In this document: positions 1 through 64,000 of the stretch, piece after piece | Layout of the letters: every line of letters begins with the position of its first letter | Position numbering within the stretch: position 1 is the first letter of the stretch | Assembly (NCBI GenBank): GCA_040371255.1 | Contig: BAABOD010000001.1 | Coordinates: 60,545-124,544 of the forward strand | Reading direction: 5' to 3' | Origin: Anaerolineaceae bacterium | GTDB lineage: Bacteria; Chloroflexota; Anaerolineae; Anaerolineales; Anaerolineaceae | DNA: 64,000 nucleotides | Position numbers and translations under genes: made by a program | Notes under the pieces: model-generated | What the model saw: only the letters and a program-made list of their open reading frames with translations | Told to the model about the DNA's origin: nothing | Database searches by the model: none

Positions 1-422
<422 letters not shown>

Positions 423-528
423 TTATTTAACTAACTTTTATTGTATCTTAATTTCACTTTTTTAGGCTCGGTTTTCTGACAATTTTACTCTTAATTTCTC
501 ATTTTTTCTGGCTAAGGGGGGCTTCCGC

Positions 529-1125
529 TTACCCATTAGCTGGCGGATTGACCCCGAATTCCTCAAGTAACGCATTCCTGAGCGAAGGAAAGCGCTGCAA
601 CAGCTCTGGCAAGGCTAACATTAACGTCGCGATGGTTTTCCCATCTTGGATTTGCTTGGACCAGAGCATACGATAAACTTCCGCCACAGGTTGCCGGCTG
701 AGCTCGAGGAATTCATCCTCATCCTGTGCCAACGGAGCTGGGTGTAGCTCCAGGGCTAAGAAAGCAGACATATGTTCATTGGAGTAGCCCGGAACCATAT
801 AAAAGCCGCCCAACGGGATCAATAAGTCGCTATCCTGACCGGTCTCCTCGCGCAGTTCACGGCGGGCACTTTCTAATGGAGTTTCACCTGGGTCCATCAC
901 CCCAGCAGGCAGCTCCAAGAGAAAGCCTTGTGCGCCAATACGGTATTGGGAGACTAAAATCACCTCGCCAGCCTTGGTGATCGGCAGCAAGGTGACGGCA
1001 TCAGGATGCGCCACCAAATCATAGGTATGCTCGCGGCCATCCGGCAAGCGGAAGTGAACCTTGAGCACGTCGAAAGCGTGTGCCGAGAGCACTTTCTCCT
1101 GACCCAGGATTTCAAAAGTATGCAT
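529..1125 (-). CDS. NUDIX hydrolase (ADP-ribose pyrophosphatase-like)
   Basis: Nudix box GVMDPGETPLESARRELREETG. ATG at 1125 is preceded by GAGAGG; the ORF track extends to a TTG at 1134. Confidence 0.8.
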   Translation of the reverse strand: MHTFEILGQEKVLSAHAFDVLKVHFRLPDGREHTYDLVAHPDAVTLLPITKAGEVILVSQYRIGAQGFLLELPAGVMDPGETPLESARRELREETGQDSDLLIPLGGFYMVPGYSNEHMSAFLALELHPAPLAQDEDEFLELSRQPVAEVYRMLWSKQIQDGKTIATLMLALPELLQRFPSLRNALLEEFGVNPPANG

Positions 1126-1202
1126 ACTCACCAACCTCTCGGGGGGTAATTATACTCGCGCTTTAACGCAAAAACCCATAAGTTTTAGGCAATTCTGGAA
1201 TC

Positions 1203-1226
1203 AAAAAAGGGCGCAAACGCGCCCTT
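1203..1226 (-). terminator. rho-independent terminator downstream of the LysM gene
   Basis: Minus strand reads AAGGGCGC-GTTT-GCGCCCTT followed by TTTTTT. Confidence 0.65.
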
Positions 1227-1252
1227 AAGCTTGAATGGAAAAAACTCGTGGA

Positions 1253-1909
1253 TTATGGGATCTGCAGCACCTGACCAGGCGTGAGCTCGTAGGGTTCCTT
1301 CAAACCATTCACGGCAATGATTGCTTCGGGGTAAACATCGCCATAGGCACAGGCGATGCTATAGACAGTATCGCCTTCGCTCACCTCCCAGGAATCCGGG
1401 TGCGGGATAATCGCACGGTCTTCCGTCGGCCAGCTGCCCGTCTGCGGAATTTCAAGCACATCGCCGATATTGAGCCAGCTGTTGTAATTATTCAGCGCGA
1501 GCAACTCCTCCGGGTCTACATCAAAACGCCGCGCTAAGCAGTAGATTGTCTCGCCGCTTTGCACCGTGTATTGCAGCGGTCTGGTTACCACTGGCGTAGG
1601 GGGCAATGGTGTGGGGGTAGGCGTGCCAGCAGGGGTATTCGTAGGCATAAGAATACTGGATGCCGTTGCAACCATGGGCGTGCCCTCGGTGTTGGTAGTC
1701 ATCACCGTAGGTTGGTTAAATTTTTCCATAATCGCCTGAGCGGTGTAGGTGGCGTTCAAGATCTGCTGATCCACGGGCAAAGGCGTGCTCGCCGAGTCAA
1801 TTTGCTGCGGCGTAGCCACTGGTGCCGTGGAAGCTGGCCGTTGGCAGGCCGAGAGCATCAGCGCTCCGAGCAGCAAAATCACAAAAATGAGACCAATCTT
1901 CTTAGGCAT
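1253..1909 (-). CDS. secreted/lipoprotein LysM-domain protein (two LysM repeats, Pro/Thr linker)
   Basis: Start MPKKIGLIFVILLLGALMLSAC (signal peptide with a Cys lipobox). Two LysM-like units: YTVQSGETIYCLARRFDVDPEELLALNN...GDVLEIP and WEVSEGDTVYSIACAYG...GQVLQIP. The upstream 27 codons of the track ORF are probably not translated. Confidence 0.8.
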   Translation of the reverse strand: MPKKIGLIFVILLLGALMLSACQRPASTAPVATPQQIDSASTPLPVDQQILNATYTAQAIMEKFNQPTVMTTNTEGTPMVATASSILMPTNTPAGTPTPTPLPPTPVVTRPLQYTVQSGETIYCLARRFDVDPEELLALNNYNSWLNIGDVLEIPQTGSWPTEDRAIIPHPDSWEVSEGDTVYSIACAYGDVYPEAIIAVNGLKEPYELTPGQVLQIP

Positions 1910-1977
1910 GGTAATTCTCCAATCGTTCATCCAAATGTTGAAAATAAAGGTGCAAGCTTTGTGCCAGAGGAGAGAAG

Positions 1978-2004
1978 AAAAAACCGGCAAGCTTGCGCTG
2001 CCGG
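1978..2004 (-). terminator. rho-independent terminator downstream of the small ORF 2032..2229
   Basis: Minus strand reads CCGGCA-gcgcaagct-TGCCGG followed by TTTTTT. Confidence 0.6.
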
Positions 2005-2031
2005 AATTGCCAAACTTTGGTGTGGATTGGG

Positions 2032-2229
2032 TTAGGCTTTCTTGAGCACCGGAAGCCCGGAGTTCAATTCAACCACGACCTTGCCAGCTGGGATTTTATC
2101 CACAGTGTCGCCTTTATCGGGGTCAGTGGAGAAGTAGTACAGCTCCGTGATCTTACCGCTGGCGCGTTCCATTTTCTTGACGTGCAAGAAGTATTTCTTA
2201 CCTTTAGAATTTGTGTAAGTATATGCCAT
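2032..2229 (-). CDS. small conserved-looking hypothetical protein (65 aa)
   Basis: MAYTYTNSKGKKYFLHVKK... preceded by a strong RBS (AGGAGGTACTC-ATG). GC typical of the host. No family recognised. Confidence 0.55.
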   Translation of the reverse strand: MAYTYTNSKGKKYFLHVKKMERASGKITELYYFSTDPDKGDTVDKIPAGKVVVELNSGLPVLKKA

Positions 2230-2355
2230 GAGTACCTCCTTTAGGAATATAAATGGCTTCAATAAAAGTTTACAGGGTTTATGTAGGGATGTCAAACGGA
2301 AGTTAGCCCAGCAATGCCCAATAGTGATTATTATGAAATTTGGTAAAGTCTTTAT

Positions 2356-2646
2356 TTATCGTTTGCTTTTATTTTCCATCAATAATTTTAGATAATCATC
2401 TTTTGAGATGTGGCAATCTAAAATGCCTTTGAAAACATTAGGTTTGACTTGCAATTGTCTTGAGATAATGCTAAGGAGTGAATCTTCGATATCTTTTTTA
2501 TGATTGGTAGGTAACATGGTGGTAATGGGGTTTAGTCCCTCAATCTCGAGCACATACCAAGAGTGCGGGTTATTGGGGCGACTTTTTAATGACATGCCTA
2601 ATTTCTTTATTAAAATTTTTTCAACATCTGAAGGTTTATAACCCAC
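2356..2646 (-). CDS. HicA-like toxin candidate (mRNA interferase fold), extended C-terminus
   Basis: KPSDVEKILIKKLGMSLKS..NPHSWYVLEIEG..ITTMLPTNHKKDIEDSLLSIISRQL resembles the HicA/YcfA pattern (helix, His-containing strand, 'vP.H.kdl..g.l..Ilkq'). AT-rich. Last gene of a 3-gene operon. Confidence 0.4.
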   Translation of the reverse strand: MGYKPSDVEKILIKKLGMSLKSRPNNPHSWYVLEIEGLNPITTMLPTNHKKDIEDSLLSIISRQLQVKPNVFKGILDCHISKDDYLKLLMENKSKR

Positions 2647-2661
2647 TCTTATTGCCTTCGC

Positions 2662-3048
2662 TTAGCGAGGTTTAATATATTGCTCTACTAAATTAAGCGC
2701 ATCTTTTTCGCTGATTCCATTATTTGAAACTTCAAGAATTATCGAATAGTATTCAATAAGAGATTGTTTATAATCCTCAAGAGCGTCTTTTATCGTTTCC
2801 CCCGTTCCATACACATTAAAAATAGGATCATCCAAAATTACCAAGCCGCTATTATCATGTTCAATTCTTAAATTTAAAGGTTTTGCAAGTCTTAGTTTTT
2901 CATCTAGTGGGCCATAAAGATATAAACCGGGATTTAGACCATGTTTAATATCAGTCACTTCTCCCTTAGTAGGACGAAAAAACGGTTTGGATGTAATCGC
3001 AGCCTTCTGAGTATCGAGATCGTAATAAGGTGTAGCAACAGTGATCAT
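2662..3048 (-). CDS. HicB-like antitoxin-fold protein
   Basis: PIFNVYGTGETIKDALEDYKQSLIEYY matches the HicB/DUF1902 signature 'pg..tqGeTleEAl.n.keAl..'. It ends 15 bp upstream of the HicA-like ORF. Confidence 0.4.
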   Translation of the reverse strand: MITVATPYYDLDTQKAAITSKPFFRPTKGEVTDIKHGLNPGLYLYGPLDEKLRLAKPLNLRIEHDNSGLVILDDPIFNVYGTGETIKDALEDYKQSLIEYYSIILEVSNNGISEKDALNLVEQYIKPR

Positions 3049-3050
3049 AG

Positions 3051-3359
3051 TTATTTCACGCTTTGATTAATTTCATCTTCAGAATCCAACATTTTATGAA
3101 GTAGATCATAAAATGCTTTGATTTGTTCATTCGACATATAAACTTGCGCCACACATTTCGCTTCAATTTTCTCGATTTTTGACAAATTTAAGTTGATCTC
3201 TTCCACATTTCCAATAATTAATGGGGGCTGTATCTCGAAGAAAGAAATCAAATAGTTAGATTCGGTCTTTTGAACCACAACATTACTTGCGTAGCGGGCA
3301 ATCACGCCTTCTGGAATAACCCATTCGATTTGAATTTCCTTATGAGTTTCGTTATCCAT
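3051..3359 (-). CDS. DUF3467-like protein
   Basis: IPEGVIARYASNVVVQKTESNYLISFFEIQPP....AKCVAQVYMSNEQIKAFYDLLHKML fits the DUF3467 pattern (YaN...v.ht..EF.ldF....P...akvv.ri.ms...ak.l...L). Separated by 2 bp from the next ORF. Confidence 0.45.
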   Translation of the reverse strand: MDNETHKEIQIEWVIPEGVIARYASNVVVQKTESNYLISFFEIQPPLIIGNVEEINLNLSKIEKIEAKCVAQVYMSNEQIKAFYDLLHKMLDSEDEINQSVK

Positions 3360-3500
3360 CCTTGCCTCTCAATTTCAGCCAAAATAAAAATATCTGATCT
3401 ATCAGTTGTTCTAACCGTTAATTCTGATTTTTGATTATGAGTGTATTATAAACCCAATCATAAAATTTTAATTTGCTAAACTTCTACATTTATTTTCTCT

Positions 3501-3540
3501 GTTCTCGCCGGTCTCCTGAGTGCGAAGCCTACCCATAGCA
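3501..3540 (-). repeat. interspersed repeat module (GTTCTCGCCGGTCTCC + 25-nt L module)
   Basis: GTTCTCGCCGGTCTCCTGAGTGCGAAGCCTACCCATAGCA. It is near-identical to the reverse complement of 9652..9692 and to 14487..14526. Confidence 0.8.
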
Positions 3541-3630
3541 TACCATAAAAGAACAAGCTCGCATGTAAAGTACCATTAAAAAACAGCTCGTAGATCGAAT
3601 TCTAAACCTTGATGTTCGCTGAACTTAAAT

Positions 3631-5283
3631 ATGATCAAAAATGAGTATAATATTAATATGAACACCCTCTACTACGGTGATAACCTCGATATCCTGCGGC
3701 GCTACATCAAGGACGAAAGCGTGGATCTGATATACCTCGATCCGCCCTTCAATTCCAACGCCACCTATAACGTGCTCTTCGCGCAAAAAGACGGCAGCCA
3801 ATCCAGCGCGCAAATCCAAGCCTTCGAAGACACTTGGCAGTGGGACGAAAATGCCGTGCGTACTTACGAAGAAGAAGTGGAAAAAGGCGGACCGGTAGCG
3901 GATGCTCTGCGCGCTTTTCACCTCATCCTGGGCGGCAGCAACATGATGGCATACCTGACTATGATGGCACCGCGCCTGATGGAGCTGCGGCGTGTGCTCA
4001 AACCCACCGGCAGCCTGTACTTGCACTGCGACCCAACCGCCAGCCATTACCTCAAAGTGCTGCTGGATATGGTCTTTGGCGCTGAAAACTTTAGGAATGA
4101 GATAGTTTGGAAGAGGACAACAGCAAGAAGCGATTCTCGTAAATGGAACCGTGTCCATGACACAATTCTTTTTTATTCAAGGTCTAAAAATTATACTTGG
4201 AACACTCAGTTCATTTCATATGACTCTGATTACTTAAGAAAATTTTATCGTTTTGAAGAAAAAGAAACCGGAAGAAAATATACATTAAGTGACTTAATGG
4301 CAGCAGGCACTAGAAATGGTTCATCTGGTTTACCATGGCGAGGTGTTGATCCAAGAACTCGAGGGAACCATTGGAAATATACTATTGAAAAGCTTGATGA
4401 ATTAGAAAAAATGGGAAGGATTGTTTGGCCTAAAAAGCAAGGAGGCGTTCCTCGTTATAAGAGATATTTAGATGAGATGCCCGGTGTTGCTATACAATCT
4501 ATTATCGCAGATATACCGCCCATTTCTGCACAATCAGCTGAAAAACTTGGTTATCCCACCCAAAAGCCCTTAGCCTTGCTCGAACGCATCATTCAAGCTT
4601 CCAGCAACCCCGGCGATGTGGTGCTGGATCCGTTCTGCGGCTGCGGCACAGCCGTGGTGGCGGCTCAGAAGCTCGGCAGGCAATGGATCGGCATCGATAT
4701 CACTCACTTAGCCATCGGCTTGGTCAAGCACCGCTTAGAAGATGCCTTTGGCGATTCCTTGCAATTCCAGGTGATTGGCGAACCTACAACGTTAGAAGAA
4801 GCCGCGTCCCTCGCAGCCCAGGATAAATACCAATTCCAGTGGTGGGCGTTAGGCTTGGTCGGCGCGCGGCCGGCGGAGGGCAAAAAAGGCGCTGACCGCG
4901 GCATCGACGGACGGCTGTACTTCCACGATGACGCCAGCGGGAAGACCAAGCAAGTCATCCTTTCGGTCAAGGGCGGGCATGTGAACGTCCCGCAGGTGCG
5001 TGACCTAATTGGTGTGGTGGAGCGCGAGAATGCACAGATGGGCGTATTCATCACGCTCGAGGAGCCTACCAAACCCATGCGTGCGGAAGCAGCCCAAGCC
5101 GGCTTTTACCACTCCGAGGTCTGGAACCGGGACTATCCGCGCATCCAGATCTTGACCATCGCGGAGCTGCTCGAGGGCAAGGGGATCGACATGCCGCCCA
5201 TGCGCCAAGTCAGTCAAACCTTCAAGCGCGCCAAGAAGGAGAATCCCAAGGATGGAGAGCAGATGGGGCTGATTGAGGGGTGA
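3631..5283 (+). CDS. site-specific DNA methyltransferase (N6A/N4C, beta-class motif order) fused to a C-terminal Mrr-type restriction-endonuclease-like domain
   Basis: Motif IV DLIYLDPPFNS near the N-terminus. NEIVWKR, HDTILFYS and YPTQKP motifs. Motif I VLDPFCGCGTAVVAAQKLGRQWIGIDI. C-terminal GADRGIDG...VILSVKGG...VRDLIGV resembles the Mrr_cat core. Confidence 0.8.
   Translation: MIKNEYNINMNTLYYGDNLDILRRYIKDESVDLIYLDPPFNSNATYNVLFAQKDGSQSSAQIQAFEDTWQWDENAVRTYEEEVEKGGPVADALRAFHLILGGSNMMAYLTMMAPRLMELRRVLKPTGSLYLHCDPTASHYLKVLLDMVFGAENFRNEIVWKRTTARSDSRKWNRVHDTILFYSRSKNYTWNTQFISYDSDYLRKFYRFEEKETGRKYTLSDLMAAGTRNGSSGLPWRGVDPRTRGNHWKYTIEKLDELEKMGRIVWPKKQGGVPRYKRYLDEMPGVAIQSIIADIPPISAQSAEKLGYPTQKPLALLERIIQASSNPGDVVLDPFCGCGTAVVAAQKLGRQWIGIDITHLAIGLVKHRLEDAFGDSLQFQVIGEPTTLEEAASLAAQDKYQFQWWALGLVGARPAEGKKGADRGIDGRLYFHDDASGKTKQVILSVKGGHVNVPQVRDLIGVVERENAQMGVFITLEEPTKPMRAEAAQAGFYHSEVWNRDYPRIQILTIAELLEGKGIDMPPMRQVSQTFKRAKKENPKDGEQMGLIEG
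5211..5283 (+). repeat. direct repeat copy A (authentic 3' end of the methylase gene)
   Basis: 64 of 73 positions identical to 6301..6373 by manual alignment. The terminal 22-mer is GATGGGGCTGATTGAGGGGTGA. Confidence 0.9.
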
Positions 5284-6300
5284 GAAATTCAGTCTCCAGT
5301 CATTCCAAGATGTTCCAAGCTTGGTCATCTGAGAGGTTTCCAGTACCAATATTTCTCTATGATGGAATTGACCAGATCACAATCCATTGAATAACTTAAA
5401 TATAATTCCTTAGGTAAATAAATATGGCCTTCAATCCTTATAAGAATTCCTTTGATATTTTCAATCCGGATTTAATCATGTATCTTGGTTTGGTCGCCGC
5501 CCAAAAGAGGAATGAAGATGCAACCAAATATATATCTCGAATCATGCCCTTTGGACAGAAAGAGTTCTTTATCCGGTCATGCGATAACGATTTGCTCTAC
5601 CAAGAAAATTGCCAGGAACTATTAAGCGAAGTTCTTTTCAAATTTGATTCCTATAGTCTAACAGTTGAACAATTGCATGCCATACGCAATGCGAAAAACT
5701 ATAAAATACCTCCGGAATCGTTGTCCATGCTCGAGGGGGAAAATTACGATGAATTTTTGCACCGCGCACTCCTAGATAATGCGCTTATGGAAGCGCAGTC
5801 CTTCATGGAAATGTACCTGAGATATGTTGCTTTTTTCTCTGCAAGGGAAAAATTTCGTTACTCAAACACTCATAAAATGTTAGAAAAAATTAAAGCTTCA
5901 AAAAGTCAAATAGCAAAAGAAGCCTATGAATACCTAACTTCTAATGTTTATAGTAAATGTCAGAAAACGGATCCTAAACTTTGGGGCGATTATTTAACAG
6001 AATTGCGTAATACTACTACACACGAAAAACAACTCGAACTCTCGAATCATGAAGTGATTTACCCACTCGGTAGAAGCCGAACTGAGATTACCTACCAAAA
6101 CCAGCCAATTGCACGCTTTATGCAAGATATCGAAAACAACATCGTATTTATGCTGCATTCGATGTTTCAAATTCTTTATGGCTTGACGTGGGATGATGCC
6201 AGAGAAAAAATTAAACAAAATTAATCACTTAGTATTTATTTGTTAATACCCAGTAAAATCTCTTTACTGCTGGCTCCCGAAAGTCTACTGATTGACAAAT
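5284..6300 (+). mobile_element. AT-rich insertion cassette 1 (HEPN-like gene) bounded by copies A and B of the methylase 3' end
   Basis: Compositional drop relative to the flanks. Bounded by the 73-bp direct repeats. No recombinase gene inside. Confidence 0.35.
5424..6224 (+). CDS. HEPN-like (RNxxxH motif) orphan protein, Abi-type RNase candidate
   Basis: 266-aa all-helical-looking AT-rich ORF. Motif YLTELRNTTTHEK fits the HEPN R-x4-H (RNxxxH) signature. No other family recognised. Confidence 0.35.
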   Translation: MAFNPYKNSFDIFNPDLIMYLGLVAAQKRNEDATKYISRIMPFGQKEFFIRSCDNDLLYQENCQELLSEVLFKFDSYSLTVEQLHAIRNAKNYKIPPESLSMLEGENYDEFLHRALLDNALMEAQSFMEMYLRYVAFFSAREKFRYSNTHKMLEKIKASKSQIAKEAYEYLTSNVYSKCQKTDPKLWGDYLTELRNTTTHEKQLELSNHEVIYPLGRSRTEITYQNQPIARFMQDIENNIVFMLHSMFQILYGLTWDDAREKIKQN

Positions 6301-6373
6301 CAATCAGATCTTCAAGCGCGCCAAGAAGGAAAATCCCAAGGCTGGAGAGCAGATAGGGTTGATTGAGAGGTAA
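6301..6373 (+). repeat. direct repeat copy B (displaced pseudo-3' end of the methylase gene, still ending in a stop codon)
   Basis: Would encode ..FKRAKKENPKAGEQIGLIER* versus the authentic ..FKRAKKENPKDGEQMGLIEG*. Confidence 0.9.
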
Positions 6374-6393
6374 AAAACTTAAATTTAACCTGT

Positions 6394-6508
6394 GTTCTTG
6401 CACGGTACCCGATGGGCAGGCTGCGCACTCTCCAGACCAGGCAAGGCATTTGACCATTAGGTCTCAAATATGGAGACCTTCGGTCAACTTCCTCGCTGGT
6501 GAGGACAC
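6394..6508 (+). repeat. composite three-hairpin repeat element (HP1 with L insertion, HP2, HP3)
   Basis: GTTCTTGCACGG[TACCCGATGGGCAGGCTGCGCACTC]TCCAGACCAGGCAAG; TTGACCATTAGGTCTC..GGAGACCTTCGGTCAA; CTCGCTGGTG-AGGA-CACCAGCGAG. Same architecture as 9249..9373, 9444..9604 and 30624..30742. Confidence 0.85.
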
Positions 6509-6524
6509 CAGCGAGAGCAGGGCA

Positions 6525-6546
6525 GTTAGGGCTGATAGCGGGGTGA
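6525..6546 (+). repeat. 22-bp core copy C (GTTAGGGCTGATAGCGGGGTGA)
   Basis: Matches the methylase terminal 22-mer and copy D at 9170..9191. It directly follows the composite repeat. Confidence 0.75.
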
Positions 6547-9169
6547 GGTATTCCCCCTAACTTGCAGGGCTAACGCTTTGTTTTTGGTATCGTTGCTTTT
6601 TTACGCCTTTTCTCTTTTTTTAGCATCAGTCAAAATTATTGAATGTTGAAGTAATAAACCCAGCTAGCAGTAAAATCGCCGCTTTGATCTACAATAACCG
6701 GATTATCAGAAGGTTCCCAATGATCATTGAACCAAACAGTTATTCCCTGGGTGTAATTTCCCGTTCGAGAATAATCGAAATTAACCTGCATAATTATTTG
6801 GCTGCCTTCCAGAGAAAGATTACCGGAGCCGTTCATAATGTAAGAATAATCATATTCCCAAACTGCATAATGTTTTTCCATATTTGGATCATCAGAAAAA
6901 GCTTCTTTTGCCACACCATTTGCACTGATAAAGGCTCCAATCTCTACATTTCCAGTTTTCGAGCGGTTATCCCAAGTCCCTTCCATGGTAAAGTCAGTGG
7001 TCTCGATATTCCAAAGGAGTGTACCTTCCTGCCTCGTTGTCGCTACATACGGGACGCTCACAGAGAAATGACCATCTTCCTCAATGGGAATAACGCCAAG
7101 CTCTTCTAAAGCAGCAAAGATACCAGCACTTTCCGGAGAATTCAGAGTCCCTTTGGCAAAAACCATACCCGTGGCTTTCTGCTCTCCGATATCGACTTGG
7201 ACGGTTGGAGGGGTTACGATAAACTCGATGGTTTTCAAAACATTGTCAGGTTCATCCGGAGAAACAATTTCAATCTTGTTGGGAGAACCTGCCATCAGAT
7301 GGCCTAAGATTCTAAAAGGCAGGCTGGCTTTGCCCTCGTTATCAATGACTTGCTGCCATTTTTCTTTGTCTTTGACTTCCTCTGCCAACGGGGCAATCCG
7401 AGCGATATAACCGGCATAAGAGGATTTCAATGGTTTTGGTTCGGCTTGATCATAAGCACTGTCGAATACCTGTATCGTTACGAGTGTGTTGAGCTGCTTG
7501 GCAAGTTCATCCAACACCTTTCTAAGTTCAGTTTGCTGTTCAGCAGCTAACTTACGGCTGATTTGGCCAAATACCGGCTGAAGTAAGCCTTGTAGCAGCT
7601 CTATTTTATGATTTCTACTAAGTTCATCCATGATAGCCTGATTCAATCCGCCACCGCCGGTGAATCCATATTTCATTGCCTCATCTTGATAATAAGCTAC
7701 GACAGTTTCATCTTCCCAAAATTGCTTGGTATAACGGTCAATTTCAGCCATGACCTTCTGGTTCAGCTCATCTGGCGATTTAGCCGCCTTAGCCATGGGC
7801 ATTAATATGAGGTACCAATCTTTAGCGGTTCGTTTGGCTTCTCGTTCATAGTAAAGACGATAAGCTTGATCATAGATATCCTTCCTACCGCTGAGAGCCT
7901 CATTGGCAAACTGCGTTATAGAATAATCGATACAAAACACGCCAACAGAAGCGAGGTTCATCATTGAGGTTCCAAATTTGGAAACACTAAAGTTGGTGAG
8001 GTTTTTAATCAAGTTGACATAGAGTGCTGTATTGTTCCCGCTTTGATAGTCCACAGCAGCCTGGGCAATCGCTGAGAGCAAACCCAAGTTGGTCATTAGA
8101 TTGCTGATATTCTCAATAAAATCTGACGCATAAACAACAGAGCTCATATTAAGCCCAGCGCCTGTAATGTTTAGCCAATCGGTGACAATAGCGTTGCCAA
8201 GAACCAGAGCTGAGGGTCCTGGGGTCATATTCTGTTCAATTGCTTCGCGAATAATATCTTCATATTGGGATGATAACGTTGCGGCTCTCATTGCTATACT
8301 AGGGATGGTATATTGGACATAAGCTGCCCGGGTGTATTCTTTCCCTACCACAAAAGCACCAAAAATAGAAAGATGGTCAGTTGTGATAATCACATTACTA
8401 TGGACTTCATCGATGCGAAAATCAACGCTTTCCCATTCCTGAGTACTTTCATTAAAATAAGCCGCGCCTACCTGCCGAGAGACATCCACGTTAGGATCGA
8501 GCTGAGATTTATCATAGGGTAAGGTGATCCACATAACACCAGCTAATTCCTCATCCGTATCGATATCAAAATCATAGCCAGTAATTGAAATTTCTTCCAA
8601 GGGCGGCAAATCATTCCTGGGAGTAATGGTCACTTCGGCTGGATTATTGAGACAAACTGGAGATATTTCTATCCCGACACCATTGTCGGAAACTTCAAAG
8701 ATATTATTGCTCAGAGTTCCAACGATGGCATTTTCATCTGGAACGCTTGCTTCCGTTTTCTGTGTTGTGGTTGGCTGAGGTTCACTTCTATTGCAGGAGG
8801 GAAGAGTTATAACCAAGAATGCAAAGATTAGGAGCAAGCTAAGCGTTTTTTTGGCATTAGTCACAAACAATTGGGGTTTCATTTTTCATCTCTCCTCTCA
8901 GGGTGATTTATTTATAAAGGCTATGGATTCACTGATTAACTCCATACCTACGGATTAATCATTTAACAACACTTACTAACCAACGTTGACGTTGATTTTT
9001 TCATAACTTATCAGTGACATTTCGAGTAAACATTGGTTGCTAAAACAATGAACCTACGAACGGGCTTACAAATGAATTATACATTACTTGTTAGGTTTAA
9101 AAGGCACATTTTTTTGTAATACATTGAAGGCTCCCACCCTCTTTTGGAGATCAGGTCAGGCGGAAAGCC
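6547..9169 (-). mobile_element. AT-rich insertion cassette 2 (748-aa lipoprotein gene) bounded by core copies C and D
   Basis: Lower GC than the flanks. Bounded by the 22-bp core copies in direct orientation. No recombinase gene. Confidence 0.3.
6636..8882 (-). CDS. large secreted/lipoprotein of unknown function
   Basis: 748-aa ORF with RBS GGAGAG. N-terminus MKPQLFVTNAKKTLSLLLIFAFLVITLPSC (signal peptide, lipobox-like LPSC). No domain recognised. Confidence 0.7.
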   Translation of the reverse strand: MKPQLFVTNAKKTLSLLLIFAFLVITLPSCNRSEPQPTTTQKTEASVPDENAIVGTLSNNIFEVSDNGVGIEISPVCLNNPAEVTITPRNDLPPLEEISITGYDFDIDTDEELAGVMWITLPYDKSQLDPNVDVSRQVGAAYFNESTQEWESVDFRIDEVHSNVIITTDHLSIFGAFVVGKEYTRAAYVQYTIPSIAMRAATLSSQYEDIIREAIEQNMTPGPSALVLGNAIVTDWLNITGAGLNMSSVVYASDFIENISNLMTNLGLLSAIAQAAVDYQSGNNTALYVNLIKNLTNFSVSKFGTSMMNLASVGVFCIDYSITQFANEALSGRKDIYDQAYRLYYEREAKRTAKDWYLILMPMAKAAKSPDELNQKVMAEIDRYTKQFWEDETVVAYYQDEAMKYGFTGGGGLNQAIMDELSRNHKIELLQGLLQPVFGQISRKLAAEQQTELRKVLDELAKQLNTLVTIQVFDSAYDQAEPKPLKSSYAGYIARIAPLAEEVKDKEKWQQVIDNEGKASLPFRILGHLMAGSPNKIEIVSPDEPDNVLKTIEFIVTPPTVQVDIGEQKATGMVFAKGTLNSPESAGIFAALEELGVIPIEEDGHFSVSVPYVATTRQEGTLLWNIETTDFTMEGTWDNRSKTGNVEIGAFISANGVAKEAFSDDPNMEKHYAVWEYDYSYIMNGSGNLSLEGSQIIMQVNFDYSRTGNYTQGITVWFNDHWEPSDNPVIVDQSGDFTASWVYYFNIQ

Positions 9170-9191
9170 GTTAGGGCTGATTGAGGGGTGA
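9170..9191 (+). repeat. 22-bp core copy D (GTTAGGGCTGATTGAGGGGTGA)
   Basis: Its last 19 nt match the corresponding part of the methylase terminal sequence (5265..5283) at 18 of 19 positions. Confidence 0.8.
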
Positions 9192-9248
9192 ATCGAACAA
9201 CACGAGTAATACCTTTGCAAAGTATTTTCGTGGCTTTCCTTGCCTCCC

Positions 9249-9692
9249 GTTCTTTCACGATACCCTTCGGGCAGGCTATGCACGCTCCTGACCATGAAAG
9301 GCATTTGACCTTTAGGTCTACAATAAGGAGACCTTCGGTCAACTTCCTCGCTCGGTCAGAGACCGGCGAGAGCAGGCAGTGCTCGCTCGGTACCCTACAA
9401 GTAGGCTGCGCACTCTCCTACCATGAAAGGCATGGGTCCCTTTGTTCTTTCATGGTCTCCTGACCATGAAAGGCATATGACCGTTAGGTCTCAGGTTTCC
9501 TACTCCCATAAGATATCGATAAGTGCAATAAAAAATGGAGACCTGCGGTCAAAATCCTCGCTGGTCCTTACAGGAGGCTCTGCACTGAGGACACCAGCGA
9601 GAACAACCAAAGATGGAGACCGGCGAGAGCAGGGCAGTTTGCTCGCTCGGAACCCTACGAGTAGGCTTCGCACTCAGGAGACCGGCGAGAAC
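9249..9692 (+). repeat. dense array of modular palindromic repeats upstream of uvrB (two complete composite elements plus extra HP3/L modules)
   Basis: Composite elements at 9249..9373 and 9444..9604. Additional CTCGCTCGG[L]..GGAGACCGGCGAGAAC units at 9381..9432 and 9615..9692. Confidence 0.85.
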
Positions 9693-9753
9693 GAGAGCAT
9701 CATAACCTCTGCAAACTGTCTTTGCCATCTTCCCTTGCCTTATAATTATCCCC

Positions 9754-11796
9754 ATGGAATTTGAACTACACGCACCTTATCAACCCACGGGTGACCAGCC
9801 GGAAGCTATCCGCCAGCTCGTCGAGGGCATCAAGAAGGGTTACCGCAATCAAGTGCTGCTGGGCGCCACGGGCACGGGCAAGACTTTCACCGTCGCCAAT
9901 GTCATCCAGGAGCTGCAGATCCCCACCCTGGTGATGACTCACAACAAAACCTTAGCCGCTCAGCTCTACGCCGAGTTCCGCGAGTTTTTCCCCAATAACG
10001 CCGTCGAATACTTCGTCTCTTACTACGACTACTACCAGCCGGAAGCCTACATCCCGCGCCGTGACCTCTACATCGAGAAGGAAACGGACATCAACGAGGA
10101 GATTGAGCGCTTGCGCCTCTCCGCCACCACGAGCTTAATGTCCCGCCAGGATGTCATTATCGTGGCGTCGGTCTCTGCCATCTACGGCTTGGGCGATCCA
10201 GAAGCTTACGGCAAGAGCGTGTTGACCCTCGAGACCGGTAAGATTTACCGCCGCAATGCCCTGCTCCGCCAGCTGGTGGATATCCAATATCAACGCAACG
10301 ATTTCGAGCTCAAGCCCGGCGTCTTCCGCCTGCGCGGGGATACACTCGAGATCCTGCCGGCTTATCGCGACCGCGATATTTACCGCGTCAGCTATTTCGG
10401 CGACGAGGTCGAGCAAATCACCCGCTTGGACCGCATGACTGGTGAAGTCGTTGAAAAGCTGGATAGACTGGATATTTACCCCGCCAAGCACTACATCACG
10501 GAAGAAACACGCAAAGAAACGGTGCTGCAAGGCATCGAGGCTGAGCTGGAGGAACGCTTGGCTTATTTCCGCAAGGAAGGGCGCATCCTCGAGGCGCAGC
10601 GGCTGGAGCAGCGCACACGGTATGACCTGGAAATGCTGCGTGAGGTGGGTTACTGCGCCGGCATCGAAAACTATTCGCGCCACATCGACCAGCGCCCGCC
10701 GGGCTCACCCCCTTGGACGCTGCTGGATTTCATGCCCTCGCGCTACTTGATGGTGCTGGATGAATCGCACATGATGATCCCACAGCTGCGCGGTATGTAC
10801 AATGGCGACCGTTCCCGCAAGGAAGTTCTGGTCGAGTACGGTTTTCGGCTGCCTTCAGCGCTGGATAACCGCCCGCTTAAGTTTCCGGAGTTCGAGAAGA
10901 TGATGGGTATCACGCTCTATACCAGCGCCACCCCAGGTCCTTATGAGATGGGCAAAGCAGACCAGGTGGTCGAGCAGATCATCCGCCCAACAGGCTTAGT
11001 TGACCCGAAGATTACCGTGCGCCCAACCAAAGGGCAAATTGATGATCTCGTGGCAGAGCTACGCAAGCGTATCGCCAATGGCGAGCGCGCACTGGTTACC
11101 ACGCTGACCAAACGCATGGCGGAGGACCTTTCCACCTATCTGACCGAGCTAGGCTTCAAGGTGCACTATTTGCACTCCGAGGTCGAGACGCTGGAGCGCG
11201 TCAGCATCTTGCGGGATTTGCGCATGGGCGTTTACGACGTGGTGGTGGGCATCAACCTGCTGCGCGAGGGGTTAGACTTGCCAGAAGTTTCCCTGGTAGC
11301 AATTATGGATGCTGATAAGGAGGGCTTTTTGCGTTCAGCCACTTCGCTCATCCAAACATTCGGGCGCGCTGCCCGCCATGTGCATGGTGAGGTGATCCTC
11401 TATGCGGATAAGATGACTGACGCGATGCAGACAGCGATCAACGAGACCAACCGCCGGCGTGCCAAGCAGGAAGCCTATAACGAAGCCCATCACATCTCAC
11501 CGGTGAGCATTACCAAAGCCATCAAGGACCTGACAGACCAGTTAGCTTCCGCTGCTGGTGTGGAACGCCCTGCCAGCCGCAATGCGCAGGAGCTGGCAGC
11601 AAAAATGGAAGTGAAAGAGATGGAGCGCATGATTGCCGAGATGGAAAAGCAAATGCGTGCCGCTGCTTCGCAGCTCGAGTTCGAACGCGCCGCGATGCTG
11701 CGCGACCAAATTTACGAACTGCGCGCTATATTAGCCGAGAGTTCTAACTTGCCAGAATGGAAAAAACAAGAGATCTTAGTGGGTAGGGTTGATTAG
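9754..11796 (+). CDS. uvrB: excinuclease ABC subunit B
   Basis: 680 aa. [17 protein letters not shown], Walker [13 protein letters not shown] box, C-terminal UVR domain ([17 protein letters not shown]). Confidence 0.97.
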
Positions 11797-11801
11797 GTGG
11801 A

Positions 11802-12095
11802 TCAGAAAGTCACGCGAAAAGAATAGTCTTCACCAGTTGGCGGGAGGTATTCGTACGTGATATCGCGCACATAAGCGCCTGATGGACCTTCATACAGCTT
11901 GCGCAAAAACTCTTCGAGGTCTTGCTGGCTGCCTTCGGCAGAGACTTCCACACGTCCGTTGGGAAGATTGCGCACCCAACCGGTCAAGCCTAATCGCCTC
12001 GCCTGCTCTAAGGTGAAATAACGAAAGCCCACGCCTTGCACGTAGCCCTCGATTTGGGCATGCAAGCGTTTGATCTCGGAAGGATTAGCCTCCAT
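11802..12095 (-). CDS. acyP: acylphosphatase
   Basis: 97 aa. VQGVGFRYF...GLTGWVRNLPNGRVEVSAEG signature. Confidence 0.85.
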   Translation of the reverse strand: MEANPSEIKRLHAQIEGYVQGVGFRYFTLEQARRLGLTGWVRNLPNGRVEVSAEGSQQDLEEFLRKLYEGPSGAYVRDITYEYLPPTGEDYSFRVTF

Positions 12096-12121
12096 CGAAC
12101 CGCAAGCCTGCCTGGAAGGGA

Positions 12122-13300
12122 TTACTCATCCTCTTCCTCGTCGAATTCGTCATCATCTTCGTCGTCGAGGTCATCGAAATCATCATCCCAGTCATCGTCA
12201 TCAACGTAGTGCTGCCATTCGTCGGGATCATAGCCTTCGCTGAGAAAATGGGGACCATCAGTTTCTCCGTCGATCACTTCGAATGCCTCGTTTTCGGCAT
12301 GCGTTTCTTCATCCTCATCATCATGGATCAAATCAGCGTCTATGTCAACGTTCATCAGCTCAAAAATACTCTTATCATTGGTGAAGTTTAATTCGTCTAA
12401 GGCGTCTTCGATGAGGGCAAGCTCCTCTTCATCGTCTATTCGATCCATCAGACGGTAAAAAGCTGCTTCGATGCCTTCGCCGCCAATCTGAGAGAGCGCC
12501 CAAACAAGCTCGTGGCGCAGCTCTTCGTTTTTATACTCCTGGTTGAGCATGTGCAGAAGGGTTTGACGGGCAGCAATGAGGGCTAATTCCCCAGCAGCGT
12601 GAATAGCTTGCAAACGGACTTTGAAGTTTTCGTGTTCTAAGTTTGCCAGCACGAAGCTTTGCCATTGATCATCAGCGGATTTACCCATTGCAAACATTGC
12701 GCTCTCTTGCCAGGTTGCTTCCGGACGGAAATAAGCGGCACGCAGCAACTCCGGGACGGCAGCATGGCTGGAATAGCCTAAAGATTCAAGCACCCGGCGA
12801 CGTACCAGGTCAGAAATGTCGTTTGCGTAGATGTTCAACATCACTTCAACGATGTTCTGCAGCAGGTCAGGATGGATTTTTTCCACCTCGCCAAGATAAA
12901 TATAAGGACCAAGCGCATTAGCAGCCGCCGCTCGCACCCTCTCATTGAGAGCCACATTTTGGAGAAAGCGTAAGAATGTGGGAATCAGCCGGCTGTCTTC
13001 CGCCTGAAAAAGCAGGTCAATCGCTGAAACGAGCACATCGGCATCTTCATCCTCTAAGGCGACTTTGCCAACCTCTTCGAACATCAACAAGTTATCTCTC
13101 TCCGCCATCTCAGTCAGGTCTTCGAGCAAAGTGCGCCGGCGCATCAAAGGTAAGTGCGGCCAGGCTGCCTTTAGGATGCGGATATCATCCGCATTGAGAT
13201 CCGAAAAGGTGTAGAGTAAAGCCGGCGGGAATGGCTTTGATTCGTCTGTCAAGGCGTTTATAGCTTCATTGATATTATGAACTTGGTAGTACTCGTCCAT
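12122..13300 (-). CDS. HEAT-repeat protein with poly-acidic C-terminal tail
   Basis: Repeated helical ..VR..A..ALG.. units. C-terminus DDDDWDDDFDDLDDEDDDEFDEEEDE. Good RBS. Confidence 0.6.
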   Translation of the reverse strand: MDEYYQVHNINEAINALTDESKPFPPALLYTFSDLNADDIRILKAAWPHLPLMRRRTLLEDLTEMAERDNLLMFEEVGKVALEDEDADVLVSAIDLLFQAEDSRLIPTFLRFLQNVALNERVRAAAANALGPYIYLGEVEKIHPDLLQNIVEVMLNIYANDISDLVRRRVLESLGYSSHAAVPELLRAAYFRPEATWQESAMFAMGKSADDQWQSFVLANLEHENFKVRLQAIHAAGELALIAARQTLLHMLNQEYKNEELRHELVWALSQIGGEGIEAAFYRLMDRIDDEEELALIEDALDELNFTNDKSIFELMNVDIDADLIHDDEDEETHAENEAFEVIDGETDGPHFLSEGYDPDEWQHYVDDDDWDDDFDDLDDEDDDEFDEEEDE

Positions 13301-13317
13301 AGTTTGCCCTCCTTCTT

Positions 13318-14394
13318 TCAGGGCAAGGTGATTGGGTTAATAATATCTTGTATGGTGATGTAGAACATCAAGATAACCAGCAGAAAGAAAAACACCGAGT
13401 TTATGGCGTTCGCCACATTTTGCGGCACGCGCTTCTTGAACAGGAACTCTGGTAGTAAGAATAGAATTTGTCCACCATCCAACGCCGGAATGGGCAAAAG
13501 GTTGGTTAAGCCTAAGGCTATCGAGACTGTAGAAATAACCGAGAGGCGGAAAACAGGCAAAGGTGTGGCAGTAGCCACTGGAGCCGTCTCATCGAGCTCG
13601 CTGGCATTGCTGAAAATGTTATAAATCCCAACTACGCCTACCAAACGGGCATTTTCGCCAGATACGCGCCCGGTGATGAGGTTATACGGCAGCGAGACAG
13701 TTTCCCGCAGCTGAGACCAGAAAGCCTGAAAAGCAAAGCCTATCGATTGAGATAGCGGTTGAGGCTCGTAAGGGGTAGTATACCAGATGCCAACCGCACC
13801 CTCACCCTCTGGCGGGTTGACCCGTGGTATCAGCTTGAGTGTTAGGGTTTCATCCCCGCGCACGACGGTGAGACTGATCTCTTTGCCTAAGTTAGCTTGG
13901 ATGATAGTGCCCAGATCGTTCACATCGTTTAGCTTGGTTTCGTTAACCGCCGTGATAACATCACCGACTTGCAACCCAGCCATCTCGGCAGGGGAATTGG
14001 GAGAGATGTCAGTAATTAGGACCTTATCCACTGCTGGGGCGCCAACACCCGCAAAGAGGATGATTAAGACAACAACGCCAACCACAAAGTTCATCATTGG
14101 GCCGGAGATGAGCACCAAGAAACGCTTCCACGCAGGGGCTGCAGCCATCCCGCCGGGCACGGTTTCATCCCCCTCCCCTTTGGGGCGAACAAAGCCGCCA
14201 AATGGGATCCAGTTGAGGGTAACGTCGGTGCCCTTCCAGGTGAACAGTTTCACCATCCTTGGCGGGTAACCAAATCCAAATTCTTCCACTTCAATGCCTA
14301 AAGCTTTGCTGCTAAGGAAATGCCCCAATTCGTGGAAGAAGATCAGCAGCCCAAAAAAGAAGACAAACTCAATAATGGTTAGAATACTCGACAT
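13318..14394 (-). CDS. rseP: RIP metalloprotease RseP (site-2 protease, M50 family, PDZ domain)
   Basis: HELGHF zinc motif in TM1, central PDZ-like segment (PAEMAGLQVGDVITAVN), C-terminal NLLPIPALDGG motif. Confidence 0.9.
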   Translation of the reverse strand: MSSILTIIEFVFFFGLLIFFHELGHFLSSKALGIEVEEFGFGYPPRMVKLFTWKGTDVTLNWIPFGGFVRPKGEGDETVPGGMAAAPAWKRFLVLISGPMMNFVVGVVVLIILFAGVGAPAVDKVLITDISPNSPAEMAGLQVGDVITAVNETKLNDVNDLGTIIQANLGKEISLTVVRGDETLTLKLIPRVNPPEGEGAVGIWYTTPYEPQPLSQSIGFAFQAFWSQLRETVSLPYNLITGRVSGENARLVGVVGIYNIFSNASELDETAPVATATPLPVFRLSVISTVSIALGLTNLLPIPALDGGQILFLLPEFLFKKRVPQNVANAINSVFFFLLVILMFYITIQDIINPITLP

Positions 14395-14486
14395 AATTAA
14401 AACTCCTTAGTATCAGAAATTATACCTAGAATAAAAAAATAAATTCAGATGCTTCAAGCGCTGTATAAGTCAGCCTATTTCATCTT

Positions 14487-14526
14487 GTTCTCGCCGGTCG
14501 CCGAGTGCGCAGCCTACCCGTAGGGT
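14487..14526 (-). repeat. interspersed repeat module (GTTCTCGCCGGTCGCC + L module)
   Basis: GTTCTCGCCGGTCGCCGAGTGCGCAGCCTACCCGTAGGGT in the rseP/dinG divergent intergenic region. Confidence 0.8.
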
Positions 14527-14658
14527 CCCATGCTAGAAAACGGATTCTTATCTTAATTTAGGACATTTCAAATTTGCTACTTTAGGATAGTATCACTTTG
14601 CTCTTACATCTTTTTTAATTTTACTCTTCGCCACCTCGCCTGATGTATAATTTTCCCC

Positions 14659-17457
14659 ATGCCTGTAATCGTCTCACTAGACCTGGAAACAACTGGTCTG
14701 GATCCCAATCTAGATTCCGTAATCGAAATTGGAGCTGTGAAGTTCAACCAGAACCGCATTGATTCCGAGTTCTCCACGCTCATTAATCCGCGCAAACCAA
14801 TCCCCCAGTTCATCAGCAACCTCACAGGCATCTCCAACAGTATGGTCCAGAATGCACCCATATTGCCAGAAGCACTGCCCGAATTGATCGATTTTATCGG
14901 GAGTGCGCCCATTTTGGGGCAAAACATCAGTTTCGATTTAGCTTTTTTGCATAAAGCTGGCGCGTTCCGCGATAATGCCGCCATTGACACCTACGAATTA
15001 GCTTCTGTGCTCATGCCTACGGCTAGCCGCTATAATTTAGGATCGTTAGCCAGGCAATTAGGCGTTCTACAGCCTGCTACCCATCGCGCTCTGGATGATG
15101 CTAAAGCCACGCATGCAGTTTACCTCAAGCTGCTCGAAAAGCTCGAGGAGCTGCCATTGGAGCTTGTGGCGGAAATCTTGCGCTTGAGTGAGGATCTCGG
15201 CTGGAAAGGCGAGCTGCCATTTCGCTGGAGTTTGCAGAAAATGCTGCACCAAGGGATCCAACCAAAACGGGTAATCGGAGAAGCGGGTGCATTACTTTAT
15301 GAATTGGGCAAACCTGAGAAGACTAAACCTTTGGTTCCCCAAGAGGTAATTAAACCTCTGGATGCAGAGCTTTTAGCGGAAGCTTTACAGCCCGGCGGTG
15401 AGTTTGACAAGCATTTCCCAGAATTTGAGCACCGGTCACAACAGGTACAGATGCTGCAAGCAGTTGCTCAAGCCTTTTCTGAAGGCAAGCACCTGATGGT
15501 CGAGGCAGGCACGGGCATCGGCAAGTCGTTAGCCTATCTCATCCCAGCGGCGCATTGGGCATTGCAAAATGGCGAACGCGTGGTCATTTCTACCAACACC
15601 ATCGCTTTGCAAGATCAGCTGATCCACAAAGACATCCCCGATATGATGACAGCGCTAAACCTGCAGATTAACGCATCCGTGCTCAAGGGACGCGGAAATT
15701 ATCTTTGCCCGCGAAGGCTGACGCTGATGCGCCGGCGTAAATTAGAGAACGTCGATGAGCTGCGCGTGCTGGCTAAGGTGCTGGTGTGGCTGCAGAGCAG
15801 CACTAGCGGAGACCGTAATGAGATTAACCTGAATGGGTCAGCAGAGAGTTTGGTATGGTCGCGCCTTTCGGCTGAAGACGAAGGCTGCAAGTTGGAGGTT
15901 TGTCTCAAACGTACCGGAGGGCGCTGTCCCTTTTATAAGGCACGCATGGCAGCCGAAAGCGCCCACATCTTGGTGGTGAACCACGCTTTGCTTTTAGCAG
16001 ATACCGCTGCCGAAAATCGTATTTTGCCCGAATATAACTATCTGATTGTGGATGAAGCCCATCATTTGGAATCTGCCACCACGGATGCCATGTCCTTCCG
16101 CTTGCGTGCGCCAGATGTTACCCGCTTAGTTCGCGAGATCGGCAGTACGGAGCAAGGTATTTTAGGCCAGCTGCTGAGCTTAGCTAAACCACTACTCAAG
16201 CCCTCAGATCTTTCCGCCCTGACTGTAGCAATCGAGCGTGCCACAGATCAAGCTTTCCGGTTGGATAACGCTATGACAGCTTACTTCAAAGCTCTGGATT
16301 TTGTGCTCGAAGAGCTACGCGAAGGCAAGCCGCTGGGCACTTATCCGCAGCAAGCCCGCATCCTTCCGGCGACGCGCACCCTGCCTTGCTGGCTGGATGT
16401 CGAAATTACTTGGGAACAAGCAAAGGCTAACTTGGAAGCGTTGCTGGAGGCTCTCAAGACCGTGCGCGAAATCTTGCGTGCCTTAGCTGAGGCTGATGTG
16501 GAGGAGGCTGAAGACTTGCTTGGCTCCTTAGCCAGTATAAATGGTAATCTGCAAGAAATTGGCATCCAAGTAGATAACCTAACCCTATCGCCGGATCCAA
16601 ATCAGATTTATTGGGTCGAACTGGATCCGTTGCAAGGCAGGCTTTCCTTGCAGGTGGCACCTCTGCAAATTGGCTACCTAATGGAAAAATACCTTTGGCA
16701 TCAAAAAGCCAGCGTCGTGCTCACTTCGGCAACACTCACCACCCACGGAGAATTTGATTATCTGCGCAACCGGCTTTCAGCTTACGAAGCAGATGAGCTT
16801 ATCTTAGGCTCGCCTTTTGATTATGAAAATGCTGCTTTAGTTTACGTTGCTCGCGATATCCCCGAGCCCAATGATGCCCATGGTCACCAGCGCGCCACTG
16901 AAGAAGCTTTGATCCACTTAGCTAAAGCCACTGGCGGTCGTATGCTTGCGCTTTTCACCTCCTACGCCCAACTGCAAAAAACCGCCCGTGCCATCGAAGG
17001 ACCTTTGGCTAGTGCCGATATCACAATCTATCAACAAGGAGAGGGCGCCTCACCCTCAGCGCTGTTGGACGTCTTTAAAGAAACGCCGCGGGCTGTTCTG
17101 CTGGGCACGCGCGCATTTTGGGAAGGCGTGGACGTGCCCGGTGAGGCACTTTCGGTGTTAGTCATCGTAAAGCTGCCATTTGACGTCCCTAGTGATCCCA
17201 TCATTGCCGCTCGAGCAGAGTGTTTTGATGACCCATTCAATGAATACAACCTGCCCGAGGCAATCTTACGATTCAGACAAGGCTTCGGCCGCCTGATCCG
17301 CACACAAACTGACCGTGGTGTGGTTGCCGTTTTGGATAGGCGTATCCTGAGTAAACAATATGGCAAGTTTTTTCTTGAGTCATTGCCAAAATGCACATTT
17401 GTGGAAGGACCGTTGGCAAATTTGCCCGAAAAAGCCGCCCGCTGGTTAGGGCTCTAA
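14659..17457 (+). CDS. dinG: DinG-family ATP-dependent helicase with N-terminal DnaQ-like 3'-5' exonuclease domain
   Basis: Exo I motif VSLDLETTGL. Helicase motif I EAGTGIGKSLAYL. DEAHH box. C-terminal helicase motifs (GTRAFWEGVD, FRQGFGRLIR). Confidence 0.9.
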   Translation: MPVIVSLDLETTGLDPNLDSVIEIGAVKFNQNRIDSEFSTLINPRKPIPQFISNLTGISNSMVQNAPILPEALPELIDFIGSAPILGQNISFDLAFLHKAGAFRDNAAIDTYELASVLMPTASRYNLGSLARQLGVLQPATHRALDDAKATHAVYLKLLEKLEELPLELVAEILRLSEDLGWKGELPFRWSLQKMLHQGIQPKRVIGEAGALLYELGKPEKTKPLVPQEVIKPLDAELLAEALQPGGEFDKHFPEFEHRSQQVQMLQAVAQAFSEGKHLMVEAGTGIGKSLAYLIPAAHWALQNGERVVISTNTIALQDQLIHKDIPDMMTALNLQINASVLKGRGNYLCPRRLTLMRRRKLENVDELRVLAKVLVWLQSSTSGDRNEINLNGSAESLVWSRLSAEDEGCKLEVCLKRTGGRCPFYKARMAAESAHILVVNHALLLADTAAENRILPEYNYLIVDEAHHLESATTDAMSFRLRAPDVTRLVREIGSTEQGILGQLLSLAKPLLKPSDLSALTVAIERATDQAFRLDNAMTAYFKALDFVLEELREGKPLGTYPQQARILPATRTLPCWLDVEITWEQAKANLEALLEALKTVREILRALAEADVEEAEDLLGSLASINGNLQEIGIQVDNLTLSPDPNQIYWVELDPLQGRLSLQVAPLQIGYLMEKYLWHQKASVVLTSATLTTHGEFDYLRNRLSAYEADELILGSPFDYENAALVYVARDIPEPNDAHGHQRATEEALIHLAKATGGRMLALFTSYAQLQKTARAIEGPLASADITIYQQGEGASPSALLDVFKETPRAVLLGTRAFWEGVDVPGEALSVLVIVKLPFDVPSDPIIAARAECFDDPFNEYNLPEAILRFRQGFGRLIRTQTDRGVVAVLDRRILSKQYGKFFLESLPKCTFVEGPLANLPEKAARWLGL

Positions 17458-17569
17458 CTGGAAGGATAAGAAAAAACTGGTTTTACACCTCAAAGTCTTG
17501 AGAGCAGAGTAAAGCCATTTATAATCAACGTATACGAGCGCTAAGAGTTCATCATTTTATGGAGTAAAT

Positions 17570-18649
17570 ATGACCGAAGATAACAAAATTCGAGTAGCAA
17601 TTATTGGCGTGGGCAACTGTGCCTCTTCGTTGGTGCAGGGCGTAAGTTATTACCACGATGCCAAAGAAGATGACCGCATCCCCGGATTGATGCACGTAAA
17701 CTTAGGCGGCTACCACATCCACGATATCGAATTTACAGCTGCTTTTGATGTGGTCGATACAAAAGTGGGCAAAGATCTCTCTGAAGCTATTTTTGCCTAT
17801 CCCAACAACACTTATAAATTTTGTGATGTGCCTTATATGAATGTGCCCGTTTACCGTGGCATGACGCACGACGGCTTAGGCAAATACCTTTCCACTATCC
17901 TTACCAAAGCACCTGGACCCACGGATGATATTGTGGGCATCCTCAAAGCCACACACACAGATATATTGATCAATTATCTGCCGGTTGGCTCAGAGATGGC
18001 AACCAAGTGGTATATGGAGCAAGCACTCGAAGCTGGCGTTGGTGTGATTAACTGCATCCCCGTCTTTATCGCCAGCTCAGAGTATTGGGCTGAACGGTTC
18101 CGCAAGCGCGGCTTGCCGATTATCGGCGATGACGTCAAAAGCCAGGTGGGTGCCACTATAGTGCACCGCGTGCTGACCAGTCTGTTTGTGGACCGCGGGG
18201 TGCAGCTTGATCACACTTACCAGCTCAACTTCGGTGGGAACACGGACTTCATGAACATGCTCGAACGTGAGCGCCTGGAATCCAAAAAAATCTCCAAGAC
18301 CGGCGCAGTAACTAGCATGCTGCCTTATGATCTGGAAGAGGAGGACATTCACGTTGGCCCCAGCGATTACGTCCCCTGGTTGAAAGACCGCAAATTTTGC
18401 TACATCCGCATGGAAGGCACGACATTTGGCGACGTGCCGCTCAACTTGGAGTGCAAGTTGGAGGTGTGGGATTCACCCAATTCTGCCGGCGTAGTGATCG
18501 ATGCTATTCGCTGCCTCAAGTTAGCGTTGGACCGCGGCATTGCCGGCCCAGTGATTGAGCCTGCCTCATATTTCATGAAAACCCCACCCGTGCAGTTTAA
18601 GGATGAGATCGCGCTGGAGAAGACTGAAGCGTTTATCAGGGGAGAGTAA
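17570..18649 (+). CDS. ino1: myo-inositol-1-phosphate synthase
   Basis: [23 protein letters not shown]-terminus and an overall length of about 360 aa, typical of bacterial/archaeal MIPS. Confidence 0.85.
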
Positions 18650-18657
18650 ATTAAAAC

Positions 18658-18695
18658 AAGACCCGTTTGAAAGTTTAATCAAACGGGTCTTTTCT
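18658..18695. terminator. bidirectional rho-independent terminator between convergent genes
   Basis: Perfect 13-bp stem AAGACCCGTTTGA / TCAAACGGGTCTT, 8-nt loop, followed by TTTCT. Confidence 0.7.
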
Positions 18696-18709
18696 AAAAA
18701 GGGAGGGAT

Positions 18710-19549
18710 TTATCTTTCTAAGAATATTTTTACAGTATCCGTTACAGCTTTTCGAGCAATATCATCGAATGCGGTACCTACAACCAAAATGTTCACCCCA
18801 GTTCCCATAAAAGCTTTGAAATTAACTGGGTTAATCCCACCTTCGGCAAGAGTTGGTACAGTTGTAACCTTAATCAATGCTTCCAAACGTTTTCGGACAA
18901 CATCTGGTATTTCTCCTGCTTCAACGCCTTCATAACTCATCCCTGTCATTAATCCGATCAGGTCAACCCCAATATCCTGCATTGCCTTAGCAGTATCAGC
19001 TACTTGTTGGGGACTTTCTGCTGGAATACCAAAAAGGTGACGGTCTGTTGGGTGGGCGATATACGCATCCACAAGCATACCGAATTTATGGCAAAGCTCA
19101 ACCATATCTTTTAGATCTGCCAGGGTAGACTTGTGTGTATGCACACCATCAGCACCAGCCCTCGAGAGTGCATAAGCTTGCTCGTCTGTAAATGGAGTAG
19201 GCATTGTTTCTGTAAAGGAACCGGGAATACCGACGGTAATATAGATTTCATGTCCTACCACAGCACGAACACCAGCTGTAACTCGGCACATTTCATCAAA
19301 ATCAATCTCATGGCGTACCTCCTCCGCGGCATGCATACTCGTTACCCCCTTGTGCCCACGTGCAAGCGCTACCGCGGGATGATTTGGTTCTAACATTCGA
19401 GCACCTGCTTCGACCGCTGCAAGCGCAAATCTGGCGTCATCACCCGTGATCCCGGTTGCCAAAAGTGTTGTACCACCATCGGCGTTTATAGCATCCTTCA
19501 CCTTCTTTAGAGCTATTTCCCGTTTTTTTTGCATATCTCCATAAATCAT
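18710..19549 (-). CDS. TIM-barrel enzyme of uncertain family (aldolase/BtpA-like)
   Basis: 279 aa with alternating beta/alpha pattern. C-terminal phosphate-binding-like LAEGGI...VVGTAF. Family not resolved by eye. Confidence 0.4.
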   Translation of the reverse strand: MIYGDMQKKREIALKKVKDAINADGGTTLLATGITGDDARFALAAVEAGARMLEPNHPAVALARGHKGVTSMHAAEEVRHEIDFDEMCRVTAGVRAVVGHEIYITVGIPGSFTETMPTPFTDEQAYALSRAGADGVHTHKSTLADLKDMVELCHKFGMLVDAYIAHPTDRHLFGIPAESPQQVADTAKAMQDIGVDLIGLMTGMSYEGVEAGEIPDVVRKRLEALIKVTTVPTLAEGGINPVNFKAFMGTGVNILVVGTAFDDIARKAVTDTVKIFLER

Positions 19550-19560
19550 ATTAATCTCCT

Positions 19561-21120
19561 TTATGCCTCTTGAGGTGTTACTTTCTTTGAAGTTTTATTG
19601 AACATAATAGTGAGCCCGCAAGCAATTCCCATGGCAGCTAACATTGCAACAGCAAACCCCAACGGATTGTTTGATAGAGTTGGTGCTACGATACTCGGTA
19701 CGTATGCTGTGCCACGAGCATCAAAAAGACCACATAAAGCACCTGATACCGCAGCAGAAAACAAAGCAGTACCAAATATTCTTTTATCAGCAAACATGAA
19801 AGGATAAGCTGCTTCTACAAATGTGCCAAAACCAACATTTACTATAAAACCCGGTAATGCAATGGCTGCTTCACTCTTTTCCCGAGGGGCAATAATATTT
19901 GCTAGTGTGATGCCAGCAGATACCATGACTAAACCGGTCATATCAATTGCACCCAAGAAACTATATCCTGTCTGCTCCATCTCTAATAAGACAATTGGAA
20001 GAATCGCGGCGTGGTAAACACCTCCGATAATAGCTGGCCAGATAAGTAGACCTGCCAAGGCACCCGCTAAAACAGGGTTGATGGCAATAGCCGCATCGAT
20101 CAGTGTGCGAATTCCATTTCCCATCCATAACGTAATGGGCGCTAACACAAAATATACCAAAATCCCTGAAGCTAATCCTCCAATCGCCCCAGCAACCAGG
20201 CTGGCGGTCGTAGCTGGAAAGCGTCTTCGGAATGACCAATTAAGCAGGTAACTCGCAAAAATGCCAGCTAAGATACCTCCCACAATTCCACCAAGAATAC
20301 CGCCATCTACAGAAAGGACCCCTGCTACAACGCCAGCCACAATACCGACTTCATCCAATCCAGAAACTTGTTTTGCAGCAACAACAGCAACAATAATCGG
20401 TAAAGCGCCAATCAATATATCAAACAATGGTCCAATTGATGGGTTGAGAGCTGGAATTTTACCTATTGCTAGAATCAAAGCCATAGCAATAAATCCAGGG
20501 AGTGAACTCATCATAATACTCCGTAGATTAATTCGCTTCCAGATATTGCTTGTGTCTGCTTCTGTAGTTTTGCCGATTACAGGTGAATATTTAGTTTTCC
20601 ATTCGCTTGCAAAAGCTGAAATGTAACCAACTGCGCGAGACCGATTATTAGTACCTGTTGTCCCTGAGGCTGAAATTACATTTGCTCCCATTGATCGAGC
20701 CTCAGCCATGTTTGTTCCACCCGTGCCAACAACTGGGATCTTTCGTTCTGCGGCGGCTTTTATGGCATCGCGATTGATATTCTTAGGATCAGCGCTGATT
20801 AATATTAATCCGTCAACTTCACCGTTTCGGATTGCAGCCGCAATCTTGTTAGATTCCATTTCAGCCATTTTATTAGCTTCGTCTAACGACATTTCTGGGC
20901 TTGGTTTTGGTCCTTCAGCGGTTTGTGTCCACACAGTCGCTGTTGTTCCATCAGTGACATGATCCATCGAAGTTGAAGCCGCAACAAAAGCTATATGGCT
21001 GATTTCGAATCCAGCTGCCTCAGCCTGACGTACAATTTCCCCTAATAAAGCTTGGGGGTCCTTCCCTCCGAGGACAAATAGATGGCCTCCTGAACTTCCT
21101 AATACTGCAATTTTTTTCAT
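19561..21120 (-). CDS. membrane transporter, PTS EIIC-like permease fused to an N-terminal soluble Gly-rich domain (function uncertain)
   Basis: 519 aa. About 180-aa soluble N-domain (VVGTGGTNMAEARSMGANVISASGTTGTNN), then about 9 hydrophobic segments rich in Gly/Ala. Confidence 0.35.
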   Translation of the reverse strand: MKKIAVLGSSGGHLFVLGGKDPQALLGEIVRQAEAAGFEISHIAFVAASTSMDHVTDGTTATVWTQTAEGPKPSPEMSLDEANKMAEMESNKIAAAIRNGEVDGLILISADPKNINRDAIKAAAERKIPVVGTGGTNMAEARSMGANVISASGTTGTNNRSRAVGYISAFASEWKTKYSPVIGKTTEADTSNIWKRINLRSIMMSSLPGFIAMALILAIGKIPALNPSIGPLFDILIGALPIIVAVVAAKQVSGLDEVGIVAGVVAGVLSVDGGILGGIVGGILAGIFASYLLNWSFRRRFPATTASLVAGAIGGLASGILVYFVLAPITLWMGNGIRTLIDAAIAINPVLAGALAGLLIWPAIIGGVYHAAILPIVLLEMEQTGYSFLGAIDMTGLVMVSAGITLANIIAPREKSEAAIALPGFIVNVGFGTFVEAAYPFMFADKRIFGTALFSAAVSGALCGLFDARGTAYVPSIVAPTLSNNPLGFAVAMLAAMGIACGLTIMFNKTSKKVTPQEA

Positions 21121-21287
21121 TGTTCTCTCCTAAATTGTCTAATAACCTGTAAATTTTCTCTATCGACGATCTTTTGTATTCTATACTCGGTATGTGGTTA
21201 CCTCCTTACATTTTGGAATTTTAAAAAGTATAATAATCTCAATAGGCACGCGTCAATTGTAAAATTAGGGATAGATATAGGAACTAT

Positions 21288-22367
21288 ATGGAACAGTCAA
21301 ATTCCAATTTTGGAAATAGTAACTTTCTAGATGAAAACAGTGAAAGCGGAGCTATCTTGTATTCGTGGCTCAAGCGCAGTGGTGTAGAGAGAAGTGTTAT
21401 CCTTGAAGAAATTACGGCTTCAAACCAGCATATTGGAGAAATCGGACTAAAATCATTTAAACAATGGACTAGTGAGGGTGAAACAGCCAGAAGGGTAAGC
21501 GGATTAACTCCAGAAATAAGAGGGGAGCGAATCGTTGCAATTGTGCAATGGTTTGTTAGGGAGCATATTCATAGGGTCAATCCAGTTTTAACTACTTGTG
21601 AAGTTCGTCGTCTGATTGCTTTGTACCAAGATATTCCGGTAAAAAATCGCCTACAACTTAAACGACTTTTACATGACCTCGAAATCGAGACAGGAGAGCG
21701 GCAATCCGATTTCTCATTTGCAACGGACTGGAAAAACCACTTAGCGAGTTGGCCAGCTTTTTGTTTTGTGATTGATGAATATTGGTGCGTACGTGCATCA
21801 ACAAGTTACGAGATGGCTCTTGCTGGCTATACTGAGGAAGACATGAAACATTGGAGTTGGTGGCACCGTCTCACCGCTAGCAAATCTGGAAAGCCTAAGT
21901 TTTCTCCAAATAGTCTTCGCTATAGTTTGCGTGGTCCTTATAACCTGACTTATTATTGCAATCAACTAAATCAGTTTTATCGTGAGACGAAGGAACTTTG
22001 TGAAAATCAAGATCCTCGCTACCAAGCATTAATGGAGCTTCTGAAAACGACCAGTTTGTTTGAGGAAATGTGGAATTGTAGCCTTGAAAAACTGAATCAG
22101 TATCAACAACCTTTTAGCTTGCCTGTGCCCTTTTTTAGACCGGATGGGACTCTGCTCTGGATGCTAGAGCTCAGCACAGTGATTTCAAACACAAATAATT
22201 ACCGGCTTATTTCATGGATGCCTCTAAATGAAGATTCTGCTGAATATCAAGGTGAAATAAAAAGATGGGCGGACAAAAGTGGAAAATTCAAACAGCGAGC
22301 TTATTTTATTGAAGATTTTGCTCAATATTTCACTAGAAAAGAAAAATTTGCGTTAGGACTTGAATAA
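21288..22367 (+). CDS. MmyB-like transcriptional regulator candidate
   Basis: WPAFCFVIDEYWCVRASTSYEMAL, DPRYQALMELLKTTSLFEEMW and FFRPDGTLLWMLELS..YRLISWMPLNEDSAE follow the MmyB-like ligand-binding domain pattern. The N-terminal HTH is only weakly recognisable. Confidence 0.45.
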   Translation: MEQSNSNFGNSNFLDENSESGAILYSWLKRSGVERSVILEEITASNQHIGEIGLKSFKQWTSEGETARRVSGLTPEIRGERIVAIVQWFVREHIHRVNPVLTTCEVRRLIALYQDIPVKNRLQLKRLLHDLEIETGERQSDFSFATDWKNHLASWPAFCFVIDEYWCVRASTSYEMALAGYTEEDMKHWSWWHRLTASKSGKPKFSPNSLRYSLRGPYNLTYYCNQLNQFYRETKELCENQDPRYQALMELLKTTSLFEEMWNCSLEKLNQYQQPFSLPVPFFRPDGTLLWMLELSTVISNTNNYRLISWMPLNEDSAEYQGEIKRWADKSGKFKQRAYFIEDFAQYFTRKEKFALGLE

Positions 22368-22398
22368 AAAATCACTTAGAGTAGTAATAGACAGTAAA

Positions 22399-22433
22399 CA
22401 GCCGTGGATCCCTTTCATTCCACGGCAGTTTTT
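22399..22433. terminator. terminator hairpin between convergent genes
   Basis: GCCGTGG-12 nt-CCACGGC followed by AGTTTTT. Confidence 0.55.
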
Positions 22434-22453
22434 GGACCTTAAGTCTTAGAATC

Positions 22454-23071
22454 TTATGCTTTCGCGTTTTGTAAAGCAAAATCCCAATTGATCAGCTTAT
22501 CCAACACAGCTTCCACATAAGCCTGGCGGCGGTTCTGATAGTCTAAGTAGTAGGCATGTTCCCACACGTCCACGGTAAAGAGCGGCTTCTTGCCATCCAA
22601 CCAAGGCACACCGGCATTGCTGGTGGTCACAATAGCAAGCTTGCTGTTCTCCATAACTAGCCAAGCCCAGCCGCTGCCAAATTGACCAACGGCTGCAGTG
22701 GTGAACTGCTTCTTGAAGTCGTCCACGCTGCCAAAGTTAACCTCAAGCATGGACTTCAGTTCAGCCGGAATTGCAACAGAACCCACTGGTGCTAAGCTCA
22801 ACCAGTAGAAGTCATGGTTCCAAGCCTGGGCGGCATTATTGAACAAGCCGGTTTTGCCATCTTTCTGGGCTGCAGCCACAATCTCTTCCAGTGGTTTGCC
22901 TTCCAACTCGGTGCCGGCAATCATTTTGAGGGTATTATCAACATAGGCTTTGTGGTGCTTGCCATAATGGAAACTAAGGGTGTTTGCAGAAATGACCGGG
23001 TCAAGGGCATTTTCTGCAAAAGGAAGTTGGGGTAATTCAACAGGGGTTTTGGTTGAAATTGTATTGGTCAT
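22454..23071 (-). CDS. sodA: Fe/Mn superoxide dismutase
   Basis: LPFAENALDPVISANTLSFHYGKHH and DVWEHAYYLDYQNRR signatures. Confidence 0.95.
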   Translation of the reverse strand: MTNTISTKTPVELPQLPFAENALDPVISANTLSFHYGKHHKAYVDNTLKMIAGTELEGKPLEEIVAAAQKDGKTGLFNNAAQAWNHDFYWLSLAPVGSVAIPAELKSMLEVNFGSVDDFKKQFTTAAVGQFGSGWAWLVMENSKLAIVTTSNAGVPWLDGKKPLFTVDVWEHAYYLDYQNRRQAYVEAVLDKLINWDFALQNAKA

Positions 23072-23247
23072 ATTTTCCTCTTTTCTTTGAACTAATCTCC
23101 CATTGTGGAGTCAATCAATTTTCAGCACGATGCTTGGTAGTTTCTGATGCGCTTCCAAGCAAGGTGCTCTTTCTACCACAGTAATTATAGCCTATATTAT
23201 ACGAGATTTGTCGCAAATAGGTGAATTTTAGCCTGTTTTTTAAGTGT

Positions 23248-23667
23248 TTATTCGCCAATAATTTTGATCAATACGCGTTTGCGGCGTCTGCCGTCAAACT
23301 CGCCATAAAAGATCTGTTCCCAGGTGCCCAAGTCGAGCTTACCGGCTGTGAGCGCCACAACAACCTCTCTGCCCATAATCTGGCGTTTGATATGCGCATC
23401 AGCATTATCTTCACCGGTGCGGTTGTGTTCATATTGGCTGATTGGCGCATGGGGTGCGATGCGTTCTAACCAGACCTCATAATCGTGGTGTAAACCCGTT
23501 TCATCATCATTAATAAAAACCGAAGCAGTAATGTGCATCGGGTTCACGAGCACCAGCCCTTCTTGAATGCCGCTTTCCCGCACTGCCTGCTCTACCTGTG
23601 GCGTGATATTGACAAACCCGCGCCGCGTGGGTAGGTACATCATAATTTCTTCTCGATAACTCTTCAT
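23248..23667 (-). CDS. yjbQ: YjbQ/UPF0047 family secondary thiamine-phosphate synthase enzyme
   Basis: 139 aa. [45 protein letters not shown]. Confidence 0.8.
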
Positions 23668-23884
23668 GATTTGCTTCTCCTTTCATAAGGATTTCTTTTT
23701 ATATTCTACCTGAGAGAAATCCCTTCATCCGCACTTATTTTCTGTGTGTTACAATCTCGCCACACTAACCCGCCGGCTTATCTACGCTAAGCCAGCTATT
23801 ACACATCCAGAGAAGCATCACCTCTCGATGATGGTGAGAGGAATAAAGTATACTTAGGGACAAAGCTAGATCTTATACAGAACT

Positions 23885-24985
23885 ATGGCAAACCTCGAAG
23901 AACAAACGCCCCCGACCAAAAAGAAGACTTGGCGGTTTATTATCATTCTGATTGTGTTGGGGTTAGCGGTCAATCTGCTGCTCCCACAGATCTCCAATTT
24001 CACGGAGGCTTGGTCCGTCGTCAAGACGATGACCTGGTGGGCAGTGGGTTTAGCTGCTCTGTCTGAAGTTATCAGTTACCTCAGCTATGGGTATTGCATC
24101 CATGCGATTGTGGCAAGCCGCAAGCAGCAGCTCTCAGTGCCCAAGTCCACGCTAATCGTCATGTCGGCTACCAGCGTCGGATTAGTAGCGGGCGGTTGGG
24201 TCACCCTGGCGGGCTCAATTTTCAGCTCGGTAAAGCGCGAAACAGGGGATAATGGCACCGCCACAATTACCGGGCTGCTTCCGTCGATGCTATTGAATAT
24301 GTCAATTGCTCTCATCGCCGTCGTCGGGCTGGTGTACTTAGGCATCATCGGGCAGCTCACCAACGGTCAGCTGGTCCAATACCTTATTTTCCTATTTTTA
24401 TTAATGTTCATAACCTTCGGCTCCCTGCTGGTGTTGGTCTTTCCGAAGTTCACTTATAAAGTCATCAACTGGACACTCTGGCATTGGAACAAAATTCGTA
24501 AAAAACCATACGATCCACAAAAGACGCAGGAAATGCTCGACAATCTTATCTTTTCCTGGAAGGAAATGGGTCGGGGCAACTGGAGAAAGCCTTTTTTAGG
24601 CGCTTTTTGTTATACGCTCTTTGACCTCTTCGCGATGTATCTCATATTTGTTGCAGCTGGCTATAACATTAAATTAGGTGTGCTTTTTGCCAGCTATGGG
24701 CTGCCCTATCTGCTCGCTAAAATTGCTTTCATTTTCCCCGGCGGCATCGGTGTGGTGGAAGCTACCATGGCTGCGATTCAAACCAGTTTGGGTGTCCCCT
24801 CAGAAATTAGCGTAGTAGTCATTTTAGCTTACCGTTTGTTATGCTTTTGGTTGCCGACCCTGTTTGGGTTTGCTGCTACGGGGTTTCTCAATCATAGCCG
24901 GCAATCAACGCCCGCCGCTAAGCCTGAGCTGCCCGCCTTTAGCCCGGCGGATCCCGTCACAGCTGACCCGAAGCCTCAAAAATAG
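23885..24985 (+). CDS. flippase-like / lysylphosphatidylglycerol-synthase TM-region (UPF0104) membrane protein
   Basis: Multi-pass membrane protein. FPGGIGVVEATMAAIQTSLGVP motif typical of this family. Confidence 0.6.
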   Translation: MANLEEQTPPTKKKTWRFIIILIVLGLAVNLLLPQISNFTEAWSVVKTMTWWAVGLAALSEVISYLSYGYCIHAIVASRKQQLSVPKSTLIVMSATSVGLVAGGWVTLAGSIFSSVKRETGDNGTATITGLLPSMLLNMSIALIAVVGLVYLGIIGQLTNGQLVQYLIFLFLLMFITFGSLLVLVFPKFTYKVINWTLWHWNKIRKKPYDPQKTQEMLDNLIFSWKEMGRGNWRKPFLGAFCYTLFDLFAMYLIFVAAGYNIKLGVLFASYGLPYLLAKIAFIFPGGIGVVEATMAAIQTSLGVPSEISVVVILAYRLLCFWLPTLFGFAATGFLNHSRQSTPAAKPELPAFSPADPVTADPKPQK

Positions 24986-25045
24986 CAAGCTCAAAAGTTT
25001 TGATTGGGTAAAAGCCTTAATTTCTGACGAATTAAAGGAAACCGA

Positions 25046-25561
25046 ATGCCTTTCACACCTTTGCATATGGGTCCAGGCATGGCGGTCAAAGCCATTGCTC
25101 AAGATAAGTTCAGCCTGATCATCTTCGGCTGGGCGCAAATTCTGGTCGACCTGCAACCACTCGTAGTTGTCCTCACTCATGAAGGTCAAATTCACGGCGT
25201 GACGCACACCTTCGTGGGCGCTGCAGTGCTTGGAGCAGCCGCGGCTGCTTCGGGCAAGCCCATGGCAGAAGCGCTGCTGAATCTTTTCCGCAAAAAAGAA
25301 AAGCCGCCCATACGAATCAGCTGGAAGATTGCTTGGTGGAGCGGCTTAGTAGGCGGGCTGAGCCATGTGCTCCTTGATGGACTAATCTATCCGGATATGA
25401 GCCCTTTTTGGCCTTTTGTTCAGGGCACGCGTATGGACATTTTTACCAGCCGGGGGATGACTGCCTTCTGCATCTTTAGCGGATTGGCAGGCTTGCTGGT
25501 CTATTTTGTTTCGCGTGGCGTGGAAGCTTTCTCTAAACATCATTCGGAAAAGTCACATTAA
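25046..25561 (+). CDS. membrane-bound metal-dependent hydrolase-like protein (YdjM/DUF4184-like)
   Basis: MPFTPLHMGPG start, His-rich conserved positions (HGVTHTFVG, SHVLLDG), hydrophobic segments. Confidence 0.35.
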   Translation: MPFTPLHMGPGMAVKAIAQDKFSLIIFGWAQILVDLQPLVVVLTHEGQIHGVTHTFVGAAVLGAAAAASGKPMAEALLNLFRKKEKPPIRISWKIAWWSGLVGGLSHVLLDGLIYPDMSPFWPFVQGTRMDIFTSRGMTAFCIFSGLAGLLVYFVSRGVEAFSKHHSEKSH

Positions 25562-25697
25562 ATCTACCCATCAAAATCACAATTTTGTGGTACTCTAAGA
25601 TTAGTGCTGATAAGATGCCTAAGATAAACTTCAATGAATGGTTGTCAGCATCCTGCGTAATCCAATTCCAGTAAAAGCGTAATCATAGGAGGTTTTA

Positions 25698-26537
25698 ATG
25701 CTGCAAGAAAAGAACATCGCAATTATCGGCCCAGGTGTGATGGGAAAAACACTCGCTTTAAGCCTAATTCGCACCGGAAATTTGCCGCCTGAGCAGATAG
25801 CCATGGCTGGTCCAAACACCGACCGGTTAAACCAGCTGGCTTCAGAACTTGGCGTGCGAACATTTTCCGATAATCTAGCCGCAAGCAATGCCGCAGATAT
25901 CGTTATCCTAGCAGTGAAACCTCAGCGCCTGGATGAAGCCACCCAAACCTTAAAGGGCAATTTATCTCCGGGGAAACTGGTGATTTCCATCCTTGCTGGC
26001 GTGCCCATTTCCGTGCTGGAACAGAAGTTAGCCACACGCTGCATCGTGCGCGCCATGCCCAATACGCCTGCCCGCATAGGTTTAGGAATCACGGTGTGGA
26101 CCAAAGCTGCAGATGTCGATGAGACGCAACAGCAAACAGCTGCTCAAATTATGCGCACCTTTGGTGAGGAGATTTTTGTGGCTGATGAAGCCTATCTGGA
26201 TATGGCTACGGCGCTCTCAGGCACCGGTCCAGCTTATGTGTTCTTATTTATGGAAGCGATGATCGACGCTGGCGTCCACATGGGCTTCCCGCGGCGCATC
26301 GCGGAGCAGCTGGTGGTGCAAACCTTGCGCGGAAGTACAGAGTTTTACGTGCAGAGCCATGGGCATCCTGCGGAATTGCGGGATGACGTCACCTCGCCCG
26401 GAGGTACCTCCGCGGAGGCGTTGTACTACCTCGAGAAAGCTGGTTTTCGCACGGCGATCTCGCGCGCGATATGGGCAGCTTACCAGCGCGGTATTGAGCT
26501 GGGCAAGGGTATTAGCAAGCAAACGTTAGAAGAATAG
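25698..26537 (+). CDS. proC: pyrroline-5-carboxylate reductase
   Basis: NIAIIGPGVMGKTL Rossmann motif. VRAMPNTPA. C-terminal TSPGGTSAEAL motif. Confidence 0.92.
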   Translation: MLQEKNIAIIGPGVMGKTLALSLIRTGNLPPEQIAMAGPNTDRLNQLASELGVRTFSDNLAASNAADIVILAVKPQRLDEATQTLKGNLSPGKLVISILAGVPISVLEQKLATRCIVRAMPNTPARIGLGITVWTKAADVDETQQQTAAQIMRTFGEEIFVADEAYLDMATALSGTGPAYVFLFMEAMIDAGVHMGFPRRIAEQLVVQTLRGSTEFYVQSHGHPAELRDDVTSPGGTSAEALYYLEKAGFRTAISRAIWAAYQRGIELGKGISKQTLEE

Positions 26538-26653
26538 TGGGTATTCGCGGAAGAATCTGATTTCCGGAGAGCCCCTCAGCCAGAAAAGCAACACTAATCT
26601 TGCACGCAATTGAACAGGGTAAAATCCTGACCAATTAAAGTTAAGCTGACTGT

Positions 26654-27175
26654 CTACATCTCCCAGAAGCCGCCCCAGGGAACACGAAAACTGCTTATCA
26701 CCAAAATGACGCCTAAGAGAATATAAAAAATGATCATTGCCGTGCGGCTGGCTTTGGAAAGTTTTACATCGCTCAGATCGCGTTCAATCAGCAACGTCCC
26801 GAAGCCGACCAACAGGAAGACCACGTTGGCATACAGTACCTCCAGACCCGCTGTTGGCATCCCCGTCCCAGTGATAGCTGGCAAAATGTACCAAAGGAAG
26901 GTAGCGAGGCAGACAATCCAGACCGAAAGCAGGCGTGAATCCAGAAATTGCAGCCTCTGTTCAGGTTGGACTCGACGAAAGAGATATTCCACCAGGCTCA
27001 CAAAGGTATAAGCAAAGTAGGACATTTTGATGTGTTGTGCGACGGCTTCACTGGTGCCGGAAAACACAGCTAAAAACGGCGAAGGAAAGAAATCATAGGC
27101 AAAATGCAAGGCAATAAAGGCGAGCCAAAAGGCTAATAGCTTCTGTAAGATAGGTTTGAGCGAACGATCAGCCAT
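26654..27175 (-). CDS. integral membrane protein, unknown function
   Basis: Start taken at MADRSLKP (RBS GGGAG). The 34 upstream codons of the track ORF run into a repeat element. About 5 TM segments. Confidence 0.55.
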   Translation of the reverse strand: MADRSLKPILQKLLAFWLAFIALHFAYDFFPSPFLAVFSGTSEAVAQHIKMSYFAYTFVSLVEYLFRRVQPEQRLQFLDSRLLSVWIVCLATFLWYILPAITGTGMPTAGLEVLYANVVFLLVGFGTLLIERDLSDVKLSKASRTAMIIFYILLGVILVISSFRVPWGGFWEM

Positions 27176-27267
27176 GGATATCTCCCAAAAATAAAGGTGT
27201 TTCAATTTTACCCAATAGCAGCACAACTTTAACAGAATCTTGCGCATCATCATAACCTGCTTCGTCT

Positions 27268-27321
27268 GTTCTTGCATGGTACCTTACGGGTAGGCTGTGC
27301 AACTCAGAAACCTGTAAGAAC
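27268..27321 (+). repeat. HP1 repeat unit carrying an L-module insertion
   Basis: GTTCTTGCATGG[TACCTTACGGGTAGGCTGTGCAACTC]AGAAACCTGTAAGAAC. Confidence 0.75.
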
Positions 27322-27500
27322 ATTGATTGGAAAGTTTGATATGACGAGTATTTCAGCCTATGACCGATCACTATTTCAACCCAGAATACTCTTGACAGTC
27401 AACATAGTTACTGCGAGGAGAGCGCTCTTTGCCCGACGAAGCAATCTTATCTACCGTGGCAAAAGATTGCTTCGCCCCGCTGGGCTCGCAATGACAATAG

Positions 27501-27573
27501 CTCGCTGGTCCTTACAGGAGGTTCCGCACTGAGGACACCAACGAGAACTGAGATTGTGGAGACCGGCGAGAAC
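27501..27573 (+). repeat. HP3 repeat unit with loop insertion plus a terminal GGAGACCGGCGAGAAC unit
   Basis: CTCGCTGGT[CCTTACAGGAGGTTCCGCACTG]AGGACACCAACGAGAAC ... GGAGACCGGCGAGAAC. Near-identical to 9557..9604. Confidence 0.8.
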
Positions 27574-27684
27574 AAAAAGGGATCCATTTTGTCCAGCCTA
27601 ACCATGTTTTGGCGTGCTGTTTGGTTTTATAATAATAAGTTGCACTAGTTAAATAGAACAAATATACCATTTTAGAAGGATTTT

Positions 27685-30591
27685 ATGCCTCAAGAAAACC
27701 TGCGCGTCATCGGCGCACGCGAACATAACCTCAAAAACATTACCGTCGAGATCCCGCGCGACAAACTTGTTGTGCTCACCGGACTCTCCGGTTCCGGTAA
27801 GTCTTCCTTGGCGTTCGATACTATCTTTGCCGAGGGCCAGCGCCGTTATGTGGAGTCGCTTTCTTCCTATGCCCGCCAATTCCTCGGACAAATGAACAAA
27901 CCGGATGTGGACGCCATCGAAGGGCTCTCGCCGGCGGTTTCCATCGACCAAAAAGGCACCACGCACAACCCACGCTCAACCGTGGGCACGGTCACCGAGA
28001 TTTATGACTACTTGCGTTTGCTCTTTGCCCGCGTGGGCATCCCGCACTGCCCTGTTTGCGGACGGCCGGTACAAAAGCAATCCGCGGATGAAATTGTCAA
28101 TGCAATCTTAGGATTACATGAAGGCAGCCGCCTGCTAATTCTCTCCCCGGTGGTGCGTGAGCGCAAGGGCACTTACCAAGCGGTCTTCGAGGACATCAGC
28201 AAGTCCGGTTTTGCGCGCGCACGCGTGGATGGTAACGTCTTTAGCTTGGACGAAGAAATCAAGCTGGACCGATACAAAAAGCACACCATCGAGGCAGTCG
28301 TCGACCGTGTGGTCATCTCCCACCCCGAAAACGAAGCAGATGAGAAAGCCCAACGCTCACGCCTAACCGACTCCGTCGAGACGGCGCTGCGCTATGGGGA
28401 TGGATACGTGACGGTGCAAAACCTGAGCAGCGATCCACCCGAAGATATCCAATTTTCGGAGAACTTAGCCTGCCCGGAACACGGCTCCATCCTAATCGAA
28501 ATCGAGCCGCGTACGTTTTCCTTCAACACGCCCCACGGCGCCTGCCCCACCTGCCAAGGCTTAGGCACTATGCAGGAAATTGACCCAGACTTGCTCATCC
28601 CCGATAAAAGCATCTCGCTACGGGATGGCGCCATCGCAGCACTAGAATGGTCTGGACCGCGTGAGGAAGGTGGCTACTACTGGCAAATGCTCGAATCCCT
28701 GGCTAAAAGTGCCCATATCGACCTGGACCAGCCCGTCAGCAAGCTGACCAAAGCTCAGCTGAACCTCGTGCTCTACGGCACGCAGGGCAAAGAAATCCCG
28801 GTGGAGTACACGCGCCATAACGGTCACGAGTCAGTCTTCTACACCCCTTTTGAAGGCGTGATCAACAACCTGCAGCGCCGCTACCGCGAGACCCAATCTG
28901 AATACATCCGCATGCGCATCGCCGAATTTATGGGCGAAAAGCCCTGCCCAGAGTGCGGCGGTAAGCGCCTGCGCAAGGAAGCTTTAGCCGTCACCGTGGA
29001 TGGCTTCAACATCATCGACGTGACCGAATGGCCCGTCAATAAGACTCTCGCTTGGATTGAGCATTTAGCCTCTCCAGCCGATTCGCCGCTCACCACGCGC
29101 GAGAAAGCCATCGCCGAACGCATCTTCAAGGAGATCACATCGCGTTTGGGCTTCTTGGTGGATGTGGGGCTGGATTATCTCACTTTGCAGCGCTCCGCGA
29201 GCACGCTTTCTGGCGGCGAGGCGCAGCGCATCCGCTTAGCCACGCAGGTCGGCTCGCGCCTGATGGGCGTGCTGTATGTGCTGGATGAGCCTTCCATCGG
29301 CTTGCACCCGCGCGATACCCGCCGGCTGCTGAACACCCTGGAGGGCTTGCGCGACTTGGGCAATACCGTCCTGGTGGTGGAGCATGATGACGAAACTATC
29401 CGCAGCGCCGATTGGGTGGTCGACCTTGGCCCTGGCGCCGGCGAGCACGGTGGCAAGGTGATTGCCGAGGGCACGCCAGAACAAATCCAGCAGGTGCCCG
29501 AGAGCCTGACCGGTGCGTACCTCTCCGGGCGGCTTGTCGTACCCGTCCCCGAGCAGCGCCGCCCGGGCAACGGCAAACACTTACGCATCATCGGCGCGGC
29601 TGCTAACAACCTCAAGAACCTCTCCGTTGATATCCCCTTGGGCAAGTTCGTGTGCATCACGGGCGTCTCGGGTTCAGGCAAGTCCACCTTACTCGTGGAC
29701 GTGCTCTATAACGCACTGGCACGCCAGCTGATGGGCGCGCACACCCAAGCCGGCGCTTACCAGCGCATCGAGGGTACCGAAAACTTGGATAAGATCATCA
29801 ACATCGATCAATCCCCCATCGGGCGCACCCCGCGCTCGAACCCCGCCACCTACACCGGCGTCTTCGATGATATCCGCGACCTGTTTGCCAGCATGCCAGA
29901 AGCCAAAATGCGGGGTTATACCAAAGGGCGCTTTTCCTTCAACGTAAAGGGTGGGCGCTGCGAAGCTTGCCAGGGGCAGGGTGAGCTGCGCATCGAGATG
30001 CAGTTCCTGCCAGATGTGTACGTCCCCTGCGAAGTGTGCCACGGTAAGCGCTATAACCACGAAACCCTGCAAGTGCGCTTCAAAGATCTCAACATTGCGG
30101 ATGTGCTCGACCTGTCGGTGGATCAAGCCTTGGAGCTTTTCTCTGCTTTCCCGCGTATCCAGCGCCGGCTGGAGACGCTGCAAGCCGTGGGCTTGGGCTA
30201 TATCCGCTTAGGGCAATCGGCGCCCACGCTCTCCGGCGGCGAGGCACAGCGCGTTAAGCTTGCCAAAGAGCTCTCGCGGCGCGCCACAGGCAGCACGCTG
30301 TATGTGTTGGATGAACCTTCGGTAGGTTTGCATGCCGCCGATGTGCACCGCCTGATCGAGGTGCTGCAATCGCTGGTGGATGCCGGCAACACGGTAGTCG
30401 TTATCGAGCACAACCTGGATATCATCAAGGTGGCGGATTGGATCATCGACCTGGGACCTGAGGGGGGCGAAAAGGGCGGCGAGCTGGTGGCGGAGGGCAC
30501 CCCCGAGCAGCTGTGCGGCAGCCCAGCTTCGTATACGGGGCAATACCTGCAAAAGTACGTCCGCCAGGTGCACCAGCGCGAGTGTGTGTAA
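27685..30591 (+). CDS. uvrA: excinuclease ABC subunit A
   Basis: 968 aa. Two ABC ATPase modules ([24 protein letters not shown]), LSGGEAQR signatures x2, zinc-finger cysteines. Confidence 0.97.
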
Positions 30592-30623
30592 AGCGCGTGA
30601 AAGCCGTTTGAACAGACCCCATT

Positions 30624-30742
30624 GTTCTTGTTCTTGCATGGTCTCCTGACCATGCAAGGCTTTTGACCTTCAGGTCTCAAAATGTTTGAAATGCGGAGAC
30701 CTACGGTCAAACCCACTCGCACGGTCGGAGACCGGCGAGAAC
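30624..30742 (+). repeat. composite three-hairpin repeat element immediately downstream of uvrA
   Basis: GTTCTTGTTCTTGCATGG-TCTCCTGA-CCATGCAAG; TTGACCTTCAGGTCTC..GGAGACCTACGGTCAA; ..GGAGACCGGCGAGAAC. Confidence 0.85.
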
Positions 30743-30752
30743 AAGGAATAAC

Positions 30753-31787
30753 TTATTTTGAGCTACGCAGCTTACCAATCTTTTCTAATTTACCTGTTTC
30801 AGGGTTCAGATAATGCCAAAAATCCCAGCCATTTACAGATTTCCAAGCTGTTGTAATGGTCTTAGCAGCTTCTGAAGGGGTTTTGTATATTTTACCGTTT
30901 AACTCGATGGAGCCTATAAGCGATAATAGCCTTGCATGATAATTAGTGCCCCTATACCTTGCTTGAATATATAATGGAAACTTAATCCCATCTTTAACTA
31001 CAGGTATTTGGGGTTGCTTAATGCTTTGGTCCTTTGATGTATCCTGTTCAAGAACATTGATATTTAAGACCTCTTTCCAATAATCTGCATCTATAACAGG
31101 AATTGTGTATTCTTCATCCTTTACGCCTACGTGATATTGAATCAATAAATCTACAAGTTGTTCTCCATTAATCAATTGAATAGGGGTTTTTCCAGGTGCA
31201 TTCGCTTCATCTCTTGCAGTAGGTGTAAAGTCACTCGGGGTGATAATAATTCCTTGCTCCGCAGCACCAATCAATAAAGAGCCTCGTAAGTTTCTTACGA
31301 TCCCAGAACCTACGTTGTTTTTCCATCGTTTTGCTTGTACAGCTACCTTCACAACACTGAGTGGGTTAGATCGTAAAATACCTCGGACATCCACTCCTTT
31401 ATCATTGGTTAGGCTCGTTTGCTCAGTTTCTTCAAAACCCATAGCCTCTAATAACCGTAATATCAGTTCCTCAAATTTTTGTGCACTCAATTTAAGTAAT
31501 AAGATTTTTAAGTCTTTGCGAAAAGTTGTATTGATTTTTTCTATCTGCTGTTGGATACCAGGGGCAGACGTTGATTTAAGCGCAAAAGTGCCTGGCTTTG
31601 TGCCCCTTATAAAACGCGAGTCTGGTTTTATTGTGTCTGTATAAAGCAGTGCCCCCATCGAAGCTTCAGGTGTTCGGCCAGCGGTTTCTAATAGATTTTT
31701 TCGCAACGCCCTAGAAGCGATTTCTTTATAGTGCAAAGGTTCACTCGATTCCTTCAAAATGACATAAGCAGCTTCTTTAAATTGCAT
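30753..31787 (-). CDS. mrr: Mrr-type restriction endonuclease with N-terminal HARE-HTH and C-terminal RAMA-like domain
   Basis: N-terminus FKEAAYVILKESSEPLHYKEIASRAL...GTFAL (HARE-HTH). FEELILRLLEAMGF...GVDVRG...VAVQAKRW...VRNLRGSL (Mrr_cat D..QxK). C-terminus YKTPSEAAKTITTAWKSVNGWDFWHY (RAMA signature). AT-rich. Confidence 0.7.
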   Translation of the reverse strand: MQFKEAAYVILKESSEPLHYKEIASRALRKNLLETAGRTPEASMGALLYTDTIKPDSRFIRGTKPGTFALKSTSAPGIQQQIEKINTTFRKDLKILLLKLSAQKFEELILRLLEAMGFEETEQTSLTNDKGVDVRGILRSNPLSVVKVAVQAKRWKNNVGSGIVRNLRGSLLIGAAEQGIIITPSDFTPTARDEANAPGKTPIQLINGEQLVDLLIQYHVGVKDEEYTIPVIDADYWKEVLNINVLEQDTSKDQSIKQPQIPVVKDGIKFPLYIQARYRGTNYHARLLSLIGSIELNGKIYKTPSEAAKTITTAWKSVNGWDFWHYLNPETGKLEKIGKLRSSK

Positions 31788-32078
31788 GGTTTTTACCTCT
31801 CCTGAAAGCTAAACATCTGCAATGTAGAGTCTCACATCAGACTCGCTTCGTTGCCAGTGCATTCACTGAAGACTAAACAATAATTTACTTAATTGTAACA
31901 TTATGGTACACAAAAATACTTTACTTCTAAATCAATTTTGATCGCTACAGAACATTCGCCGATAATGTTTGTAATTTTCTTGCCTTTTTTCTGTAATGGT
32001 ATACTTGACACAACTCGAAATTAGTCATTAAGGGCATTGCAAGTATCCCTTACGCGCTTAAGTCGAAAGGATATTATT

Positions 32079-32807
32079 ATGGCTAAGAAAAAATCTTACA
32101 GCTCGCTTTCCTCTTACCGTAAGAAGAAAAAACGCGGGAATACCTTCATCAGCGTGCTGGCTGGTTTGCTCATCGTAGCGGGGCTGGTGCTCGTGGTCAT
32201 GTGGGCTACGGGCAACTTGGCAGGCTCCCCTGGCTGGTTCGCCACTAAAACCCCCACCCCAACCTCTACGGCTACCCCCACACCGGTAACGCCTACCAAT
32301 ACCGCCACGAATACCCCCACCATCACCGAGACGCCAACCATCACGCCCACCTTCACCCCCTCAGCACCGTTCGAATACGTGGTGCAGGAAGACGATAATT
32401 GCCAGACGATTGCCGAGAAGTTCGATGCCGATATTGAGGTTCTGCTCTACTTGAATAACCTGGACAGCCGCTGCATCATTTACGTGGGCGATACCATCCT
32501 CATACCAGCCCCAGGGCAGGAGATGCCTACCGCTACACCGCTGCCCACCGATATCCGTCCTGGCACGATAATCGATTACATCGTGCGCGCCGGCGACACT
32601 CTGGAGGGCTTAGCGATCCGCTTCAACACCACCGTCGAAAAGATTCTCTACGAGACTAACCGCGACCGCCGGAGCAAGAACTTAGATATTATTGAGGATA
32701 ATACTGACCTGTACATCGGCGACCTGCTCAAGATACCGGTGAACTTGGTGACGCCACAGCCCACCGCTACCGCCACCCGAACCCGTACGCCAACCCCCAC
32801 ACCCTAA
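32079..32807 (+). CDS. membrane-anchored LysM-domain protein with Pro/Thr-rich linkers
   Basis: MAKKKSYSS.., one TM segment, TPTPTSTATPTP linker, two LysM-like units (YVVQEDDNCQTIAEKF...GDTILIP; YIVRAGDTLEGLAIRF...GDLLKIP). Confidence 0.8.
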   Translation: MAKKKSYSSLSSYRKKKKRGNTFISVLAGLLIVAGLVLVVMWATGNLAGSPGWFATKTPTPTSTATPTPVTPTNTATNTPTITETPTITPTFTPSAPFEYVVQEDDNCQTIAEKFDADIEVLLYLNNLDSRCIIYVGDTILIPAPGQEMPTATPLPTDIRPGTIIDYIVRAGDTLEGLAIRFNTTVEKILYETNRDRRSKNLDIIEDNTDLYIGDLLKIPVNLVTPQPTATATRTRTPTPTP

Positions 32808-32827
32808 ATAGGGTGATTGTCACAACA

Positions 32828-32855
32828 AAAGGACACGCTCGCGCGTGTCCTTTTT
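32828..32855. terminator. terminator hairpin between convergent genes
   Basis: AAAGGACACGC-tcgc-GCGTGTCCTTT followed by TT. Confidence 0.65.
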
Positions 32856-32878
32856 AATACTGCAAGCTTTTTGTCGGA

Positions 32879-33415
32879 TTACTTTTTCCGGTCGAGGCTC
32901 TCCAGCTCGGGGAGATTTTCCTTCTCGCAAATCGTCTCGATTTCATAGTCGAGGAAGGAGTTCAAGAGCACGCGCAGCAGCACAATTGCAAGCAAGATGA
33001 TGATCTCAGAGAAGCTTGGCGAGCGGGCGATGCGCAGGATATCCGACGCCATCGCGAATTCCAAGCTCAGGCTAAGCTGGGGACCCAACCCGATGCGCAG
33101 CGCTTCTGAACGGCGCATTTGCCGCACCAACGATACATCTGTACTGTATCTAATATATCGAACCAAAGTTTTTACCGTGCCCACCAAGATCACAAAAACC
33201 GCAGCTAGTTCACAAAACAGAGCGGCATAATCTACAATGTACTTAAAATATTCATCCAGCTTCGTCTCACTCGGGGTCCCGCTGACATCATGTCCGACGC
33301 CGATTGCAATGATCACCACAAGCGCTATGAGAATGATCGTTGGCAGATAGAGACGCCCGATTATTTTTCTAAAACTATCATGGTTGTGTTTTGGTTTGGT
33401 TGGTTGCTCAGTCAC
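32879..33415 (-). CDS. DUF1622-like membrane protein
   Basis: RIGLGPQLSLSLEFAMASDILRIA motif and 4 TM segments. Confidence 0.5.
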   Translation of the reverse strand: MTEQPTKPKHNHDSFRKIIGRLYLPTIILIALVVIIAIGVGHDVSGTPSETKLDEYFKYIVDYAALFCELAAVFVILVGTVKTLVRYIRYSTDVSLVRQMRRSEALRIGLGPQLSLSLEFAMASDILRIARSPSFSEIIILLAIVLLRVLLNSFLDYEIETICEKENLPELESLDRKK

Positions 33416-33431
33416 ACATCCCTCCGTCAGA

Positions 33432-34478
33432 CTAATCTGCTGCGATCAATTTAACAATGGTGCCATCACTGGCTGCTGATTGGAAAAGTGCATCCATGAC
33501 CACCAGGTTATTGACTGCATCCGAGAGCGGGAAGCGTGGGGCTTCTTTGCTGGCGACCACATTGTAGAAGTGCTCGACCATCTTTTGGTACGCATCTTCG
33601 CGCTTGAACTTAAATCGCTTAGTTTCACTGCCCTTAAGCAGGTAGGCTTCCGAAGCTTCTTTACCAGGGTTGAAGGATTTTTCGAAGCTCAATACGCCTT
33701 CCGTACCGATAATGCGCGTGTATTGCTGGGGGGCAGCGTTAAAGGCGACATCAAAGTGGGTGAAAAGTTGCTCGCCAAAATCGAGTGTGCCAGACATCTG
33801 CAAGTCCACGTTGGTGCTGCCCATGTAGCTCAACGCCTGCACCTGACGGGGTTCGTGCCCAACCAGCAGCCGCTGGAAGTTGATACAGTAGCAGCCTAGG
33901 TCGTAGAGCGCACCGCCACCCAGAGCCGCAGAAAGCCGGTAGTCGTTGGGGTTGGTCAGCTGGAAGCTAAACGTAGATTGGATAAAGCGCAACTGACCCA
34001 AGCTGCCACCCTTGACGATTTCCATAATTTCCTCGAAGCGGGGATGGTAGCGGTACATAAAAGCTTCCATTAACAGAACGGAGTGCTCGAGTGAAGTCGC
34101 CACCATCAGCTGGGCTTCGTCAGCATTGACCGCGAAAGGTTTTTCCACCAGCACATGCTTGCCAGCTTCCATGGCTTTAATCGCCCAGGGTCCGTGTTCG
34201 CTATTGGGCAGCGGGATATAAACCGCGTCAATATCCGCATCCTGAAGCAATTCATCATAGCTGCCGTAAGCTTTCGGAATGGCATTAGCTTGGGCAAACT
34301 GCTGCGCACGCATCAGGTCACGGCTGGCGACGGCGGTTACTAGGTTGTGCCGGCTCGCTTTCAGCGCTGGAATTACTGCCTTAGCGGCAATGCGCGCGGT
34401 GCCGAGCACACCCCAGTTCAGGTTTTCCTTTTTAAATGGAATTGTTTTAGATTCACTGATAGATGATAGAATAGTCAT
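33432..34478 (-). CDS. Gfo/Idh/MocA family oxidoreductase
   Basis: LNWGVLGTARIAAKAVIPAL Rossmann N-terminus, EKP motif (VLVEKPFA). Confidence 0.85.
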   Translation of the reverse strand: MTILSSISESKTIPFKKENLNWGVLGTARIAAKAVIPALKASRHNLVTAVASRDLMRAQQFAQANAIPKAYGSYDELLQDADIDAVYIPLPNSEHGPWAIKAMEAGKHVLVEKPFAVNADEAQLMVATSLEHSVLLMEAFMYRYHPRFEEIMEIVKGGSLGQLRFIQSTFSFQLTNPNDYRLSAALGGGALYDLGCYCINFQRLLVGHEPRQVQALSYMGSTNVDLQMSGTLDFGEQLFTHFDVAFNAAPQQYTRIIGTEGVLSFEKSFNPGKEASEAYLLKGSETKRFKFKREDAYQKMVEHFYNVVASKEAPRFPLSDAVNNLVVMDALFQSAASDGTIVKLIAAD

Positions 34479-34573
34479 GCCACCTCTTTTCTTTTAGTAA
34501 AGGACCATTAAAAGCTAATTTGATTATAACCTTTTATAGAGCAAAAATATAAATTTACTTTCGAAGGATTGAG

Positions 34574-35785
34574 ATGAATACGCAAGAAAAAGCTACACAA
34601 GTTCACCAATTTATCGAGTTTCACCGCGAAGAGATCATTAATTTTATGCGAGAGATTTGTGCAATCCCTAGTATGGATTCTCAGATTGAAGCTGTAGGCA
34701 AGCGCATCGGTGCAGAAATGCAAAAATTAGGGTTTGCAGAGGTGCGCTTCGATAAGATGGGTAACATTCTTGGGCGGATTGGCAATGGACCTAAGGTATT
34801 AGTCTACGATTCTCATATCGATACTGTCGGTATTGGGGATCCACAGCAATGGCAATGGGATCCGTTTGAAGGGAAAGTGGAGAATGGCTGCCTCTATGCG
34901 CGCGGGGCATGTGATGAGAAGGGTTCCACTCCAGGGATGATTTATGGTTTGGCAGCTGCCCATAATTTAGGCTTTTTGGAAGGTTGGACTGCTTGGTATT
35001 TTGGCAATATGGAAGAATGGTGTGATGGTATTGCCCCCAATACTTTTGTCGAAGTTGATCCTAGGGTTCGACCAGATTTTGTCGTTATCGGCGAGCCAAC
35101 ACGCATGCAAGTGTACCGCGGGCATAAAGGCAGGGTGGAGCTTCAGGTGATAGCAAAGGGGAAATCTGCTCATGCTGCTTCCAACGAATTAGGCATCAAT
35201 GCGATTTACTTACTTCTTCCAGTGATAGCCGGGGTGAAAGACCTCGAGCCGCAGCTTGGCGATGATCCCTTTTTAGGTCATGGCAAGATCACAGCCACAG
35301 ACATGCACGTCAAGACGCCGAGTATTAACGCTGTTCCTGATGAGGCTACCCTCTTCATCGACCGCCGCATGACCTTTGGGGAGACGAAGGAAGCTGCGCT
35401 CGCGCAGGTAGCTAACCTAATTCCAGGGGAACTACGCGAGCGAATTAAAGTTGAAATTCTTAAGTATGCAGAACCCTCCTATACGGGTTTTGTTTTCCCA
35501 GTGGAGAAGTATTTTCCTGCTTGGGCTCTGGATGAAAGCCATCTTCTCATCAAAGCTGGTCAACAAGTCCGTCAGCTCATCGGATTATCGGCAGCTCCTG
35601 CTGGTAAGTGGAATTTTTCCACGAATGGCATCTATTGGGCTGGCAAAGCAGGAATCCCCTCAATTGGATTTGGACCTGGCGATGAAGTTTTTGCTCACTC
35701 GGTCAATGAACATGTACCCCTTGAGGAAGTGGTAAAAGCAGGAGAGTTTTATGCGCTGCTACCCGGAGAAATTCTTTCAACTTGA
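34574..35785 (+). CDS. ygeY: YgeY-family M20 metallohydrolase
   Basis: MREICAIPSMDS, SHIDTVGIGD, ARGACDEKG, KWNFSTNG, GIPSIGFGPGDEVFAHSVNE. Collinear with E. coli YgeY as I recall it. Confidence 0.7.
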   Translation: MNTQEKATQVHQFIEFHREEIINFMREICAIPSMDSQIEAVGKRIGAEMQKLGFAEVRFDKMGNILGRIGNGPKVLVYDSHIDTVGIGDPQQWQWDPFEGKVENGCLYARGACDEKGSTPGMIYGLAAAHNLGFLEGWTAWYFGNMEEWCDGIAPNTFVEVDPRVRPDFVVIGEPTRMQVYRGHKGRVELQVIAKGKSAHAASNELGINAIYLLLPVIAGVKDLEPQLGDDPFLGHGKITATDMHVKTPSINAVPDEATLFIDRRMTFGETKEAALAQVANLIPGELRERIKVEILKYAEPSYTGFVFPVEKYFPAWALDESHLLIKAGQQVRQLIGLSAAPAGKWNFSTNGIYWAGKAGIPSIGFGPGDEVFAHSVNEHVPLEEVVKAGEFYALLPGEILST

Positions 35786-35926
35786 GAGCAGCGGGATACC
35801 AATTTCGACCCCAACATTGTAGTAACTTTAGGGAGTAGGAAATGCTCTTGATGTTTGGGCAAGTTGCAGGTAAAAACCTATCACAGGTTGTGAATAAGAA
35901 AATAAGGCTAATATAGGAGAGAATAA

Positions 35927-36907
35927 ATGCAAACTAATTTACGTGGCCGGGATCTGATCGGCGATCTGGATTTCAGCAAGGAAGAGGTCGAAACTGTTTT
36001 GGATGTGGCTTGGGACCTCAAGCGCAAGCGTGCCCTCAATGAACCACACGCTTACCTGCGTGATAAGACCCTCGCTATGTTGTTTTTCTTCAGCAGCACT
36101 CGCACGCGCGGTTCCTTCGAAGCCGGCATGGCGCAGCTGGGTGGGCACGCTGCCTTCATCGAGAGCGAAACCACCCAGATCAAGCATGGCGATACCCCTA
36201 AAGAGATTGGCGAAATTTTTGGGCGTTACTTTGATGGCATTGCCATCCGCCATTGCGACTGGGGCGTGGGGAATGCCTATCTTAACGAAGTCGCTAAATA
36301 CTCTCGCGCGCCTGTTTTCAACATGCAGTGCGAAATTTATCACCCCTTCCAGTGCTTGGCTGACTTGATGACCATCATGGAAAAGAAGGGGCGCGACCTG
36401 CGCAAAAAGCGCATTGTGGTCTCTTGGGCGTATGCTTCATCCTACCTTAAGCCCATTTCCGTACCGCAGTCGCTTATCTTGCAGATGCCGCGCTTTGGCA
36501 TGGACGTGGTGCTCGCTTACCCTGAGGAATTCAGGCTGATGCCTGAGGTTGAACAACAAGCCCGCGACGAAGCCAAGAAAGCCGGCACCTCCTTCGAGAT
36601 CGTGCATGACATGGACGAAGGCATCACGGGTGCAGATATCGTCTATGCCAAGTCTTGGGGTCCATTGCTGACCACCTCTGACCCGGCTGAGGGTAAGCGC
36701 ATCCAGGATTCCTACAAAAGTTGGATTATGGATCAGCGCCGCATGCAGCTGGCCAAGGAAGATGCTATCTATATGCACCCCCTGCCCGCCGACCGCAATG
36801 TCGAGATTACCGATGAGGTCATCGACGGCCCGCACTCCGTAGTCTTTGACGAAGCCGAAAACCGCCTGCACGCCCAAAAAGCCGTCCTGGCGCTCAGCAT
36901 GGCATAA
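35927..36907 (+). CDS. carbamoyltransferase of the ATCase/OTCase family (YgeW-like or acyl-ornithine type)
   Basis: SSTRTRGSFE carbamoyl-phosphate motif, HPFQCLADL, YMHPLPADR (HxLP) motif. Confidence 0.7.
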   Translation: MQTNLRGRDLIGDLDFSKEEVETVLDVAWDLKRKRALNEPHAYLRDKTLAMLFFFSSTRTRGSFEAGMAQLGGHAAFIESETTQIKHGDTPKEIGEIFGRYFDGIAIRHCDWGVGNAYLNEVAKYSRAPVFNMQCEIYHPFQCLADLMTIMEKKGRDLRKKRIVVSWAYASSYLKPISVPQSLILQMPRFGMDVVLAYPEEFRLMPEVEQQARDEAKKAGTSFEIVHDMDEGITGADIVYAKSWGPLLTTSDPAEGKRIQDSYKSWIMDQRRMQLAKEDAIYMHPLPADRNVEITDEVIDGPHSVVFDEAENRLHAQKAVLALSMA

Positions 36908-36929
36908 ACGCTGAATTAACCACACAAGC

Positions 36930-36959
36930 AAAAGGATCCTAGTATAAGGATCCTTTTTG
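36930..36959 (+). terminator. rho-independent terminator
   Basis: AAAGGATCCT-agtata-AGGATCCTTT followed by TTG. Confidence 0.65.
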
Positions 36960-37002
36960 TTATATAAGACCGTTTCCAGCAGCTTCATGGCATAATCAAA
37001 AT

Positions 37003-37779
37003 ATGCTACGCATAATGAGTTTTAATATTCGCTGCGCCAATTGTGATGATGGCGTGAACGTTTGGGAACAGCGCAAAAACCTGGTTCTCGATCGCATCCT
37101 AGCGTATGCGCCTAATTTGCTGGGCTTGCAGGAGTGCCGTGGGGATGGGCAAGCTCAATACCTGATTAAAAACCTGCCTGAATATTTCTTTTTTGGCATG
37201 CCGCGCGGTGGTGAAAGCAAAACAGCGCTCGAAATGGCACCCCTAATGCTGCGCAAAGAGTGTTTTGAGCTGCTTGATTACGGCAATTTCTGGCTGAGCG
37301 AAGAGCCCGACGAACCCGGCAGCCTCAGCTGGGGTTGCCAGTTCCCGCGCACAGTCAGTTGGGCTCGTTTGCGCCGAAAAGCGACAAGGCAGGAACTACT
37401 TTTCGCGAATACGCACTTTGACCTGGTCCCAGCCGCAAGGCGGCACTCTGCTGAAATACTGCGCGACTGGCTACAAGCCAATTCAACCGGCAGTTTGGTC
37501 ATCCTTACGGGAGATTTCAACGCTAATAAGCGTTCACGCGTCTATCAGACCCTCACAGGCGCTAGCTGGCTCACGGATGCCTGGCGCCGAGCCAACTCCG
37601 GCGCCCGGGATCAGGCAACCTTCCATGGTTTTGGCAATCCGCGAGACAGGGCTTGCATCGATTGGGTGCTGGTATCGCCAAGCTTGCATGTGCTTTCCGC
37701 CTCGGTGGATACCTTTACACAGGCTGGCCGCTACCCATCGGACCACTACCCGCTGCGGGTGGAGATAGAGTTTATATAA
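37003..37779 (+). CDS. endonuclease/exonuclease/phosphatase (EEP) family protein
   Basis: LRIMSFNIR..., LLGLQE, NTHFD, GDFN, SDHYPL catalytic motifs. Confidence 0.85.
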   Translation: MLRIMSFNIRCANCDDGVNVWEQRKNLVLDRILAYAPNLLGLQECRGDGQAQYLIKNLPEYFFFGMPRGGESKTALEMAPLMLRKECFELLDYGNFWLSEEPDEPGSLSWGCQFPRTVSWARLRRKATRQELLFANTHFDLVPAARRHSAEILRDWLQANSTGSLVILTGDFNANKRSRVYQTLTGASWLTDAWRRANSGARDQATFHGFGNPRDRACIDWVLVSPSLHVLSASVDTFTQAGRYPSDHYPLRVEIEFI

Positions 37780-37822
37780 TTACCATAGTTTTATAACGAA
37801 AGTATATAATATAGAAATTAGT

Positions 37823-38866
37823 ATGAATGACAAATACAATCACCCGACGAAATATTTTGTGCATAAATTTATAAATTGGGAAAAAGTAGAAGAGCGACTA
37901 AGTAAGTATAAGTATATAAACAAGTATTTTCCAATAAGTACTCTCAAGAGCGAAAAATTTACCGAGAAACCTCCATTCTATTGTCATTACTTGGCCTGGA
38001 GATTAGGTGTTTGGCATAATGAAGATTCATTTGAAAATTTCAATTATCTTTTAGAAAACGCAGAAACTATAAATGGTTGGAATGGTAAGAAAAGAATCCA
38101 GAACGAAAATGAATTTGGACAGTTTTGGAGTTTCTTATGGGAACTTCAAGTTGCAGAATTTCTTACATCATTCCCAAATTTGCAAGTTAATTGGAATGTA
38201 AGGAATGGCCCAGATTTATATATTCAGAAGAATAGTGAGGAGTTGTTTGTTGAATGTAAAACGATTCACAAATCTTTCGGATTAGAAAAATTTATAGAAG
38301 AAGTACTTAATCAAATTGATAAAACTATTCGCGTCTCACATGGTATCTTTACGAAGTTTTCATTAAGTCAAGATAATGAGAGAATCAATTTATTTGATTC
38401 TATTTTTAGGCCTTTTTTGGATCCAGCATTTATTGAGAATAAAAAGATTGAAGTACAAAAAGTATCACCATTAATAATTGTAGAAAATATATATCCAAAT
38501 TTTTTTATTTATTTGGAAAATAGCGATGCAAAACCAGCAAGTTATGAACTTTTATCAAAAATATATTCTGCTTCTGATCCTATAAAATATACTGATGTGA
38601 TATATAATGAAATAATAAATAAGGTAAAAGAAAACAATTTAGAAAGTTACCATCCAAATTTGCTTTTTGTAAATTTGGTGCTTAGTAAGGATTGGCAATT
38701 AGCATGCGGATGGAACAATCAGCATAACCTTCCTCAATCTCAAAATCTTGATAATGTTTTATTAACTGCGTGCGACATCGATAAACCAGCAAACTATAAT
38801 GGTTTCAAAGGAACTATAAATCGTGAGAGTAAAATTATTCAACAATTGCTTAACATAAAGCCATAA
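37823..38866 (+). CDS. very AT-rich orphan with a PD-(D/E)xK nuclease-like motif
   Basis: 347 aa. WELQVAEFL ... NGPDLYIQKNSEELFVECKTIH fits E...PD...ExK. Roughly 30% GC versus a host level near 55-60% (by eye). Confidence 0.35.
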   Translation: MNDKYNHPTKYFVHKFINWEKVEERLSKYKYINKYFPISTLKSEKFTEKPPFYCHYLAWRLGVWHNEDSFENFNYLLENAETINGWNGKKRIQNENEFGQFWSFLWELQVAEFLTSFPNLQVNWNVRNGPDLYIQKNSEELFVECKTIHKSFGLEKFIEEVLNQIDKTIRVSHGIFTKFSLSQDNERINLFDSIFRPFLDPAFIENKKIEVQKVSPLIIVENIYPNFFIYLENSDAKPASYELLSKIYSASDPIKYTDVIYNEIINKVKENNLESYHPNLLFVNLVLSKDWQLACGWNNQHNLPQSQNLDNVLLTACDIDKPANYNGFKGTINRESKIIQQLLNIKP

Positions 38867-38869
38867 TGT

Positions 38870-39853
38870 TCAATTAATTATCCTCGCCCCGGCGCCCGGC
38901 TTCGCCTTGAGCACCTCCAGCACTCCCGGCAGAGCGCGCAGCTGCGCTTCTGCCCAGGCTGCATCCTCTGCCAGTGCGATCACATGCACATTCGGGCCGG
39001 CATCGACCGTCGCGCAAACCGCGTGGCCCTGCGCCCGCCAGGCGCGCACATTCCAGATAACAACTTCTGTAGCGGGTGTCCAATAGTAAAGCGGTGGCTT
39101 GCTCGTGCGCATCACGGCGTGCATCCACTCGGAATCCAGCTCCACGACTTGCGCTAAGCGCACAAAATCCCGCGTAAGGATGGCTATGCGGCACTGCTCC
39201 AGCCGCTCAGGCTCCCCCGCTACGCGCAGCGCTTGCAACGGTGAGGTTGCTGCCAGCTTATGCCCAGCGCTTGAGCCGACGGCTTTCTCGCCGCGGTCCA
39301 CTACCACGATCAAGTCCACTACGTCCCAGTGCTCTGGCGGGGCAATCTGAACAGCGTAGGAATCCGCATCTCCGCTGCCCGGTAGCCACTCGGCGAACCC
39401 GCCTGGCACCGAGCGGCAGGCTGAACCCGAGCCCAACCGGGCTAAGCGTGAAAGCTCCACTTCGCTCAGCTCTAAGCCGGCAGCCCTGCTTGCAGCCAAT
39501 GCCAAGGCAGCAAACGCCGCTGCAGATGAGGCAATGCCAGCTCCAGAAGGATAATTACTGGTGCTTTCCACCTGCGCAAAGCGGTTCAGAACCGCCAACC
39601 GCCGCACATGATCCAAAAAGGACGCCACACGATTGAGCGCTGCGCCAGACTGTTCCATCCCGTTCAGAATGAAACGGTCTGCTGTTAAATCTGGATCGAA
39701 GCTGACACGTGTAACTGTATCCAATCCATCCAGCGCCATAGAGAGCGAACCTGTCAGTGGCAGACGAAGCTGGTCATTGCGGTTGCCCCAGTACTTGATG
39801 AAGGCAATATTCGGGTGCGCCAGTGCGGTTGCTTGAAGTTTTGCGGTTATCAT
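38870..39853 (-). CDS. mvaD: (di)phosphomevalonate decarboxylase (GHMP kinase fold)
   Basis: AHPNIAFIKYWGNR N-terminus, GLASSAAAFAAL-type motif (AGIASSAAAFAALALA). Confidence 0.85.
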   Translation of the reverse strand: MITAKLQATALAHPNIAFIKYWGNRNDQLRLPLTGSLSMALDGLDTVTRVSFDPDLTADRFILNGMEQSGAALNRVASFLDHVRRLAVLNRFAQVESTSNYPSGAGIASSAAAFAALALAASRAAGLELSEVELSRLARLGSGSACRSVPGGFAEWLPGSGDADSYAVQIAPPEHWDVVDLIVVVDRGEKAVGSSAGHKLAATSPLQALRVAGEPERLEQCRIAILTRDFVRLAQVVELDSEWMHAVMRTSKPPLYYWTPATEVVIWNVRAWRAQGHAVCATVDAGPNVHVIALAEDAAWAEAQLRALPGVLEVLKAKPGAGARIIN

Positions 39854-40328
39854 TTTTTCTCAGAAATAAAGTTTACCATTTTGTTGGATATTGTTAGGTG
39901 CCAAGAAAACCGTTTGAGATCAAATTCAATCAAGATTGGGAGGAGGTATTTTTAATCCATTAATGATTAAACTATCATACTACGGAGACTTAAAACCTGT
40001 TGTCAATAAAAACAGGAGAAGGAGCATGCATTGATGGATAGTCGTTATTCTAAAAACCTACGCGCTTATTTTCTCGAAATTCATTAGTAATATCAAAGTT
40101 GCTGCAAATCCTTTGATAATCCTCGCACAATAATTCATGATTGTTTTATTCATTGAATGTAGTTATAATTATATGAGAAAAAGTATTATGATAGTCAGAA
40201 TATGTGGTTACGAAGCTCAAAATAGAAACTGGCAAAATATTTTTTGTGGCTTAGTGGAGCGGATCAGCTTACCTAGTGCATAATTCAATCTATAAAGCCT
40301 TATTTTCAACCATCAAAAGGAGATTACG

Positions 40329-40604
40329 ATGCATTTCACTTGGAACACCATTACTTTCATCAATTTCGTCTTTAGTATTGTTATCTTCATTTTTGGCTTT
40401 GTCAGTTGGCAGCGAATAAAGAGCAAAGTGGTCCTTTATGTAGCGATTGCCTTTGGGCTTTTCAGTCTCTCTCATTTAGCCTCATTATTTAACCTGACCG
40501 ATACACTCAACCTTCTGCTCATCATCATCCGCATCGTAGCTTATTTATTGGTTATTAATGGTTTCTTCTTGGCTGCACATAAGGAAAACAACACTTTACG
40601 TTAA
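40329..40604 (+). CDS. small three-TM membrane protein
   Basis: 91 aa. Strong RBS AAAGGAGATTACG-ATG. Hydrophobic segments. Lies in an AT-rich, otherwise non-coding 1.1-kb region. Confidence 0.5.
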   Translation: MHFTWNTITFINFVFSIVIFIFGFVSWQRIKSKVVLYVAIAFGLFSLSHLASLFNLTDTLNLLLIIIRIVAYLLVINGFFLAAHKENNTLR

Positions 40605-40948
40605 TAGACCTTAGCTTGCTCATCAAGCTCACATATAAAAGCGAATCTGCAAAAGATTAACCTAGCAGGCCCAGGTTTAAAATGCGATTGAAACTAGCAC
40701 CTTGGGAAGTCTGATCCATGTAATTATCAAATGAACCCTTAAGTAGTCGTAGTGGATTTCTAGATCACGCGGTCGAGTAAAGTTCTACCAAAGAAGGAAT
40801 GATGACCAGGGAGACACTCGTTTGCATTTGTCTCCTTTCAATAATTAATGGTTCAAACGCGAAGCTTTTTGTTTTAGCTACTGAGTCAAAAACAAACGAT
40901 TAAGATATTCAACAGTTCCATCAGCAACAATCTGGATGAACGCGTAAT

Positions 40949-41443
40949 TTACTCCATAAACCTCGCCAGTCCGTTTGCGAGCAAGCCAGCCACAGGCGGG
41001 ACCACGAAGGTAATTGCGTAACGCAGCACAGCTACCTTGGTGTCGATAAGCGCGATTTCCATCGGGAAGCGCGAGACTGACCACAGCGACCAAGCCGAAA
41101 TGAACCCCACGACTGCACCAACCCCAGCGCCGGCTTTATACAGCCCGCCAACAATTGGGAACATCACATAAGGCGAGCCAGGGATCAGGCCGCCAGCTAA
41201 GCACCCAATCAAGACGCCCTTGACCCCAGCTTCCTTCCCTAACCAGGATTGAATAAGTTCTGGCGGCAGCAACACTTGCACCAGCCCTCCAATCAGAAAG
41301 CCGGCAAGCAAGAGCGGTAGTGCGTTCCATAAGGTTTTACCAGCTAATTCGACCCCCTCCTTGGCTAGCCCGCCTCCGCGGATAAGCGCATAAATGAGCA
41401 ATGCAACCGCAAGCCCGACCATCACCATCGTCACAGTGTCCAT
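40949..41443 (-). CDS. predicted permease (half-size COG0701/ArsP-like)
   Basis: Start at MDTVTMVM (RBS AAGGAG). GLIPGSPYVMFPIVGGLYKAGAG motif. Five hydrophobic segments. Confidence 0.55.
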   Translation of the reverse strand: MDTVTMVMVGLAVALLIYALIRGGGLAKEGVELAGKTLWNALPLLLAGFLIGGLVQVLLPPELIQSWLGKEAGVKGVLIGCLAGGLIPGSPYVMFPIVGGLYKAGAGVGAVVGFISAWSLWSVSRFPMEIALIDTKVAVLRYAITFVVPPVAGLLANGLARFME

Positions 41444-41626
41444 TGTTGATCTCCTTTTTTCCCGCATCACTCCTCAATCTCCTTTCGGTCGATGTGTTTT
41501 CGTAGTTATAAATAATTATATTTGCAATAGTATAAGCCTGATGAAAATGATATTTATTAAATAATATTATCATCTTTTTATGAATTAAGAAATGTTTGGA
41601 AGGAATCTATCTTTTTATATTCTCAC

Positions 41627-41665
41627 ACTTCGTAAACTTTCCCAAAAAGCCCGAGCAGACCGCGC
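41627..41665 (-). repeat. displaced remnant of the 3' end of the SAM-methyltransferase gene (direct repeat of 43834..43872)
   Basis: 33 of 39 positions identical. The minus strand reads *RGLLGLFGKVYEV* versus ..RGPLGLFGQVYEVGEFVKLS* in the intact gene. Confidence 0.8.
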
Positions 41666-43833
41666 TAAGAGACAAGCATGCGTGACAATATACCGTTGCC
41701 TTCCTACGAGAGAAACCTGTAATTTTCTTTTGAATTTATAGAACACTACACCGTTGCTGGTGCGATAAACTTGAGAGCACCTTCTATAAGGGTTCTATGG
41801 CAATGGACCAATTACGTCGAAAGTGTTCAGAATTTCATCCAGCGCGTCAAGATCGGCATCGGACATGATTTGTACCAATACGAGCACCAGCAGCGATGTG
41901 GAACTGTGGGGTTTGGCTGAAAGGATGACAAGCACACCTTCGGAATCAAGACAATTTGAAAATACGTCGAACGCGCCCTCAAAGGCTGAGTCCTCATAAT
42001 CTTCACGATACTCGAACGTGCAGTCATCTTCACGAGCCCAATCACGGTACACATCCAGCAACTGGATGTACCCGCCTAACTCGGCAATGTCATCGGTAGC
42101 GCCAAAGAAGACGCCTGGTTCAGAATAGGAGGCGTTAAAATTATCAAGACTGGCAGCTGCTGTGATGGACGCGCCAATGATATCGCCACTATCCACCCAG
42201 GCTGACCCGTCTATCTCTGACCAGGCAGCTGGCACCGACACCTGAATGGCGCCATAATCGTCCTGCACAAGGACGTACTCATCGTAGTTCGTAATTGTTT
42301 CACCTTCTTCACCCTCAACCTCGCCCCCTAACTCAGTGGCGAAGGAAAAGCTGGTCTCCAGTTCACGTCCATTGAGCTGGCCTTCAAGATATTCCTCGCT
42401 GGCATAGCGTAGAACTTCAACTGCTATCGTATCATCGGGGTTACGAGTACGCAAGATATCGCAGTAATCAGCCATGGTGCCGTCGGTAGCCAAAAGCAAT
42501 CCCTCCATGGAAGTCAGAATATCTCCACCCTGGATACCGGTTTTATCAGCGGGCGAACCGGATTTTACCGATGAAACCCAGATGCCTGAGAGAGAACCAT
42601 CTTCGGTAACAACTGCCTGCCCGTTGATACCAATCGATTCGACATCTTCGCCTCCGCGCAGACTCTCGATAACTGGTTGAGCTCGGGAGCCAAGAATAGC
42701 AAAATTTTGGTCAGTCGATTCAATCATGGCAAAGTTGATACCGACCACTTTTCCATCATTGGTCACCAGTGGTCCGCCTGAGTTGCCACCGCGAATGCGA
42801 GCATCATGCTCGATGACAGCATCTACCGAAGCCCACGAAGTCTCTCCGTTTGCATTAGCCTTGGAGATGATCCCTCTGGTCAGGGTATATTCCGGATCGC
42901 CAAGCGGGAAGCCGGCGGTATACACATCCATGCCTGGCTTAATTTCACCGCTATACCAATCGAGATAAGAATAACCCTCTCCTTCCACATCGATTACTGC
43001 TAGGTCCCAGCATTCAGAAACACCAAGGATGCGGGCATTACGGGGTTTCTCCTCTCCAGCTACCCAAATCTGGAGCAGGGCTGCGCCGGTGACGACATGG
43101 TTATTGGTGACGGCAATACCGGATGGGTCGATAAAGAAGCCTGATCCTCTCCCTGCGGAATTATATAGCGTCCCTAACTGCGGGTCGATAAATGTACCCT
43201 CAGCCACAATCTGAATGGTAGCTTGCTGGACGCCTTCAAGGGTATCCACCAACCCCAGTGGTTTGGTGGGCTCGGGGGAGGGTGTATTGCTAGGCTCTAG
43301 GGAAGGTGTACTGCTGGGTTCCGAGGGAAGCGTTGAAGTTTCTACCGTAGCGCTTGGCGTGCAAGCAGTGGTGATCAGCGCTAAAATAAGGAGGACCGAA
43401 GGTATAAGAAAGCGTTTCATGGTTAATCTCCTCTACTTTACTTGTATAAACTAAAAACAGCCTGTGTCAACTAAATCATTTAATGCATTATAATTTTGTA
43501 AATATTTGTTTAACAAATATTCTACACATTGCTGACTAAAAAAGTTCAGCGTATCTTGAGTTGATTATCAAATTAATTATACACTAAATTATACACTTAA
43601 TTTGACTCATTTAATCATCTTTCAGCGGTAGGGTGCGCCGACGAGAAACTCGAAAATTAACCAGGGATGGAAGTGGGGAATTCCCCCATTGCTTGATGAG
43701 TATTCTTCTGCGCGTAAATTTTGGGATTACCAAAGAACAATGGAAAATTTTTGCCCAAATATACTGAATGAGTTGAGTAATTATCCTCTAAAGAATTTCT
43801 TGCCCGACTTAACTCAATTTCACAAATTCCCCT
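41666..43833 (-). mobile_element. insertion cassette carrying the secreted serine protease, bounded by 39-bp direct repeats
   Basis: AT-rich flanks (41450-41790, 43420-43810). Bounded by a duplicated host-gene 3' end. No recombinase gene. Confidence 0.35.
41795..43420 (-). CDS. secreted trypsin-like (S1C/HtrA-like) serine protease lipoprotein with PDZ domain and an unassigned C-terminal domain
   Basis: Signal/lipobox LILALITTAC. GSGFFIDPSGIAVTNNHVV (His). GNSGGPLV (Ser). PDZ-like SGSPADKTGIQGGDILTSMEG. Confidence 0.85.
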   Translation of the reverse strand: MKRFLIPSVLLILALITTACTPSATVETSTLPSEPSSTPSLEPSNTPSPEPTKPLGLVDTLEGVQQATIQIVAEGTFIDPQLGTLYNSAGRGSGFFIDPSGIAVTNNHVVTGAALLQIWVAGEEKPRNARILGVSECWDLAVIDVEGEGYSYLDWYSGEIKPGMDVYTAGFPLGDPEYTLTRGIISKANANGETSWASVDAVIEHDARIRGGNSGGPLVTNDGKVVGINFAMIESTDQNFAILGSRAQPVIESLRGGEDVESIGINGQAVVTEDGSLSGIWVSSVKSGSPADKTGIQGGDILTSMEGLLLATDGTMADYCDILRTRNPDDTIAVEVLRYASEEYLEGQLNGRELETSFSFATELGGEVEGEEGETITNYDEYVLVQDDYGAIQVSVPAAWSEIDGSAWVDSGDIIGASITAAASLDNFNASYSEPGVFFGATDDIAELGGYIQLLDVYRDWAREDDCTFEYREDYEDSAFEGAFDVFSNCLDSEGVLVILSAKPHSSTSLLVLVLVQIMSDADLDALDEILNTFDVIGPLP

Positions 43834-44471
43834 ACTTCGTAAACCTGCCCAAAAAGCCCAAGCGGGCCCCGCATGGGGGTGATGTTCCCCGGGCCGAAAA
43901 CCTCTTGCGCTGCCACTCGCACGTCTGTCTCTGTGGAGAAGTGATGTTCGCGGATATCGGCGCCCAGCAAGCGGAACATGAACACCATGAAAGGCCGTTC
44001 TACCGGCACGCCGTAAACCACCTGCCCGCCAGGCTTGAGCACCCGCCAAATCTCCCGGAAAGCCGGGAGCTGCTCCTCTGGCTGTAAGTGCTCCAGGATG
44101 CTGATGAGCAGCACGGCATCGAAGCTCTGGTCAGGATAAGGGATTTGCAGGACGCTGCCATTGCGCAGTTTGGTCTGAACGCCGAGGTTAGCAAACATCT
44201 CTTCTACCTGGCGGGTGTCTGCGGTTAGGTCTAAGCCGTGAATTTCCTGATAAAGTTGGCTGAGGTTGAGGAAACTGACGCCCGAGCCGAAGCCGACTTC
44301 GAGCACGGATTGCCCGCCCATGAGCTGTTCCAAGCAAAGCTCGATGCGCCGCTGGTACATGCGCCCGATGACGGGTAAGCGGTAAAACTTGATCGGGTCT
44401 TTTTCATCCACGCCAACATAACGCTCGAGTGGCAGGAGTTGCAAGCGAATTTGCTCTTTGGGTGGTTTCAT
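43809..44471 (-). CDS. class I SAM-dependent methyltransferase
   Basis: Motif I VLEVGFGSG, post-I HGLDL, motif II FDAVLLISILEH. The last 7 codons (GEFVKLS) are AT-rich. Confidence 0.8.
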   Translation of the reverse strand: MKPPKEQIRLQLLPLERYVGVDEKDPIKFYRLPVIGRMYQRRIELCLEQLMGGQSVLEVGFGSGVSFLNLSQLYQEIHGLDLTADTRQVEEMFANLGVQTKLRNGSVLQIPYPDQSFDAVLLISILEHLQPEEQLPAFREIWRVLKPGGQVVYGVPVERPFMVFMFRLLGADIREHHFSTETDVRVAAQEVFGPGNITPMRGPLGLFGQVYEVGEFVKLS

Positions 44472-44621
44472 GTTGGGCTGGCTTCCAATAAACTAAATAA
44501 TTTTTCAGGTTTCCATTTTACCTTATCCACTTAGAAGACGCACAAAGCAGGCGCTCTGGAAAATATTCCGCTATAATACCATGCGTTGCGTGAGCGACAG
44601 TTTGAAGCGACAGAGGAATTT

Positions 44622-46409
44622 ATGTGCGGAATTTTCGGAATTGTAACTAAAGATGAGCAGCCCTTAGGGCCCATTCTTATCGACGCAGCCAAACGTCTGA
44701 CCTACCGCGGTTACGACTCGGTGGGGACCGCTACGCTCAACAGCGGGCGGATTGACCTGCGCAAAGATAAGGGCCGCGTGGATGAGGTGGCGGAGCGCTA
44801 TAACTTTGCCGAGATGCGCGGGCAGCGTGGCATAACACAGCTGCGCTGGGCTACTTTCGGCGCGCCATCCAAGGAAAATGCCCAGCCACATTTGGATTCC
44901 GATGGCGACATGGTCGGAGCGCACAATGGCAACGTGGTCAATAACGTGGAGCTGCGCCAAGCCTTTATGGCGGAAGGCATGACGGTGCGCTCGCAGAACG
45001 ACGGCGAATCCTGCGTGCATGCCGTCGAGCGGTATGTGAACCAGGGTCAGGACATGGTCAGTGCCATCCGCTTGGCTTATCAGGACCTGCAGGGCGATTA
45101 CGCCTTTGTGATTGGCAGCATCTATGACGACAAGCTCTACGCCATTAAGAAGGGTTCTGGTTTAGTGGTGGGAATTGGCGACGGCTTTACCTGCGTCTCC
45201 TCAGATTTGCCCTCGATCCTGCCACTGACACGTAAAATCGTGCGCCTCAATGATGGCGACGTGGTCACCCTAAGCTGGGATGGCATAGAACTGCACGCGG
45301 TGAGTGACGGCAGCCGGATTGAACGCGAGCCAGAGCTGATCACCGAGGAAATGTCCGCGGTGCAAAAAGGCGGCTATGCTCACTTTATGCTCAAGGAAAT
45401 CCATGAGCAACCCCAGGTGGCACGCGAGCTGCTGCACTTGCTGGCGCATCACCCCGATGTGCCCCGCGTCTTGCAAGCCATAGAAGCCGCGCGTAATGTG
45501 TATTTCATCGGCTGCGGCACGAGCTACCACGCCTGCTTGGCTGGCTCTGTCTACTTTGGCTGGCAGGCAAAACGGGCTGTAATCCCTGTTTTAGCGCCAC
45601 AATTCATCGCGCAGTATGCTCCTGCGGTCAATGAGCAGGATGTAGGCATTTTCGTCAGCCAATCTGGCGAGACGAAGGATGTGCTCAATGCTCTGGAGCG
45701 CGCACAAGCTGCTGGGATGACCTGCTATAGCATGGCTAACGTGATTGGTTCGACGCTGACCAAACAAACCTCTGCCTGGCTGCCATTGACTTGCGGCTAT
45801 GAGATCAGCGTGCCGGCAACCAAGACGTTTACCAATCAGGTGATCACTTTCCTCTACCTGGCTAACCTATTGGGCGGAGGAGATGGGCAGGCGTTGGAAG
45901 GTCTGCCGGTCCTGATGGAAGAAACCCTTGCCGTGTGTGAACCACAAGTGAGGGTTTTGGCTGAAGAGATCAACGCTTGGAATGATCTGTATTGTTTAGG
46001 TTATGGCGCCACGCTCCCCATGGCGCTGGAAGGCGCACTGAAGCTCAAGGAGATCACCTACGCCCACTGCGAAGGCATGCTTTCCACCGAGTTCAAACAC
46101 GGTCCGCTTTCAGCTGTAACCAAGGGCTTCCCAGTGATATTTGCGGTGGGTCCAGAAGACGTGCCGCTCATCGTGAGTGGCATCAACGAGGTAACCTGCC
46201 GCGGTGGGCGCGCGATTGCCATCGGTGCAGAACACAGCCGCCTGCGTGCCAATGCCACTGACCTAATTCCTATCCCGGCTGCCGAGGCTCCCATAGCTGC
46301 ATTGCTGACCGTGCTGCCATTGCAGTTGCTGGCTTATCACATGTCGATTGGGCGCGGCTATGACCCTGACTTCCCGCGCAACCTGAGCAAAACCCTGACA
46401 GTGGATTAG
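44622..46409 (+). CDS. glmS: glutamine--fructose-6-phosphate aminotransferase
   Basis: MCGIFGI N-terminal nucleophile, two SIS domains, C-terminal PRNLSKTLTVD (consensus PRNLAKSVTVE). Confidence 0.95.
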   Translation: MCGIFGIVTKDEQPLGPILIDAAKRLTYRGYDSVGTATLNSGRIDLRKDKGRVDEVAERYNFAEMRGQRGITQLRWATFGAPSKENAQPHLDSDGDMVGAHNGNVVNNVELRQAFMAEGMTVRSQNDGESCVHAVERYVNQGQDMVSAIRLAYQDLQGDYAFVIGSIYDDKLYAIKKGSGLVVGIGDGFTCVSSDLPSILPLTRKIVRLNDGDVVTLSWDGIELHAVSDGSRIEREPELITEEMSAVQKGGYAHFMLKEIHEQPQVARELLHLLAHHPDVPRVLQAIEAARNVYFIGCGTSYHACLAGSVYFGWQAKRAVIPVLAPQFIAQYAPAVNEQDVGIFVSQSGETKDVLNALERAQAAGMTCYSMANVIGSTLTKQTSAWLPLTCGYEISVPATKTFTNQVITFLYLANLLGGGDGQALEGLPVLMEETLAVCEPQVRVLAEEINAWNDLYCLGYGATLPMALEGALKLKEITYAHCEGMLSTEFKHGPLSAVTKGFPVIFAVGPEDVPLIVSGINEVTCRGGRAIAIGAEHSRLRANATDLIPIPAAEAPIAALLTVLPLQLLAYHMSIGRGYDPDFPRNLSKTLTVD

Positions 46410-46421
46410 AGCGGTCTTAGC

Positions 46422-48830
46422 TTATTCCTCCTCCTCCCCTTGAATATTCTCACGCTTCGTGATAAACATCCTCGGTTGGCTGCCGAAGTGATGATGCACA
46501 CTACCGTCAGGCAAAGTGACGATGGTATTCTTGCCCTCACGTACCACTTCTACACCGCGGTAGCGTATGCTGAGCCGCCACGGGAAAGGGAACTCCCCAG
46601 CAACCTGCACACGATCCGGTGCCAAAAGCTTGATGCCAGCCAGTTCGAGAAAAATTTGCAACGGGAGTAAACCCGTGAGGCAGTTGCTTTTACCCAAAGG
46701 CAGAGCGTTCTGGCTGTTATAAGCTTCACATAGGTGGTGCTCCTGCCGCAGCACTTGAACCGCACCGCGCATCAAGCTGGTAAAAAGCTCTGCAGCTTCA
46801 GGCTTAGCGCCAACCTCTAATATGTGTCTCAGTACCAGGCTGTTCCATGCTGGATTTATCGAGCCTGTTTTGATAGCTTCCTGAGTTTTTTGTTCGTAAT
46901 TCGGCAAGCCATAAAGGCTAGAGGCAAAAATTGATTGTGGGGGATCTTCTGCGTCGACGTTGAATTCGTCCTGGGCTCCCTCAATAAGCTCCGAGGGTTT
47001 CAGCTTTTCTTCAGGCGTGTAAGCCAAATACCAACCAATATCCCTGAGCGTTAGATCCGCCACGTAAATCCTCAGCCAGGTCTGGTCGCTCAGCTCGGGA
47101 AAGCTGATGCGCTCGATCTGTTGGTAAACCTGCTCCGTGGTAAAAAACAGATATTCTCCTAAGCGGGAGAGCGCTGCGCTGGGTATGGTTTCTTCAATCG
47201 GTTTGCCATCGGGACTTTTACCCAGGAGATGAACTTGTGTAGGCTTTGGAGCCGTTAATCCTATCAGCAGCTTGACGTTGATACGGGCAGCTTGTGCCAA
47301 GTGTAAGCTTTGGTGCTCTAGTTCAGCAATGCTGCCCTCGAAGAGCACAGCTTGGCTAGTTAGCAGGTGAGAATCGCGATCCCAGCAGCTGGCTTCCGGG
47401 AACTGTGTGTGCATTGCCCGAAGCTGAGAAGTTAGTTTAGCCTGCAATGCGCTCGCGTGCTCAAGAGTATCTTGATCTCCCACAATCCGAGCGATTTTTT
47501 GCAGCGCGTCGAGTTCTTTTACCAACATCTTTCCCAGAGCATAACTCTCAGTGGTGGCGATGCGTGTGGCTAAGTGCTTAGGATTGAAAATATTAAAGGT
47601 AGGGTGATCATTCCAGCCGGTTTGCGCAAGCACTGCCCACTCGGGGAGCCCATCTTGGTCACGGTCCAGAGATGGATCGAACCAAGCCAAGCACGTTTCT
47701 TGGATGTGAGGAAAGATTTCTGTCAAGAATTCGAGATCACCAATTTGAGCGTAAATCTGTACTGCCAATTGGGCTAAGCATGGAAAGGGCAGCACTTTGC
47801 GCCCCAAACCAGGCACCTTGGGAGGATCGCTCAGGAGTGGAAGCTGAGCAAGGAAGACAGCCGCTGCTTCGGATGGGTGCAATGGGATTAATGCTTGGCA
47901 GAGTTGTGCTAGAGCGAGCGCTGGAATGTTGGGTTCGAGCGGCATATTGCGCTTCGAAGCTGTTAAATTTTGCATGTAGCTATAATCTGTGCTGCGATTG
48001 GGGTAAAAATTCAGCTGCTCAGGGTCTGCTTCTGTGCGGATGAGGGCTTGCTGAGCGGCATTTTGGCAGGTCAGAAAAACAGCATCCCAATCGGCATTGG
48101 GCGTGCTGATTTCCAAGATCTCTGCCCGTTGGGAAAGCCTAAGGTTAGCAATAGCTGCATCCCAATTTTCAGGGAAGGGTTGGAATGCGCGTTTTACGCT
48201 GGTTTCTTCGTCTAATGCGGCACTCCAGCGCCAAGTAAATGTTAGCATTTCCTGTGGAGCAACTTTACCTTCGCATTGTAAAGCAGAAAAGGGGCTATAC
48301 ACTGGTGCAGCTTGTCCGGATGCTGCTAAGGATAAATAAAGATTACCTGTTTTTCCTGATAAATAGGGCTGATATTGGAGCACAGCTGGCGCCATTCCAA
48401 CGCTCCCTTCCAACGGAAAAAGTTCCGCCGCAGCTTGGATTCCAAGCATTGCTTTGGATTCAGTCAAGTTGTGCAAGCTTAGCCGGCAAAGCAGAGTGGT
48501 GCTGGTCTGAGCCCAAACTTCCAAGCGTGCCTGAAAGCCAGACGCAGGCGTGCAAGTAAAGCGCGCATAATTGGAGAAGATTTCGTCTACGCGCGGCTGG
48601 GAGAAAAAATCATTAATTAGCCATATCGGCTGGCGGTTGATCAAGAAAACCGGAAAGAGGCTAAACTTTTTTGCCTGTAAGCATAAGCTGGTTTCAAGCG
48701 CAAGAGGCTTGTTTGGATTTAAATTTGCCTGCCAGACAGCATCAATATATGGGTCGAGCAATCCGAAGCGCTGGTCTGCAGCTAAGGTCAAGCCAATGGG
48801 ATCCGATTGGAAAAAGGGGCTAGCAAGCAT
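46422..48830 (-). CDS. (alpha/alpha)6-barrel glycoside-hydrolase-like protein (GDE_C/GH63-like)
   Basis: 802 aa. DRDQDGLPEWA..GWNDHP resembles the acidic loop motif of six-hairpin glycosidases. The rest is unassigned. Confidence 0.4.
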   Translation of the reverse strand: MLASPFFQSDPIGLTLAADQRFGLLDPYIDAVWQANLNPNKPLALETSLCLQAKKFSLFPVFLINRQPIWLINDFFSQPRVDEIFSNYARFTCTPASGFQARLEVWAQTSTTLLCRLSLHNLTESKAMLGIQAAAELFPLEGSVGMAPAVLQYQPYLSGKTGNLYLSLAASGQAAPVYSPFSALQCEGKVAPQEMLTFTWRWSAALDEETSVKRAFQPFPENWDAAIANLRLSQRAEILEISTPNADWDAVFLTCQNAAQQALIRTEADPEQLNFYPNRSTDYSYMQNLTASKRNMPLEPNIPALALAQLCQALIPLHPSEAAAVFLAQLPLLSDPPKVPGLGRKVLPFPCLAQLAVQIYAQIGDLEFLTEIFPHIQETCLAWFDPSLDRDQDGLPEWAVLAQTGWNDHPTFNIFNPKHLATRIATTESYALGKMLVKELDALQKIARIVGDQDTLEHASALQAKLTSQLRAMHTQFPEASCWDRDSHLLTSQAVLFEGSIAELEHQSLHLAQAARINVKLLIGLTAPKPTQVHLLGKSPDGKPIEETIPSAALSRLGEYLFFTTEQVYQQIERISFPELSDQTWLRIYVADLTLRDIGWYLAYTPEEKLKPSELIEGAQDEFNVDAEDPPQSIFASSLYGLPNYEQKTQEAIKTGSINPAWNSLVLRHILEVGAKPEAAELFTSLMRGAVQVLRQEHHLCEAYNSQNALPLGKSNCLTGLLPLQIFLELAGIKLLAPDRVQVAGEFPFPWRLSIRYRGVEVVREGKNTIVTLPDGSVHHHFGSQPRMFITKRENIQGEEEE

Positions 48831-48948
48831 AGCCTCATTTTAGCACTGGCAGCACCAAATTAGTTTCAATATGCTCTCACCCTTCCGGGAACCTCAGCAC
48901 ATTAATCGTCGTTAAATCAAACATAGACGTTATGCTAAAATAAAGCTG

Positions 48949-51900
48949 ATGACAGATCAAAATATTAACCCAAATGATAATTATCCTGAGGAAAACCGCC
49001 AAGGGGATTTCGGCGAAATTGGTGCTTTCCAAGACTCTGAAGGTACCATCGAGCCGGTAAACTCTAATGAGGACACTGGACCAACCCCTGAGGAAGTGGC
49101 ACAAACCTCCTCTAACGTTGATGAAGATCAGAACCAAAGTGGTGAAGATCAGCAGAGCCTTAGCGAAGAAACTTATATTGCAGAATCGCAGAATCGTGAA
49201 CTGAGCGAGGATGTTGAAAATACAACTGGCGGGGAACAATCGGAAGAACAGCCCACAGAACCACCCGCGGCACCTTCAGAACCCTGGTTCAAGGAAGTGG
49301 CGGGCTTTAGTGGTGAGCCAACTCCAGCCGTTCAAGCGAAAACGATTGAACCTGACCTTCACACCGACTTTTTTACTGAGCATTGGGCGCGCAATGAGCA
49401 GCAACCTCCTTCGACCAGCCAAACCCGCATGGTAAAACCCGCCGGCGGCTGGACGTATGAGCCTGACCGCTTGCAGGATAACATCCCTACCATTCCTCCA
49501 CAGGAACCGGTGCAACCCCAAGCTGAGCAACCAGTTCCACTTCCACGCCGTGTTACCGAAACTGATGCTGGTGCCACCCGCCTCACATCCTCAGCCTATA
49601 CCCCGGCAAGGGCAGCGTCTGGCGATACGCAGCCTGTTTCAGTTCCACACCACCCCATCCGTGAACACGCTGGTGGGGGCGGAAATATTCCCACCCAGCC
49701 TAACCACACCCCAGCCGCAAAAGGGAAAGCACCGAAGAAAAAGAAAAGCTTTCCTTGGCAGGCAATTTTAGGTGCCATTTTATTTCTCCTCATAATCGCC
49801 ATTATTTTTGTTGGGATGCAATATTTCCGCATTGCTTCGACCTTACCGAGTGTAGCAGAGCTGCGTTCGCGTACCTCTCAGTTCGAAACCACGCGTATCC
49901 TCGATCGAAACGGTAACATCCTTTACGAAATGGTCGATCCTAACGCTGGAAAACGAACCTATGTACCATTGGAGAGGATTTCTCCATATATGATTGCGGC
50001 GACAATCGCAACAGAAGACAAGGAATATTATAACCACCCTGGCTTTGACGTCGTGGCTGTTGCTCGGGCACTGTGGCAAAACTATACATCTGGCGAGATA
50101 GTCTCCGGCGCTTCAACTATCACGCAGCAGTTGGCGCGTATGCTCTTGCTGCAAGATGAGCGCTTTGAGCAATCCTATGAACGCAAAGCCCGCGAAATCA
50201 TCTTGGCAGCTGAAATCACGCGGCGCTATAGCAAAGAAGAAGTGCTAGAGCTATACCTCAACGAGATTTACTATGGCAACTTGGCTTATGGTGTGGAAGC
50301 AGCGGCAGAGACTTACTTCAATACCACTGCTGCTGATCTCAACCTCTGGCAGGCTGCATTTTTAGCTGGCTTGCCGCAATCGCCGGCGATCTATGATGTT
50401 TACAATAACCGGGAGGCAACCCTTACCCGCAGCCGCGCGGTGTTGGTCTTGATGTACCAGCTCAGCGAGGAGAAGAACTGCATTTATATTGGGGAAAACT
50501 TGGATAAAGTCTGTGTGAGTGCAGCTGATGCATTAGCTGCCCGCGAACAGATTGAAACCTATGCTTTCGTGCAAAAGCAAAACACGATGCGCTTTCCGCA
50601 TTGGGTGGTGTACATCCAATCGCTGCTCGAACAGCAGTTCGATGCTCAGACGATTTACCGTTCGGGATTCACGATTTACACCACAATTGACCCTAACTTG
50701 CAGGAGGCTGCCCAAAGAGCAGTACAAGACCAATTAGCCACGATGACCGCTAATAATGCTACCAACGGCGCCGTGGTAGCCATCAACCCTAAAAATGGCG
50801 AGATTTTAGCTATGGTTGGATCTGCGGATTTCTATAACGAAGCCATTAGCGGGCAAGTAAATATGGCGATTTCGCAAACCCGCCAGCCAGGTTCAGCCAT
50901 TAAACCAATCACCTATTTGGCTGCCTTCGAGAAAGACTGGACCCCAGCTACGCTAATTTGGGATGTTCCTTCGGAGTTTCCACCTTCTGGCATAGAAGGC
51001 GACCCAAGCGCGCCTTATGTGCCGGTAAATTACGATGGACGCTTCCACGGACCAGTGACGGTGCGCAGTGCCTTAGCCAACTCTTACAACATCCCCGCGG
51101 TTAAAGCCCTGCAATATGTGGGTATCTACGATGACCCCGCCACGTTACAAGAAGATGGCTTTATTGCCATGGCAAAGCGCTTAGGCACCACCAGCCTGAC
51201 GCGCCCAGATTACGGGCTTTCGCTCACCCTGGGCGGAGGCGAAGTGAGCCTGTTGGAATTGACTGGCGCTTACGCCGTGATAGCTAATGAAGGCAGGCGT
51301 GTGGCACCGGTTGCGGTTACCAAGGTGGTCGATTACACTGGTCAGACCGTCTTTGAATACACCCCACCAGCCGGCGACCAAGTAATTCGGGAAGCACATG
51401 CTTTTCTGATTAGCTCGATACTTTCGGACCCCGAAGCACGTGCGCCTATGTTTGGCTATCCCTCCGTACTTGACCTACCCTTTGCGGCAGCAGCTAAAAC
51501 CGGCACAACCAATGACTATCGCGATAACTGGACCTTGGGTTATACCCCCGACTTGGTTGTAGGTGTTTGGGTGGGTAACGCAGATTATTCCCCAATGGTC
51601 AATACAACCGGTGTCAGCGGTGCAGCGCCGATTTGGGCGAGAGTGATGCAGGATGGGATCAGTTTAATTTATGGCGGGCAAGCAACGCCGTTCAGGCAGC
51701 CTGCAGATATAGAAGATGAAGTCATCTGTGCAGTATCGGGCACCAAGCCCTCTGAGTGGTGCCCCAGTACGCGCGTGGAGTATTTTGCCTCTGACCAGCT
51801 GCCTGCACCGAAGGAAGAAGACCTTTGGAAAGAAGTTGAAATTGACACTTGGACTGGCTTGAAAGCCTCGGCAGCTTGCGCGGAACTGACTAAGCGGGAA

Positions 51901-52578
51901 TTAGTGATCAATGTAACCGATAAATTCGCTATTCGCTGGCTTAAAGAAACCGAGGAGGGCAGACAATGGGCGGATAATTATGGTTTTCCGGACCCGCCGG
52001 TCATCCTGCCGGAACGGGAGTGCCAGCCGGATGATCCGCATGCCATCATCGAGCTTAATTTGGTCAACGGACAGACTATTCGCGAAAATCCATTCAAAAT
52101 CATTGGGATTATTGATGCCACAGCGAATTTCCAAGATTTCCGCATCGATTGGGGTGAAGGGGAAGACCCAACGGAGTGGAATGTGTTAGTTGATTGGAAT
52201 AATGATCCAGCCCATACACCCCAGGAGATTTACGAGTGGGATTTGACCGAAGTAGAAGCGCCTGTGGTAACCTTGCGCGTTCTGATGCGCAGCACGGTGG
52301 ATACGCAAGCGGAAAAACGCTTCACCCTCACACTGGAAGTGCCAACGCCCACGCCAACCGAGACGCCCACTCCAACGGAGACTCCAACACCGACCCTCAC
52401 GCCAACTCCGACACTCATGCCAACGCTTACCCCAACCAGGATTCCTACGTCGACCCCTACTCCTTTGCCAGAGCCAACGAATACCCCAATTCCAATCCCA
52501 ACTCAAGAAACGCCGACGCAAATTAATATTAGCACTCCAACCGAATTTTTGCCTTCAGCAACACCCGAACCTACATAA
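48949..52578 (+). CDS. class A penicillin-binding protein (transglycosylase + transpeptidase) with long disordered N-terminus and Pro/Thr-rich C-terminal tail
   Basis: GT51 motifs EDKEYYNHPGFD and RKAREIILAAEI. Transpeptidase SAIKP (SxxK), SYN, KTGTT. TM segment at about aa 275-295. C-terminus TPTPTETPTPTETPTPTLTPTPT. Confidence 0.9.
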   Translation: MTDQNINPNDNYPEENRQGDFGEIGAFQDSEGTIEPVNSNEDTGPTPEEVAQTSSNVDEDQNQSGEDQQSLSEETYIAESQNRELSEDVENTTGGEQSEEQPTEPPAAPSEPWFKEVAGFSGEPTPAVQAKTIEPDLHTDFFTEHWARNEQQPPSTSQTRMVKPAGGWTYEPDRLQDNIPTIPPQEPVQPQAEQPVPLPRRVTETDAGATRLTSSAYTPARAASGDTQPVSVPHHPIREHAGGGGNIPTQPNHTPAAKGKAPKKKKSFPWQAILGAILFLLIIAIIFVGMQYFRIASTLPSVAELRSRTSQFETTRILDRNGNILYEMVDPNAGKRTYVPLERISPYMIAATIATEDKEYYNHPGFDVVAVARALWQNYTSGEIVSGASTITQQLARMLLLQDERFEQSYERKAREIILAAEITRRYSKEEVLELYLNEIYYGNLAYGVEAAAETYFNTTAADLNLWQAAFLAGLPQSPAIYDVYNNREATLTRSRAVLVLMYQLSEEKNCIYIGENLDKVCVSAADALAAREQIETYAFVQKQNTMRFPHWVVYIQSLLEQQFDAQTIYRSGFTIYTTIDPNLQEAAQRAVQDQLATMTANNATNGAVVAINPKNGEILAMVGSADFYNEAISGQVNMAISQTRQPGSAIKPITYLAAFEKDWTPATLIWDVPSEFPPSGIEGDPSAPYVPVNYDGRFHGPVTVRSALANSYNIPAVKALQYVGIYDDPATLQEDGFIAMAKRLGTTSLTRPDYGLSLTLGGGEVSLLELTGAYAVIANEGRRVAPVAVTKVVDYTGQTVFEYTPPAGDQVIREAHAFLISSILSDPEARAPMFGYPSVLDLPFAAAAKTGTTNDYRDNWTLGYTPDLVVGVWVGNADYSPMVNTTGVSGAAPIWARVMQDGISLIYGGQATPFRQPADIEDEVICAVSGTKPSEWCPSTRVEYFASDQLPAPKEEDLWKEVEIDTWTGLKASAACAELTKRELVINVTDKFAIRWLKETEEGRQWADNYGFPDPPVILPERECQPDDPHAIIELNLVNGQTIRENPFKIIGIIDATANFQDFRIDWGEGEDPTEWNVLVDWNNDPAHTPQEIYEWDLTEVEAPVVTLRVLMRSTVDTQAEKRFTLTLEVPTPTPTETPTPTETPTPTLTPTPTLMPTLTPTRIPTSTPTPLPEPTNTPIPIPTQETPTQINISTPTEFLPSATPEPT

Positions 52579-52582
52579 GCTT

Positions 52583-52715
52583 GTTCTCGCCGGTCTACCT
52601 TTTCACGCACGTCTCCGAGTGCGTAGACTGACATTAGAGTATCAAGCGAGTAGTTTTGTCCGTAGGTCTCACAAGCATTGCATAGTCGGGAGTGCGCAGC
52701 CTGCCTGTAAGGTAT
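52583..52715 (-). repeat. interspersed repeat cluster (GTTCTCGCCGGTCT.. plus two L-type modules)
   Basis: GTTCTCGCCGGTCTACC...GAGTGCGTAGACTG...CCGTAGGTCTC...GGGAGTGCGCAGCCTGCCTGTAAGGTA. Confidence 0.7.
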
Positions 52716-52761
52716 CATGCTAAAACAAGGAAGAACAAGTTTGTTTGAGAAAACTGACAAT

Positions 52762-54981
52762 TTAAAACAGTGGCAGTTGTGAGCGCTGGTACTCAGGGGG
52801 ATCTTCAAGGATCTTAACAGGGAAGGATTCCCGCGTGAGAAGCGGTTCTGCCCCGAGGATGCGCACTTGGCGGAATTTAATAAAATGCCAGCTCTCCCCG
52901 CAGAGTTCCTGCAGATGCGGATCCCGCCTGAGTTTATAAGTGAGCAAGTTAGATCGGCTGGCTGGGAGAACGATATATTTCTCGCCGGGAAAGCTATTAT
53001 ACGTATAAATCAATGGCGTGGTAACGGTGGTGAGCAATAGGAAAAAGCTATAGATGAGATTCCCGCTCTGATCATGCCAGGTGATCACTTCGCCTTGCCG
53101 CTTTATATTGTAATTTAAGCGCTTAGCGATAATTTCGAGCAAAGTGACCATTTCTCTTAAATCCCGCTGGCGAGTATTGGATGCTTCTCTGGCGCGCAGC
53201 TGCCAAGTGAGACTTTCACCTTCGATTTTATCAGCATAGGCGCTCAACACTGTTTCGATCAACTCTGATGGCGGAGTAAGCAGCCCAGGGAAGGTAAGAT
53301 AAGCTTTCTGTATAACCTCATGATCCCTTGAGTGAGGATTCTCAGCTAAAAGCGCGAGCAGGGCTGTCTCTAGCTTTTCTGCTAACGGCGTTAACTGTTT
53401 TGGTGAACCAGCTAACCAGTAAAGACCACTCTCAAGCGTAGCACCGGGGTTGTAGCGCGTTAGCAAAGTTGTATCCAAAAAAACGCGCTCAAGCTCAGCT
53501 TGTAATTCGTTTAGCGTGTGGTTTGGCTGTGCTTGGGGTTGGCCAGCCAATAAGCCCTTAGCATGTGCCTGAAGGGCAATCTGAGTAAGTAGCACTAAAT
53601 AGGTGGCAGGTTCTCCTTTTTGCATAAGCAAATCCTGAACTGCCTGTTGAGCGCAAAGCTGCAGGCTTTGCCCGATGGGCTTTGGCGGTGCGGAGGAAAG
53701 CTTCCAGACAGTTTGCAAGGTGCTTTCTTCGCCATCCAGAGCGTAAGTCTGCATCTGCAAGCCGGCTTCTTGTGCACCCAATAGCCCAGAGAGCATAAAG
53801 AGTGGGTCCAGCTCGCCGATTTGCAATAAAATTGGATTTTCCGGTTGGAGCATCTTGGGCAAGTGCGAGAGCACCTTCGTGAGGGCGTAGGTATGCCATG
53901 TCCAGTCATAACGCTGGCGCAGCAGGCTATGCCGTAAAGGCGAAAGTGCCTCCTTCCCCCATAGCCAACTAGTCCATAAACCAGAAAGATGCCAATAAGC
54001 CTGATTCCTGCGCGGCAAAGCAGACGTCGCCAAGCTGAACATGTGAGGTTCGGGAAGAGGATCTAACTCACGTAAACGGCCGCGAAAGAGGCTGATACCA
54101 CCTTTTTGTGGAGGTATTCCAGGCCAGGGCTTGAGCACAATTTCTGGCTCCTGTACCTGCCATAGATTGAGGGAACGAAGCAGAGCATGCCACAAGTTTG
54201 TTTCTTGATAGGCGGGTGGTCGGATAAGCTGGTGCGGTCGGTTCCGCCCGAGAGGGTAAGCCCACAACTGATTCATCTGGTCGGCTGTCGTGAGGAAAAG
54301 GGCTTGCAAGAGTGTTCGTTGACGCTCTGTGAACGATGGATCACTTATTTTGTTGAGCAAAGCCTGCAGCAAGATTAGTGCGCGAGGAGAGTAAAAGCGG
54401 ATCACCTCATCCATTACCGAGCGCAAAGGATCATCAGGGCTGGCAGCAAGCTCCAAAGCGCGTGAACGGTGAAGAGCATAGGACGGTAGCGCCTTTAGCG
54501 ATTGCAGTACTTGCGCTGTGGCAGGCAAATCAGCCGAAAAACCGCAGTGAGGGCAGGTAATCTGAAGGATTTGAGGTTCGCTATGGTCTTCTTCCCAGAT
54601 AAAGGCGGTAACCTCGGCTGTCTGGTCACATTGGGGGCAAGGAAGCTGGTAAAAGCTCTTGATGTAATCTTCAAAACGTTCGCCAGCACTCATGCGCAAG
54701 TCCGCCAAGGCTTGGAGAGCGTCACCAAGCTCTGTGGCGGAAGGGGCAGAAGCTAAAACTTCCAAGATGAATGCAGCTACGGGGTTGTTGGCTGTTACCA
54801 ACACGCGGTAGCCTGAACGCGCTAACTCCAGGTCGGTAAAAGGATCCGCGCAAAATGGATCTAAAATCCAACTGCCAGGTTCAGCGAACTGCCCAACCCA
54901 AGTTGTCGCCATACCGGAGAAATGCGGCGGCAGGAAACGCTCCAGCGGCAAGCCGGTTTGGGTCTGCCCTTGCCCGGGCAC
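52762..54981 (-). CDS. large protein with degenerate DNA-methylase-like motifs and a CxxC...CxxC zinc ribbon
   Basis: 739 aa. WILDPFCADPFTDLELARSGYRVLVTANNPVA resembles motif I and its following helix (DPFxGxGTT..A..lGR..iGiE) but with the Gly residues lost. CPQC..17 aa..CPHC. RPPAY occupies the position where a (D/N)PPY motif would be expected. Confidence 0.35.
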   Translation of the reverse strand: MPGQGQTQTGLPLERFLPPHFSGMATTWVGQFAEPGSWILDPFCADPFTDLELARSGYRVLVTANNPVAAFILEVLASAPSATELGDALQALADLRMSAGERFEDYIKSFYQLPCPQCDQTAEVTAFIWEEDHSEPQILQITCPHCGFSADLPATAQVLQSLKALPSYALHRSRALELAASPDDPLRSVMDEVIRFYSPRALILLQALLNKISDPSFTERQRTLLQALFLTTADQMNQLWAYPLGRNRPHQLIRPPAYQETNLWHALLRSLNLWQVQEPEIVLKPWPGIPPQKGGISLFRGRLRELDPLPEPHMFSLATSALPRRNQAYWHLSGLWTSWLWGKEALSPLRHSLLRQRYDWTWHTYALTKVLSHLPKMLQPENPILLQIGELDPLFMLSGLLGAQEAGLQMQTYALDGEESTLQTVWKLSSAPPKPIGQSLQLCAQQAVQDLLMQKGEPATYLVLLTQIALQAHAKGLLAGQPQAQPNHTLNELQAELERVFLDTTLLTRYNPGATLESGLYWLAGSPKQLTPLAEKLETALLALLAENPHSRDHEVIQKAYLTFPGLLTPPSELIETVLSAYADKIEGESLTWQLRAREASNTRQRDLREMVTLLEIIAKRLNYNIKRQGEVITWHDQSGNLIYSFFLLLTTVTTPLIYTYNSFPGEKYIVLPASRSNLLTYKLRRDPHLQELCGESWHFIKFRQVRILGAEPLLTRESFPVKILEDPPEYQRSQLPLF

Positions 54982-55046
54982 AAAAGGCGCAGGATTACAT
55001 GTGGTTAGAGATGAGGTACTCAGCTTTCCGCCTTTCCCTGATTACA

Positions 55047-56675
55047 TCAGGCGATCAAAATTGCCAAGCCGTAAGCAGGCAACTGCACATGGTTCTCAGT
55101 CAGTACGCTCTGGACTGCATCATTGCCACCAAAAAGCAGCTGCCACGCTTGGTTTTCAGTTTTAGAGCCATTCGCTGCCGCTAAGGGGATAGACACTTTC
55201 TGCTCGCGGTTAGAGAAATTAAGCGCAATGAGCGCTTGCTGCTCAGCAGCCGTGCGCTTATAAACTAAGACGGATTCGTTTTCTAGCGGGAGAAGATCAA
55301 GAGCCCCAGCGTAGAGCGCTGGATTCTCACGGCGCAGCTGAATTAGCTGTTTATAGAAGTGATAGAGGGAGTGTGGATCTTCGCTTTGCGCTTGAACATT
55401 GCGCAGCGGATAATCCGGATTGGTGCGTAGCCAGGGCTGCACGGAGCTAAACCCCGCATTAAGGCTGGCATCCCATTGCATTGGCGAGCGGCAGCCATCC
55501 CGCCCCTTATTAAAAGGCCAATAGCGCTTACCCACTGGGTCCTGGAGCTCGCTGCGACGGTAGCGTGGATCGCGCATACCGATTTCCTCGCCGTAGTAGA
55601 GGTAAGGCGTGCCGCGCACTGTTAGGTGCATACCTGCCAGTAGCTTTAGGCGGGCATCATTCTCGCCAGTGACGTAGCGAACCGAGGAACGCGGGGTATC
55701 GTGGTTGTTGAGGAAGTAATTCGGCCAAGCTTCCTCGCCATGGAGGGCATCCCAGAAAGCGATGGCATTGCCAAAACTGCGCGCGCCCCAAGGGGATTTC
55801 GCATAGCCGTAGTCAAAGCCGGCGTGCAGCAGATCTGGTCCGATATAGAGGCGGGCGTGCACAGCGTCTGCTAAGAAGGTCTCCCCAACCACATACCGCT
55901 CGGGATAGCTATCCACGATACCGCGGATTTCCCTGAGGAGCGGGAACATTTCCGGCTGCGAGGTGTCGTAAATATGCTCATAACGGTCAAAAGGCAGCAG
56001 GTGAATGCCTGGCTTGCGCGGATTATTGCGGAAGTCTTTATCCTTGAAATATTCGTTGAAAACATCTAAGCGAAAGCCATCCACACCGCGGTCGAGCCAG
56101 AAGCGGAAGACGTCCAGCATTTCCTGGCGTACTTCCGGGTTGCGCCAGTTGAGGTCGGGTTGCTGGGGGGTGAACATGTGATAGTAGTACTGATTGAGCG
56201 CACGGTTGTACTCCCAAGCTGGCCCGCCAAAGATAGAGACCCAGTTATTGGGGTAGTCACCATCGGGGGCAGGATCATGCCAGAGGTACCAGTCGTGGTA
56301 AGGGTTCTCACGGGACTTGAGCGACTCCTGGAACCAGGGGTGCAGGTCTGAGGTGTGGTTGAGCACGAGGTCGAGGATGATGTGAATACCGCGCCGGTTT
56401 GCTTCAGTGAGCAAGGTGTCGAAATCCTGCATCGTGCCGAACTTGGGGTCGATGGCGTTGTAATCGGAGACGTCATAGCCGAAGTCGCGATCGGGTGAAG
56501 GGTTGATGGGCGAGAGCCAGATGCCGTCGACGCCTAAGTCTTGCAGGTAATCGAGGTGCTGGATGATGCCAGGCAGGTCGCCGATGCCATCAGCGTTGGT
56601 ATCCTGAAAGGAACGCGGGTAGATTTGATAGATGATGCCGTGCTGCCACCAAAGTTTTTCTTGTGCCATCCTCAC
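55047..56675 (-). CDS. GH13 alpha-glucosidase / oligo-1,6-glucosidase
   Basis: WWQHGIIYQIYPRSFQDTNADGIGDL, DLVLNHTS, GFRLDV, VGE, NHD conserved regions. Confidence 0.92.
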   Translation of the reverse strand: MRMAQEKLWWQHGIIYQIYPRSFQDTNADGIGDLPGIIQHLDYLQDLGVDGIWLSPINPSPDRDFGYDVSDYNAIDPKFGTMQDFDTLLTEANRRGIHIILDLVLNHTSDLHPWFQESLKSRENPYHDWYLWHDPAPDGDYPNNWVSIFGGPAWEYNRALNQYYYHMFTPQQPDLNWRNPEVRQEMLDVFRFWLDRGVDGFRLDVFNEYFKDKDFRNNPRKPGIHLLPFDRYEHIYDTSQPEMFPLLREIRGIVDSYPERYVVGETFLADAVHARLYIGPDLLHAGFDYGYAKSPWGARSFGNAIAFWDALHGEEAWPNYFLNNHDTPRSSVRYVTGENDARLKLLAGMHLTVRGTPYLYYGEEIGMRDPRYRRSELQDPVGKRYWPFNKGRDGCRSPMQWDASLNAGFSSVQPWLRTNPDYPLRNVQAQSEDPHSLYHFYKQLIQLRRENPALYAGALDLLPLENESVLVYKRTAAEQQALIALNFSNREQKVSIPLAAANGSKTENQAWQLLFGGNDAVQSVLTENHVQLPAYGLAILIA

Positions 56676-56885
56676 CTCCGGGGAAATCTGCTTAGATTAT
56701 ACACTTCGGGTATTGTATATTTTGAGTATTATACCCTGCGATAAATTACTGAAGAGGAAAAAGTGGAGAAATTAATAATAGAAATATCTACTGGAAATAA
56801 ATAAAACTTTCCAATTACAAAACACTTGCAATTTCTCAAAATTATGATACTATATAGATGCTTTAAGAGCAATACTTTTCGATGT

Positions 56886-56914
56886 GAAAAGTGGGTGTTT
56901 CCCACTTTTCTTTG
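56886..56914 (+). promoter_or_regulatory. terminator-like hairpin in the nusA leader (possible attenuator)
   Basis: GAAAAGTGGG-tgttt-CCCACTTTTC followed by TTTG, 28 nt before the nusA ATG. A candidate promoter TTGCAA(56826)-16 nt-TACTAT(56848) lies upstream. Confidence 0.45.
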
Positions 56915-56941
56915 TATTAGAACTAATAAAGTAAGAGGAAT

Positions 56942-58846
56942 ATGAAAAGCGAGTTTGCCTTAGCCTTTAATGAGGTTTTAGAAGATAAGCAGCTTCCACG
57001 CGAAGTGATCCTGAGCGCCTTGGAATCGGCGATGATTGCCGCATACCGCAAATCGGTGGGCGCTTCTGCCGCGCAAAACGTCAAGGTCAATATTGACTTG
57101 GATAGCGGTAATGTGCAAGTCTTTGTCGAAAAAGAAGTCGCTGAATCGGTCTTAGACCCACGTACTGAGGTTACCTTAGAAGAAGCGCGCAAGTTTGATC
57201 CCGAAGCCCAAATTGGGGATTTGGTGATGGTCGAGTCGACCCCTGCAGATTTTGGGCGTATCGCTGCGCAGACTGCCCGCCAAGCCATCCAGCAAAAGAT
57301 CCACGATGCTGAAAGAAATCAGCAGTTTGAATACTTCAGCAAACAAGTTGGTGAGATTGTCAGCGGCGTGGTACAAGCAGTAAATTCGCGGCAAGCAACG
57401 ATAGGGTTGGACCTCAAAGCGGAAGGCATCATGGAACGCAAGGACATGATCCCTGGGGAGCGCTTCCGCATTCACGAGCGCATTCGTGCCTACCTTTATG
57501 AGGTTACCAACTCCCCTAAGGGGTTGCAGATTAAGCTTTCGCATACGCACCGCAACTTCTTGCGGCGGTTGCTCGAAAACGAAGTGCCGGAAATTTATCA
57601 TGGCATCGTTGAAATTCGATCGATTGCCCGTGAACCTGGTCAGCGTGCTAAGGTAGCAGTCTCTGCTACGCAATCTGGCATCGATCCGGTGGGGGCATGT
57701 GTAGGGCAGCGCGGCGTACGCATTCAGGCAATTGTCAACGAACTGCATGGCGAAAAAATCGATGTCATCGAGTGGAGCAGCGATCCAGCTGTGTTTATCT
57801 CCAAAGCGGTCAGCCCTGCAAGAGTGACTGGGGTTTACCTCAATCATCCTGATGGAGAAAATAAAACTGCAACGGTCGTGGTCCCTGAAGACCAGCTCAG
57901 CCTTGCCATTGGCAAAGAAGGGCAAAACGCCCGCTTAGCTGCCAAGCTTACCGGCTGGCGGATTGATATCATGAGCGTGAGTGAAGCTGCAGGCAAAGCC
58001 CTGGTTAAGCTGCACGAAGATCCTTCCTTAGCCGAATTGGCACAGCAGGAGGCTGAAACGGTTGTCCGCGTGCAAGAACTGCTGAAAAAGAAGGAAGAAG
58101 GCGGAACGTTAACGCTTGAGGAAACCTCCTTCTTGGCGCGTTTTGTGGACCGCGTTCAGCGGCATGGCGAAGCTATCCGCAGGGAAGAAGATGCAGCAGA
58201 ACAAGCCCGTATCCAAGCGGTGAAAGAAACGATCGACCCACGCGCTTTTGATATCTCGATAATGGATGTCCCTCTCAGGGAGCATACGATTTTTATCCTG
58301 CAGGAAGCTGGCATAGAAACTTTAGGGGATTTGATGCTTACGGCAAAATTAAATCCCGATGAAATTCTTGGTTACAACGGTATTGGTCCAAGAACATTCG
58401 AAGAAATTATGGAATTAGTCAATACCTTCAAGTTCCCGGAGGAAGCACCAGCCGAAGTTTTAGAGGCAACTCCTGAGGAAACACAGCAAACCCTAACCGA
58501 AGTTGCTGAGCCTGTTGTGGAGGTTGAGCCACAAGCAGAAACCGAGCAGCCTGAAGCAGAAGAAGTCACTGTTGCAGAATCAGAGCCTGAACAGGCTTTT
58601 GCGCTTGAATCAGAAGAAAGCGAAGAAAAGAGTTTTGAGGAACTCTTCAACATGGATACCTTGCTGCGCAGTAAAGAGATCCGCAAGGTTGCTCCTGAAG
58701 ATGAAGAGCTCACCGGTCCGCGAACGGGTAAGAAGTCCAAAGGCAAGAAGAAAAAGGGGCATACCGTAGAATACGACCCCGACAAAGATGAATCCTTTGT
58801 GCGATACAAACATCGCAAGGATGACGGTTGGGATGAAGATTGGTAA
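56942..58846 (+). CDS. nusA: transcription termination/antitermination factor NusA (with long acidic/basic C-terminal extension)
   Basis: N-terminal domain, S1 (GEIVSGVV), KH1/KH2 ([25 protein letters not shown]), HhH region, then an E-rich tail. Confidence 0.95.
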
Positions 58847-58877
58847 GTTGAGAGCTAAACATTAGAGCAGAGAAAAG

Positions 58878-59216
58878 GTGGCAGCAAAAAGCAAAAGCAA
58901 ACCAAAGCACATTCCGCAACGCACTTGCGTAGGATGCCGGCAAGTTTTACCCAAACGCAACCTGATCCGTGTGGTTCGCACGGAAGAAGGTGTCCGGGTT
59001 GACCCCACGGGGAAACTTGCCGGAAGAGGGGCTTATCTACATGATGCGAAACGTTGCTGGGAGCAAGGGCTGAAAGGCTCACTTGCAAATGCTTTGCGCA
59101 CTTCAATCTCTGAGCAGGATCTGGTCGCATTGACTGCGTACATGGAAGGTTTACCTGAAGAGGCACCGGCAGAAGAGGGTGCACCTCAGGCAGGAAAACG
59201 ACTTAAGGAAGAATGA
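58878..59216 (+). CDS. ylxR: YlxR/RnpM family (DUF448) RNA-binding protein
   Basis: PQRTCVGCRQVLPKRNLIRVV...GRGAYLH signature. GTG start. Located between nusA and infB. Confidence 0.85.
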   Translation: MAAKSKSKPKHIPQRTCVGCRQVLPKRNLIRVVRTEEGVRVDPTGKLAGRGAYLHDAKRCWEQGLKGSLANALRTSISEQDLVALTAYMEGLPEEAPAEEGAPQAGKRLKEE

Positions 59217-59298
59217 CCATGTAACGCCTTCCCGGCTCGGCTCATAGATTTGCACGTAAAGTTGCCACCGATTACGAATAGAAAAAGTGAGGTGGAAT

Positions 59299-61086
59299 AT
59301 GAGCAATGACGGGAAGAAAACAATAACACTCCCATACAGTATGAGCGTACGCGAGCTGGCGAATGAGCTCGATACCAGCGCTGTGCAGGTCATCAAGATT
59401 TTGATGTCTAACGGCGTGATGGCGAGCATTAATCAGCAGATTGATTTTGATACGGCGGCAGTCGTTGCCACCGAATTGGGGTATACACCTCAGGTTCAAC
59501 AAGAGGAAGAGGTCAAGGAAGAAGAGACTGGCGAGGTGCCTCTTTGGCGCCGCGTAATCCTTGAAGAGGATCCGGCAAAGTTGGTAAATCGACCCCCGGT
59601 AATAACCATCCTTGGGCATGTTGACCATGGGAAGACCACCTTGTTGGATGCCATCCGGCATACCAATGTGGCTGAAGGCGAAGCTGGTGGTATCACCCAA
59701 CATATCGGCGCCTATCAGGTTACGCACAAGGGGCGGTTGATTACTTTCTTAGATACCCCCGGTCACGCGGCATTCACGTCTATGCGCGCTCGTGGTGCGC
59801 AAGGTGCAGATATTGTTGTGTTGGTGGTGGCAGCTGATGACGGAGTGCAACCACAAACCCGAGAAGCGGCTAACCATGCTAAAGCGGCAAAAGTGCCGAT
59901 TATCGTTGCACTCAATAAAATTGATAAATCAGATGCCAACCCCGATCGCGTCAAGCGGCAATTAGCCGATATCGGCTTGCAGCCAGATGAATGGGAAGGA
60001 GACACCTTTGTCGTACCGGTCTCAGCTAAGACGAAGCAAGGTCTGGATGACCTGCTGGAAACAATCTTATTGGTGGCAGATAGCATGTTGATCAAAGCAA
60101 ACCCCAAGGGAAAGTGCATTGGCACCGTGGTTGAAGCCAGGTTAGAGAAAACGACCGGTCCAATGGCAACGCTTTTGGTGCAAAATGGAACATTAAAGGT
60201 TGGCGACGTCGTTGTGGCTGGCGAGAGCTGGGGCAAGATTAAAGCCATGTTCGATCAGCGAAACAAGCGCATAAAGGAAGCCCCGCCTTCCACACCGGTT
60301 GTAATCATGGGTTTAGATCAACTGCCTGAGGCTGGGGATCTCTTCCAAGTGGTTTCCAACGAGAAAGAAGCCCGCCAAATTGTTGCCGAACGCATTGCCC
60401 AACGCGAAGCTAAGCGCAGCGCCAAGCGTGCCACGCTTGAAGAACTGTTTGCGCGTTTCAAATCCGGCGAAACTAAAGAGCTTCGCCTGATCCTAAAAGC
60501 GGATGTTTATGGATCTTTGGAGCCCATTGTCAACTCTTTAGAAGAGCTCGGCAAAAAAGAAAAAGACATGGTCATCAATGTCCTGCATGCTGAAACCGGA
60601 AATATCACGGAATCTGACGTAATGTTAGCTGCCGCTTCGGAGGCAATTATCTTAGGTTTCAACGTAGAAGCTGACCAAGATGTGCGCCACTTAGCAGAAA
60701 ATGAAGGTGTATCCATCCGCATTTACAACATCATCTATCGATTGTTGGAGGATGTGGAAAAAGCGCTTAAGGGTTTGCTTGAGCCGGAAATGGTCGAGAA
60801 AGTCATTGGCAAAGCAGAAGTCTTAGCCACTTTCAAGATTTCTAAAAGCAATGTGGTTGCCGGATGCCGGGTTATTGAGGGAGAAATTCGGCGGAATGCT
60901 TCTGTGCGCGTCATCCGAAACGATCAGGTCATTCATACTGGCGAGGTTGCTTCGCTGAAACGTGAAAAAGACGACGTGCGGGAAGTGCGCGCAGGCATGG
61001 AGTTTGGGATAGCCATCAAGAATTTTAACGACTTTAAGATAGGCGATGTTATCGAATGTTTTGTAATGGAACAATTTGGCGGTTAA
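59299..61086 (+). CDS. infB: translation initiation factor IF-2
   Basis: G domain GHVDHGKTTLLD, DTPGH, NKID. C-terminal domains. ATG at 59299 follows GAGGTGG. Confidence 0.95.
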   Translation: MSNDGKKTITLPYSMSVRELANELDTSAVQVIKILMSNGVMASINQQIDFDTAAVVATELGYTPQVQQEEEVKEEETGEVPLWRRVILEEDPAKLVNRPPVITILGHVDHGKTTLLDAIRHTNVAEGEAGGITQHIGAYQVTHKGRLITFLDTPGHAAFTSMRARGAQGADIVVLVVAADDGVQPQTREAANHAKAAKVPIIVALNKIDKSDANPDRVKRQLADIGLQPDEWEGDTFVVPVSAKTKQGLDDLLETILLVADSMLIKANPKGKCIGTVVEARLEKTTGPMATLLVQNGTLKVGDVVVAGESWGKIKAMFDQRNKRIKEAPPSTPVVIMGLDQLPEAGDLFQVVSNEKEARQIVAERIAQREAKRSAKRATLEELFARFKSGETKELRLILKADVYGSLEPIVNSLEELGKKEKDMVINVLHAETGNITESDVMLAAASEAIILGFNVEADQDVRHLAENEGVSIRIYNIIYRLLEDVEKALKGLLEPEMVEKVIGKAEVLATFKISKSNVVAGCRVIEGEIRRNASVRVIRNDQVIHTGEVASLKREKDDVREVRAGMEFGIAIKNFNDFKIGDVIECFVMEQFGG

Positions 61087-61114
61087 CGCCATCTAAGATC
61101 GATGAGAGGTTAAG

Positions 61115-61528
61115 ATGCCTTCACCTTTAAGAATGAAACGCATTAATGACCGCTTTAAAGAGGTTCTTTCAGTGATCTTGTTGACCAAGATCGAAGATCC
61201 GCGGTTAACTGATGTCTCCGTTACCGATGTCAAAGTAGATCGGGAGCTAGATTATGCCAATATCTATGTTTCCGCTCCCCAGGGGCGCGTGCGCGAAAAA
61301 GAGGTTCTCGAAGCCTTGAACCATGCGGCAGGCTTCCTAAAATACGAATTAGCCAATGAGATTGATTTACGGATTATGCCAAAGCTGCGCTTCTTTTGGG
61401 ACGTGACCCCGGAGCGGGCAGACCGTATAGACACGCTTTTAGCGCTGCTGCGAGAAGAACACGAGGCGGAAGAGAAGACCACAGAAAACCCAAGCGATGA
61501 AGGCGAGGCGAATGGATCAGCAGATTAG
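61115..61528 (+). CDS. rbfA: ribosome-binding factor A
   Basis: RINDRFKEVLSVIL...DPRL..VSVTDVKVDRELDYANIYVS pattern. Confidence 0.9.
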   Translation: MPSPLRMKRINDRFKEVLSVILLTKIEDPRLTDVSVTDVKVDRELDYANIYVSAPQGRVREKEVLEALNHAAGFLKYELANEIDLRIMPKLRFFWDVTPERADRIDTLLALLREEHEAEEKTTENPSDEGEANGSAD

Positions 61529-62465
61529 CGCTTTACTCAGCCAAGCGCACTCAGTGGTGGTGGTCTCACACATCCGCCCGGATGGGGATGCAATTGGCTC
61601 GCTGCTGGGCATGGGGTTAGCCCTAATGCATGCTGGCAAGAAAGTCCAAATGGTTCTGCAAGACGGGCTGCCCGAGAAATACAACTTTTTGCCAGGGTCA
61701 GAGTTGATCCAGCGAAGGATCGAGTCACCATTTGATACGCTGATCGTGGTGGATTGCAGTGATCTGGAACGTACCGGTGTGATTTTGCAAGGGCAAAATC
61801 CACCGGACTTGGTTATTGACCACCATAAAACCAATTTAGCCTTTGGCAGCCTCAACTATGTGGAGCCGCAAGCGGTGGCAACAGCTGCGATCTTAGCTGA
61901 GAAATTGCCTGTTTGGGGGCTTGAAGTCGATGAAGAGGTAGCTGCCTGCCTGCTTACCGGTATATTAGGAGATACCATCGGCTTTCGCACAACCAATATG
62001 AGCCCGAACGCTCTGCGCATTGCCGCAGATCTCATGGAAAAAGGTGCTGATCTACCAACTATCTATCAGAAGACTCTGCTTTCGCGGTCGATTGCTGAGT
62101 TGCGTTATTGGGGGCAGGGTCTAATCAATATCCGCTATGAAGATGGATTGCTTTGGACAACCCTAACGCTTGATGATAGAATTAAAGCTGCCTATCCGGA
62201 AAATGATGATGCAGATTTGATTAACTTGCTTAGCTCAGCCGCTAATTTCCTCATCGTGGTATTATTTATCGAGCAGGCAGATGGTAAAGTGAAAGTAAGT
62301 TGGCGTTCAGCAGAGGGCATAGACGTCTCGCAGGTTGCGTTTGAATTTGGAGGCGGGGGTCACGCTGCTGCAGCTGGTGCAGATATCATTGGAAGTTTAG
62401 ATAAGGTTGTTGAGTTAGTCCTTACAAAAACAAAAAAACTATTAAGAGATCGAAGGGTAAATTAA
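61512..62465 (+). CDS. nrnA: DHH/DHHA1 phosphoesterase (NrnA-type oligoribonuclease/pAp phosphatase)
   Basis: VVSHIRPDGDAIGS, VVDCS, IDHH, C-terminal GGGHAAAAG motifs. Confidence 0.85.
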   Translation: MDQQISALLSQAHSVVVVSHIRPDGDAIGSLLGMGLALMHAGKKVQMVLQDGLPEKYNFLPGSELIQRRIESPFDTLIVVDCSDLERTGVILQGQNPPDLVIDHHKTNLAFGSLNYVEPQAVATAAILAEKLPVWGLEVDEEVAACLLTGILGDTIGFRTTNMSPNALRIAADLMEKGADLPTIYQKTLLSRSIAELRYWGQGLINIRYEDGLLWTTLTLDDRIKAAYPENDDADLINLLSSAANFLIVVLFIEQADGKVKVSWRSAEGIDVSQVAFEFGGGGHAAAAGADIIGSLDKVVELVLTKTKKLLRDRRVN

Positions 62466-62487
62466 ATCTCTCGAAAAGTGAGTTCCT

Positions 62488-63414
62488 ATGTCAGAAGATT
62501 TCATGCTAGATAATGCAAATTTGGCGAGTAATGTCTCTGGTGTATTAGTCATCGATAAACCCACGGGAATGACCTCACACGATGTTGTTCAAATTGTGCG
62601 CAATGGCACCCATATTCGCAGGGCTGGGCATACTGGTACGCTTGATCCGCGGGCTTCAGGTGTTTTGGTGGTCTTGGTTGGACCAGCAGTGCGCTTGAGT
62701 GAATTTATCTCAGCCTCTGAAAAGCGTTATCAGGCTGTATTGCGATTAGGTTTAACCACGGATACCTATGATATGGATGGACGTGTGCTAACGAGCTCTC
62801 CGGTGAACATCTCTTATGAAGAATTGGAAGAAACCCTGAAAACATTCATTGGAGAGGTTGACCAGATTCCGCCGGCTTATTCTGCAATCAAGATCAATGG
62901 GGAAAAAGCCTACGAACGTGCCCGCCGTGGGGAAGAGGTTGAGATGGAACCCCGCAAGGTGCGCGTAGATAGCATTGAGTTACTCGATTGGGAATCGCCA
63001 GAAGCTATTATTGATATTCAATGCTCATCTGGCACCTATGTGCGCTCCTTGATCCATGACTTAGGCGAAAAATTGGGCTGTGGTGCTACCTTGGTTGGCT
63101 TGCGCCGTACAAAAAATGGGCGTTTTAGCTTACGCGATGCGGTGTCCTTACGCCGCTTGCAGGAAGCTTTTGTCAATGGCGATTGGTACCGTTTTCTCAT
63201 CCCCGCTGCAGAAGCATTGGGCGATTGGTATACCGTTGAGCTGACTTTAGACCAGGTCGATCAGGTTCGGCATGGCCACCGCGTGCCGGCTGTTGAAGAC
63301 GTACCAACCGATACGATTGCCAGAGCTGTAAGCGAAGAAGGCGAACTCGTTGCATTGGTAGAATATGACGCCGAGGCGCATGAGTGGCAGCCACGCAAGG
63401 TCTTTTTCCAATAA
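62488..63414 (+). CDS. truB: tRNA pseudouridine(55) synthase
   Basis: GVLVIDKPTGMTSHDVV, GHTGTLDP catalytic Asp motif. Confidence 0.93.
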   Translation: MSEDFMLDNANLASNVSGVLVIDKPTGMTSHDVVQIVRNGTHIRRAGHTGTLDPRASGVLVVLVGPAVRLSEFISASEKRYQAVLRLGLTTDTYDMDGRVLTSSPVNISYEELEETLKTFIGEVDQIPPAYSAIKINGEKAYERARRGEEVEMEPRKVRVDSIELLDWESPEAIIDIQCSSGTYVRSLIHDLGEKLGCGATLVGLRRTKNGRFSLRDAVSLRRLQEAFVNGDWYRFLIPAAEALGDWYTVELTLDQVDQVRHGHRVPAVEDVPTDTIARAVSEEGELVALVEYDAEAHEWQPRKVFFQ

Positions 63415-63495
63415 AACTTAACTTCTAAAGAATGAATAACCTCAGCTGGCTTGACGTACGCGGGGTTATTTTTTTGAATATTGACAGAGGATTAT

Positions 63496-64000
63496 TTGAC
63501 AAGATTTTATGAAGATTTGCCAGAAAAGCTCACGGAGCCACTATGGATTACCATCGGTAACTTTGATGGGCTGCATCTCGGGCACCAGGCATTACTCTCT
63601 CGCCTCAAAGCTTTAGCTCAGGCACAAGAGGCTCAAAGTGGCATGCTCACCTTTTGGCCCCATCCACGTGTCTTTTTTCAAGGAATTGATGGTCCGTTTT
63701 ACTTGACCACAAAAAGCGAAAAGCAAGAACTGCTCAAGCATTCCGGGTTAGACTTAGTTATCACACTTGCATTTAATCAAGCGTTTGCCAACCTTTCAGC
63801 AGCGGCGTTTTTTGATTTGCTGACTAGCCGGATAAATCTGCAAGGTTTGGTGGTAGGAGAAAACTTTGCCTTGGGTAAAAACCGTAGTGGAACCCTGGAT
63901 GTGATTCAGCAGATTTGTGCCGAGCGGGGCATTCAGCTTGAAGTATTCCCGCCTTTCAACTTGGATGGGGAACCAGTCTCCTCTGCACGCATCCGTATTG
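63496..64000 (+). CDS. ribF: bifunctional riboflavin kinase/FAD synthetase, N-terminal part (continues beyond window)
   Basis: Own translation: ..LWITIGNFDGLHLGHQALLSRLKALAQ... (FMN adenylyltransferase GxFDGxHxGH motif). The start is uncertain (TTG at 63481 or 63496), after an in-frame TGA at 63475. Confidence 0.8.
   Translation, partial: MTRFYEDLPEKLTEPLWITIGNFDGLHLGHQALLSRLKALAQAQEAQSGMLTFWPHPRVFFQGIDGPFYLTTKSEKQELLKHSGLDLVITLAFNQAFANLSAAAFFDLLTSRINLQGLVVGENFALGKNRSGTLDVIQQICAERGIQLEVFPPFNLDGEPVSSARIRI

Follow-up and report, generated by a model that had tools for sequence, protein, structure and literature searches.

The gap between a gene for a DNA methylase/Mrr-like fusion protein and uvrB is a hypervariable hotspot of small AT-rich defence and toxin-antitoxin modules, and the repeated sequences within it are true leftovers of the methylase gene tail. 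The host is an uncultured, Candidatus Mesolinea-like population of Anaerolineae, from which we analysed a stretch of 64,000 nt (the window) along with ~60 related contigs (designated by L numbers), most of them short metagenome pieces. On the evidence, ordinary together with sloppy recombination at a hotspot of swapping is favoured over a dedicated insertion site of the integrase type. Specifically, we prefer homologous recombination with the methylase and REP/uvrB as its anchors, supplemented by occasional one-sided illegitimate joins and requiring no dedicated recombinase, a reading to which we give a rough probability of 0.55. So read, the locus would be a nucleotide-level record of single-gene defence and toxin-antitoxin turnover without mobile-element machinery in uncultured Chloroflexota (Anaerolineae), in which recombination takes hold at conserved GC-rich blocks (REP elements and halves of genes), the AT-rich parts between them (the specificity region of the methylase, the cassette upstream of the gene and those downstream) are swapped, and the sequence of arrivals can be read from fossil gene ends.

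The anchor gene, its flanks and the hypervariable gap

The anchor gene (3631..5283, + strand; 550 aa) encodes a beta-class N6/N4 DNA methyltransferase fused to a C-terminal Mrr_cat/NA-iREase1 domain, with Pfam matches to N6_N4_Mtase (1.2e-45), NA-iREase1 (5.8e-11) and Mrr_cat (1.2e-8) and a PADLOC match to MTase_II (4e-77), and is syntenic with L001 and L081. No conserved functional partner is found downstream of this methylase family, the neighbours being unrelated housekeeping genes. The middle of the gene (4115..4546, + strand; GC 0.37) is AT-rich and hypervariable, occurring in seven length variants of 307-484 nt; residues ~150-300 are 6-56% identical between alleles, with flanks that are 96-100% identical. 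This part is probably the target-recognition module, and it is exchanged between the conserved flanks like the downstream modules, without any repeat. GC content drops from 0.59-0.62 in the 3' half of the gene to 0.34-0.41 in the segment that follows it and 0.36-0.48 in the more distal lipoprotein segment. Upstream of the methylase lies a further AT-rich variable module (2279..3628, - strand), comprising three small ORFs, one of them a weak DUF3467 match, and a REP element (3499-3556); it is absent from L001 and L113.

The conserved right flank is uvrB (9754..11796, + strand; Pfam UvrB domains), and three different upstream contents precede an identical UvrB protein. A REP array (9249..9700, + strand), in which the number of units differs between strains, forms the right-hand homology block of the hotspot. 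A single REP-like unit, a multi-hairpin interspersed repeat with a folding z-score of -3.9, lies inside the gap (6392..6521, + strand) and is 83% identical to 9249-9376; other members of the family occur at 3500, 14489, 27558, 30646 and 52585.

In the window, the gap holds two modules. The newest (5288..6295, + strand), absent from L129 and L113, carries ORF266 (5424-6224; 266 aa), an orphan protein with no match in Pfam, PADLOC or NCBIfam and none in plasmid and phage collections. Six protein clusters of ORF266 are known, and those whose contexts were examined (P0003, P0004 and P0006) are all at this methylase locus. Its Rx4H motif, RNT(T/P/S)(T/V)H, is kept in 4/4 full-length relatives. The AlphaFold2 model is mostly helical with a pLDDT of 60, and its best PDB matches are not significant (E >0.3), with HEPN entries at ranks 15 and 44 only. 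With so poor a model and no significant fold match, ORF266 is at most a candidate HEPN nuclease. The oldest module (6547..9161, - strand) encodes a 748-aa lipoprotein (ORF 6636-8882) with no family in Pfam, PADLOC or NCBIfam and no PDB relative. Copies that are 77-81% identical occupy the same position in L093 and L163, and more distant homologues occur in Dehalococcoidia and Clostridia; the module is absent from L146 and L148.

Across the related loci, at least eight different AT-rich modules begin 0-20 nt after the methylase stop codon, and the first 400 nt past that codon sort 42 loci into 10 classes. Their contents include Abi_2, AbiJ-like, Panacea plus toxin, ORF125 plus MqsA/Panacea, ImmA plus DUF4411, unknown proteins of 246/250 aa, IS200 and other transposases, with Panacea toxin-antitoxin modules being of two types. 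These modules are exchanged between strains and assort independently. Four arrangements of the two window modules are seen: both are present in the window, ORF266 alone in L146/L148, the lipoprotein alone in L129, and a Panacea module with the lipoprotein in L140. Methylase 3' segments of 336 nt that are identical, or 99.7% so, stand beside different modules in the pairs L146/L119, L139/L100, L129/L127 and L113/L105; likewise, the ORF266 module (at least 97.5% identical) adjoins at least three methylase haplotypes. Mosaic haplotypes have crossovers scattered across the methylase gene, as in L144, in which the switch lies ~150 nt before the stop codon; between L146 and L119 the switch can be placed only to within the last ~110 nt of the gene.

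Displaced copies of the methylase end

Four copies of the methylase end lie in direct orientation. Copy A (5206..5287, + strand) is the present functional 3' end, with the stop TGA at 5281-5283. Copy B (6296..6377, + strand), with a TAA stop at 6371-6373, is a displaced former gene end; copy C (6522..6546, + strand) retains the final 22-25 nt of an older methylase end, fused to a REP tail, and copy D (9162..9191, + strand) is the oldest displaced end, at least 30 nt long and possibly ~47-69 nt before decay. Copies A and B are 87% identical over 82 nt, a span that includes the pair of 73-mers (5211-5283 and 6301-6373) described in an earlier note on this DNA. A 25-mer recurs at 5259, 6349, 6522 and 9167, always on the + strand, and the 22-30 nt of terminal methylase sequence found again at 6522-6546 and 9162-9191 compare with a chance expectation of none. 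Allowing up to 3 mismatches, the terminal 22-mer matches the 64 kb at 5262, 6525 and 9170 only, with any match at all in 0/100 shuffles; copy B (6352) was recovered solely within the 82-nt repeat because it has more mismatches to the 22-mer query. The 73-mer pair, the 22-mer family and their direct orientation were all found where the earlier note had placed them.

In ~27 contigs, the 22-mer forms the conserved end of the methylase coding sequence; its pattern was found in none of 2.9 million viral contigs. Beside 79 homologous methylases of other phyla, no gene-end relics were detected above the shuffled background. The tandem layout is not an assembly artefact, since the same junction of A, ORF266 and B is present in at least 12 independent assemblies (JGI, ENA and Logan). 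Decayed orthologues of copy D occur in L093 (7775-7843, ~69 nt) and in L163, an intermediate lineage that confirms copy D only, because an IS replaces its methylase side.

These copies are gene ends displaced by successive insertions, as each still adjoins its former downstream neighbour. Copy B is followed by aaaacttaaatttaacct, a relic of 17-18 nt (6374..6391, + strand) that equals the first 17-18 nt past the stop codon in L127, L134, L139 and L009, where the ImmA/DUF4411 module begins; that module was once the neighbour of copy B. In L129 and L113, copy B is itself the working methylase end, followed by the same 17 nt and the REP unit. The 1,090-nt unit of copy A plus the ORF266 module, with the 82-nt repeat at its borders and no mobility gene, is accordingly represented there by a single copy of the repeat. 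In L118, an Abi_2 gene lies between the same two copies, and copy B is identical to the resident allele except for its first ~30 nt, which have diverged. Copy D is followed by old intergenic sequence (9192..9248, + strand), which in L083, L107 and L129 passes directly into the uvrB leader, without the REP array.

Part of what the earlier note had proposed about the origin of the copies is borne out by these comparisons: they are displaced methylase ends left by insertions that regenerate the 3' end in tandem, the gene end of L129 and L113 being copy B with its neighbours; an alternative cassette does occur between the same copies (L118); and the 22-mer is no general tail of the interspersed repeat. 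An exact empty site exists for ORF266 in L129 and L113, but not for the lipoprotein: L146 and L148, the alleles that lack it, have no hybrid 22-mer left. The same absence led us to reject a precise excision of this module between copies C and D.

Downstream gene-end copies were detected only at loci with ORF266, the Abi_2 of L118 or a lipoprotein gene; none was detected at the ImmA+DUF4411, 246/250-aa, AbiJ-like, ORF125+Panacea-331 and most Panacea-187 loci. Relic-free occurrences of ORF266 and Abi_2 exist as well (in L159 and L093, respectively), so that it is the recipient locus, rather than the cassette, to which the relic belongs.

Junctions and the movement of modules

The left borders of the modules are staggered, from 0 to +20 nt after the stop codon, and the borders of the relics vary likewise, lying at -69 (copy B and the L093 orthologue of copy D), -81 (another L093 fragment) and ~-22 (copy C). 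At the copy C junction, a REP tail ending in ...GCAGGGCAGTT meets methylase sequence ...GAGCAGTT|AGGG across a 5-nt microhomology, CAGTT, and the junction is identical in L129, L107, L140, L145 and L081. At the copy B junction, the right end of the ORF266 module, a REP 5' hairpin is cut in its loop (fragment 6268-6277) and an 18-nt filler (6289-6306) unique to that junction follows. In all, there were 3 or 4 scar-forming events against 10 downstream classes.

The mechanism that we prefer would account for both kinds of exchange. Modules would usually be swapped by ordinary homologous recombination between three conserved GC-rich blocks, namely the methylase 3' half, the REP elements and uvrB. 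Occasionally, an incoming piece carrying the methylase 3' part and a new module would recombine homologously on the methylase side only, with its far side joining illegitimately inside the resident methylase tail, at a REP hairpin or a microhomology of a few bases; the last 20-80 nt of the resident gene would thereby be shoved downstream along with whatever came after them. Such a process corresponds to homology-facilitated illegitimate recombination, also termed sequential displacement or 'insertion with long target duplication'. It would have left three fossils, D, C and B from oldest to newest, of which D would travel with the old uvrB leader and C with the lipoprotein module, and B would carry the 17 nt of the ImmA/DUF4411 module and a REP unit. 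Copy A would be the working end that arrived with ORF266, and the lipoprotein would be lost through REP-REP recombination, leaving no 22-mer.

Three observations sit awkwardly with this mechanism. Random illegitimate joins are not expected to coincide, and the -69 border is common to two independent relics (p ~0.07, a rough estimate that allows for a size limit on stable repeats). The homology of A with B, and of C with D, stops exactly at the stop codon. Finally, inter-strain recombination does not explain how a new module is first placed behind the methylase stop codon.

The shared -69 border is also the reason why an att-like site stays a candidate. Under site-specific integration, the last ~70 nt of the methylase would be an attB, at which integrase-less modules bearing an attP-like copy are mobilized by a tyrosine or serine recombinase encoded elsewhere, in the manner of CIMEs (cis-mobilizable elements), whose accretion at a target gene's 3' end is documented (PMC5704250). 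The tandem order of gene, module and displaced gene end, the exact empty site of L129, the Abi_2 alternative and hybrid-looking copy B of L118, the homology that ends at the stop codon and the position of the newest module closest to the gene would all fit. Against it, no integrase, transposase or other recombinase domain was detected by Pfam scan in the 36 window ORFs, the modules included, which agrees with the integrase-less character claimed in the earlier note. The att-like footprint claimed there does not hold up so well: most modules have no flanking copy, ORF266 and Abi_2 can be relic-free, borders are staggered, junctions show filler, microhomology or broken REP hairpins, and the 22-mer is missing from lipoprotein-less alleles and viral contigs alike. 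Moreover, ORF266 is not in plasmid or phage collections, and its relatives of examined context are all at this locus. Rfam and tRNA scans of the window gave no match, so the insertion site is not a tRNA or tmRNA target. We consider site-specific integration unlikely. A bolder form of it, which we find more doubtful, is that the terminal ~70 nt of the methylase might be a true recombination site, an integron attI-like platform for cassette capture in a dispensable gene tail, served by an unlinked recombinase or REP-associated enzyme and receiving integrase-less defence cassettes that each bring a replacement gene tail. Were the att site of this minority reading real, it would represent a new cassette-capture system.

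The same 82-nt repeat around a 1.0-kb module might instead support a 'Campbell' cycle, in which RecA-type recombination between direct repeats of 70-80 nt loops out a circle of the module and one copy, independently of any recombinase, and the transferred circle re-enters any methylase end through the same homology. L129 resembles the excised or empty state, a fixed cassette-borne segment would yield the shared -69 border, and the hypothesis was put forward for restriction-modification units with long target duplications (PMC2853133). However, 70-80 nt at 87% identity are a poor RecA substrate, no circle junction was seen in any contig, the ORF266 relatives of examined context are all at one locus, modules without repeats are left unexplained, and release and re-entry have never been demonstrated according to PMC2853133. 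This cycle is, in our estimate, distinctly improbable.

A very improbable alternative is that the 22-mer is part of a REP variant and that the active movers of the modules are REP-like elements or a Y1 transposase, either REP-associated or of the IS200 type. On the side towards uvrB, most modules do have REP units at their border; in both the window and L081, a REP tail runs into copy C; an IS200 Y1 transposase lies 20 nt past the stop codon in L100; and an AT-rich module replaces a second REP site (14434-14609) in L083. Yet the 22-mer accompanies 0/5 of the other REP loci of the window, where the REP tail GCGAGAGCAGGGCAGTT normally leads into another REP unit, and it is the coding end of the methylase, as noted above; no Y1 transposase (Y1_Tnp) was detected among the scanned window ORFs, IS200 is found in L100 only, and breakpoints fall within REP hairpins and not at their feet. 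The census of REP loci rules out the 22-mer as a tail of the interspersed REP: REP elements matter as sites of homology and breakage, and the 22-mer is no part of them.

A degenerate integron-like array, that is, clustered attC sites lacking their integron integrase, is hardly credible. In its favour are AT-rich single-gene modules (many of them toxin-antitoxin), the newest nearest the fixed site, and copies C and D starting with GTTAGGG, near the GTTRRRY core. Against it, a motif scan (not an attC covariance model) of 5200-9800 found one RYYYAAC...GTTRRRY pair 50-150 nt apart, away from any module border and against a shuffled average of 0.98; an attC site would not have the order GTTAGGG-N23-CCCTAAC seen at copy C; both strands carry modules; intI was not found among the window ORFs scanned; and the inter-module repeats belong to the genome-wide REP family.

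Relation to known systems

The closest precedent for our preferred mechanism is the two-mode model of homologous recombination plus homology-facilitated illegitimate recombination published for Vibrio cholerae T6SS immunity arrays and Rhs loci (Kirchberger et al. 2017, PMC5361080), whose authors liken the arrays to integrons without an integrase. As in those T6SS and Rhs/CDI 'orphan' arrays, a conserved upstream gene is the homologous anchor, new modules enter beside it, older ones are pushed downstream with former 3'-end fragments, and most exchanges between close strains are scarless, with scarred ones being rare. The displaced fragments likewise retain their neighbours at the present locus, copy D leading into the old uvrB leader as in L083, and the distal joins are illegitimate, with microhomology or filler. 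In contrast to the arrays, what is displaced here is no variable toxin domain but the anchor gene's own conserved tail, and the gene is restored whole; the modules (defence, toxin-antitoxin and other genes) are unrelated and have no functional link to the anchor; and distal homology and breakpoints come from REP elements.

A second precedent is provided by insertions with target duplications of 30-400 bp, low GC and no mobility genes, some of which overlap the 3' end of a gene (Nobusato/Furuta/Kobayashi, PMC2853133); allelic substitution and swapping of target-recognition domains were also reported at such restriction-modification loci. The ORF266 unit resembles these in being an insert below 20 kb with direct repeats above 30 bp, a single copy when empty and no mobility gene. 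Unlike them, its insert is one orphan protein and not an R plus M pair, the methylase is target and not cargo, several generations are nested at one site, and the repeats are 76-88% identical as opposed to >90%. The present locus would add a further phylum, and a novel type of anchor gene, to the patterns of 'sequential displacement' and 'long target duplication' described in Vibrio, Rhs and restriction-modification units.

CIMEs derive by decay from conjugative or mobilizable elements; they have true attL/attR sites, on which an integrase of a known family acts (PMC5704250). The present modules share with them the lack of an integrase, bounding by copies of a gene 3' end, the tandem stack and the regenerated gene end. 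They differ in being single genes of 1-2.6 kb, mostly without a second copy, with imprecise borders and no integrase found: repeats bound only the ORF266 (or L118 Abi_2) and lipoprotein modules, as opposed to attL and attR around every element, and the precise empty site is that of ORF266 only. Similarly, co-oriented cassettes beside intI/attI, as in integrons, are not seen, the lipoprotein and ImmA/DUF4411 modules being on the strand opposite to the methylase.

Core defence hotspots and islands hold different anti-phage and toxin-antitoxin systems in each strain at a fixed position between core genes and turn over by recombination in their flanks. The methylase stop codon could serve as a practical marker for harvesting novel defence genes from metagenomes. 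Unlike core defence hotspots, the present locus has single-gene modules, a left border pinned to one stop codon, and scars that record the order of arrival.

Repeated gene ends and their counterparts in related loci

The last 82 nt of the methylase gene (5206-5287) are repeated at 6296-6377 with 87% identity, and a 25-nt core is found four times, each time plus-strand, at 5259, 6349, 6522 and 9167; we refer to these as copies A to D, with A being the working gene end. The terminal 22-mer, with up to three mismatches allowed, has only three sites in the 64 kb and matches in 0 of 100 shuffles. The methylase itself has 550 aa and combines a beta-class N6/N4 enzyme with an Mrr_cat or "inactive restriction endonuclease" domain fused at the C-terminus. 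Between the copies lie ORF266 (5424-6224; 266 aa), a single unit (6392-6521) resembling REP, a multi-hairpin interspersed repeat, and a minus-strand lipoprotein gene (6636-8882; 748 aa). The GC content of the ORF266 and lipoprotein segments is 0.34-0.48, as against about 0.56 in uvrB and 0.59-0.62 in the 3' half of the methylase. A Pfam scan of 36 window ORFs recovered no integrase or transposase domains, and the window holds no tRNA genes or Rfam matches. Thus, the repeat positions given by an earlier note on this DNA, and its claim that integrases and transposases are lacking, are both borne out, the latter for the ORFs scanned.

ORF266 is an orphan, with six protein clusters known in all. 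The three clusters of relatives whose contexts were examined (P0003, P0004 and P0006) all lie between this methylase and uvrB, and no relatives were found in plasmid or phage collections. The Rx4H motif that goes with its putative "HEPN-like" label is conserved, but no family match was obtained for ORF266, and its low-quality structure model gave no significant fold match either. The lipoprotein likewise matches no established family and no PDB entry; together with relatives of 45-58% identity from Dehalococcoidia and Clostridia it forms an unnamed family.

When species-representative genomes were searched for the methylase protein, a syntenic relative emerged with 86-97% DNA identity in both flanks: L001, a Candidatus Mesolinea sp. 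of the Anaerolineaceae. About 60 further contigs of the locus, likewise designated by L numbers, came from JGI, ENA and Logan assemblies, through exact look-ups of the window UvrB and ORF266 and by scanning metagenomes for a degenerate form of the 22-mer; the samples behind these contigs are from anaerobic digesters. Of the metagenome matches to this pattern, 27/60 are methylase ends or copies and the remainder are unrelated coding sequences; there were zero matches in 2.9 million viral contigs.

Judging from these sequences, each copy along with the sequence following it is a fossil of an earlier arrangement of the methylase end and its neighbor; D arrived first, followed by C, B and A. In L129 and L113 the complete methylase ends in copy B, with a TAA stop, aaaacttaaattaagcct and then a REP; beyond the REP, L129 has copies C and D on either side of the lipoprotein gene, and then uvrB. 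L129 is therefore equivalent to the window minus a 1,090-nt unit comprising copy A and the ORF266 module, i.e. an empty site for the ORF266 module, in which copy B is functional. The 17 nt past copy B match the first 17-18 nt of an ImmA/DUF4411 module (L009, L127, L134, L139). In L118 an Abi_2 gene replaces ORF266 between the functional methylase end and the same copy B, providing an alternative cassette between copies, as the earlier note had proposed seeking. The right junction, common to the window and L118, consists of a REP 5' hairpin truncated within the loop, an 18-nt filler, TGATTGACAAATMAATCA, and copy B; the filler has no other occurrence in the fetched loci or the window.

In the window, as in L107, L129, L140, L145 and L081, the REP tail ...GCGAGAGCAGGGCAGTT is fused to copy C; in REP arrays this tail normally runs on into a further REP unit. 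The join is consistent with a 5-nt CAGTT microhomology to a methylase allele ending in ...GAGCAGTTAGGGCTG, which is functional in L137. Past the lipoprotein gene's 3' end, copy C and a downstream CCCTAAC (6522-6565; GCAGTTAGGG...CCCTAACTTGC) pair as a conserved hairpin, but its stem is invariant in five alleles and hence covariation says nothing for or against a function. Copy D is followed by 57 nt that, in L083, L107 and L129, pass without interruption into the leader of uvrB. Its decayed orthologs adjoin lipoprotein genes of 77-81% identity (L093, L163), indicating that the lipoprotein insertion is old, which fits the higher GC content of that segment. As copy B is a functional end in L129 and L113, and the copies keep their neighbors, the earlier note's core reading of gene ends displaced by tandem gene-regenerating insertions is supported.

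A hotspot of independently assorting modules

The methylase-uvrB locus is a hotspot: the 42 loci whose methylase end is readable can be sorted into ten classes based on the first 400 nt past the stop codon. Besides ORF266, they contain an Abi_2 protein, an AbiJ-like protein, a Panacea antitoxin with a 135-aa toxin, ORF125 with an MqsA/HTH/Panacea protein, ImmA/IrrE with DUF4411, 246/250-aa proteins of no known function, or IS200 and other transposases; in some loci REPs directly follow the methylase. Every module with readable ORFs has a GC content of 33-40%, left borders lie 0-20 nt past the methylase stop codon, and the far ends are mostly a REP unit or the uvrB leader. Among the transposases, an IS200-type Y1 gene lies 20 nt past the stop codon in L100 (3316-3765), and others adjoin uvrB or the lipoprotein gene in L086 (414-1187), L082 (1360-2475) and L163 (an rve gene). 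Methylase homologs in other phyla have unrelated housekeeping neighbors, implying that the enzyme does not require the modules as partners.

The modules assort independently. ORF266 and the lipoprotein gene co-occur in the window, ORF266 occurs alone in L146 and L148 and the lipoprotein gene alone in L129, while L140 combines a Panacea module with the lipoprotein gene. L149 (1-330) has lost the methylase save its last ~150 nt and retains the ORF266 module and copy B; ORF266 thus does not need the methylase. Different modules adjoin methylase 3' segments with 100% or 99.7% identity over 336 nt (L146/L119, L139/L100, L129/L127 and L113/L105), and the nearly invariant ORF266 module is found beside at least three methylase haplotypes differing by 2-4%; part of the haplotypes are mosaic. 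REP-REP recombination, and not excision between copies C and D, explains how the lipoprotein segment was lost, since the 22-mer is gone after the loss.

Downstream copies of the gene end were not detected in the loci with ImmA and DUF4411, the 246/250-aa proteins, the AbiJ-like protein or ORF125 with Panacea-331, nor beside 79 homologous methylases elsewhere. Both ORF266 (L159) and Abi_2 (L093) also occur free of a relic, i.e. a displaced gene end, which makes the relic a feature of the recipient locus rather than of the cassette. We infer that modules would commonly be replaced by scarless homologous exchange, for which REP elements, uvrB and the 3' half of the methylase provide the handles. 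More rarely, one-sided events, homologous at the methylase and illegitimate on the far side inside the tail of the resident gene, may have left the three or four scars. The same two-mode model, homologous and one-sided illegitimate, has been proposed for the type VI secretion immunity arrays of V. cholerae and for Rhs loci (PMC5361080). The ORF266 event also has the structural hallmarks of "insertion with long target duplication" (PMC2853133), save that the inserted unit is no restriction-modification pair. The locus is a well-resolved case of a known type of process, in a new lineage and with a new anchor gene.

Site-specific and other alternatives

A fixed 70-nt segment carried by the cassette could instead serve a site-specific, att-like system with a recombinase acting in trans, for which CIME accretion (PMC5704250) is the comparison case, or a RecA-type Campbell integration cycle; we consider the former unlikely and the latter more improbable still. 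Such a segment would account for the following observations. Firstly, copy B and the copy-D ortholog of L093 (~69 nt; alignment score 56 versus a shuffled maximum of 32) both start at the codons T-F-K-R, ~69 nt before the stop; L093 also has a further fragment, the third of these, that spans -81 to -50. Secondly, homology ends at the stop codon for both A/B and C/D. Thirdly, copy B of L118 resembles a hybrid, with its first ~30 nt diverged and the remainder identical to the resident allele. Alternatively, the shared -69 border might stem from an upper size limit on stable direct repeats, or from chance. Both models foresee copy-to-copy circle junctions, such as one joining the right end of the ORF266 module to ...CCTTCAAGCG...TGA-gaaattcag, or a C/D hybrid. 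With most modules found in loci that have no second copy, and the relic assigned to the recipient, the dedicated integrase-less att system of the earlier note is not supported. A REP/RAYT-driven mechanism is also unlikely, because other REP loci are without the 22-mer. An integron reading fails, as the borders have no attC-like motif pairs, modules occur in either orientation and the repeats separating them belong to the genome-wide REP family.

Variation beyond the module site

Variable sequence is also seen upstream of the methylase, in the form of an AT-rich module (2279-3628) with three small minus-strand ORFs, one weakly DUF3467-like, and a REP (3499-3556). L001 and L113 lack it; in other strains the site is occupied by REPs or, in L135 (~1430-1520), by a tRNA-like sequence. 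Within the methylase gene (3631-5283), alleles that have 96-100% identity in the flanks share only 6-56% over residues ~150-300. This middle (4115-4546; GC 0.37 in the window) is AT-rich in all alleles, occurs in seven length variants of 307-484 nt and is probably the target-recognition region; its variability suggests frequent switching of methylation specificity.

The REP family comprises interspersed, composite multi-hairpin repeats, REP/MITE-like, with GTTCT...AGAAC ends and no Rfam match. Its sites in the window are 3499-3556(-), 6392-6521, 9249-9700, 14440-14560(-), ~27480-27580, 30620-30745 and ~52580-52760(-); unit number differs among strains, and variable modules are often bounded by REPs. 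The REP at ~30620-30745 is directly adjoined by a minus-strand gene (30753-31787) for an Mrr-type restriction endonuclease (HARE-HTH, Mrr_cat and RAMA). The REP-containing spacer between the M50 peptidase and DinG-like helicase genes (14434-14609) is a second, small hotspot without flanking repeats; in L083 (6721-8549) it is replaced by a 1.8-kb module of 32% GC that includes a PIN-domain gene.

Follow-up and report, generated by a model that had tools for sequence, protein, structure and literature searches.

The repeats at positions 9249 to 9692 are very probably REP-type palindromes arranged as inverted doublets (REPIN/BIME type), belonging to an Anaerolineaceae-wide family whose gene-bearing form carries a RAYT. 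Seven intergenic clusters of this one modular palindromic repeat, four complete copies among them, lie in the window, i.e., the whole 64-kb stretch of DNA that was analyzed (Table 1). The element is of a known kind, and the family is newly described in the Anaerolineaceae.

A modular palindromic repeat family

The seven clusters comprise ~17 hairpin units, and every copy lies between long open reading frames (ORFs), as an earlier note made from the sequence alone had stated; all the complete and partial copies listed there were found in the window. The 16-mer GGAGACCGGCGAGAAC, allowing up to 3 mismatches, had 11 matches in the window against 0.34 expected (0 of 100 shuffles reached 11), GTTCTTGCATGGTCTCC had 4 at the same tolerance against 0.16 expected, and GGTCTCC had 15 against 4.7 expected, 11 of the 15 inside elements. 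A covariance model of the repeat unit returned five window matches with E < 1e-11, and copies within the window are ~65 to 90% alike. Two of the complete copies keep the limits first given to them (9249 to 9373 and 9444 to 9604). The copy that had been ended at 6508 runs on to 6518, where the 3' arm of its third hairpin (HP3) ends, and in the copy begun at 30624 the element proper starts at 30630, positions 30624 to 30629 being a duplication of GTTCTT. The single orientation reported for the copies applies to the four complete ones, but three partial clusters are on the minus strand. Within 9249 to 9692, the pieces at 9381 to 9433, 9615 to 9630, and 9640 to 9692 had not been itemized before.

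An Rfam assignment, which the earlier note held would speak against its reading, was not obtained: no family, Chloroflexi motifs and CRISPR repeats included, reached its gathering score anywhere in the window, and at E values up to 10 the best hit between 9150 and 9760 was noise (mir-71, 18.6 bits with a threshold of 50).

Table 1. Repeat elements in the window (INS, 23-nt insert; CM, covariance-model matches)
Position	Strand	Element	Parts	CM
3501..3554	-	Minimal "hybrid" unit	Left outer arm GTTCTTTTATGG, INS, right arm GGAGACCGGCGAGAAC	
6394..6518	+	Complete REP doublet	Left REP with INS 6394-6447; central palindrome 6450-6487 (loop 6 nt); short right REP 6492-6518	6472-6518 (+), E 3.7e-14; 6420-6466 (-), E 1e-3
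9249..9373	+	Complete REP doublet, first in array upstream of uvrB	Left REP with INS 9249-9302; central palindrome 9305-9342; short right REP 9347-9373	9327-9373 (+), E 4e-15
9381..9433	+	Chimeric unit, class C5-I-A3	Right-type 5' arm GCTCGCTCGG, INS, left-type 3' arm CCATGAAAGGC	
9444..9604	+	Complete REP doublet	Short left REP 9444-9474; central palindrome 9477-9552 (loop 44 nt); long right REP variant 9557-9604	9444-9493 (-), E 2.6e-12; 9542-9604 (+), E 9e-6
9615..9630	+	Orphan right arm	GGAGACCGGCGAGAGC	
9640..9692	+	Long right REP	5' arm, INS, GGAGACCGGCGAGAAC	
14487..14541	-	Minimal unit	Degenerate left arm, INS, right arm	
27268..27321	+	Partial unit	Left arm, INS, degenerate right arm GAAACCTGTAAGAAC	
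27501..27573	+	Partial units	Long right REP variant 27501-27548; orphan right arm 27558-27573	
30630..30742	+	Complete REP doublet, cleanest, short forms both sides	REP(-) 30630-30679; loop; REP(+) 30695-30742	Opposite strands, E 1.3e-15 and 6.4e-13
52583..52736	-	Degenerate doublet	Left REP with INS; right half of central palindrome (2 mismatches); decayed long right REP	

Unit architecture and selection on the stem

The basic unit is ~48 nt long and consists of GGAGACCTnCGGTCAA, 4 to 5 variable nucleotides, a 10- to 11-bp hairpin (CTCGC(n)CGGTC / GACCGGCGAG, loop nGGA), and AAC; at RAYT flanks the consensus reads GGAGACCTnCGGTCAA – N4-5 – CTCGCnCGG TCnGGAGA CCGGCGAG AAC. The hairpin alone measures ~27 to 31 nt and reaches ~48 nt with its inner tail. 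Reverse-complementing the first hairpin (HP1) plus the left half of the second (HP2) gives the right half of HP2 plus HP3, and in an alignment of 53 units the left halves from the window align as reverse complements. The three hairpins of the earlier note are therefore present but are not independent modules, HP1 and HP3 being one REP hairpin that faces opposite ways. As a REP doublet, the 113-nt element corresponds to a REPtron lacking the RAYT gene. The stretch from 30624 to 30748 folds on either strand, and equally well, into a single long hairpin (dG -65.5 kcal/mol, z = -9). GGTCTCC makes up the REP hairpin loop as well as the HP2 apex, and its role as a putative protein-binding core is plausible.

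Selection acts on the REP stem. In the 53-unit alignment, 97.8% of the cells in the helix are paired, compared with 26 to 50% in slid controls, and 6 of its 11 pairs show changes on both sides (24 cells), a result reached by 0 of 500 shuffles. In 47 of the 53 units, the extra base in the 5' arm (CTCGC-n-CGG) has no pairing partner. In REP orientation the units start with (Y)T-GTT followed by the stem CTCGCC..., with GAT beside the Mesolinea and Brevefilum RAYTs; the tetranucleotide GT[AG]G is absent 5' of the hairpin foot, and GTAG occurs only inside an optional insert in the loop.

This 23-nt insert, TACCCnnnGGGTAGGCTGCGCAC, sits at GG^TC and reads on the same strand in left and right hairpins even though these hairpins are mirror images, an orientation that a simple mirror duplication of the REP does not predict. 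It is conserved as sequence plus a 5-bp mini-hairpin and not as strong structure: shuffled sequence folds as well as the units that carry it (z from -0.1 to +1.3). Its mini-hairpin has more A:C than G:T pairs (40 versus 9), the opposite of the REP stems, and one T/C polymorphism accounts for most of this excess. In chimeric units the insert links any 5' arm with any 3' module. It could be a nested, strand-specific mini-module or the footprint of a RAYT cut-and-join site, as opposed to a passive loop.

A single-copy RAYT between outward-facing units

Clustering of ORFs from repeat-bearing loci yielded a ~185-aa family that matches NCBIfam model NF047646, the "REP-associated tyrosine transposase" equivalog, at 94 to 106 bits (cut-off, 80). 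Its best match in the PDB is E. coli TnpA-REP (4er8; phmmer E = 0.002), a distant relationship, and the histidines of the HUH motif (H59, H61) as well as the Y139...N143 motif are invariant. Pfam Y1_Tnp scored 17 bits, below its cut-off of 23; this model covers RAYTs only partially (PMC6006769). The gene is physically associated with the repeats: in 14 of at least 20 Anaerolineaceae genomes it is flanked on both sides by an outward-facing ~48-nt unit, and one of the 14 is Candidatus Mesolinea sp. R103_9, to which the window is ~97% identical. The cognate RAYT that the earlier note had proposed to look for is thus at hand in sister genomes. No RAYT gene lies within the 64-kb window, and from the 97%-identical R103_9 (locus L127) the genome studied here probably carries one elsewhere.

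The gene behaves like a vertically inherited RAYT and not like an insertion sequence. Our scan found one copy per genome, with a tandem pair in UBA6105 as the exception; the locus is syntenic among four Mesolinea-clade genomes, and in AnMBR.bin307 only 58 nt of the gene are left, in the same place, while the repeats persist. A single-copy, syntenic, and losable gene parallels published RAYT behavior (PMC5581495, PMC3333891). Relatives at 39 to 50% identity occur in Planctomycetota.

The dispersed repeats and the flanks of the resident gene do not fully agree. The halves of the doublet at 30630 to 30742 are identical at 42 to 45 of 49 positions to RAYT flanks at loci L132, L135, and L137, but at only 32 to 38 of 49 to those in Mesolinea, where the RAYT-adjacent units (CGCGCnCGG...CCGGCGCGATC) and the dispersed ones belong to different subtypes. 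In the window, six units are GAAC-type and none is GATC-type, whereas the Mesolinea RAYT flanks are GATC-type. Dispersed Mesolinea doublets resemble RAYT flanks from other genera more closely than those of their own RAYT. Given this mismatch, the resident RAYT may or may not still mobilize the dispersed copies. On one reading, Mesolinea repeats turn over uncoupled from the resident enzyme; on another, the enzyme has relaxed specificity for the hairpin foot. This mismatch and the fixed strand of the 23-nt insert both fall outside the standard REPIN picture; that they reflect one of these readings and an active insert seems to us unlikely.

Distribution and turnover between strains

DNA-pattern scans covered 185,579 species genomes, and counts taken from the matches listed are lower bounds. 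Among these matches were Mesolinea, Brevefilum, and many other Anaerolineaceae bins (at least 20 genome bins), so the same modules are not confined to this region; confinement to it would have undermined the earlier note. Isolated single matches in high-GC taxa look like chance. Sister genomes yielded more than 100 clusters; these loci were gathered by searching with the repeat itself, which biases copy-number and subtype counts outside the window.

Arrays turn over rapidly between strains. Orthologous spacers at 93 to 97% identity differ in module content, including those at uvrA and the DinG-like gene in close strains. An array of 350 nt in R103_9 has no counterpart in the window, and R103_9 has ~90 nt extra (half a central palindrome plus another arm) at its site orthologous to 14487..14541. 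The AnMBR.bin307 spacer orthologous to 27501..27573 holds a different, shorter array. The unit at 3501..3554 is kept in orthologous stretches L007 and L010, and 9640..9692 is the part of the main array held in common with R103_9; the alignment of locus L060 to the window begins at 9639. GGAGACC is the junction between tandem 55-nt units in L060. Spacers around the arrays were too diverged to place breakpoints, and no clean pair of filled and empty sites with exact junctions was recovered; recombination or slippage, instead of transposition, could account for the differences between strains.

Proposed mechanism and alternative explanations

In the gene-bearing form (REPtron), two units face outward on either side of the single-copy RAYT, whereas the 113-nt dispersed form lacks the gene. 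The inner ends of the dispersed form pair to make HP2, with the leftover between them as the variable HP2 loop, the position taken by the RAYT in the gene-bearing copy, and HP1 and HP3 are the two REP hairpins of the doublet. In the mechanism that we propose, the RAYT would bind the folded, single-stranded REP hairpin through the foot nucleotides and the stem irregularity, cut nearby single-stranded DNA, and rejoin the ends, by which doublets may be copied to new intergenic sites and modules shuffled within arrays. Homology with E. coli TnpA-REP and IS200/IS605 transposases suggests the catalysis, the single-stranded intermediate, and the cut sites of this scheme.

It is possible, if doubtful, that the dispersed doublets are a relic population, i.e., that GAAC-type copies were spread by an ancestral RAYT, that the present GATC-flanked RAYT no longer mobilizes them, and that their variation results from slippage, microhomology recombination, and deletion between modules sharing GGAGACC. 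The subtype mismatch described above points this way, as do the junctions at GGAGACC in L060, the free joining of arms and modules through INS in chimeric units, the modest likeness of the window copies to one another, and the retention of repeats in AnMBR.bin307 after loss of its RAYT. Set against this, strains that are 97% identical differ by the presence or absence of entire arrays, and our search patterns bias the sample toward the GAAC type. The E. coli RAYT, moreover, cleaves each of the three REP subtypes (y, z1, and z2), at C|T sites as well that are relatively unspecific (PMC3333891); activity need not be blocked, then, by a difference in subtype.

Strong hairpins with compensatory changes would also be expected of a structured noncoding RNA family (sRNAs, untranslated-region elements, terminators, or mRNA stabilizers); the copies at 6394, 30630, and 52583 lie just after convergent genes, and E. 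coli REPs have been reported to affect termination and mRNA stability (PMC6006769). We nevertheless regard this reading as highly improbable: Rfam gave no match, both strands fold equally well, the hairpins are not followed by a T-run, the stem wobble pairs on the top strand (46 G:T versus 30 A:C) indicate no clear transcribed strand, and the repeats are physically linked to a DNA transposase gene. Nor do they depend on strand or gene orientation. Clusters in tandem spacers show no bias relative to the genes (17 in the same direction, 22 in the opposite one), and 26 clusters lie between divergent genes; gene context was typed by a crude ORF heuristic that wrongly put 41 of 142 clusters "inside" spurious ORFs, and the orientation ratio alone was used. 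The least probable reading is a classical MITE, derived by deletion from an insertion sequence with a DDE transposase and mobilized at its terminal inverted repeats by a cut-and-paste mechanism. The TIR-like ends matching at 14 of 17 positions were correctly noted (with one gap), and a length of ~110 to 160 nt, an AT-poor palindrome, and an intergenic location would suit it, but the flanking sequences complement each other (YYYT|GTTCT, AGAAC|ARRG) and just extend the palindrome, with neither a target-site duplication nor a conserved target at 67 left and 116 right ends. Half units and head-to-tail arrays are common, the sole gene found between the ends is the HUH/Y1 RAYT, and the recurrent ORF families adjoining the repeats include no DDE transposase. 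The evidence supports the earlier note's reading of a modular, MITE/BIME-like repeat with TIR-like ends; the element is a noncoding inverted REP doublet and, having an HUH/Y1 partner enzyme and no target-site duplication, does not belong to the DDE-type MITEs. Host-selected protein-binding or regulatory sites, either operator arrays of DNA-repair genes or nucleoid or gyrase sites built on the GGTCTCC core, are also very unlikely as the origin of the family. Three of the seven window clusters lie upstream of DNA-repair genes (uvrB, uvrA, and a DinG-like gene), each doublet holds four copies of GGTCTCC/GGAGACC, and E. coli BIMEs bind IHF, gyrase, and Pol I (PMC6006769). At other loci, however, the same elements adjoin unrelated genes (secA-like, gyrA-like, and ABC transporters), the uvrA and DinG-like spacers vary in module content between close strains, which is unexpected for a conserved operator, and outside elements GGTCTCC is at chance level (4 versus 4.7 expected overall). 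Host use could be secondary to a RAYT origin.

Three further identities were considered and set aside. Integron attC sites have the opposite polarity (here GTTC at the start and GAAC at the end, on both strands), the elements flank ordinary housekeeping genes, and no integrase occurs among the recurrent neighboring ORF families. GGTCTC is a type IIS recognition sequence, and a gene for a methylase-nuclease fusion lies at 3631 to 5283; a restriction-site function was rejected on the expected frequency of GGTCTCC outside the elements. LexA/SOS boxes, brought to mind by the nearby uvrA, uvrB, and DinG-like genes, do not fit elements that also adjoin unrelated genes and vary between strains.

Comparison with known systems

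Work on REPIN-RAYT systems has dealt almost exclusively with Proteobacteria and some Cyanobacteria. We found no specific description of REP or MITE elements in Anaerolineae in the literature, and one survey that names Chloroflexi does so only among phyla carrying GTAG repeats. The present family departs from classical REPs in its G(T/A)T foot, its conserved palindromic spacer, and the 23-nt insert that breaks mirror symmetry. Natural contrasts for studying dependence on the enzyme exist between lineages that have or lack the RAYT, between GAAC and GATC feet, and between short and long hairpins. As the elements make up ~1.7% of the window and differ between 97%-identical strains, they are useful strain markers and likely sites of assembly breaks in Anaerolineaceae metagenome bins.

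Among the analogies offered by the earlier note, that with REP/BIME elements holds in the inverted doublet and in the RAYT flanked by units, whereas BOX and Correia elements are formal analogies only. IS200/IS605 elements and their miniature derivatives likewise have an HUH/Y1 enzyme and subterminal hairpins and lack TIR cleavage and target-site duplications. Their left and right ends are distinct, whereas those of the Anaerolineaceae element are inverted copies of each other, and the Anaerolineaceae gene is single-copy, syntenic, without tnpB, and below the Pfam Y1_Tnp cut-off. Long inverted repeats, or atypical recurring hairpins without GTAG, also flank RAYT-like genes in TIRYT/TIRtron systems and in TnpA-Y1 subclass 2.6 and class 3, with their atypical REPs (Di Nocera et al. 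2013, PMC3733652; Quentin et al. 2018, PMC6006769); some RAYT subclasses are on record as having an atypical foot (PMC6006769). The tyrosine motif in Anaerolineaceae is Y-x3-N, as in class 2, and not the Y-x4-Q of class 3.

The E. coli REP/BIME system with TnpA-REP (Ton-Hoang et al. 2012, PMC3333891; 4er8) is similar in its short, imperfect intergenic palindromes, which occur as singles, inverted pairs, and mosaic arrays of subtypes; in the REPtron, with a single-copy HUH/Y1 gene between inverted flanking copies and an irregularity in the stem; and in the persistence of repeats after gene loss. It differs in its GTAG foot and in the variable linker of its BIMEs, which in Anaerolineaceae is a conserved 6+7-bp palindrome with an asymmetric internal loop. 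Anaerolineaceae arrays repeat whole doublets head-to-tail, the host belongs to the Chloroflexota and not the Proteobacteria, and the protein is distant from 4er8. In Pseudomonas fluorescens (Bertels & Rainey 2011, PMC3116915; PMC5581495), the replicative unit is likewise an inverted doublet that forms a long hairpin, singlets resemble decayed doublets, and the RAYT is single-copy and vertically inherited, with flanks that carry the abundant repeat. The optional, asymmetric loop insert and the difference between RAYT-flanking and dispersed subtypes in Mesolinea set the Anaerolineaceae family apart from this system. So does the position of the RAYT exactly between the two REPs of one doublet, which fits the hypothesis of those authors on the origin of REPINs and is the arrangement to be expected had REPINs originated as the termini of an IS200-like element; the family is a compact and well-resolved case of it.

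Repeat clusters and module structure

The repeat copies reported in the earlier note are present in the sequence, and the families returned by a repeat finder overlap its three hairpins, HP1, HP2, and HP3. Within the window, the right-hand 16-mer GGAGACCGGCGAGAAC has 11 matches at ≤3 mismatches against 0.34 expected, and the left-hand 17-mer occurs four times against 0.16 expected. The elements form seven clusters, totaling ~1.1 kb (~1.7% of the window). All seven sit between long ORFs, in keeping with the intergenic placement first described, four between divergent and three between convergent genes; adjoining genes include a DNA methylase-nuclease fusion, UvrB, UvrA, a DinG-like helicase, and an M50 protease. 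No Rfam family was found for the repeat elements of the window.

Positions and strands of repeat clusters in the window
Feature	Position	Strand
Repeat cluster	3501-3554	-
Repeat cluster	6394-6518	+
Repeat cluster	9249-9692	+
Repeat cluster	14487-14541	-
Repeat cluster	27268-27573	+
Repeat cluster	30630-30742	+
Repeat cluster	52583-52736	-

Read on the strand GTTC...GAAC, a complete element comprises a left hairpin (GTTCTTGCATGG, optional INS, TCTCCTGACCATGCAAGGC), a middle part (TTGACCnTnAGGTCTC, a loop of 6 to >55 nt, GGAGACCTnCGGTCAA), and a right hairpin (CTCGCnCGG, optional INS, TCnGGAGACCGGCGAGAAC). INS is a 23-nt loop insert, TACCCTACGGGTAGGCTGCGCAC, always positioned between GG and TC and holding a 5-bp mini-hairpin with a variable loop. 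A 55-nt "minimal" unit (left outer arm, INS, right outer arm) and solitary right halves are also common, and arrays run head to tail. Counted over the window and ~1.2 Mb of related loci, right hairpins were short in 88 cases and long in 48, left hairpins short in 38 and long in 16, and minimal units numbered 20. At 30624-30748, the short complete element forms a single long hairpin on either strand (dG -65.5 kcal/mol, z = -9); INS-bearing units fold no better than shuffles.

Other features of the window include a second palindromic motif, GACGAAGCAATCTT...AAGATTGCTTCGCC, beside GGGCTCGCAATGACA, which lies between two repeat units (27425-27495), is unrelated to the main repeat, occurs at no other locus of the window, and is seen again within an array of the close relative R103_9 (L060 680-725). 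ACC/CCN-rich 12-nt periodic repeats inside ORFs (32250-32803 and 52345-52463; repeat-finder family D1) are consistent with Thr/Pro-rich linker regions. GC skew stays below zero over the first ~44 kb and is clearly above zero beyond about 54 kb (sign change, about 44000-54000; cumulative minimum, near 42-44 kb), which may reflect an origin or terminus of replication or a switch in the strand on which genes are oriented.

A cognate transposase and a REPtron without it

Clustering all ORFs of 81 repeat-bearing loci yielded a ~185-aa family with MPNHxHxIV and YIHxNPVRKG motifs that always adjoins repeat clusters. It scores 94 to 106 bits against the NCBIfam equivalog "REP-associated tyrosine transposase" (RAYT; cutoff, 80) and only 17 bits against Pfam Y1_Tnp, a model with partial coverage of RAYTs (PMC6006769); E. 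coli TnpA-REP (4er8) is the closest relative of known structure. A protein-guided scan detected the gene at 47 loci. The 64-kb window has no copy; the RAYT for which the earlier note had proposed a search resides in sister genomes, flanked by repeat units. Mesolinea genomes UBA7927, UBA5823, R103_9, and UBA6073 carry one each (95 to 100% identity), and the locus is syntenic among Mesolinea genomes. Identity is 55 to 75% in other Anaerolineaceae and Brevefilum and 39 to 50% in distant relatives, mainly Planctomycetota. In AnMBR.bin307 a pseudogene (L171 2968-3058; 58 nt, the first 19 codons, with ATG changed to ATA) occupies the position syntenic with the intact R103_9 gene, and the repeats persist, as they do in E. 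coli strains that have lost their REPtron, a RAYT gene between outward-facing REP units (PMC3333891). Among the genomes seen, only UBA6105 has a second copy (L102 3414-3992 and 5808-6350; 85 to 87% identical, 1.8 kb apart), each with its own pair of flanking units.

In 14 Anaerolineaceae genomes, RAYT is bounded on both sides by one shared unit reading outward: GGAGACCTnnCGGTCA, 4 to 5 nt, the 5' stem, TCnGGAGA, the 3' stem, and GAAC or GATC. HP1 and the left HP2 half together are thus the reverse complement of HP3 with the right HP2 half, and RAYT in the gene-bearing copy occupies the place of the HP2 loop. Left halves from the window align as reverse complements in an alignment of 53 units, and the doublet halves at 30630-30742 match the sequences flanking RAYT in L132, L135, and L137 at 42 to 45 of 49 positions. 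The window element is a RAYT-less REPtron.

Selection on the stem and departures from the standard REP

Selection acts on the structure of the REP helix and not on a transcript. The 11-bp helix is 97.8% paired (slid controls, 26 to 50%), with both-sided changes at six pairs (24 cells), a level reached by 0 of 500 shuffles. A function in RNA is argued against by stem mismatches that indicate no clear strand (G:T versus A:C, 46 versus 30), by the orientation of tandem-spacer clusters (17 along the gene direction, 22 against, with many between divergent genes, under a crude gene model), and by the absence of a T-run 3' of the hairpins. Element flanks, YYYT|GTTCT and AGAAC|ARRG, merely prolong the palindrome and have no target duplication.

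Some details fit the standard REP picture poorly. In place of GT[AG]G, the foot of the hairpin reads GTT or GAT; atypical feet are known in some RAYT subclasses (PMC6006769). INS, also found in RAYT-flanking units, has the same orientation in left and right hairpins despite these being mirror images. In Mesolinea, RAYT-flanking units are of the GATC subtype, whereas dispersed units are GAAC-type, as are six window units against no GATC-type; window doublet halves match Mesolinea RAYT flanks at 32 to 38 of 49 positions, compared with 42 to 45 for other genera. The resident RAYT may therefore no longer mobilize the dispersed units.

Distribution and turnover

The repeat extends beyond this region to Mesolinea, Brevefilum, and other Anaerolineaceae bins. 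A first pattern scan, covering one genome per species, gave matches in Anaerolineaceae bins alone (AnMBR.bin307 and three genomes of Candidatus Mesolinea), apart from a 1.4-kb contig labeled Verrucomicrobiota (L007, JAKPVM010000020.1), which carries repeats and is 96.9% identical to window 2603-4047. A second, looser scan added, among the matches listed, Brevefilum, at least ~15 Anaerolineaceae bins, and scattered single matches, apparently due to chance, in high-GC taxa. A short repeat-bearing contig labeled Chlamydiales (L094, JAJFUY010000232.1) is 88% identical to window DNA; by sequence identity, it and L007 are almost certainly Mesolinea-like contigs in wrong genome bins. The bins of L136 (Trueperaceae) and L143 (Porphyromonadaceae), both with this same RAYT, are open to similar doubt.

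Identity to the window is ~97% for Mesolinea sp. R103_9 and 93 to 96% for AnMBR.bin307, and arrays differ between these strains. R103_9 has an extra ~90 nt of element sequence at window 14487-14541 and a 350-nt array, including 55-nt tandem units joined at GGAGACC, in a spacer whose window counterpart (1162-1200) has none; the AnMBR.bin307 array at window 27170-27628 is different and shorter. The 444-nt array upstream of uvrB in the window corresponds to a single complete doublet in R103_9; only the last unit of the array (9640-9692) is common to both.

Between the methylase-nuclease gene and uvrB lies a strain-variable, low-GC (0.39 to 0.46) island with repeat arrays at its bounds, 4.35 kb in the window (5286-9639) versus 2.08 kb in R103_9 (L060 3597-5680), where the DNA is unalignable. 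The window island's ORFs of 748 aa (6636-8882, minus strand) and 266 aa (5424-6224) have no Pfam match. The terminal part of the methylase-nuclease gene, at its 3' end (...GEQMGLIEG*), occurs four times at 80 to 87% identity (5206-5287, 6296-6377, 6517-6546, and 9162-9191), two of the four being bare fragments abutting arrays, and the motif at the junction, GAGAGCAGGGCAGTT, serves again as an array-internal linker (9366-9384 and 9624-9640). This recurrence and reuse suggest microhomology recombination between the 3' arm of the repeat (GCGAGAGC) and the end of the gene (GGAGAGCAG).

Putative mechanism and relation to known REP systems

By homology, RAYT would recognize the folded single-stranded hairpin, cut single-stranded DNA nearby, and rejoin it, which would spread doublets and recombine modules. 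The E. coli enzyme acts on single strands only, needs the foot tetranucleotide and a stem mismatch, and cuts at C|T in an inverted REP or linker (PMC3333891). Most of the 53 aligned units leave a 5'-arm base unpaired, which is reminiscent of that mismatch. The inner tail of these units has an invariant ACC|T, and the right edge of INS is CAC|TC; that both are compatible with C|T-type cut sites is only a suggestion.

We found no literature on REP or MITE elements in Anaerolineae, and Chloroflexi only as listed among phyla with GTAG repeats. The family is of the REPIN-RAYT kind, newly seen in Anaerolineaceae, with some unusual details. That kind is well known; the Anaerolineaceae example is clean, its phylum-level setting is unstudied, and it offers natural contrasts. 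The BIME/REP analogy initially drawn holds: RAYT flanks match doublet halves, and the layout of REP doublet (REPIN or BIME) and REPtron is that defined elsewhere (PMC3116915, PMC3333891, PMC6006769). REPINs have been suggested to derive from palindromes flanking an IS200-like ancestor (PMC3116915), and the placement of RAYT between units in this family agrees with that suggestion.

Follow-up and report, generated by a model that had tools for sequence, protein, structure and literature searches.

The end of a SAM-dependent methyltransferase (MTase) gene occurs twice in a genome of Candidatus Mesolinea (Chloroflexota): once in the intact gene, and once, as a short fragment, on the far side of a protease gene. 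How did the second copy come to lie there? We studied this locus within a stretch of 64,000 nucleotides, hereafter called the window, and use window coordinates throughout. The locus is a hypervariable spot in a genome of 1.63 Mb. For comparison, 71 genomes of the genus were used; genomes are designated by G-numbers (G000 is the present genome) and metagenome contigs by L-numbers. The distal copy is probably a recombination scar, i.e., the orphaned 3' end of an "empty-type" MTase allele, which was left by a homologous crossover combined with an illegitimate junction. Ordinary recombination between two alleles, rather than a dedicated machine that inserts cassettes, is the most likely cause.

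The hot spot is bordered by two conserved genes. On the proximal side lies glmS (44586..46409, plus strand), which contains a sharp recombination breakpoint at 45424/45425. All of the other features described here are on the minus strand. The live MTase gene (43809..44471, 220 aa, Methyltransf_11/25, Pfam E=1.5e-18) includes the proximal repeat (43819-43875) and is the homology anchor; its orthologues were found in 11 of the 71 genus genomes. An AT-rich spacer with a GC content of 26-39% extends from the MTase stop to the protease start (43421..43808) and has a predicted promoter-like site, TTGTTA-18-TATAAT, at 43516-43487. About 20 nt of the spacer adjoining the MTase stop are common to other cassette alleles. 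The string that follows the stop, GTCGGGCAAGAAATTC, resembles the start of the 474-type allele and persists as a stub in L054, which has no protease.

The cargo gene (41795..43420) encodes a secreted protease of the HtrA/DegP type (541 aa) with Trypsin_2 (E=5e-25), PDZ_6 and PDZ_2 domains. The original prediction described the 2.2 kb between the copies as a single gene for a secreted trypsin/PDZ lipoprotein without a recombinase, and the annotation agrees: the Trypsin_2/PDZ protease is the sole gene between the repeats, no recombinase is present, and the signal peptide carries a lipobox-like motif ending in Cys (ITTAC). The C-terminal ~190 aa of the protease have no family match. Protease orthologues occur in 13 of the 71 genus genomes, mostly at other loci and with 60-62% identity. 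The gene is followed by a 3' tail of ~125 nt (41673..41794), which includes a weak terminator-like hairpin at 41763-41748 and whose distal end is an illegitimate junction. Next come the decaying orphaned MTase 3' end with its empty-type (E) tail (41579..41672) and an AT-rich region upstream of the permease gene (41471..41578), which is part of the E allele and is colinear with G010 and G049; in the cassette-B alleles, homology with the window ends at 41490. The conserved distal flank is the permease gene itself (40949..41470, 173 aa, ArsP_1 family, Pfam PF03773, E=3.7e-12). Permease orthologues with 85-96% amino acid identity adjoin the variable interval in G010, G049, G062 and several metagenome contigs.

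The repeat was first noticed as a pair of 39-nt stretches with 33 of 39 positions identical, and we reproduced this pair. A repeat search extends it to 47 nt with 81% identity (41619-41665 and 43826-43872, spacing 2207 nt), and alignments of relatives widen the repeat to ~55-60 nt (distal 41612-41672, proximal 43819-43875). The distal copy was expected to read RGLLGLFGKVYEV and stop. It does so, but the homology runs on beyond this stop as EYKKIDSFQTFLNS, so that the whole remnant reads (Met to stop)-RGLLGLFGKVYEV-stop-EYKKIDSFQTFLNS-stop. It contains two in-frame stops and differs from the live copy at 16 positions, which are spread as 4/4/8 over the three codon positions. A query with 41600-41700 against the entire genome (1.63 Mb) returned two copies only (E=3.3e-6 for the second copy), and thus the sequence is not a dispersed repeat. 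An Rfam search over the entire window found no RNA families.

In G010 the MTase gene directly adjoins the permease gene. The end of the MTase gene with its tail (VYEVGEYEKTDSFQTFPNS, stop) is colinear with 41351-41665 of the window, and an independent metagenome contig continues from 41615 into an intact end of the gene in this empty allele. The uninterrupted arrangement that had been predicted for relatives was thus found, and the topology of a gene, an insert and a displaced gene end is real. The remnant and the intact gene end of G010 (MRGPLGLFGQVYEVGEYEKTDSFQTFPNS, stop) are colinear and 82% identical; the G010 MTase gene has a stretch of ~45 N immediately upstream of where the junction lies. 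Relative to the empty allele, the window carries an insertion, one border of which (41351-41665) is colinear with the resident allele, while the other is a new junction within the anchor gene. In coding orientation this junction reads CACGCATGCTTGTCTCT followed by TAGCGCGG. It links the protease tail to ~codon 197 of the MTase gene at ~41668-41673 and is conserved in all four alleles that combine the protease with the remnant (P-E alleles).

The earlier reading of the gene ends themselves needs correction in two respects. It took the ancestral gene to end in VYEV; this stop arose later through mutation of a conserved Gly codon, and the empty allele continues as GEYEKTDSFQTFPNS up to its stop. 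It also regarded the last seven codons of the live gene as a donation from the insert. The live C-terminus, VYEVGEFVKLS, has a length typical of the family, whose members normally end in G-x-[FY]-x-K plus 0-3 residues, and it is therefore not insert-donated. The tails of the two copies differ, being family-typical on the live end and E-type on the remnant, and the split begins where the coding constraint ends.

At least six allelic arrangements of the MTase-permease interval exist within the genus. One remnant and one junction are common to G000, G049/L055, L052 and L056, and sequence comparison indicates that their P-E allele is of single origin. The sister species G050 (/L096) has 6 kb of unrelated cargo and another MTase remnant with a different breakpoint: its remnant starts at ~codon 130 (~270 nt), and those of G000 and G049 at ~codon 197 (~60 nt). 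Insertion has thus recurred with a different junction and different cargo. In L051 a cassette cuts the protease at codon 405, and this allele is a deletion outcome of the same process. In L058 the protease is present without the remnant and without the tail, and homology with the window stops exactly at the protease stop codon. The junctions are therefore variable, and the products include duplication (60 nt in G000, 270 nt in G050), deletion (L051) and the scarless arrangement of L058. The starts of three cassette types lie no more than a few nucleotides from the MTase stop, and cassette B is in the opposite orientation. No common motif above chance was detected at the cassette ends (P tail, G050 junction, L057).

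Divergence rises close to the hot spot, whose flanks form a patchwork of recombination tracts on the kb scale. Over 45425-47418, G000 and L057 are 99.75% identical, with only 5 differing positions, whereas 117 positions differ over 44600-45400 (85% identity). Between G000 and L056 the proteases are 98-100% identical, whereas the MTase genes are only ~88% identical.

Scars of this type are present at no fewer than five loci in this 1.6-Mb genome, which belongs to an uncultured Chloroflexota lineage of anaerobic digesters. The methylase locus (5206-6377) has the same topology, as had been proposed, with several partial gene-end copies in series. The suggested scan for further duplicated gene 3' ends revealed at least three more genes in G000 (metF, cdsA and a gene on contig C76). 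The duplication lengths across scars are 60, 82, 203 and 270 nt. In a genome-wide control, the last 70 nt of a gene were directly repeated within 10 kb downstream (score of at least 18) in 9 of 952 genes; the same scan gave one case for inverted repeats and two for 5' segments.

Two better-preserved scars allow their copies to be compared by codon position. The live MTase gene of G050 and its remnant have 26 differences, 22 of them at third codon positions (P=1e-7), with 16 changes on the live branch and 8 on the remnant branch. The metF scar (G000 contig C21) is a 203-nt duplication around a single 578-aa gene. Its copies have 12 of 13 differences at third positions (P=1.7e-5), are identical in all 67 residues and have one derived base in common. 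The metF site is empty in G062, G010 and G069, and G048 has a donor-like order, metF and then a homologue of the inserted gene, as ordinary chromosomal synteny. Duplication in situ would leave a neutrally decaying copy, and thus the synonymous bias argues for two alleles: the copies of G050 and of metF diverged under purifying selection as two working alleles that were later joined.

The window scar is old, and its 4/4/8 spread is due to later decay, so the two-allele test is not directly applicable to it. Its origin from two alleles is nevertheless suggested by the sister events and by the different tails of the copies. A tree of the 58-nt copies, which are short and decayed, was not resolved. 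The ancestral consensus of the remnants is nearly identical to that of the live copies and is therefore uninformative in this respect.

As to how the events were ordered, by which route recombination proceeded and how the DNA entered, we infer the following. The ancestor would have had an empty-type allele with the MTase gene directly beside the permease gene. DNA coming from a related lineage would have carried an MTase gene followed by the protease transcription unit. One event would be a homologous crossover in or upstream of the MTase gene; the other would be an illegitimate junction from ~125 nt past the protease stop to ~codon 197 of the resident MTase gene. A linear fragment could have been incorporated by homology-facilitated illegitimate recombination (HFIR). 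A circularised fragment bearing the last ~60 nt of the gene would give the same product through a single crossover. A homology of 60 nt is short for a RecA-dependent single crossover, a point against the reconstruction. The incoming gene end would then have become the live end, and the resident end would have been moved ~2.2 kb downstream and have decayed. The composite allele may subsequently have spread among Ca. Mesolinea lineages through homologous recombination in the flanking genes. In none of the genomes and contigs examined could we find an uninterrupted donor sequence that extends past the protease tail. ComEC and DprA genes are present in the genome, which is only permissive for transformation; to our knowledge, natural transformation is undocumented for Anaerolineae.

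Several other explanations have to be weighed against this reconstruction. The cassette could be a small integrative element that was inserted site-specifically by a tyrosine or serine recombinase acting in trans, with an attP mimicking the MTase 3' end and the two repeats as attL and attR. Such an element would account for the intact end on one side and the displaced end on the other, for the imperfect repeats, which are usual for att sites of this sort, and for the serial partial gene ends of the methylase locus, which look like tandem accretion. Three tyrosine recombinase genes (PF00589) are indeed encoded elsewhere in the genome, on other contigs and with no link to the locus. The start of different cassettes within a few nucleotides of the MTase stop is predicted by a site-specific process, but it is also explained by selection for an intact gene. 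We nevertheless consider site-specific integration quite unlikely, and the evidence speaks against an integrase system with a fixed att site. Neither the insert nor its surroundings encode a recombinase; another, independent event in the MTase gene left a 270-nt instead of a 60-nt remnant with unrelated cargo; L058 has the protease without a remnant and L051 has a truncated protease; the cassette ends have no common motif; the donor arrangement of metF is ordinary synteny in a relative; and the private differences of the two copies from the empty allele are interleaved, with no core switch. Much of this also speaks against a common trans-acting machine targeting gene 3' ends, which the original prediction had envisaged and which is not indicated by our data: the G050 event has another junction and other cargo, one protease allele lacks the remnant and another truncates the protease, and the well-preserved scars diverged under purifying selection. 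In addition, the dispersed 130-nt repeat located beside the methylase locus has no member in 41400-43900. It is very unlikely that Ca. Mesolinea routinely gains single-gene units, mostly secreted proteins, by a dedicated gene-end-recognising process that leaves 40-270-nt duplications at many loci, be it a trans-acting recombinase using gene-end mimics or small circular cassettes integrating by a short-homology single crossover. An unlikely origin, too, is duplication in situ, i.e., a replication or repair error (such as staggered-break fill-in, template switching, or a tandem duplication that an insertion subsequently interrupted) that copied ~60 nt of the resident end during the capture of foreign DNA and was followed by divergence. 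A by-eye consensus of the four P-E alleles suggests that the copies were nearly identical over the central ~45 nt at the birth of the allele, so a perfect duplication at that time is possible for the window scar; the derived base common to both metF copies would also fit. Yet the live copy has a family-typical tail and the remnant an E-type tail, and the copies of the sister scars diverged under purifying selection with a shorter remnant branch, which is the opposite of what decay predicts.

The direction of change might also be reversed, with the protease arrangement being ancestral and empty genomes such as G010 having lost the cassette through recombination between the repeats. Direct repeats can give rise to deletions, the length of the P-type MTase end is typical of the family, with the E-type tail as an extension, and L054 retains an 18-nt stub of the left end of the cassette, which points to protease loss in the L054 lineage. 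However, a remnant with an E-type tail beside the permease requires a pre-existing intact E-type gene end, and the single copy of G010 is not a left/right chimera of the repeats, because the private differences are interleaved. Moreover, this scenario concerns the history of G010 and leaves the origin of the duplication unexplained. We regard it as highly improbable. As for chance similarity or membership in a dispersed repeat family, the genome does have a 130-nt dispersed family and many AT-rich intergenic regions. This explanation is almost certainly wrong: it is ruled out by the number of copies (two in the genome), by the absence of the 130-nt family between 41400 and 43900, and by the orthology, in its context, of the distal copy to the intact gene end of G010.

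Some known kinds of elements were considered and rejected. A transposon or IS with target-site duplication does not apply, as a transposase is lacking and 41673/43818 show no terminal inverted repeats, and the duplications vary from 60 to 270 nt. Against an integron gene cassette, the protease has its own promoter-like upstream region, cassette B is reversed, and the tails have no common motif. A template/variable repeat pair of a diversity-generating retroelement (DGR) was rejected since the difference spectra of the window pair and of six other local pairs are not adenine-specific; the empty site of G010 shows that the locus carries an insertion.

The process is of a known kind and gives no pointer to a new class of mobile elements. 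HFIR and single-crossover integration of circularised fragments are presented as experimentally demonstrated for S. pneumoniae, A. baylyi, P. stutzeri and E. coli in PMC3240628 and its references. The experimental single crossovers left duplications of the homologous locus of 109-950 bp (PMC3240628). As in our case, there is a conserved anchor gene, one illegitimate junction, and insertion accompanied by deletion or partial duplication of resident DNA. In contrast to those laboratory constructs, the locus studied here records a natural and old event in an uncultured genus, and 60 nt is shorter than the reported duplications. Displacement of C-termini with orphaned 3' ends is described for rhs, CDI and T6SS effector loci (Jackson et al. 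2009, as cited in PMC5361080; Kirchberger et al. 2017, PMC5361080), and the orphaned ends in T6SS and rhs arrays have been ascribed to HFIR (PMC5361080). There, too, a module is anchored on a conserved upstream part, and the resident 3' end is displaced downstream, sometimes in series. However, in those loci the new 3' end alters the toxin and brings an immunity gene, and the orphans are reusable, whereas here the anchors are of a housekeeping type (MTase, metF, cdsA, DNA methylase), their protein stays the same, an unrelated accessory gene serves as cargo, and all that is left of the displaced end is a short, dead piece.

Islands moved by tyrosine recombinases, including integrase-less cis-mobilisable derivatives, enter the 3' ends of tRNA, tmRNA or protein genes. 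They resemble our locus in having direct 3'-end repeats at both borders and a gene kept whole by insert-borne sequence. They differ from it in that here there are no integrase and no fixed core, the junction and the repeat length are variable, and the copies behave like two diverged functional alleles. Flexible genomic islands, or replacement hot spots, whose contents are exchanged through homologous recombination, likewise have alternative contents between two conserved genes, raised divergence and kb-scale mosaic flanks; replacement by double crossover is scarless there, whereas here the rare illegitimate step is preserved.

The locus and its intermediate alleles appear to preserve the rare illegitimate step that first placed an accessory gene beside a conserved gene, after which the combination would have spread by ordinary homologous recombination. 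Given that scars occur at five or more loci, homology-anchored illegitimate recombination may contribute measurably to gene gain in this lineage. The codon-position test on gene-end duplicates provides a simple event counter for metagenome-assembled genomes.

Finally, in assembled Logan contigs, which showed no excised form, alleles of the E, B and 474 types co-occur in the same digester metagenomes, in keeping with recombination between alleles; these co-occurring alleles represent related strains.

The locus lies on the reverse strand of the window and comprises genes of an ArsP_1-type permease (40949-41470), of a Trypsin_2/PDZ protease of 541 aa (41795-43420), which carries a signal peptide with a lipobox-like Cys, and of a 220-aa SAM-methyltransferase of the Methyltransf_11 family (MTase, 43809-44471); glmS comes next, on the forward strand. 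The spacers are AT-rich (26-40% GC vs 50-60% in the genes). According to the original prediction, a 2.2-kb single-gene cassette without a recombinase is flanked here by a 39-bp duplication of the MTase 3' end. We reproduced the pair (33 of 39 positions identical, 41627-41665 vs 43834-43872); the only gene between the copies is the protease gene, and no recombinase is encoded there. A repeat search of the window lengthened the pair to 47 nt (81% identity, copies 2207 nt apart), and the alignment with relatives extends the homology to about 55-60 nt (41612-41672 vs 43819-43875). The possibility that the similarity belongs to a widespread repeat was dismissed, as a search of the whole 1.63-Mb assembly gave these two copies only (E=3.3e-6 for the second).

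In a relative, G010, the genes glmS, MTase and permease are contiguous, and window positions 41351-41665 are colinear with its sequence at 82% identity; an N run in the G010 MTase gene hides about 45 nt just upstream of the junction region. The colinearity makes the distal copy the orthologue of an intact MTase 3' end in its original context. In addition, a contig of an independent digester metagenome continues from 41615 into the intact gene end of an allele with an empty interval. Compared with this type of allele, about 2.15 kb has been added in the window and about 60 nt of the target doubled. The relatives with an uninterrupted MTase-permease arrangement that had been predicted thus exist, but their MTase does not stop after VYEV: the G010 protein ends in ..MRGPLGLFGQVYEVGEYEKTDSFQTFPNS-stop. 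The distal copy translates as RGLLGLFGKVYEV-stop-EYKKIDSFQTFLNS-stop, and the first of these stops arose later, by mutation of a conserved Gly codon.

The MTase gene is present in 11 of 71 species genomes of the genus; we surveyed its alleles in these and in eleven close relatives from metagenome contigs. The MTase-permease interval contains nothing in G010 (allele E). In G062, L054, L057 and L059 it contains a 1.6-kb block in the opposite orientation, with a YaaA-like gene and a 254-aa gene (allele B). The protease and the remnant (allele P-E) are found in the genome under study (G000), Candidatus Mesolinea sp. UBA7927 (G049/L055), L052 and L056, while in L058 the protease is directly followed by block B without a remnant (allele P-B). 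G050/L096 has a 474-aa gene, a gene of a 1199-aa FG-GAP/Big protein, an MTase remnant of about 270 nt and then block B (allele 474/1199); in L051 the 474-aa gene is followed by a protease fragment from codon 405 (allele 474-P). The interval is a hot spot. The junction (...CACGCATGCTT(G)TCTCT joined to (T)A(T)GCG..) is identical in position among all P-E alleles, hence a single origin for them. In L054, which carries block B, the protease is missing but an 18-nt stub of the left end of its cassette has survived. The fragment in L051 (4165-4571, codons 405-541) is frameshifted and lies immediately behind the 474-aa gene; here the protease was cut into when a cassette was replaced. A repeat of about 75 nt (CTGAACCAGGTC...GCAGGGGCTCGACTGCCCTCAC; L096 8840-8960, L057 5940-6030) borders the 474/1199 cassette at two places, after the MTase and after the permease, and is cut in G050 where the MTase remnant joins; it may be a cassette-end element.

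The suggestion that the last codons of the live gene were donated by the insert did not hold. In the wider MTase family the C-terminus is ..VYE[VI]G[HDE][FY]xK plus 0-3 residues, and the protease-linked and 474-linked alleles have this family-typical length (GEFVKLS, GDYRKVS, GDYRKAG and GDFRKAR, each followed by a stop). About 20 nt past their stop codons are also alike. In alleles E and B, the tail is an extension by read-through.

If the repeat had arisen by in situ duplication, the copies would have been identical at birth, with the dead one decaying in place; the alternative is that they derive from two alleles. The codon positions of the differences can decide between these explanations. 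The MTase gene was the target of a separate event in G050 (G050:C15, locus L047, 596-964 and 6875-7537), where an insert of about 6 kb precedes the remnant, which is 89% identical to the live copy. The two differ at 26 of 241 positions, 22 of them third codon positions (P=1e-7). Of the changes, 16 fall on the live branch and eight on the remnant branch, six of these eight at third positions. At metF of G000, outside the window (contig C21:2309-4704), the last 203 nt are duplicated with 93.6% identity around one gene, that of a 578-aa secreted beta-helix protein. G062, G010 and G069 have nothing inserted at this site; in G048 a homologue of the inserted gene comes after metF, as normal, donor-like synteny. 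Among 13 differences between the metF copies, 12 are at third positions, with no amino-acid change over 67 codons (P=1.7e-5). Such a bias is not what a dead copy decaying in place would show; the copies were working genes while they diverged in different lineages, and they were joined afterwards. The scar in the window is older than these two (16 differences, 4/4/8 over codon positions, two stops), and we infer two alleles for it because of the sister events and of the two different tails. The same bin contains a small contig, C88:1-2440, with an empty-site version of the metF locus (identity 83.5% in the left flank and 97% in metF), and therefore holds sequence of a second, related strain.

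One homologous crossover and one illegitimate junction would give the product seen at the MTase locus; the route may have been homology-facilitated illegitimate recombination (HFIR) of a linear fragment, or else a single crossover with a circularised one. Duplications of the homologous locus, 109-950 bp long, were left in E. coli by single crossovers with circular molecules (PMC3240628). Insertion by a site-specific system with a fixed core does not fit: the independent events in this MTase gene have different breakpoints and resulted in a duplication, a deletion or no scar, there is neither a recombinase nor a shared motif at the cassette ends, where we looked for one, and, with the empty allele as reference, differences private to one copy or the other are interleaved without a switch at a core. 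On the criteria tested, the locus does not qualify as an att-flanked island, nor as a transposon, integron cassette or DGR. The joining of two alleles resembles HFIR and single-crossover scars in mechanism and, in topology, the C-terminal displacement of rhs and T6SS genes with orphaned 3' ends (PMC5361080). Here, in contrast to the latter, housekeeping-type genes serve as anchors without any change to their proteins, and an unrelated accessory gene forms the cargo. The finding is real, and a process of a known kind explains it well; as a natural new example in an uncultured lineage it is of moderate interest.

The locus had been regarded as a second case of the arrangement at the methylase locus (5211-9191). 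There, the last 82 nt of the methylase gene (3631-5283) are indeed repeated at 6296-6377 (87% identity) around a single AT-rich ORF, and G062 and G010 have other content and no second copy. A common machine found no support. The 130-nt dispersed repeat that lies beside the methylase gene has no copy at the MTase locus. The proposed genome scan for duplicated gene ends was productive: the 3' end is repeated downstream in 9 of 952 genes (score at least 18) vs 1-2 in controls, with real cases including metF, cdsA and a gene on contig C76, so the pattern recurs in this genome. The best reading is that general recombination at hot spots, rather than a single machine, leaves this mark. N runs flanked by duplicated sequence, which stem from scaffolding gaps or withheld sequence, produce false local repeats in such scans (C2:~114119-114208, C62:~3316-3405 and C10:~28090-28179 in G000; the MTase gene in L025 of G010). 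At C16:5727-9433 (a perfect 71-nt repeat), C43:6661-9441, C38:5671-6757 and C7:33678-40877 of G000, inserts of one to three genes lie between further direct repeats (70-185 nt, 84-100% identity); they involve a P-type ATPase, a secreted repeat protein of 694 aa, the cdsA end and a 6.9-kb block. The hairpin-rich dispersed repeat (about 130 nt) occurs at 6394-6546, 9246-9695, 27268-27301 and 30642-30746 of the window and on 24 other contigs, with 62 BLAST matches on 25 contigs; many copies stand in tandem upstream of uvrB. It has no match in Rfam and may be REP- or MITE-like. Partial copies of the last 25 nt of the methylase gene abut or neighbour it.

Homologous recombination seems to have spread the composite allele. 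Away from variable intervals, G000 and G062 share 95-100% identity, beside them 87-91%. Between G000 and contig L057 there are 5 differences over 45425-47418 (99.75% identity) vs 117 over 44600-45400 (about 85%), which places a sharp breakpoint inside glmS; identity drops again from 47419. Positions 45425-47418 are a recent recombination tract of about 2 kb. The protease is 98-100% identical to that of L056, the MTase about 88%. Hence kb-scale tracts carry the composite allele between lineages 10-15% diverged. The same digesters hold several of the alleles together, and the genome encodes ComEC and DprA, which would permit DNA uptake but do not demonstrate it. At 36895-38880 of the window, G000 and its close relative G062 differ in a second variable interval; G062 has about 2.8 kb of other content there, with a paralogue of a nearby gene among it, and the identity beside the interval dips to 88-90%.
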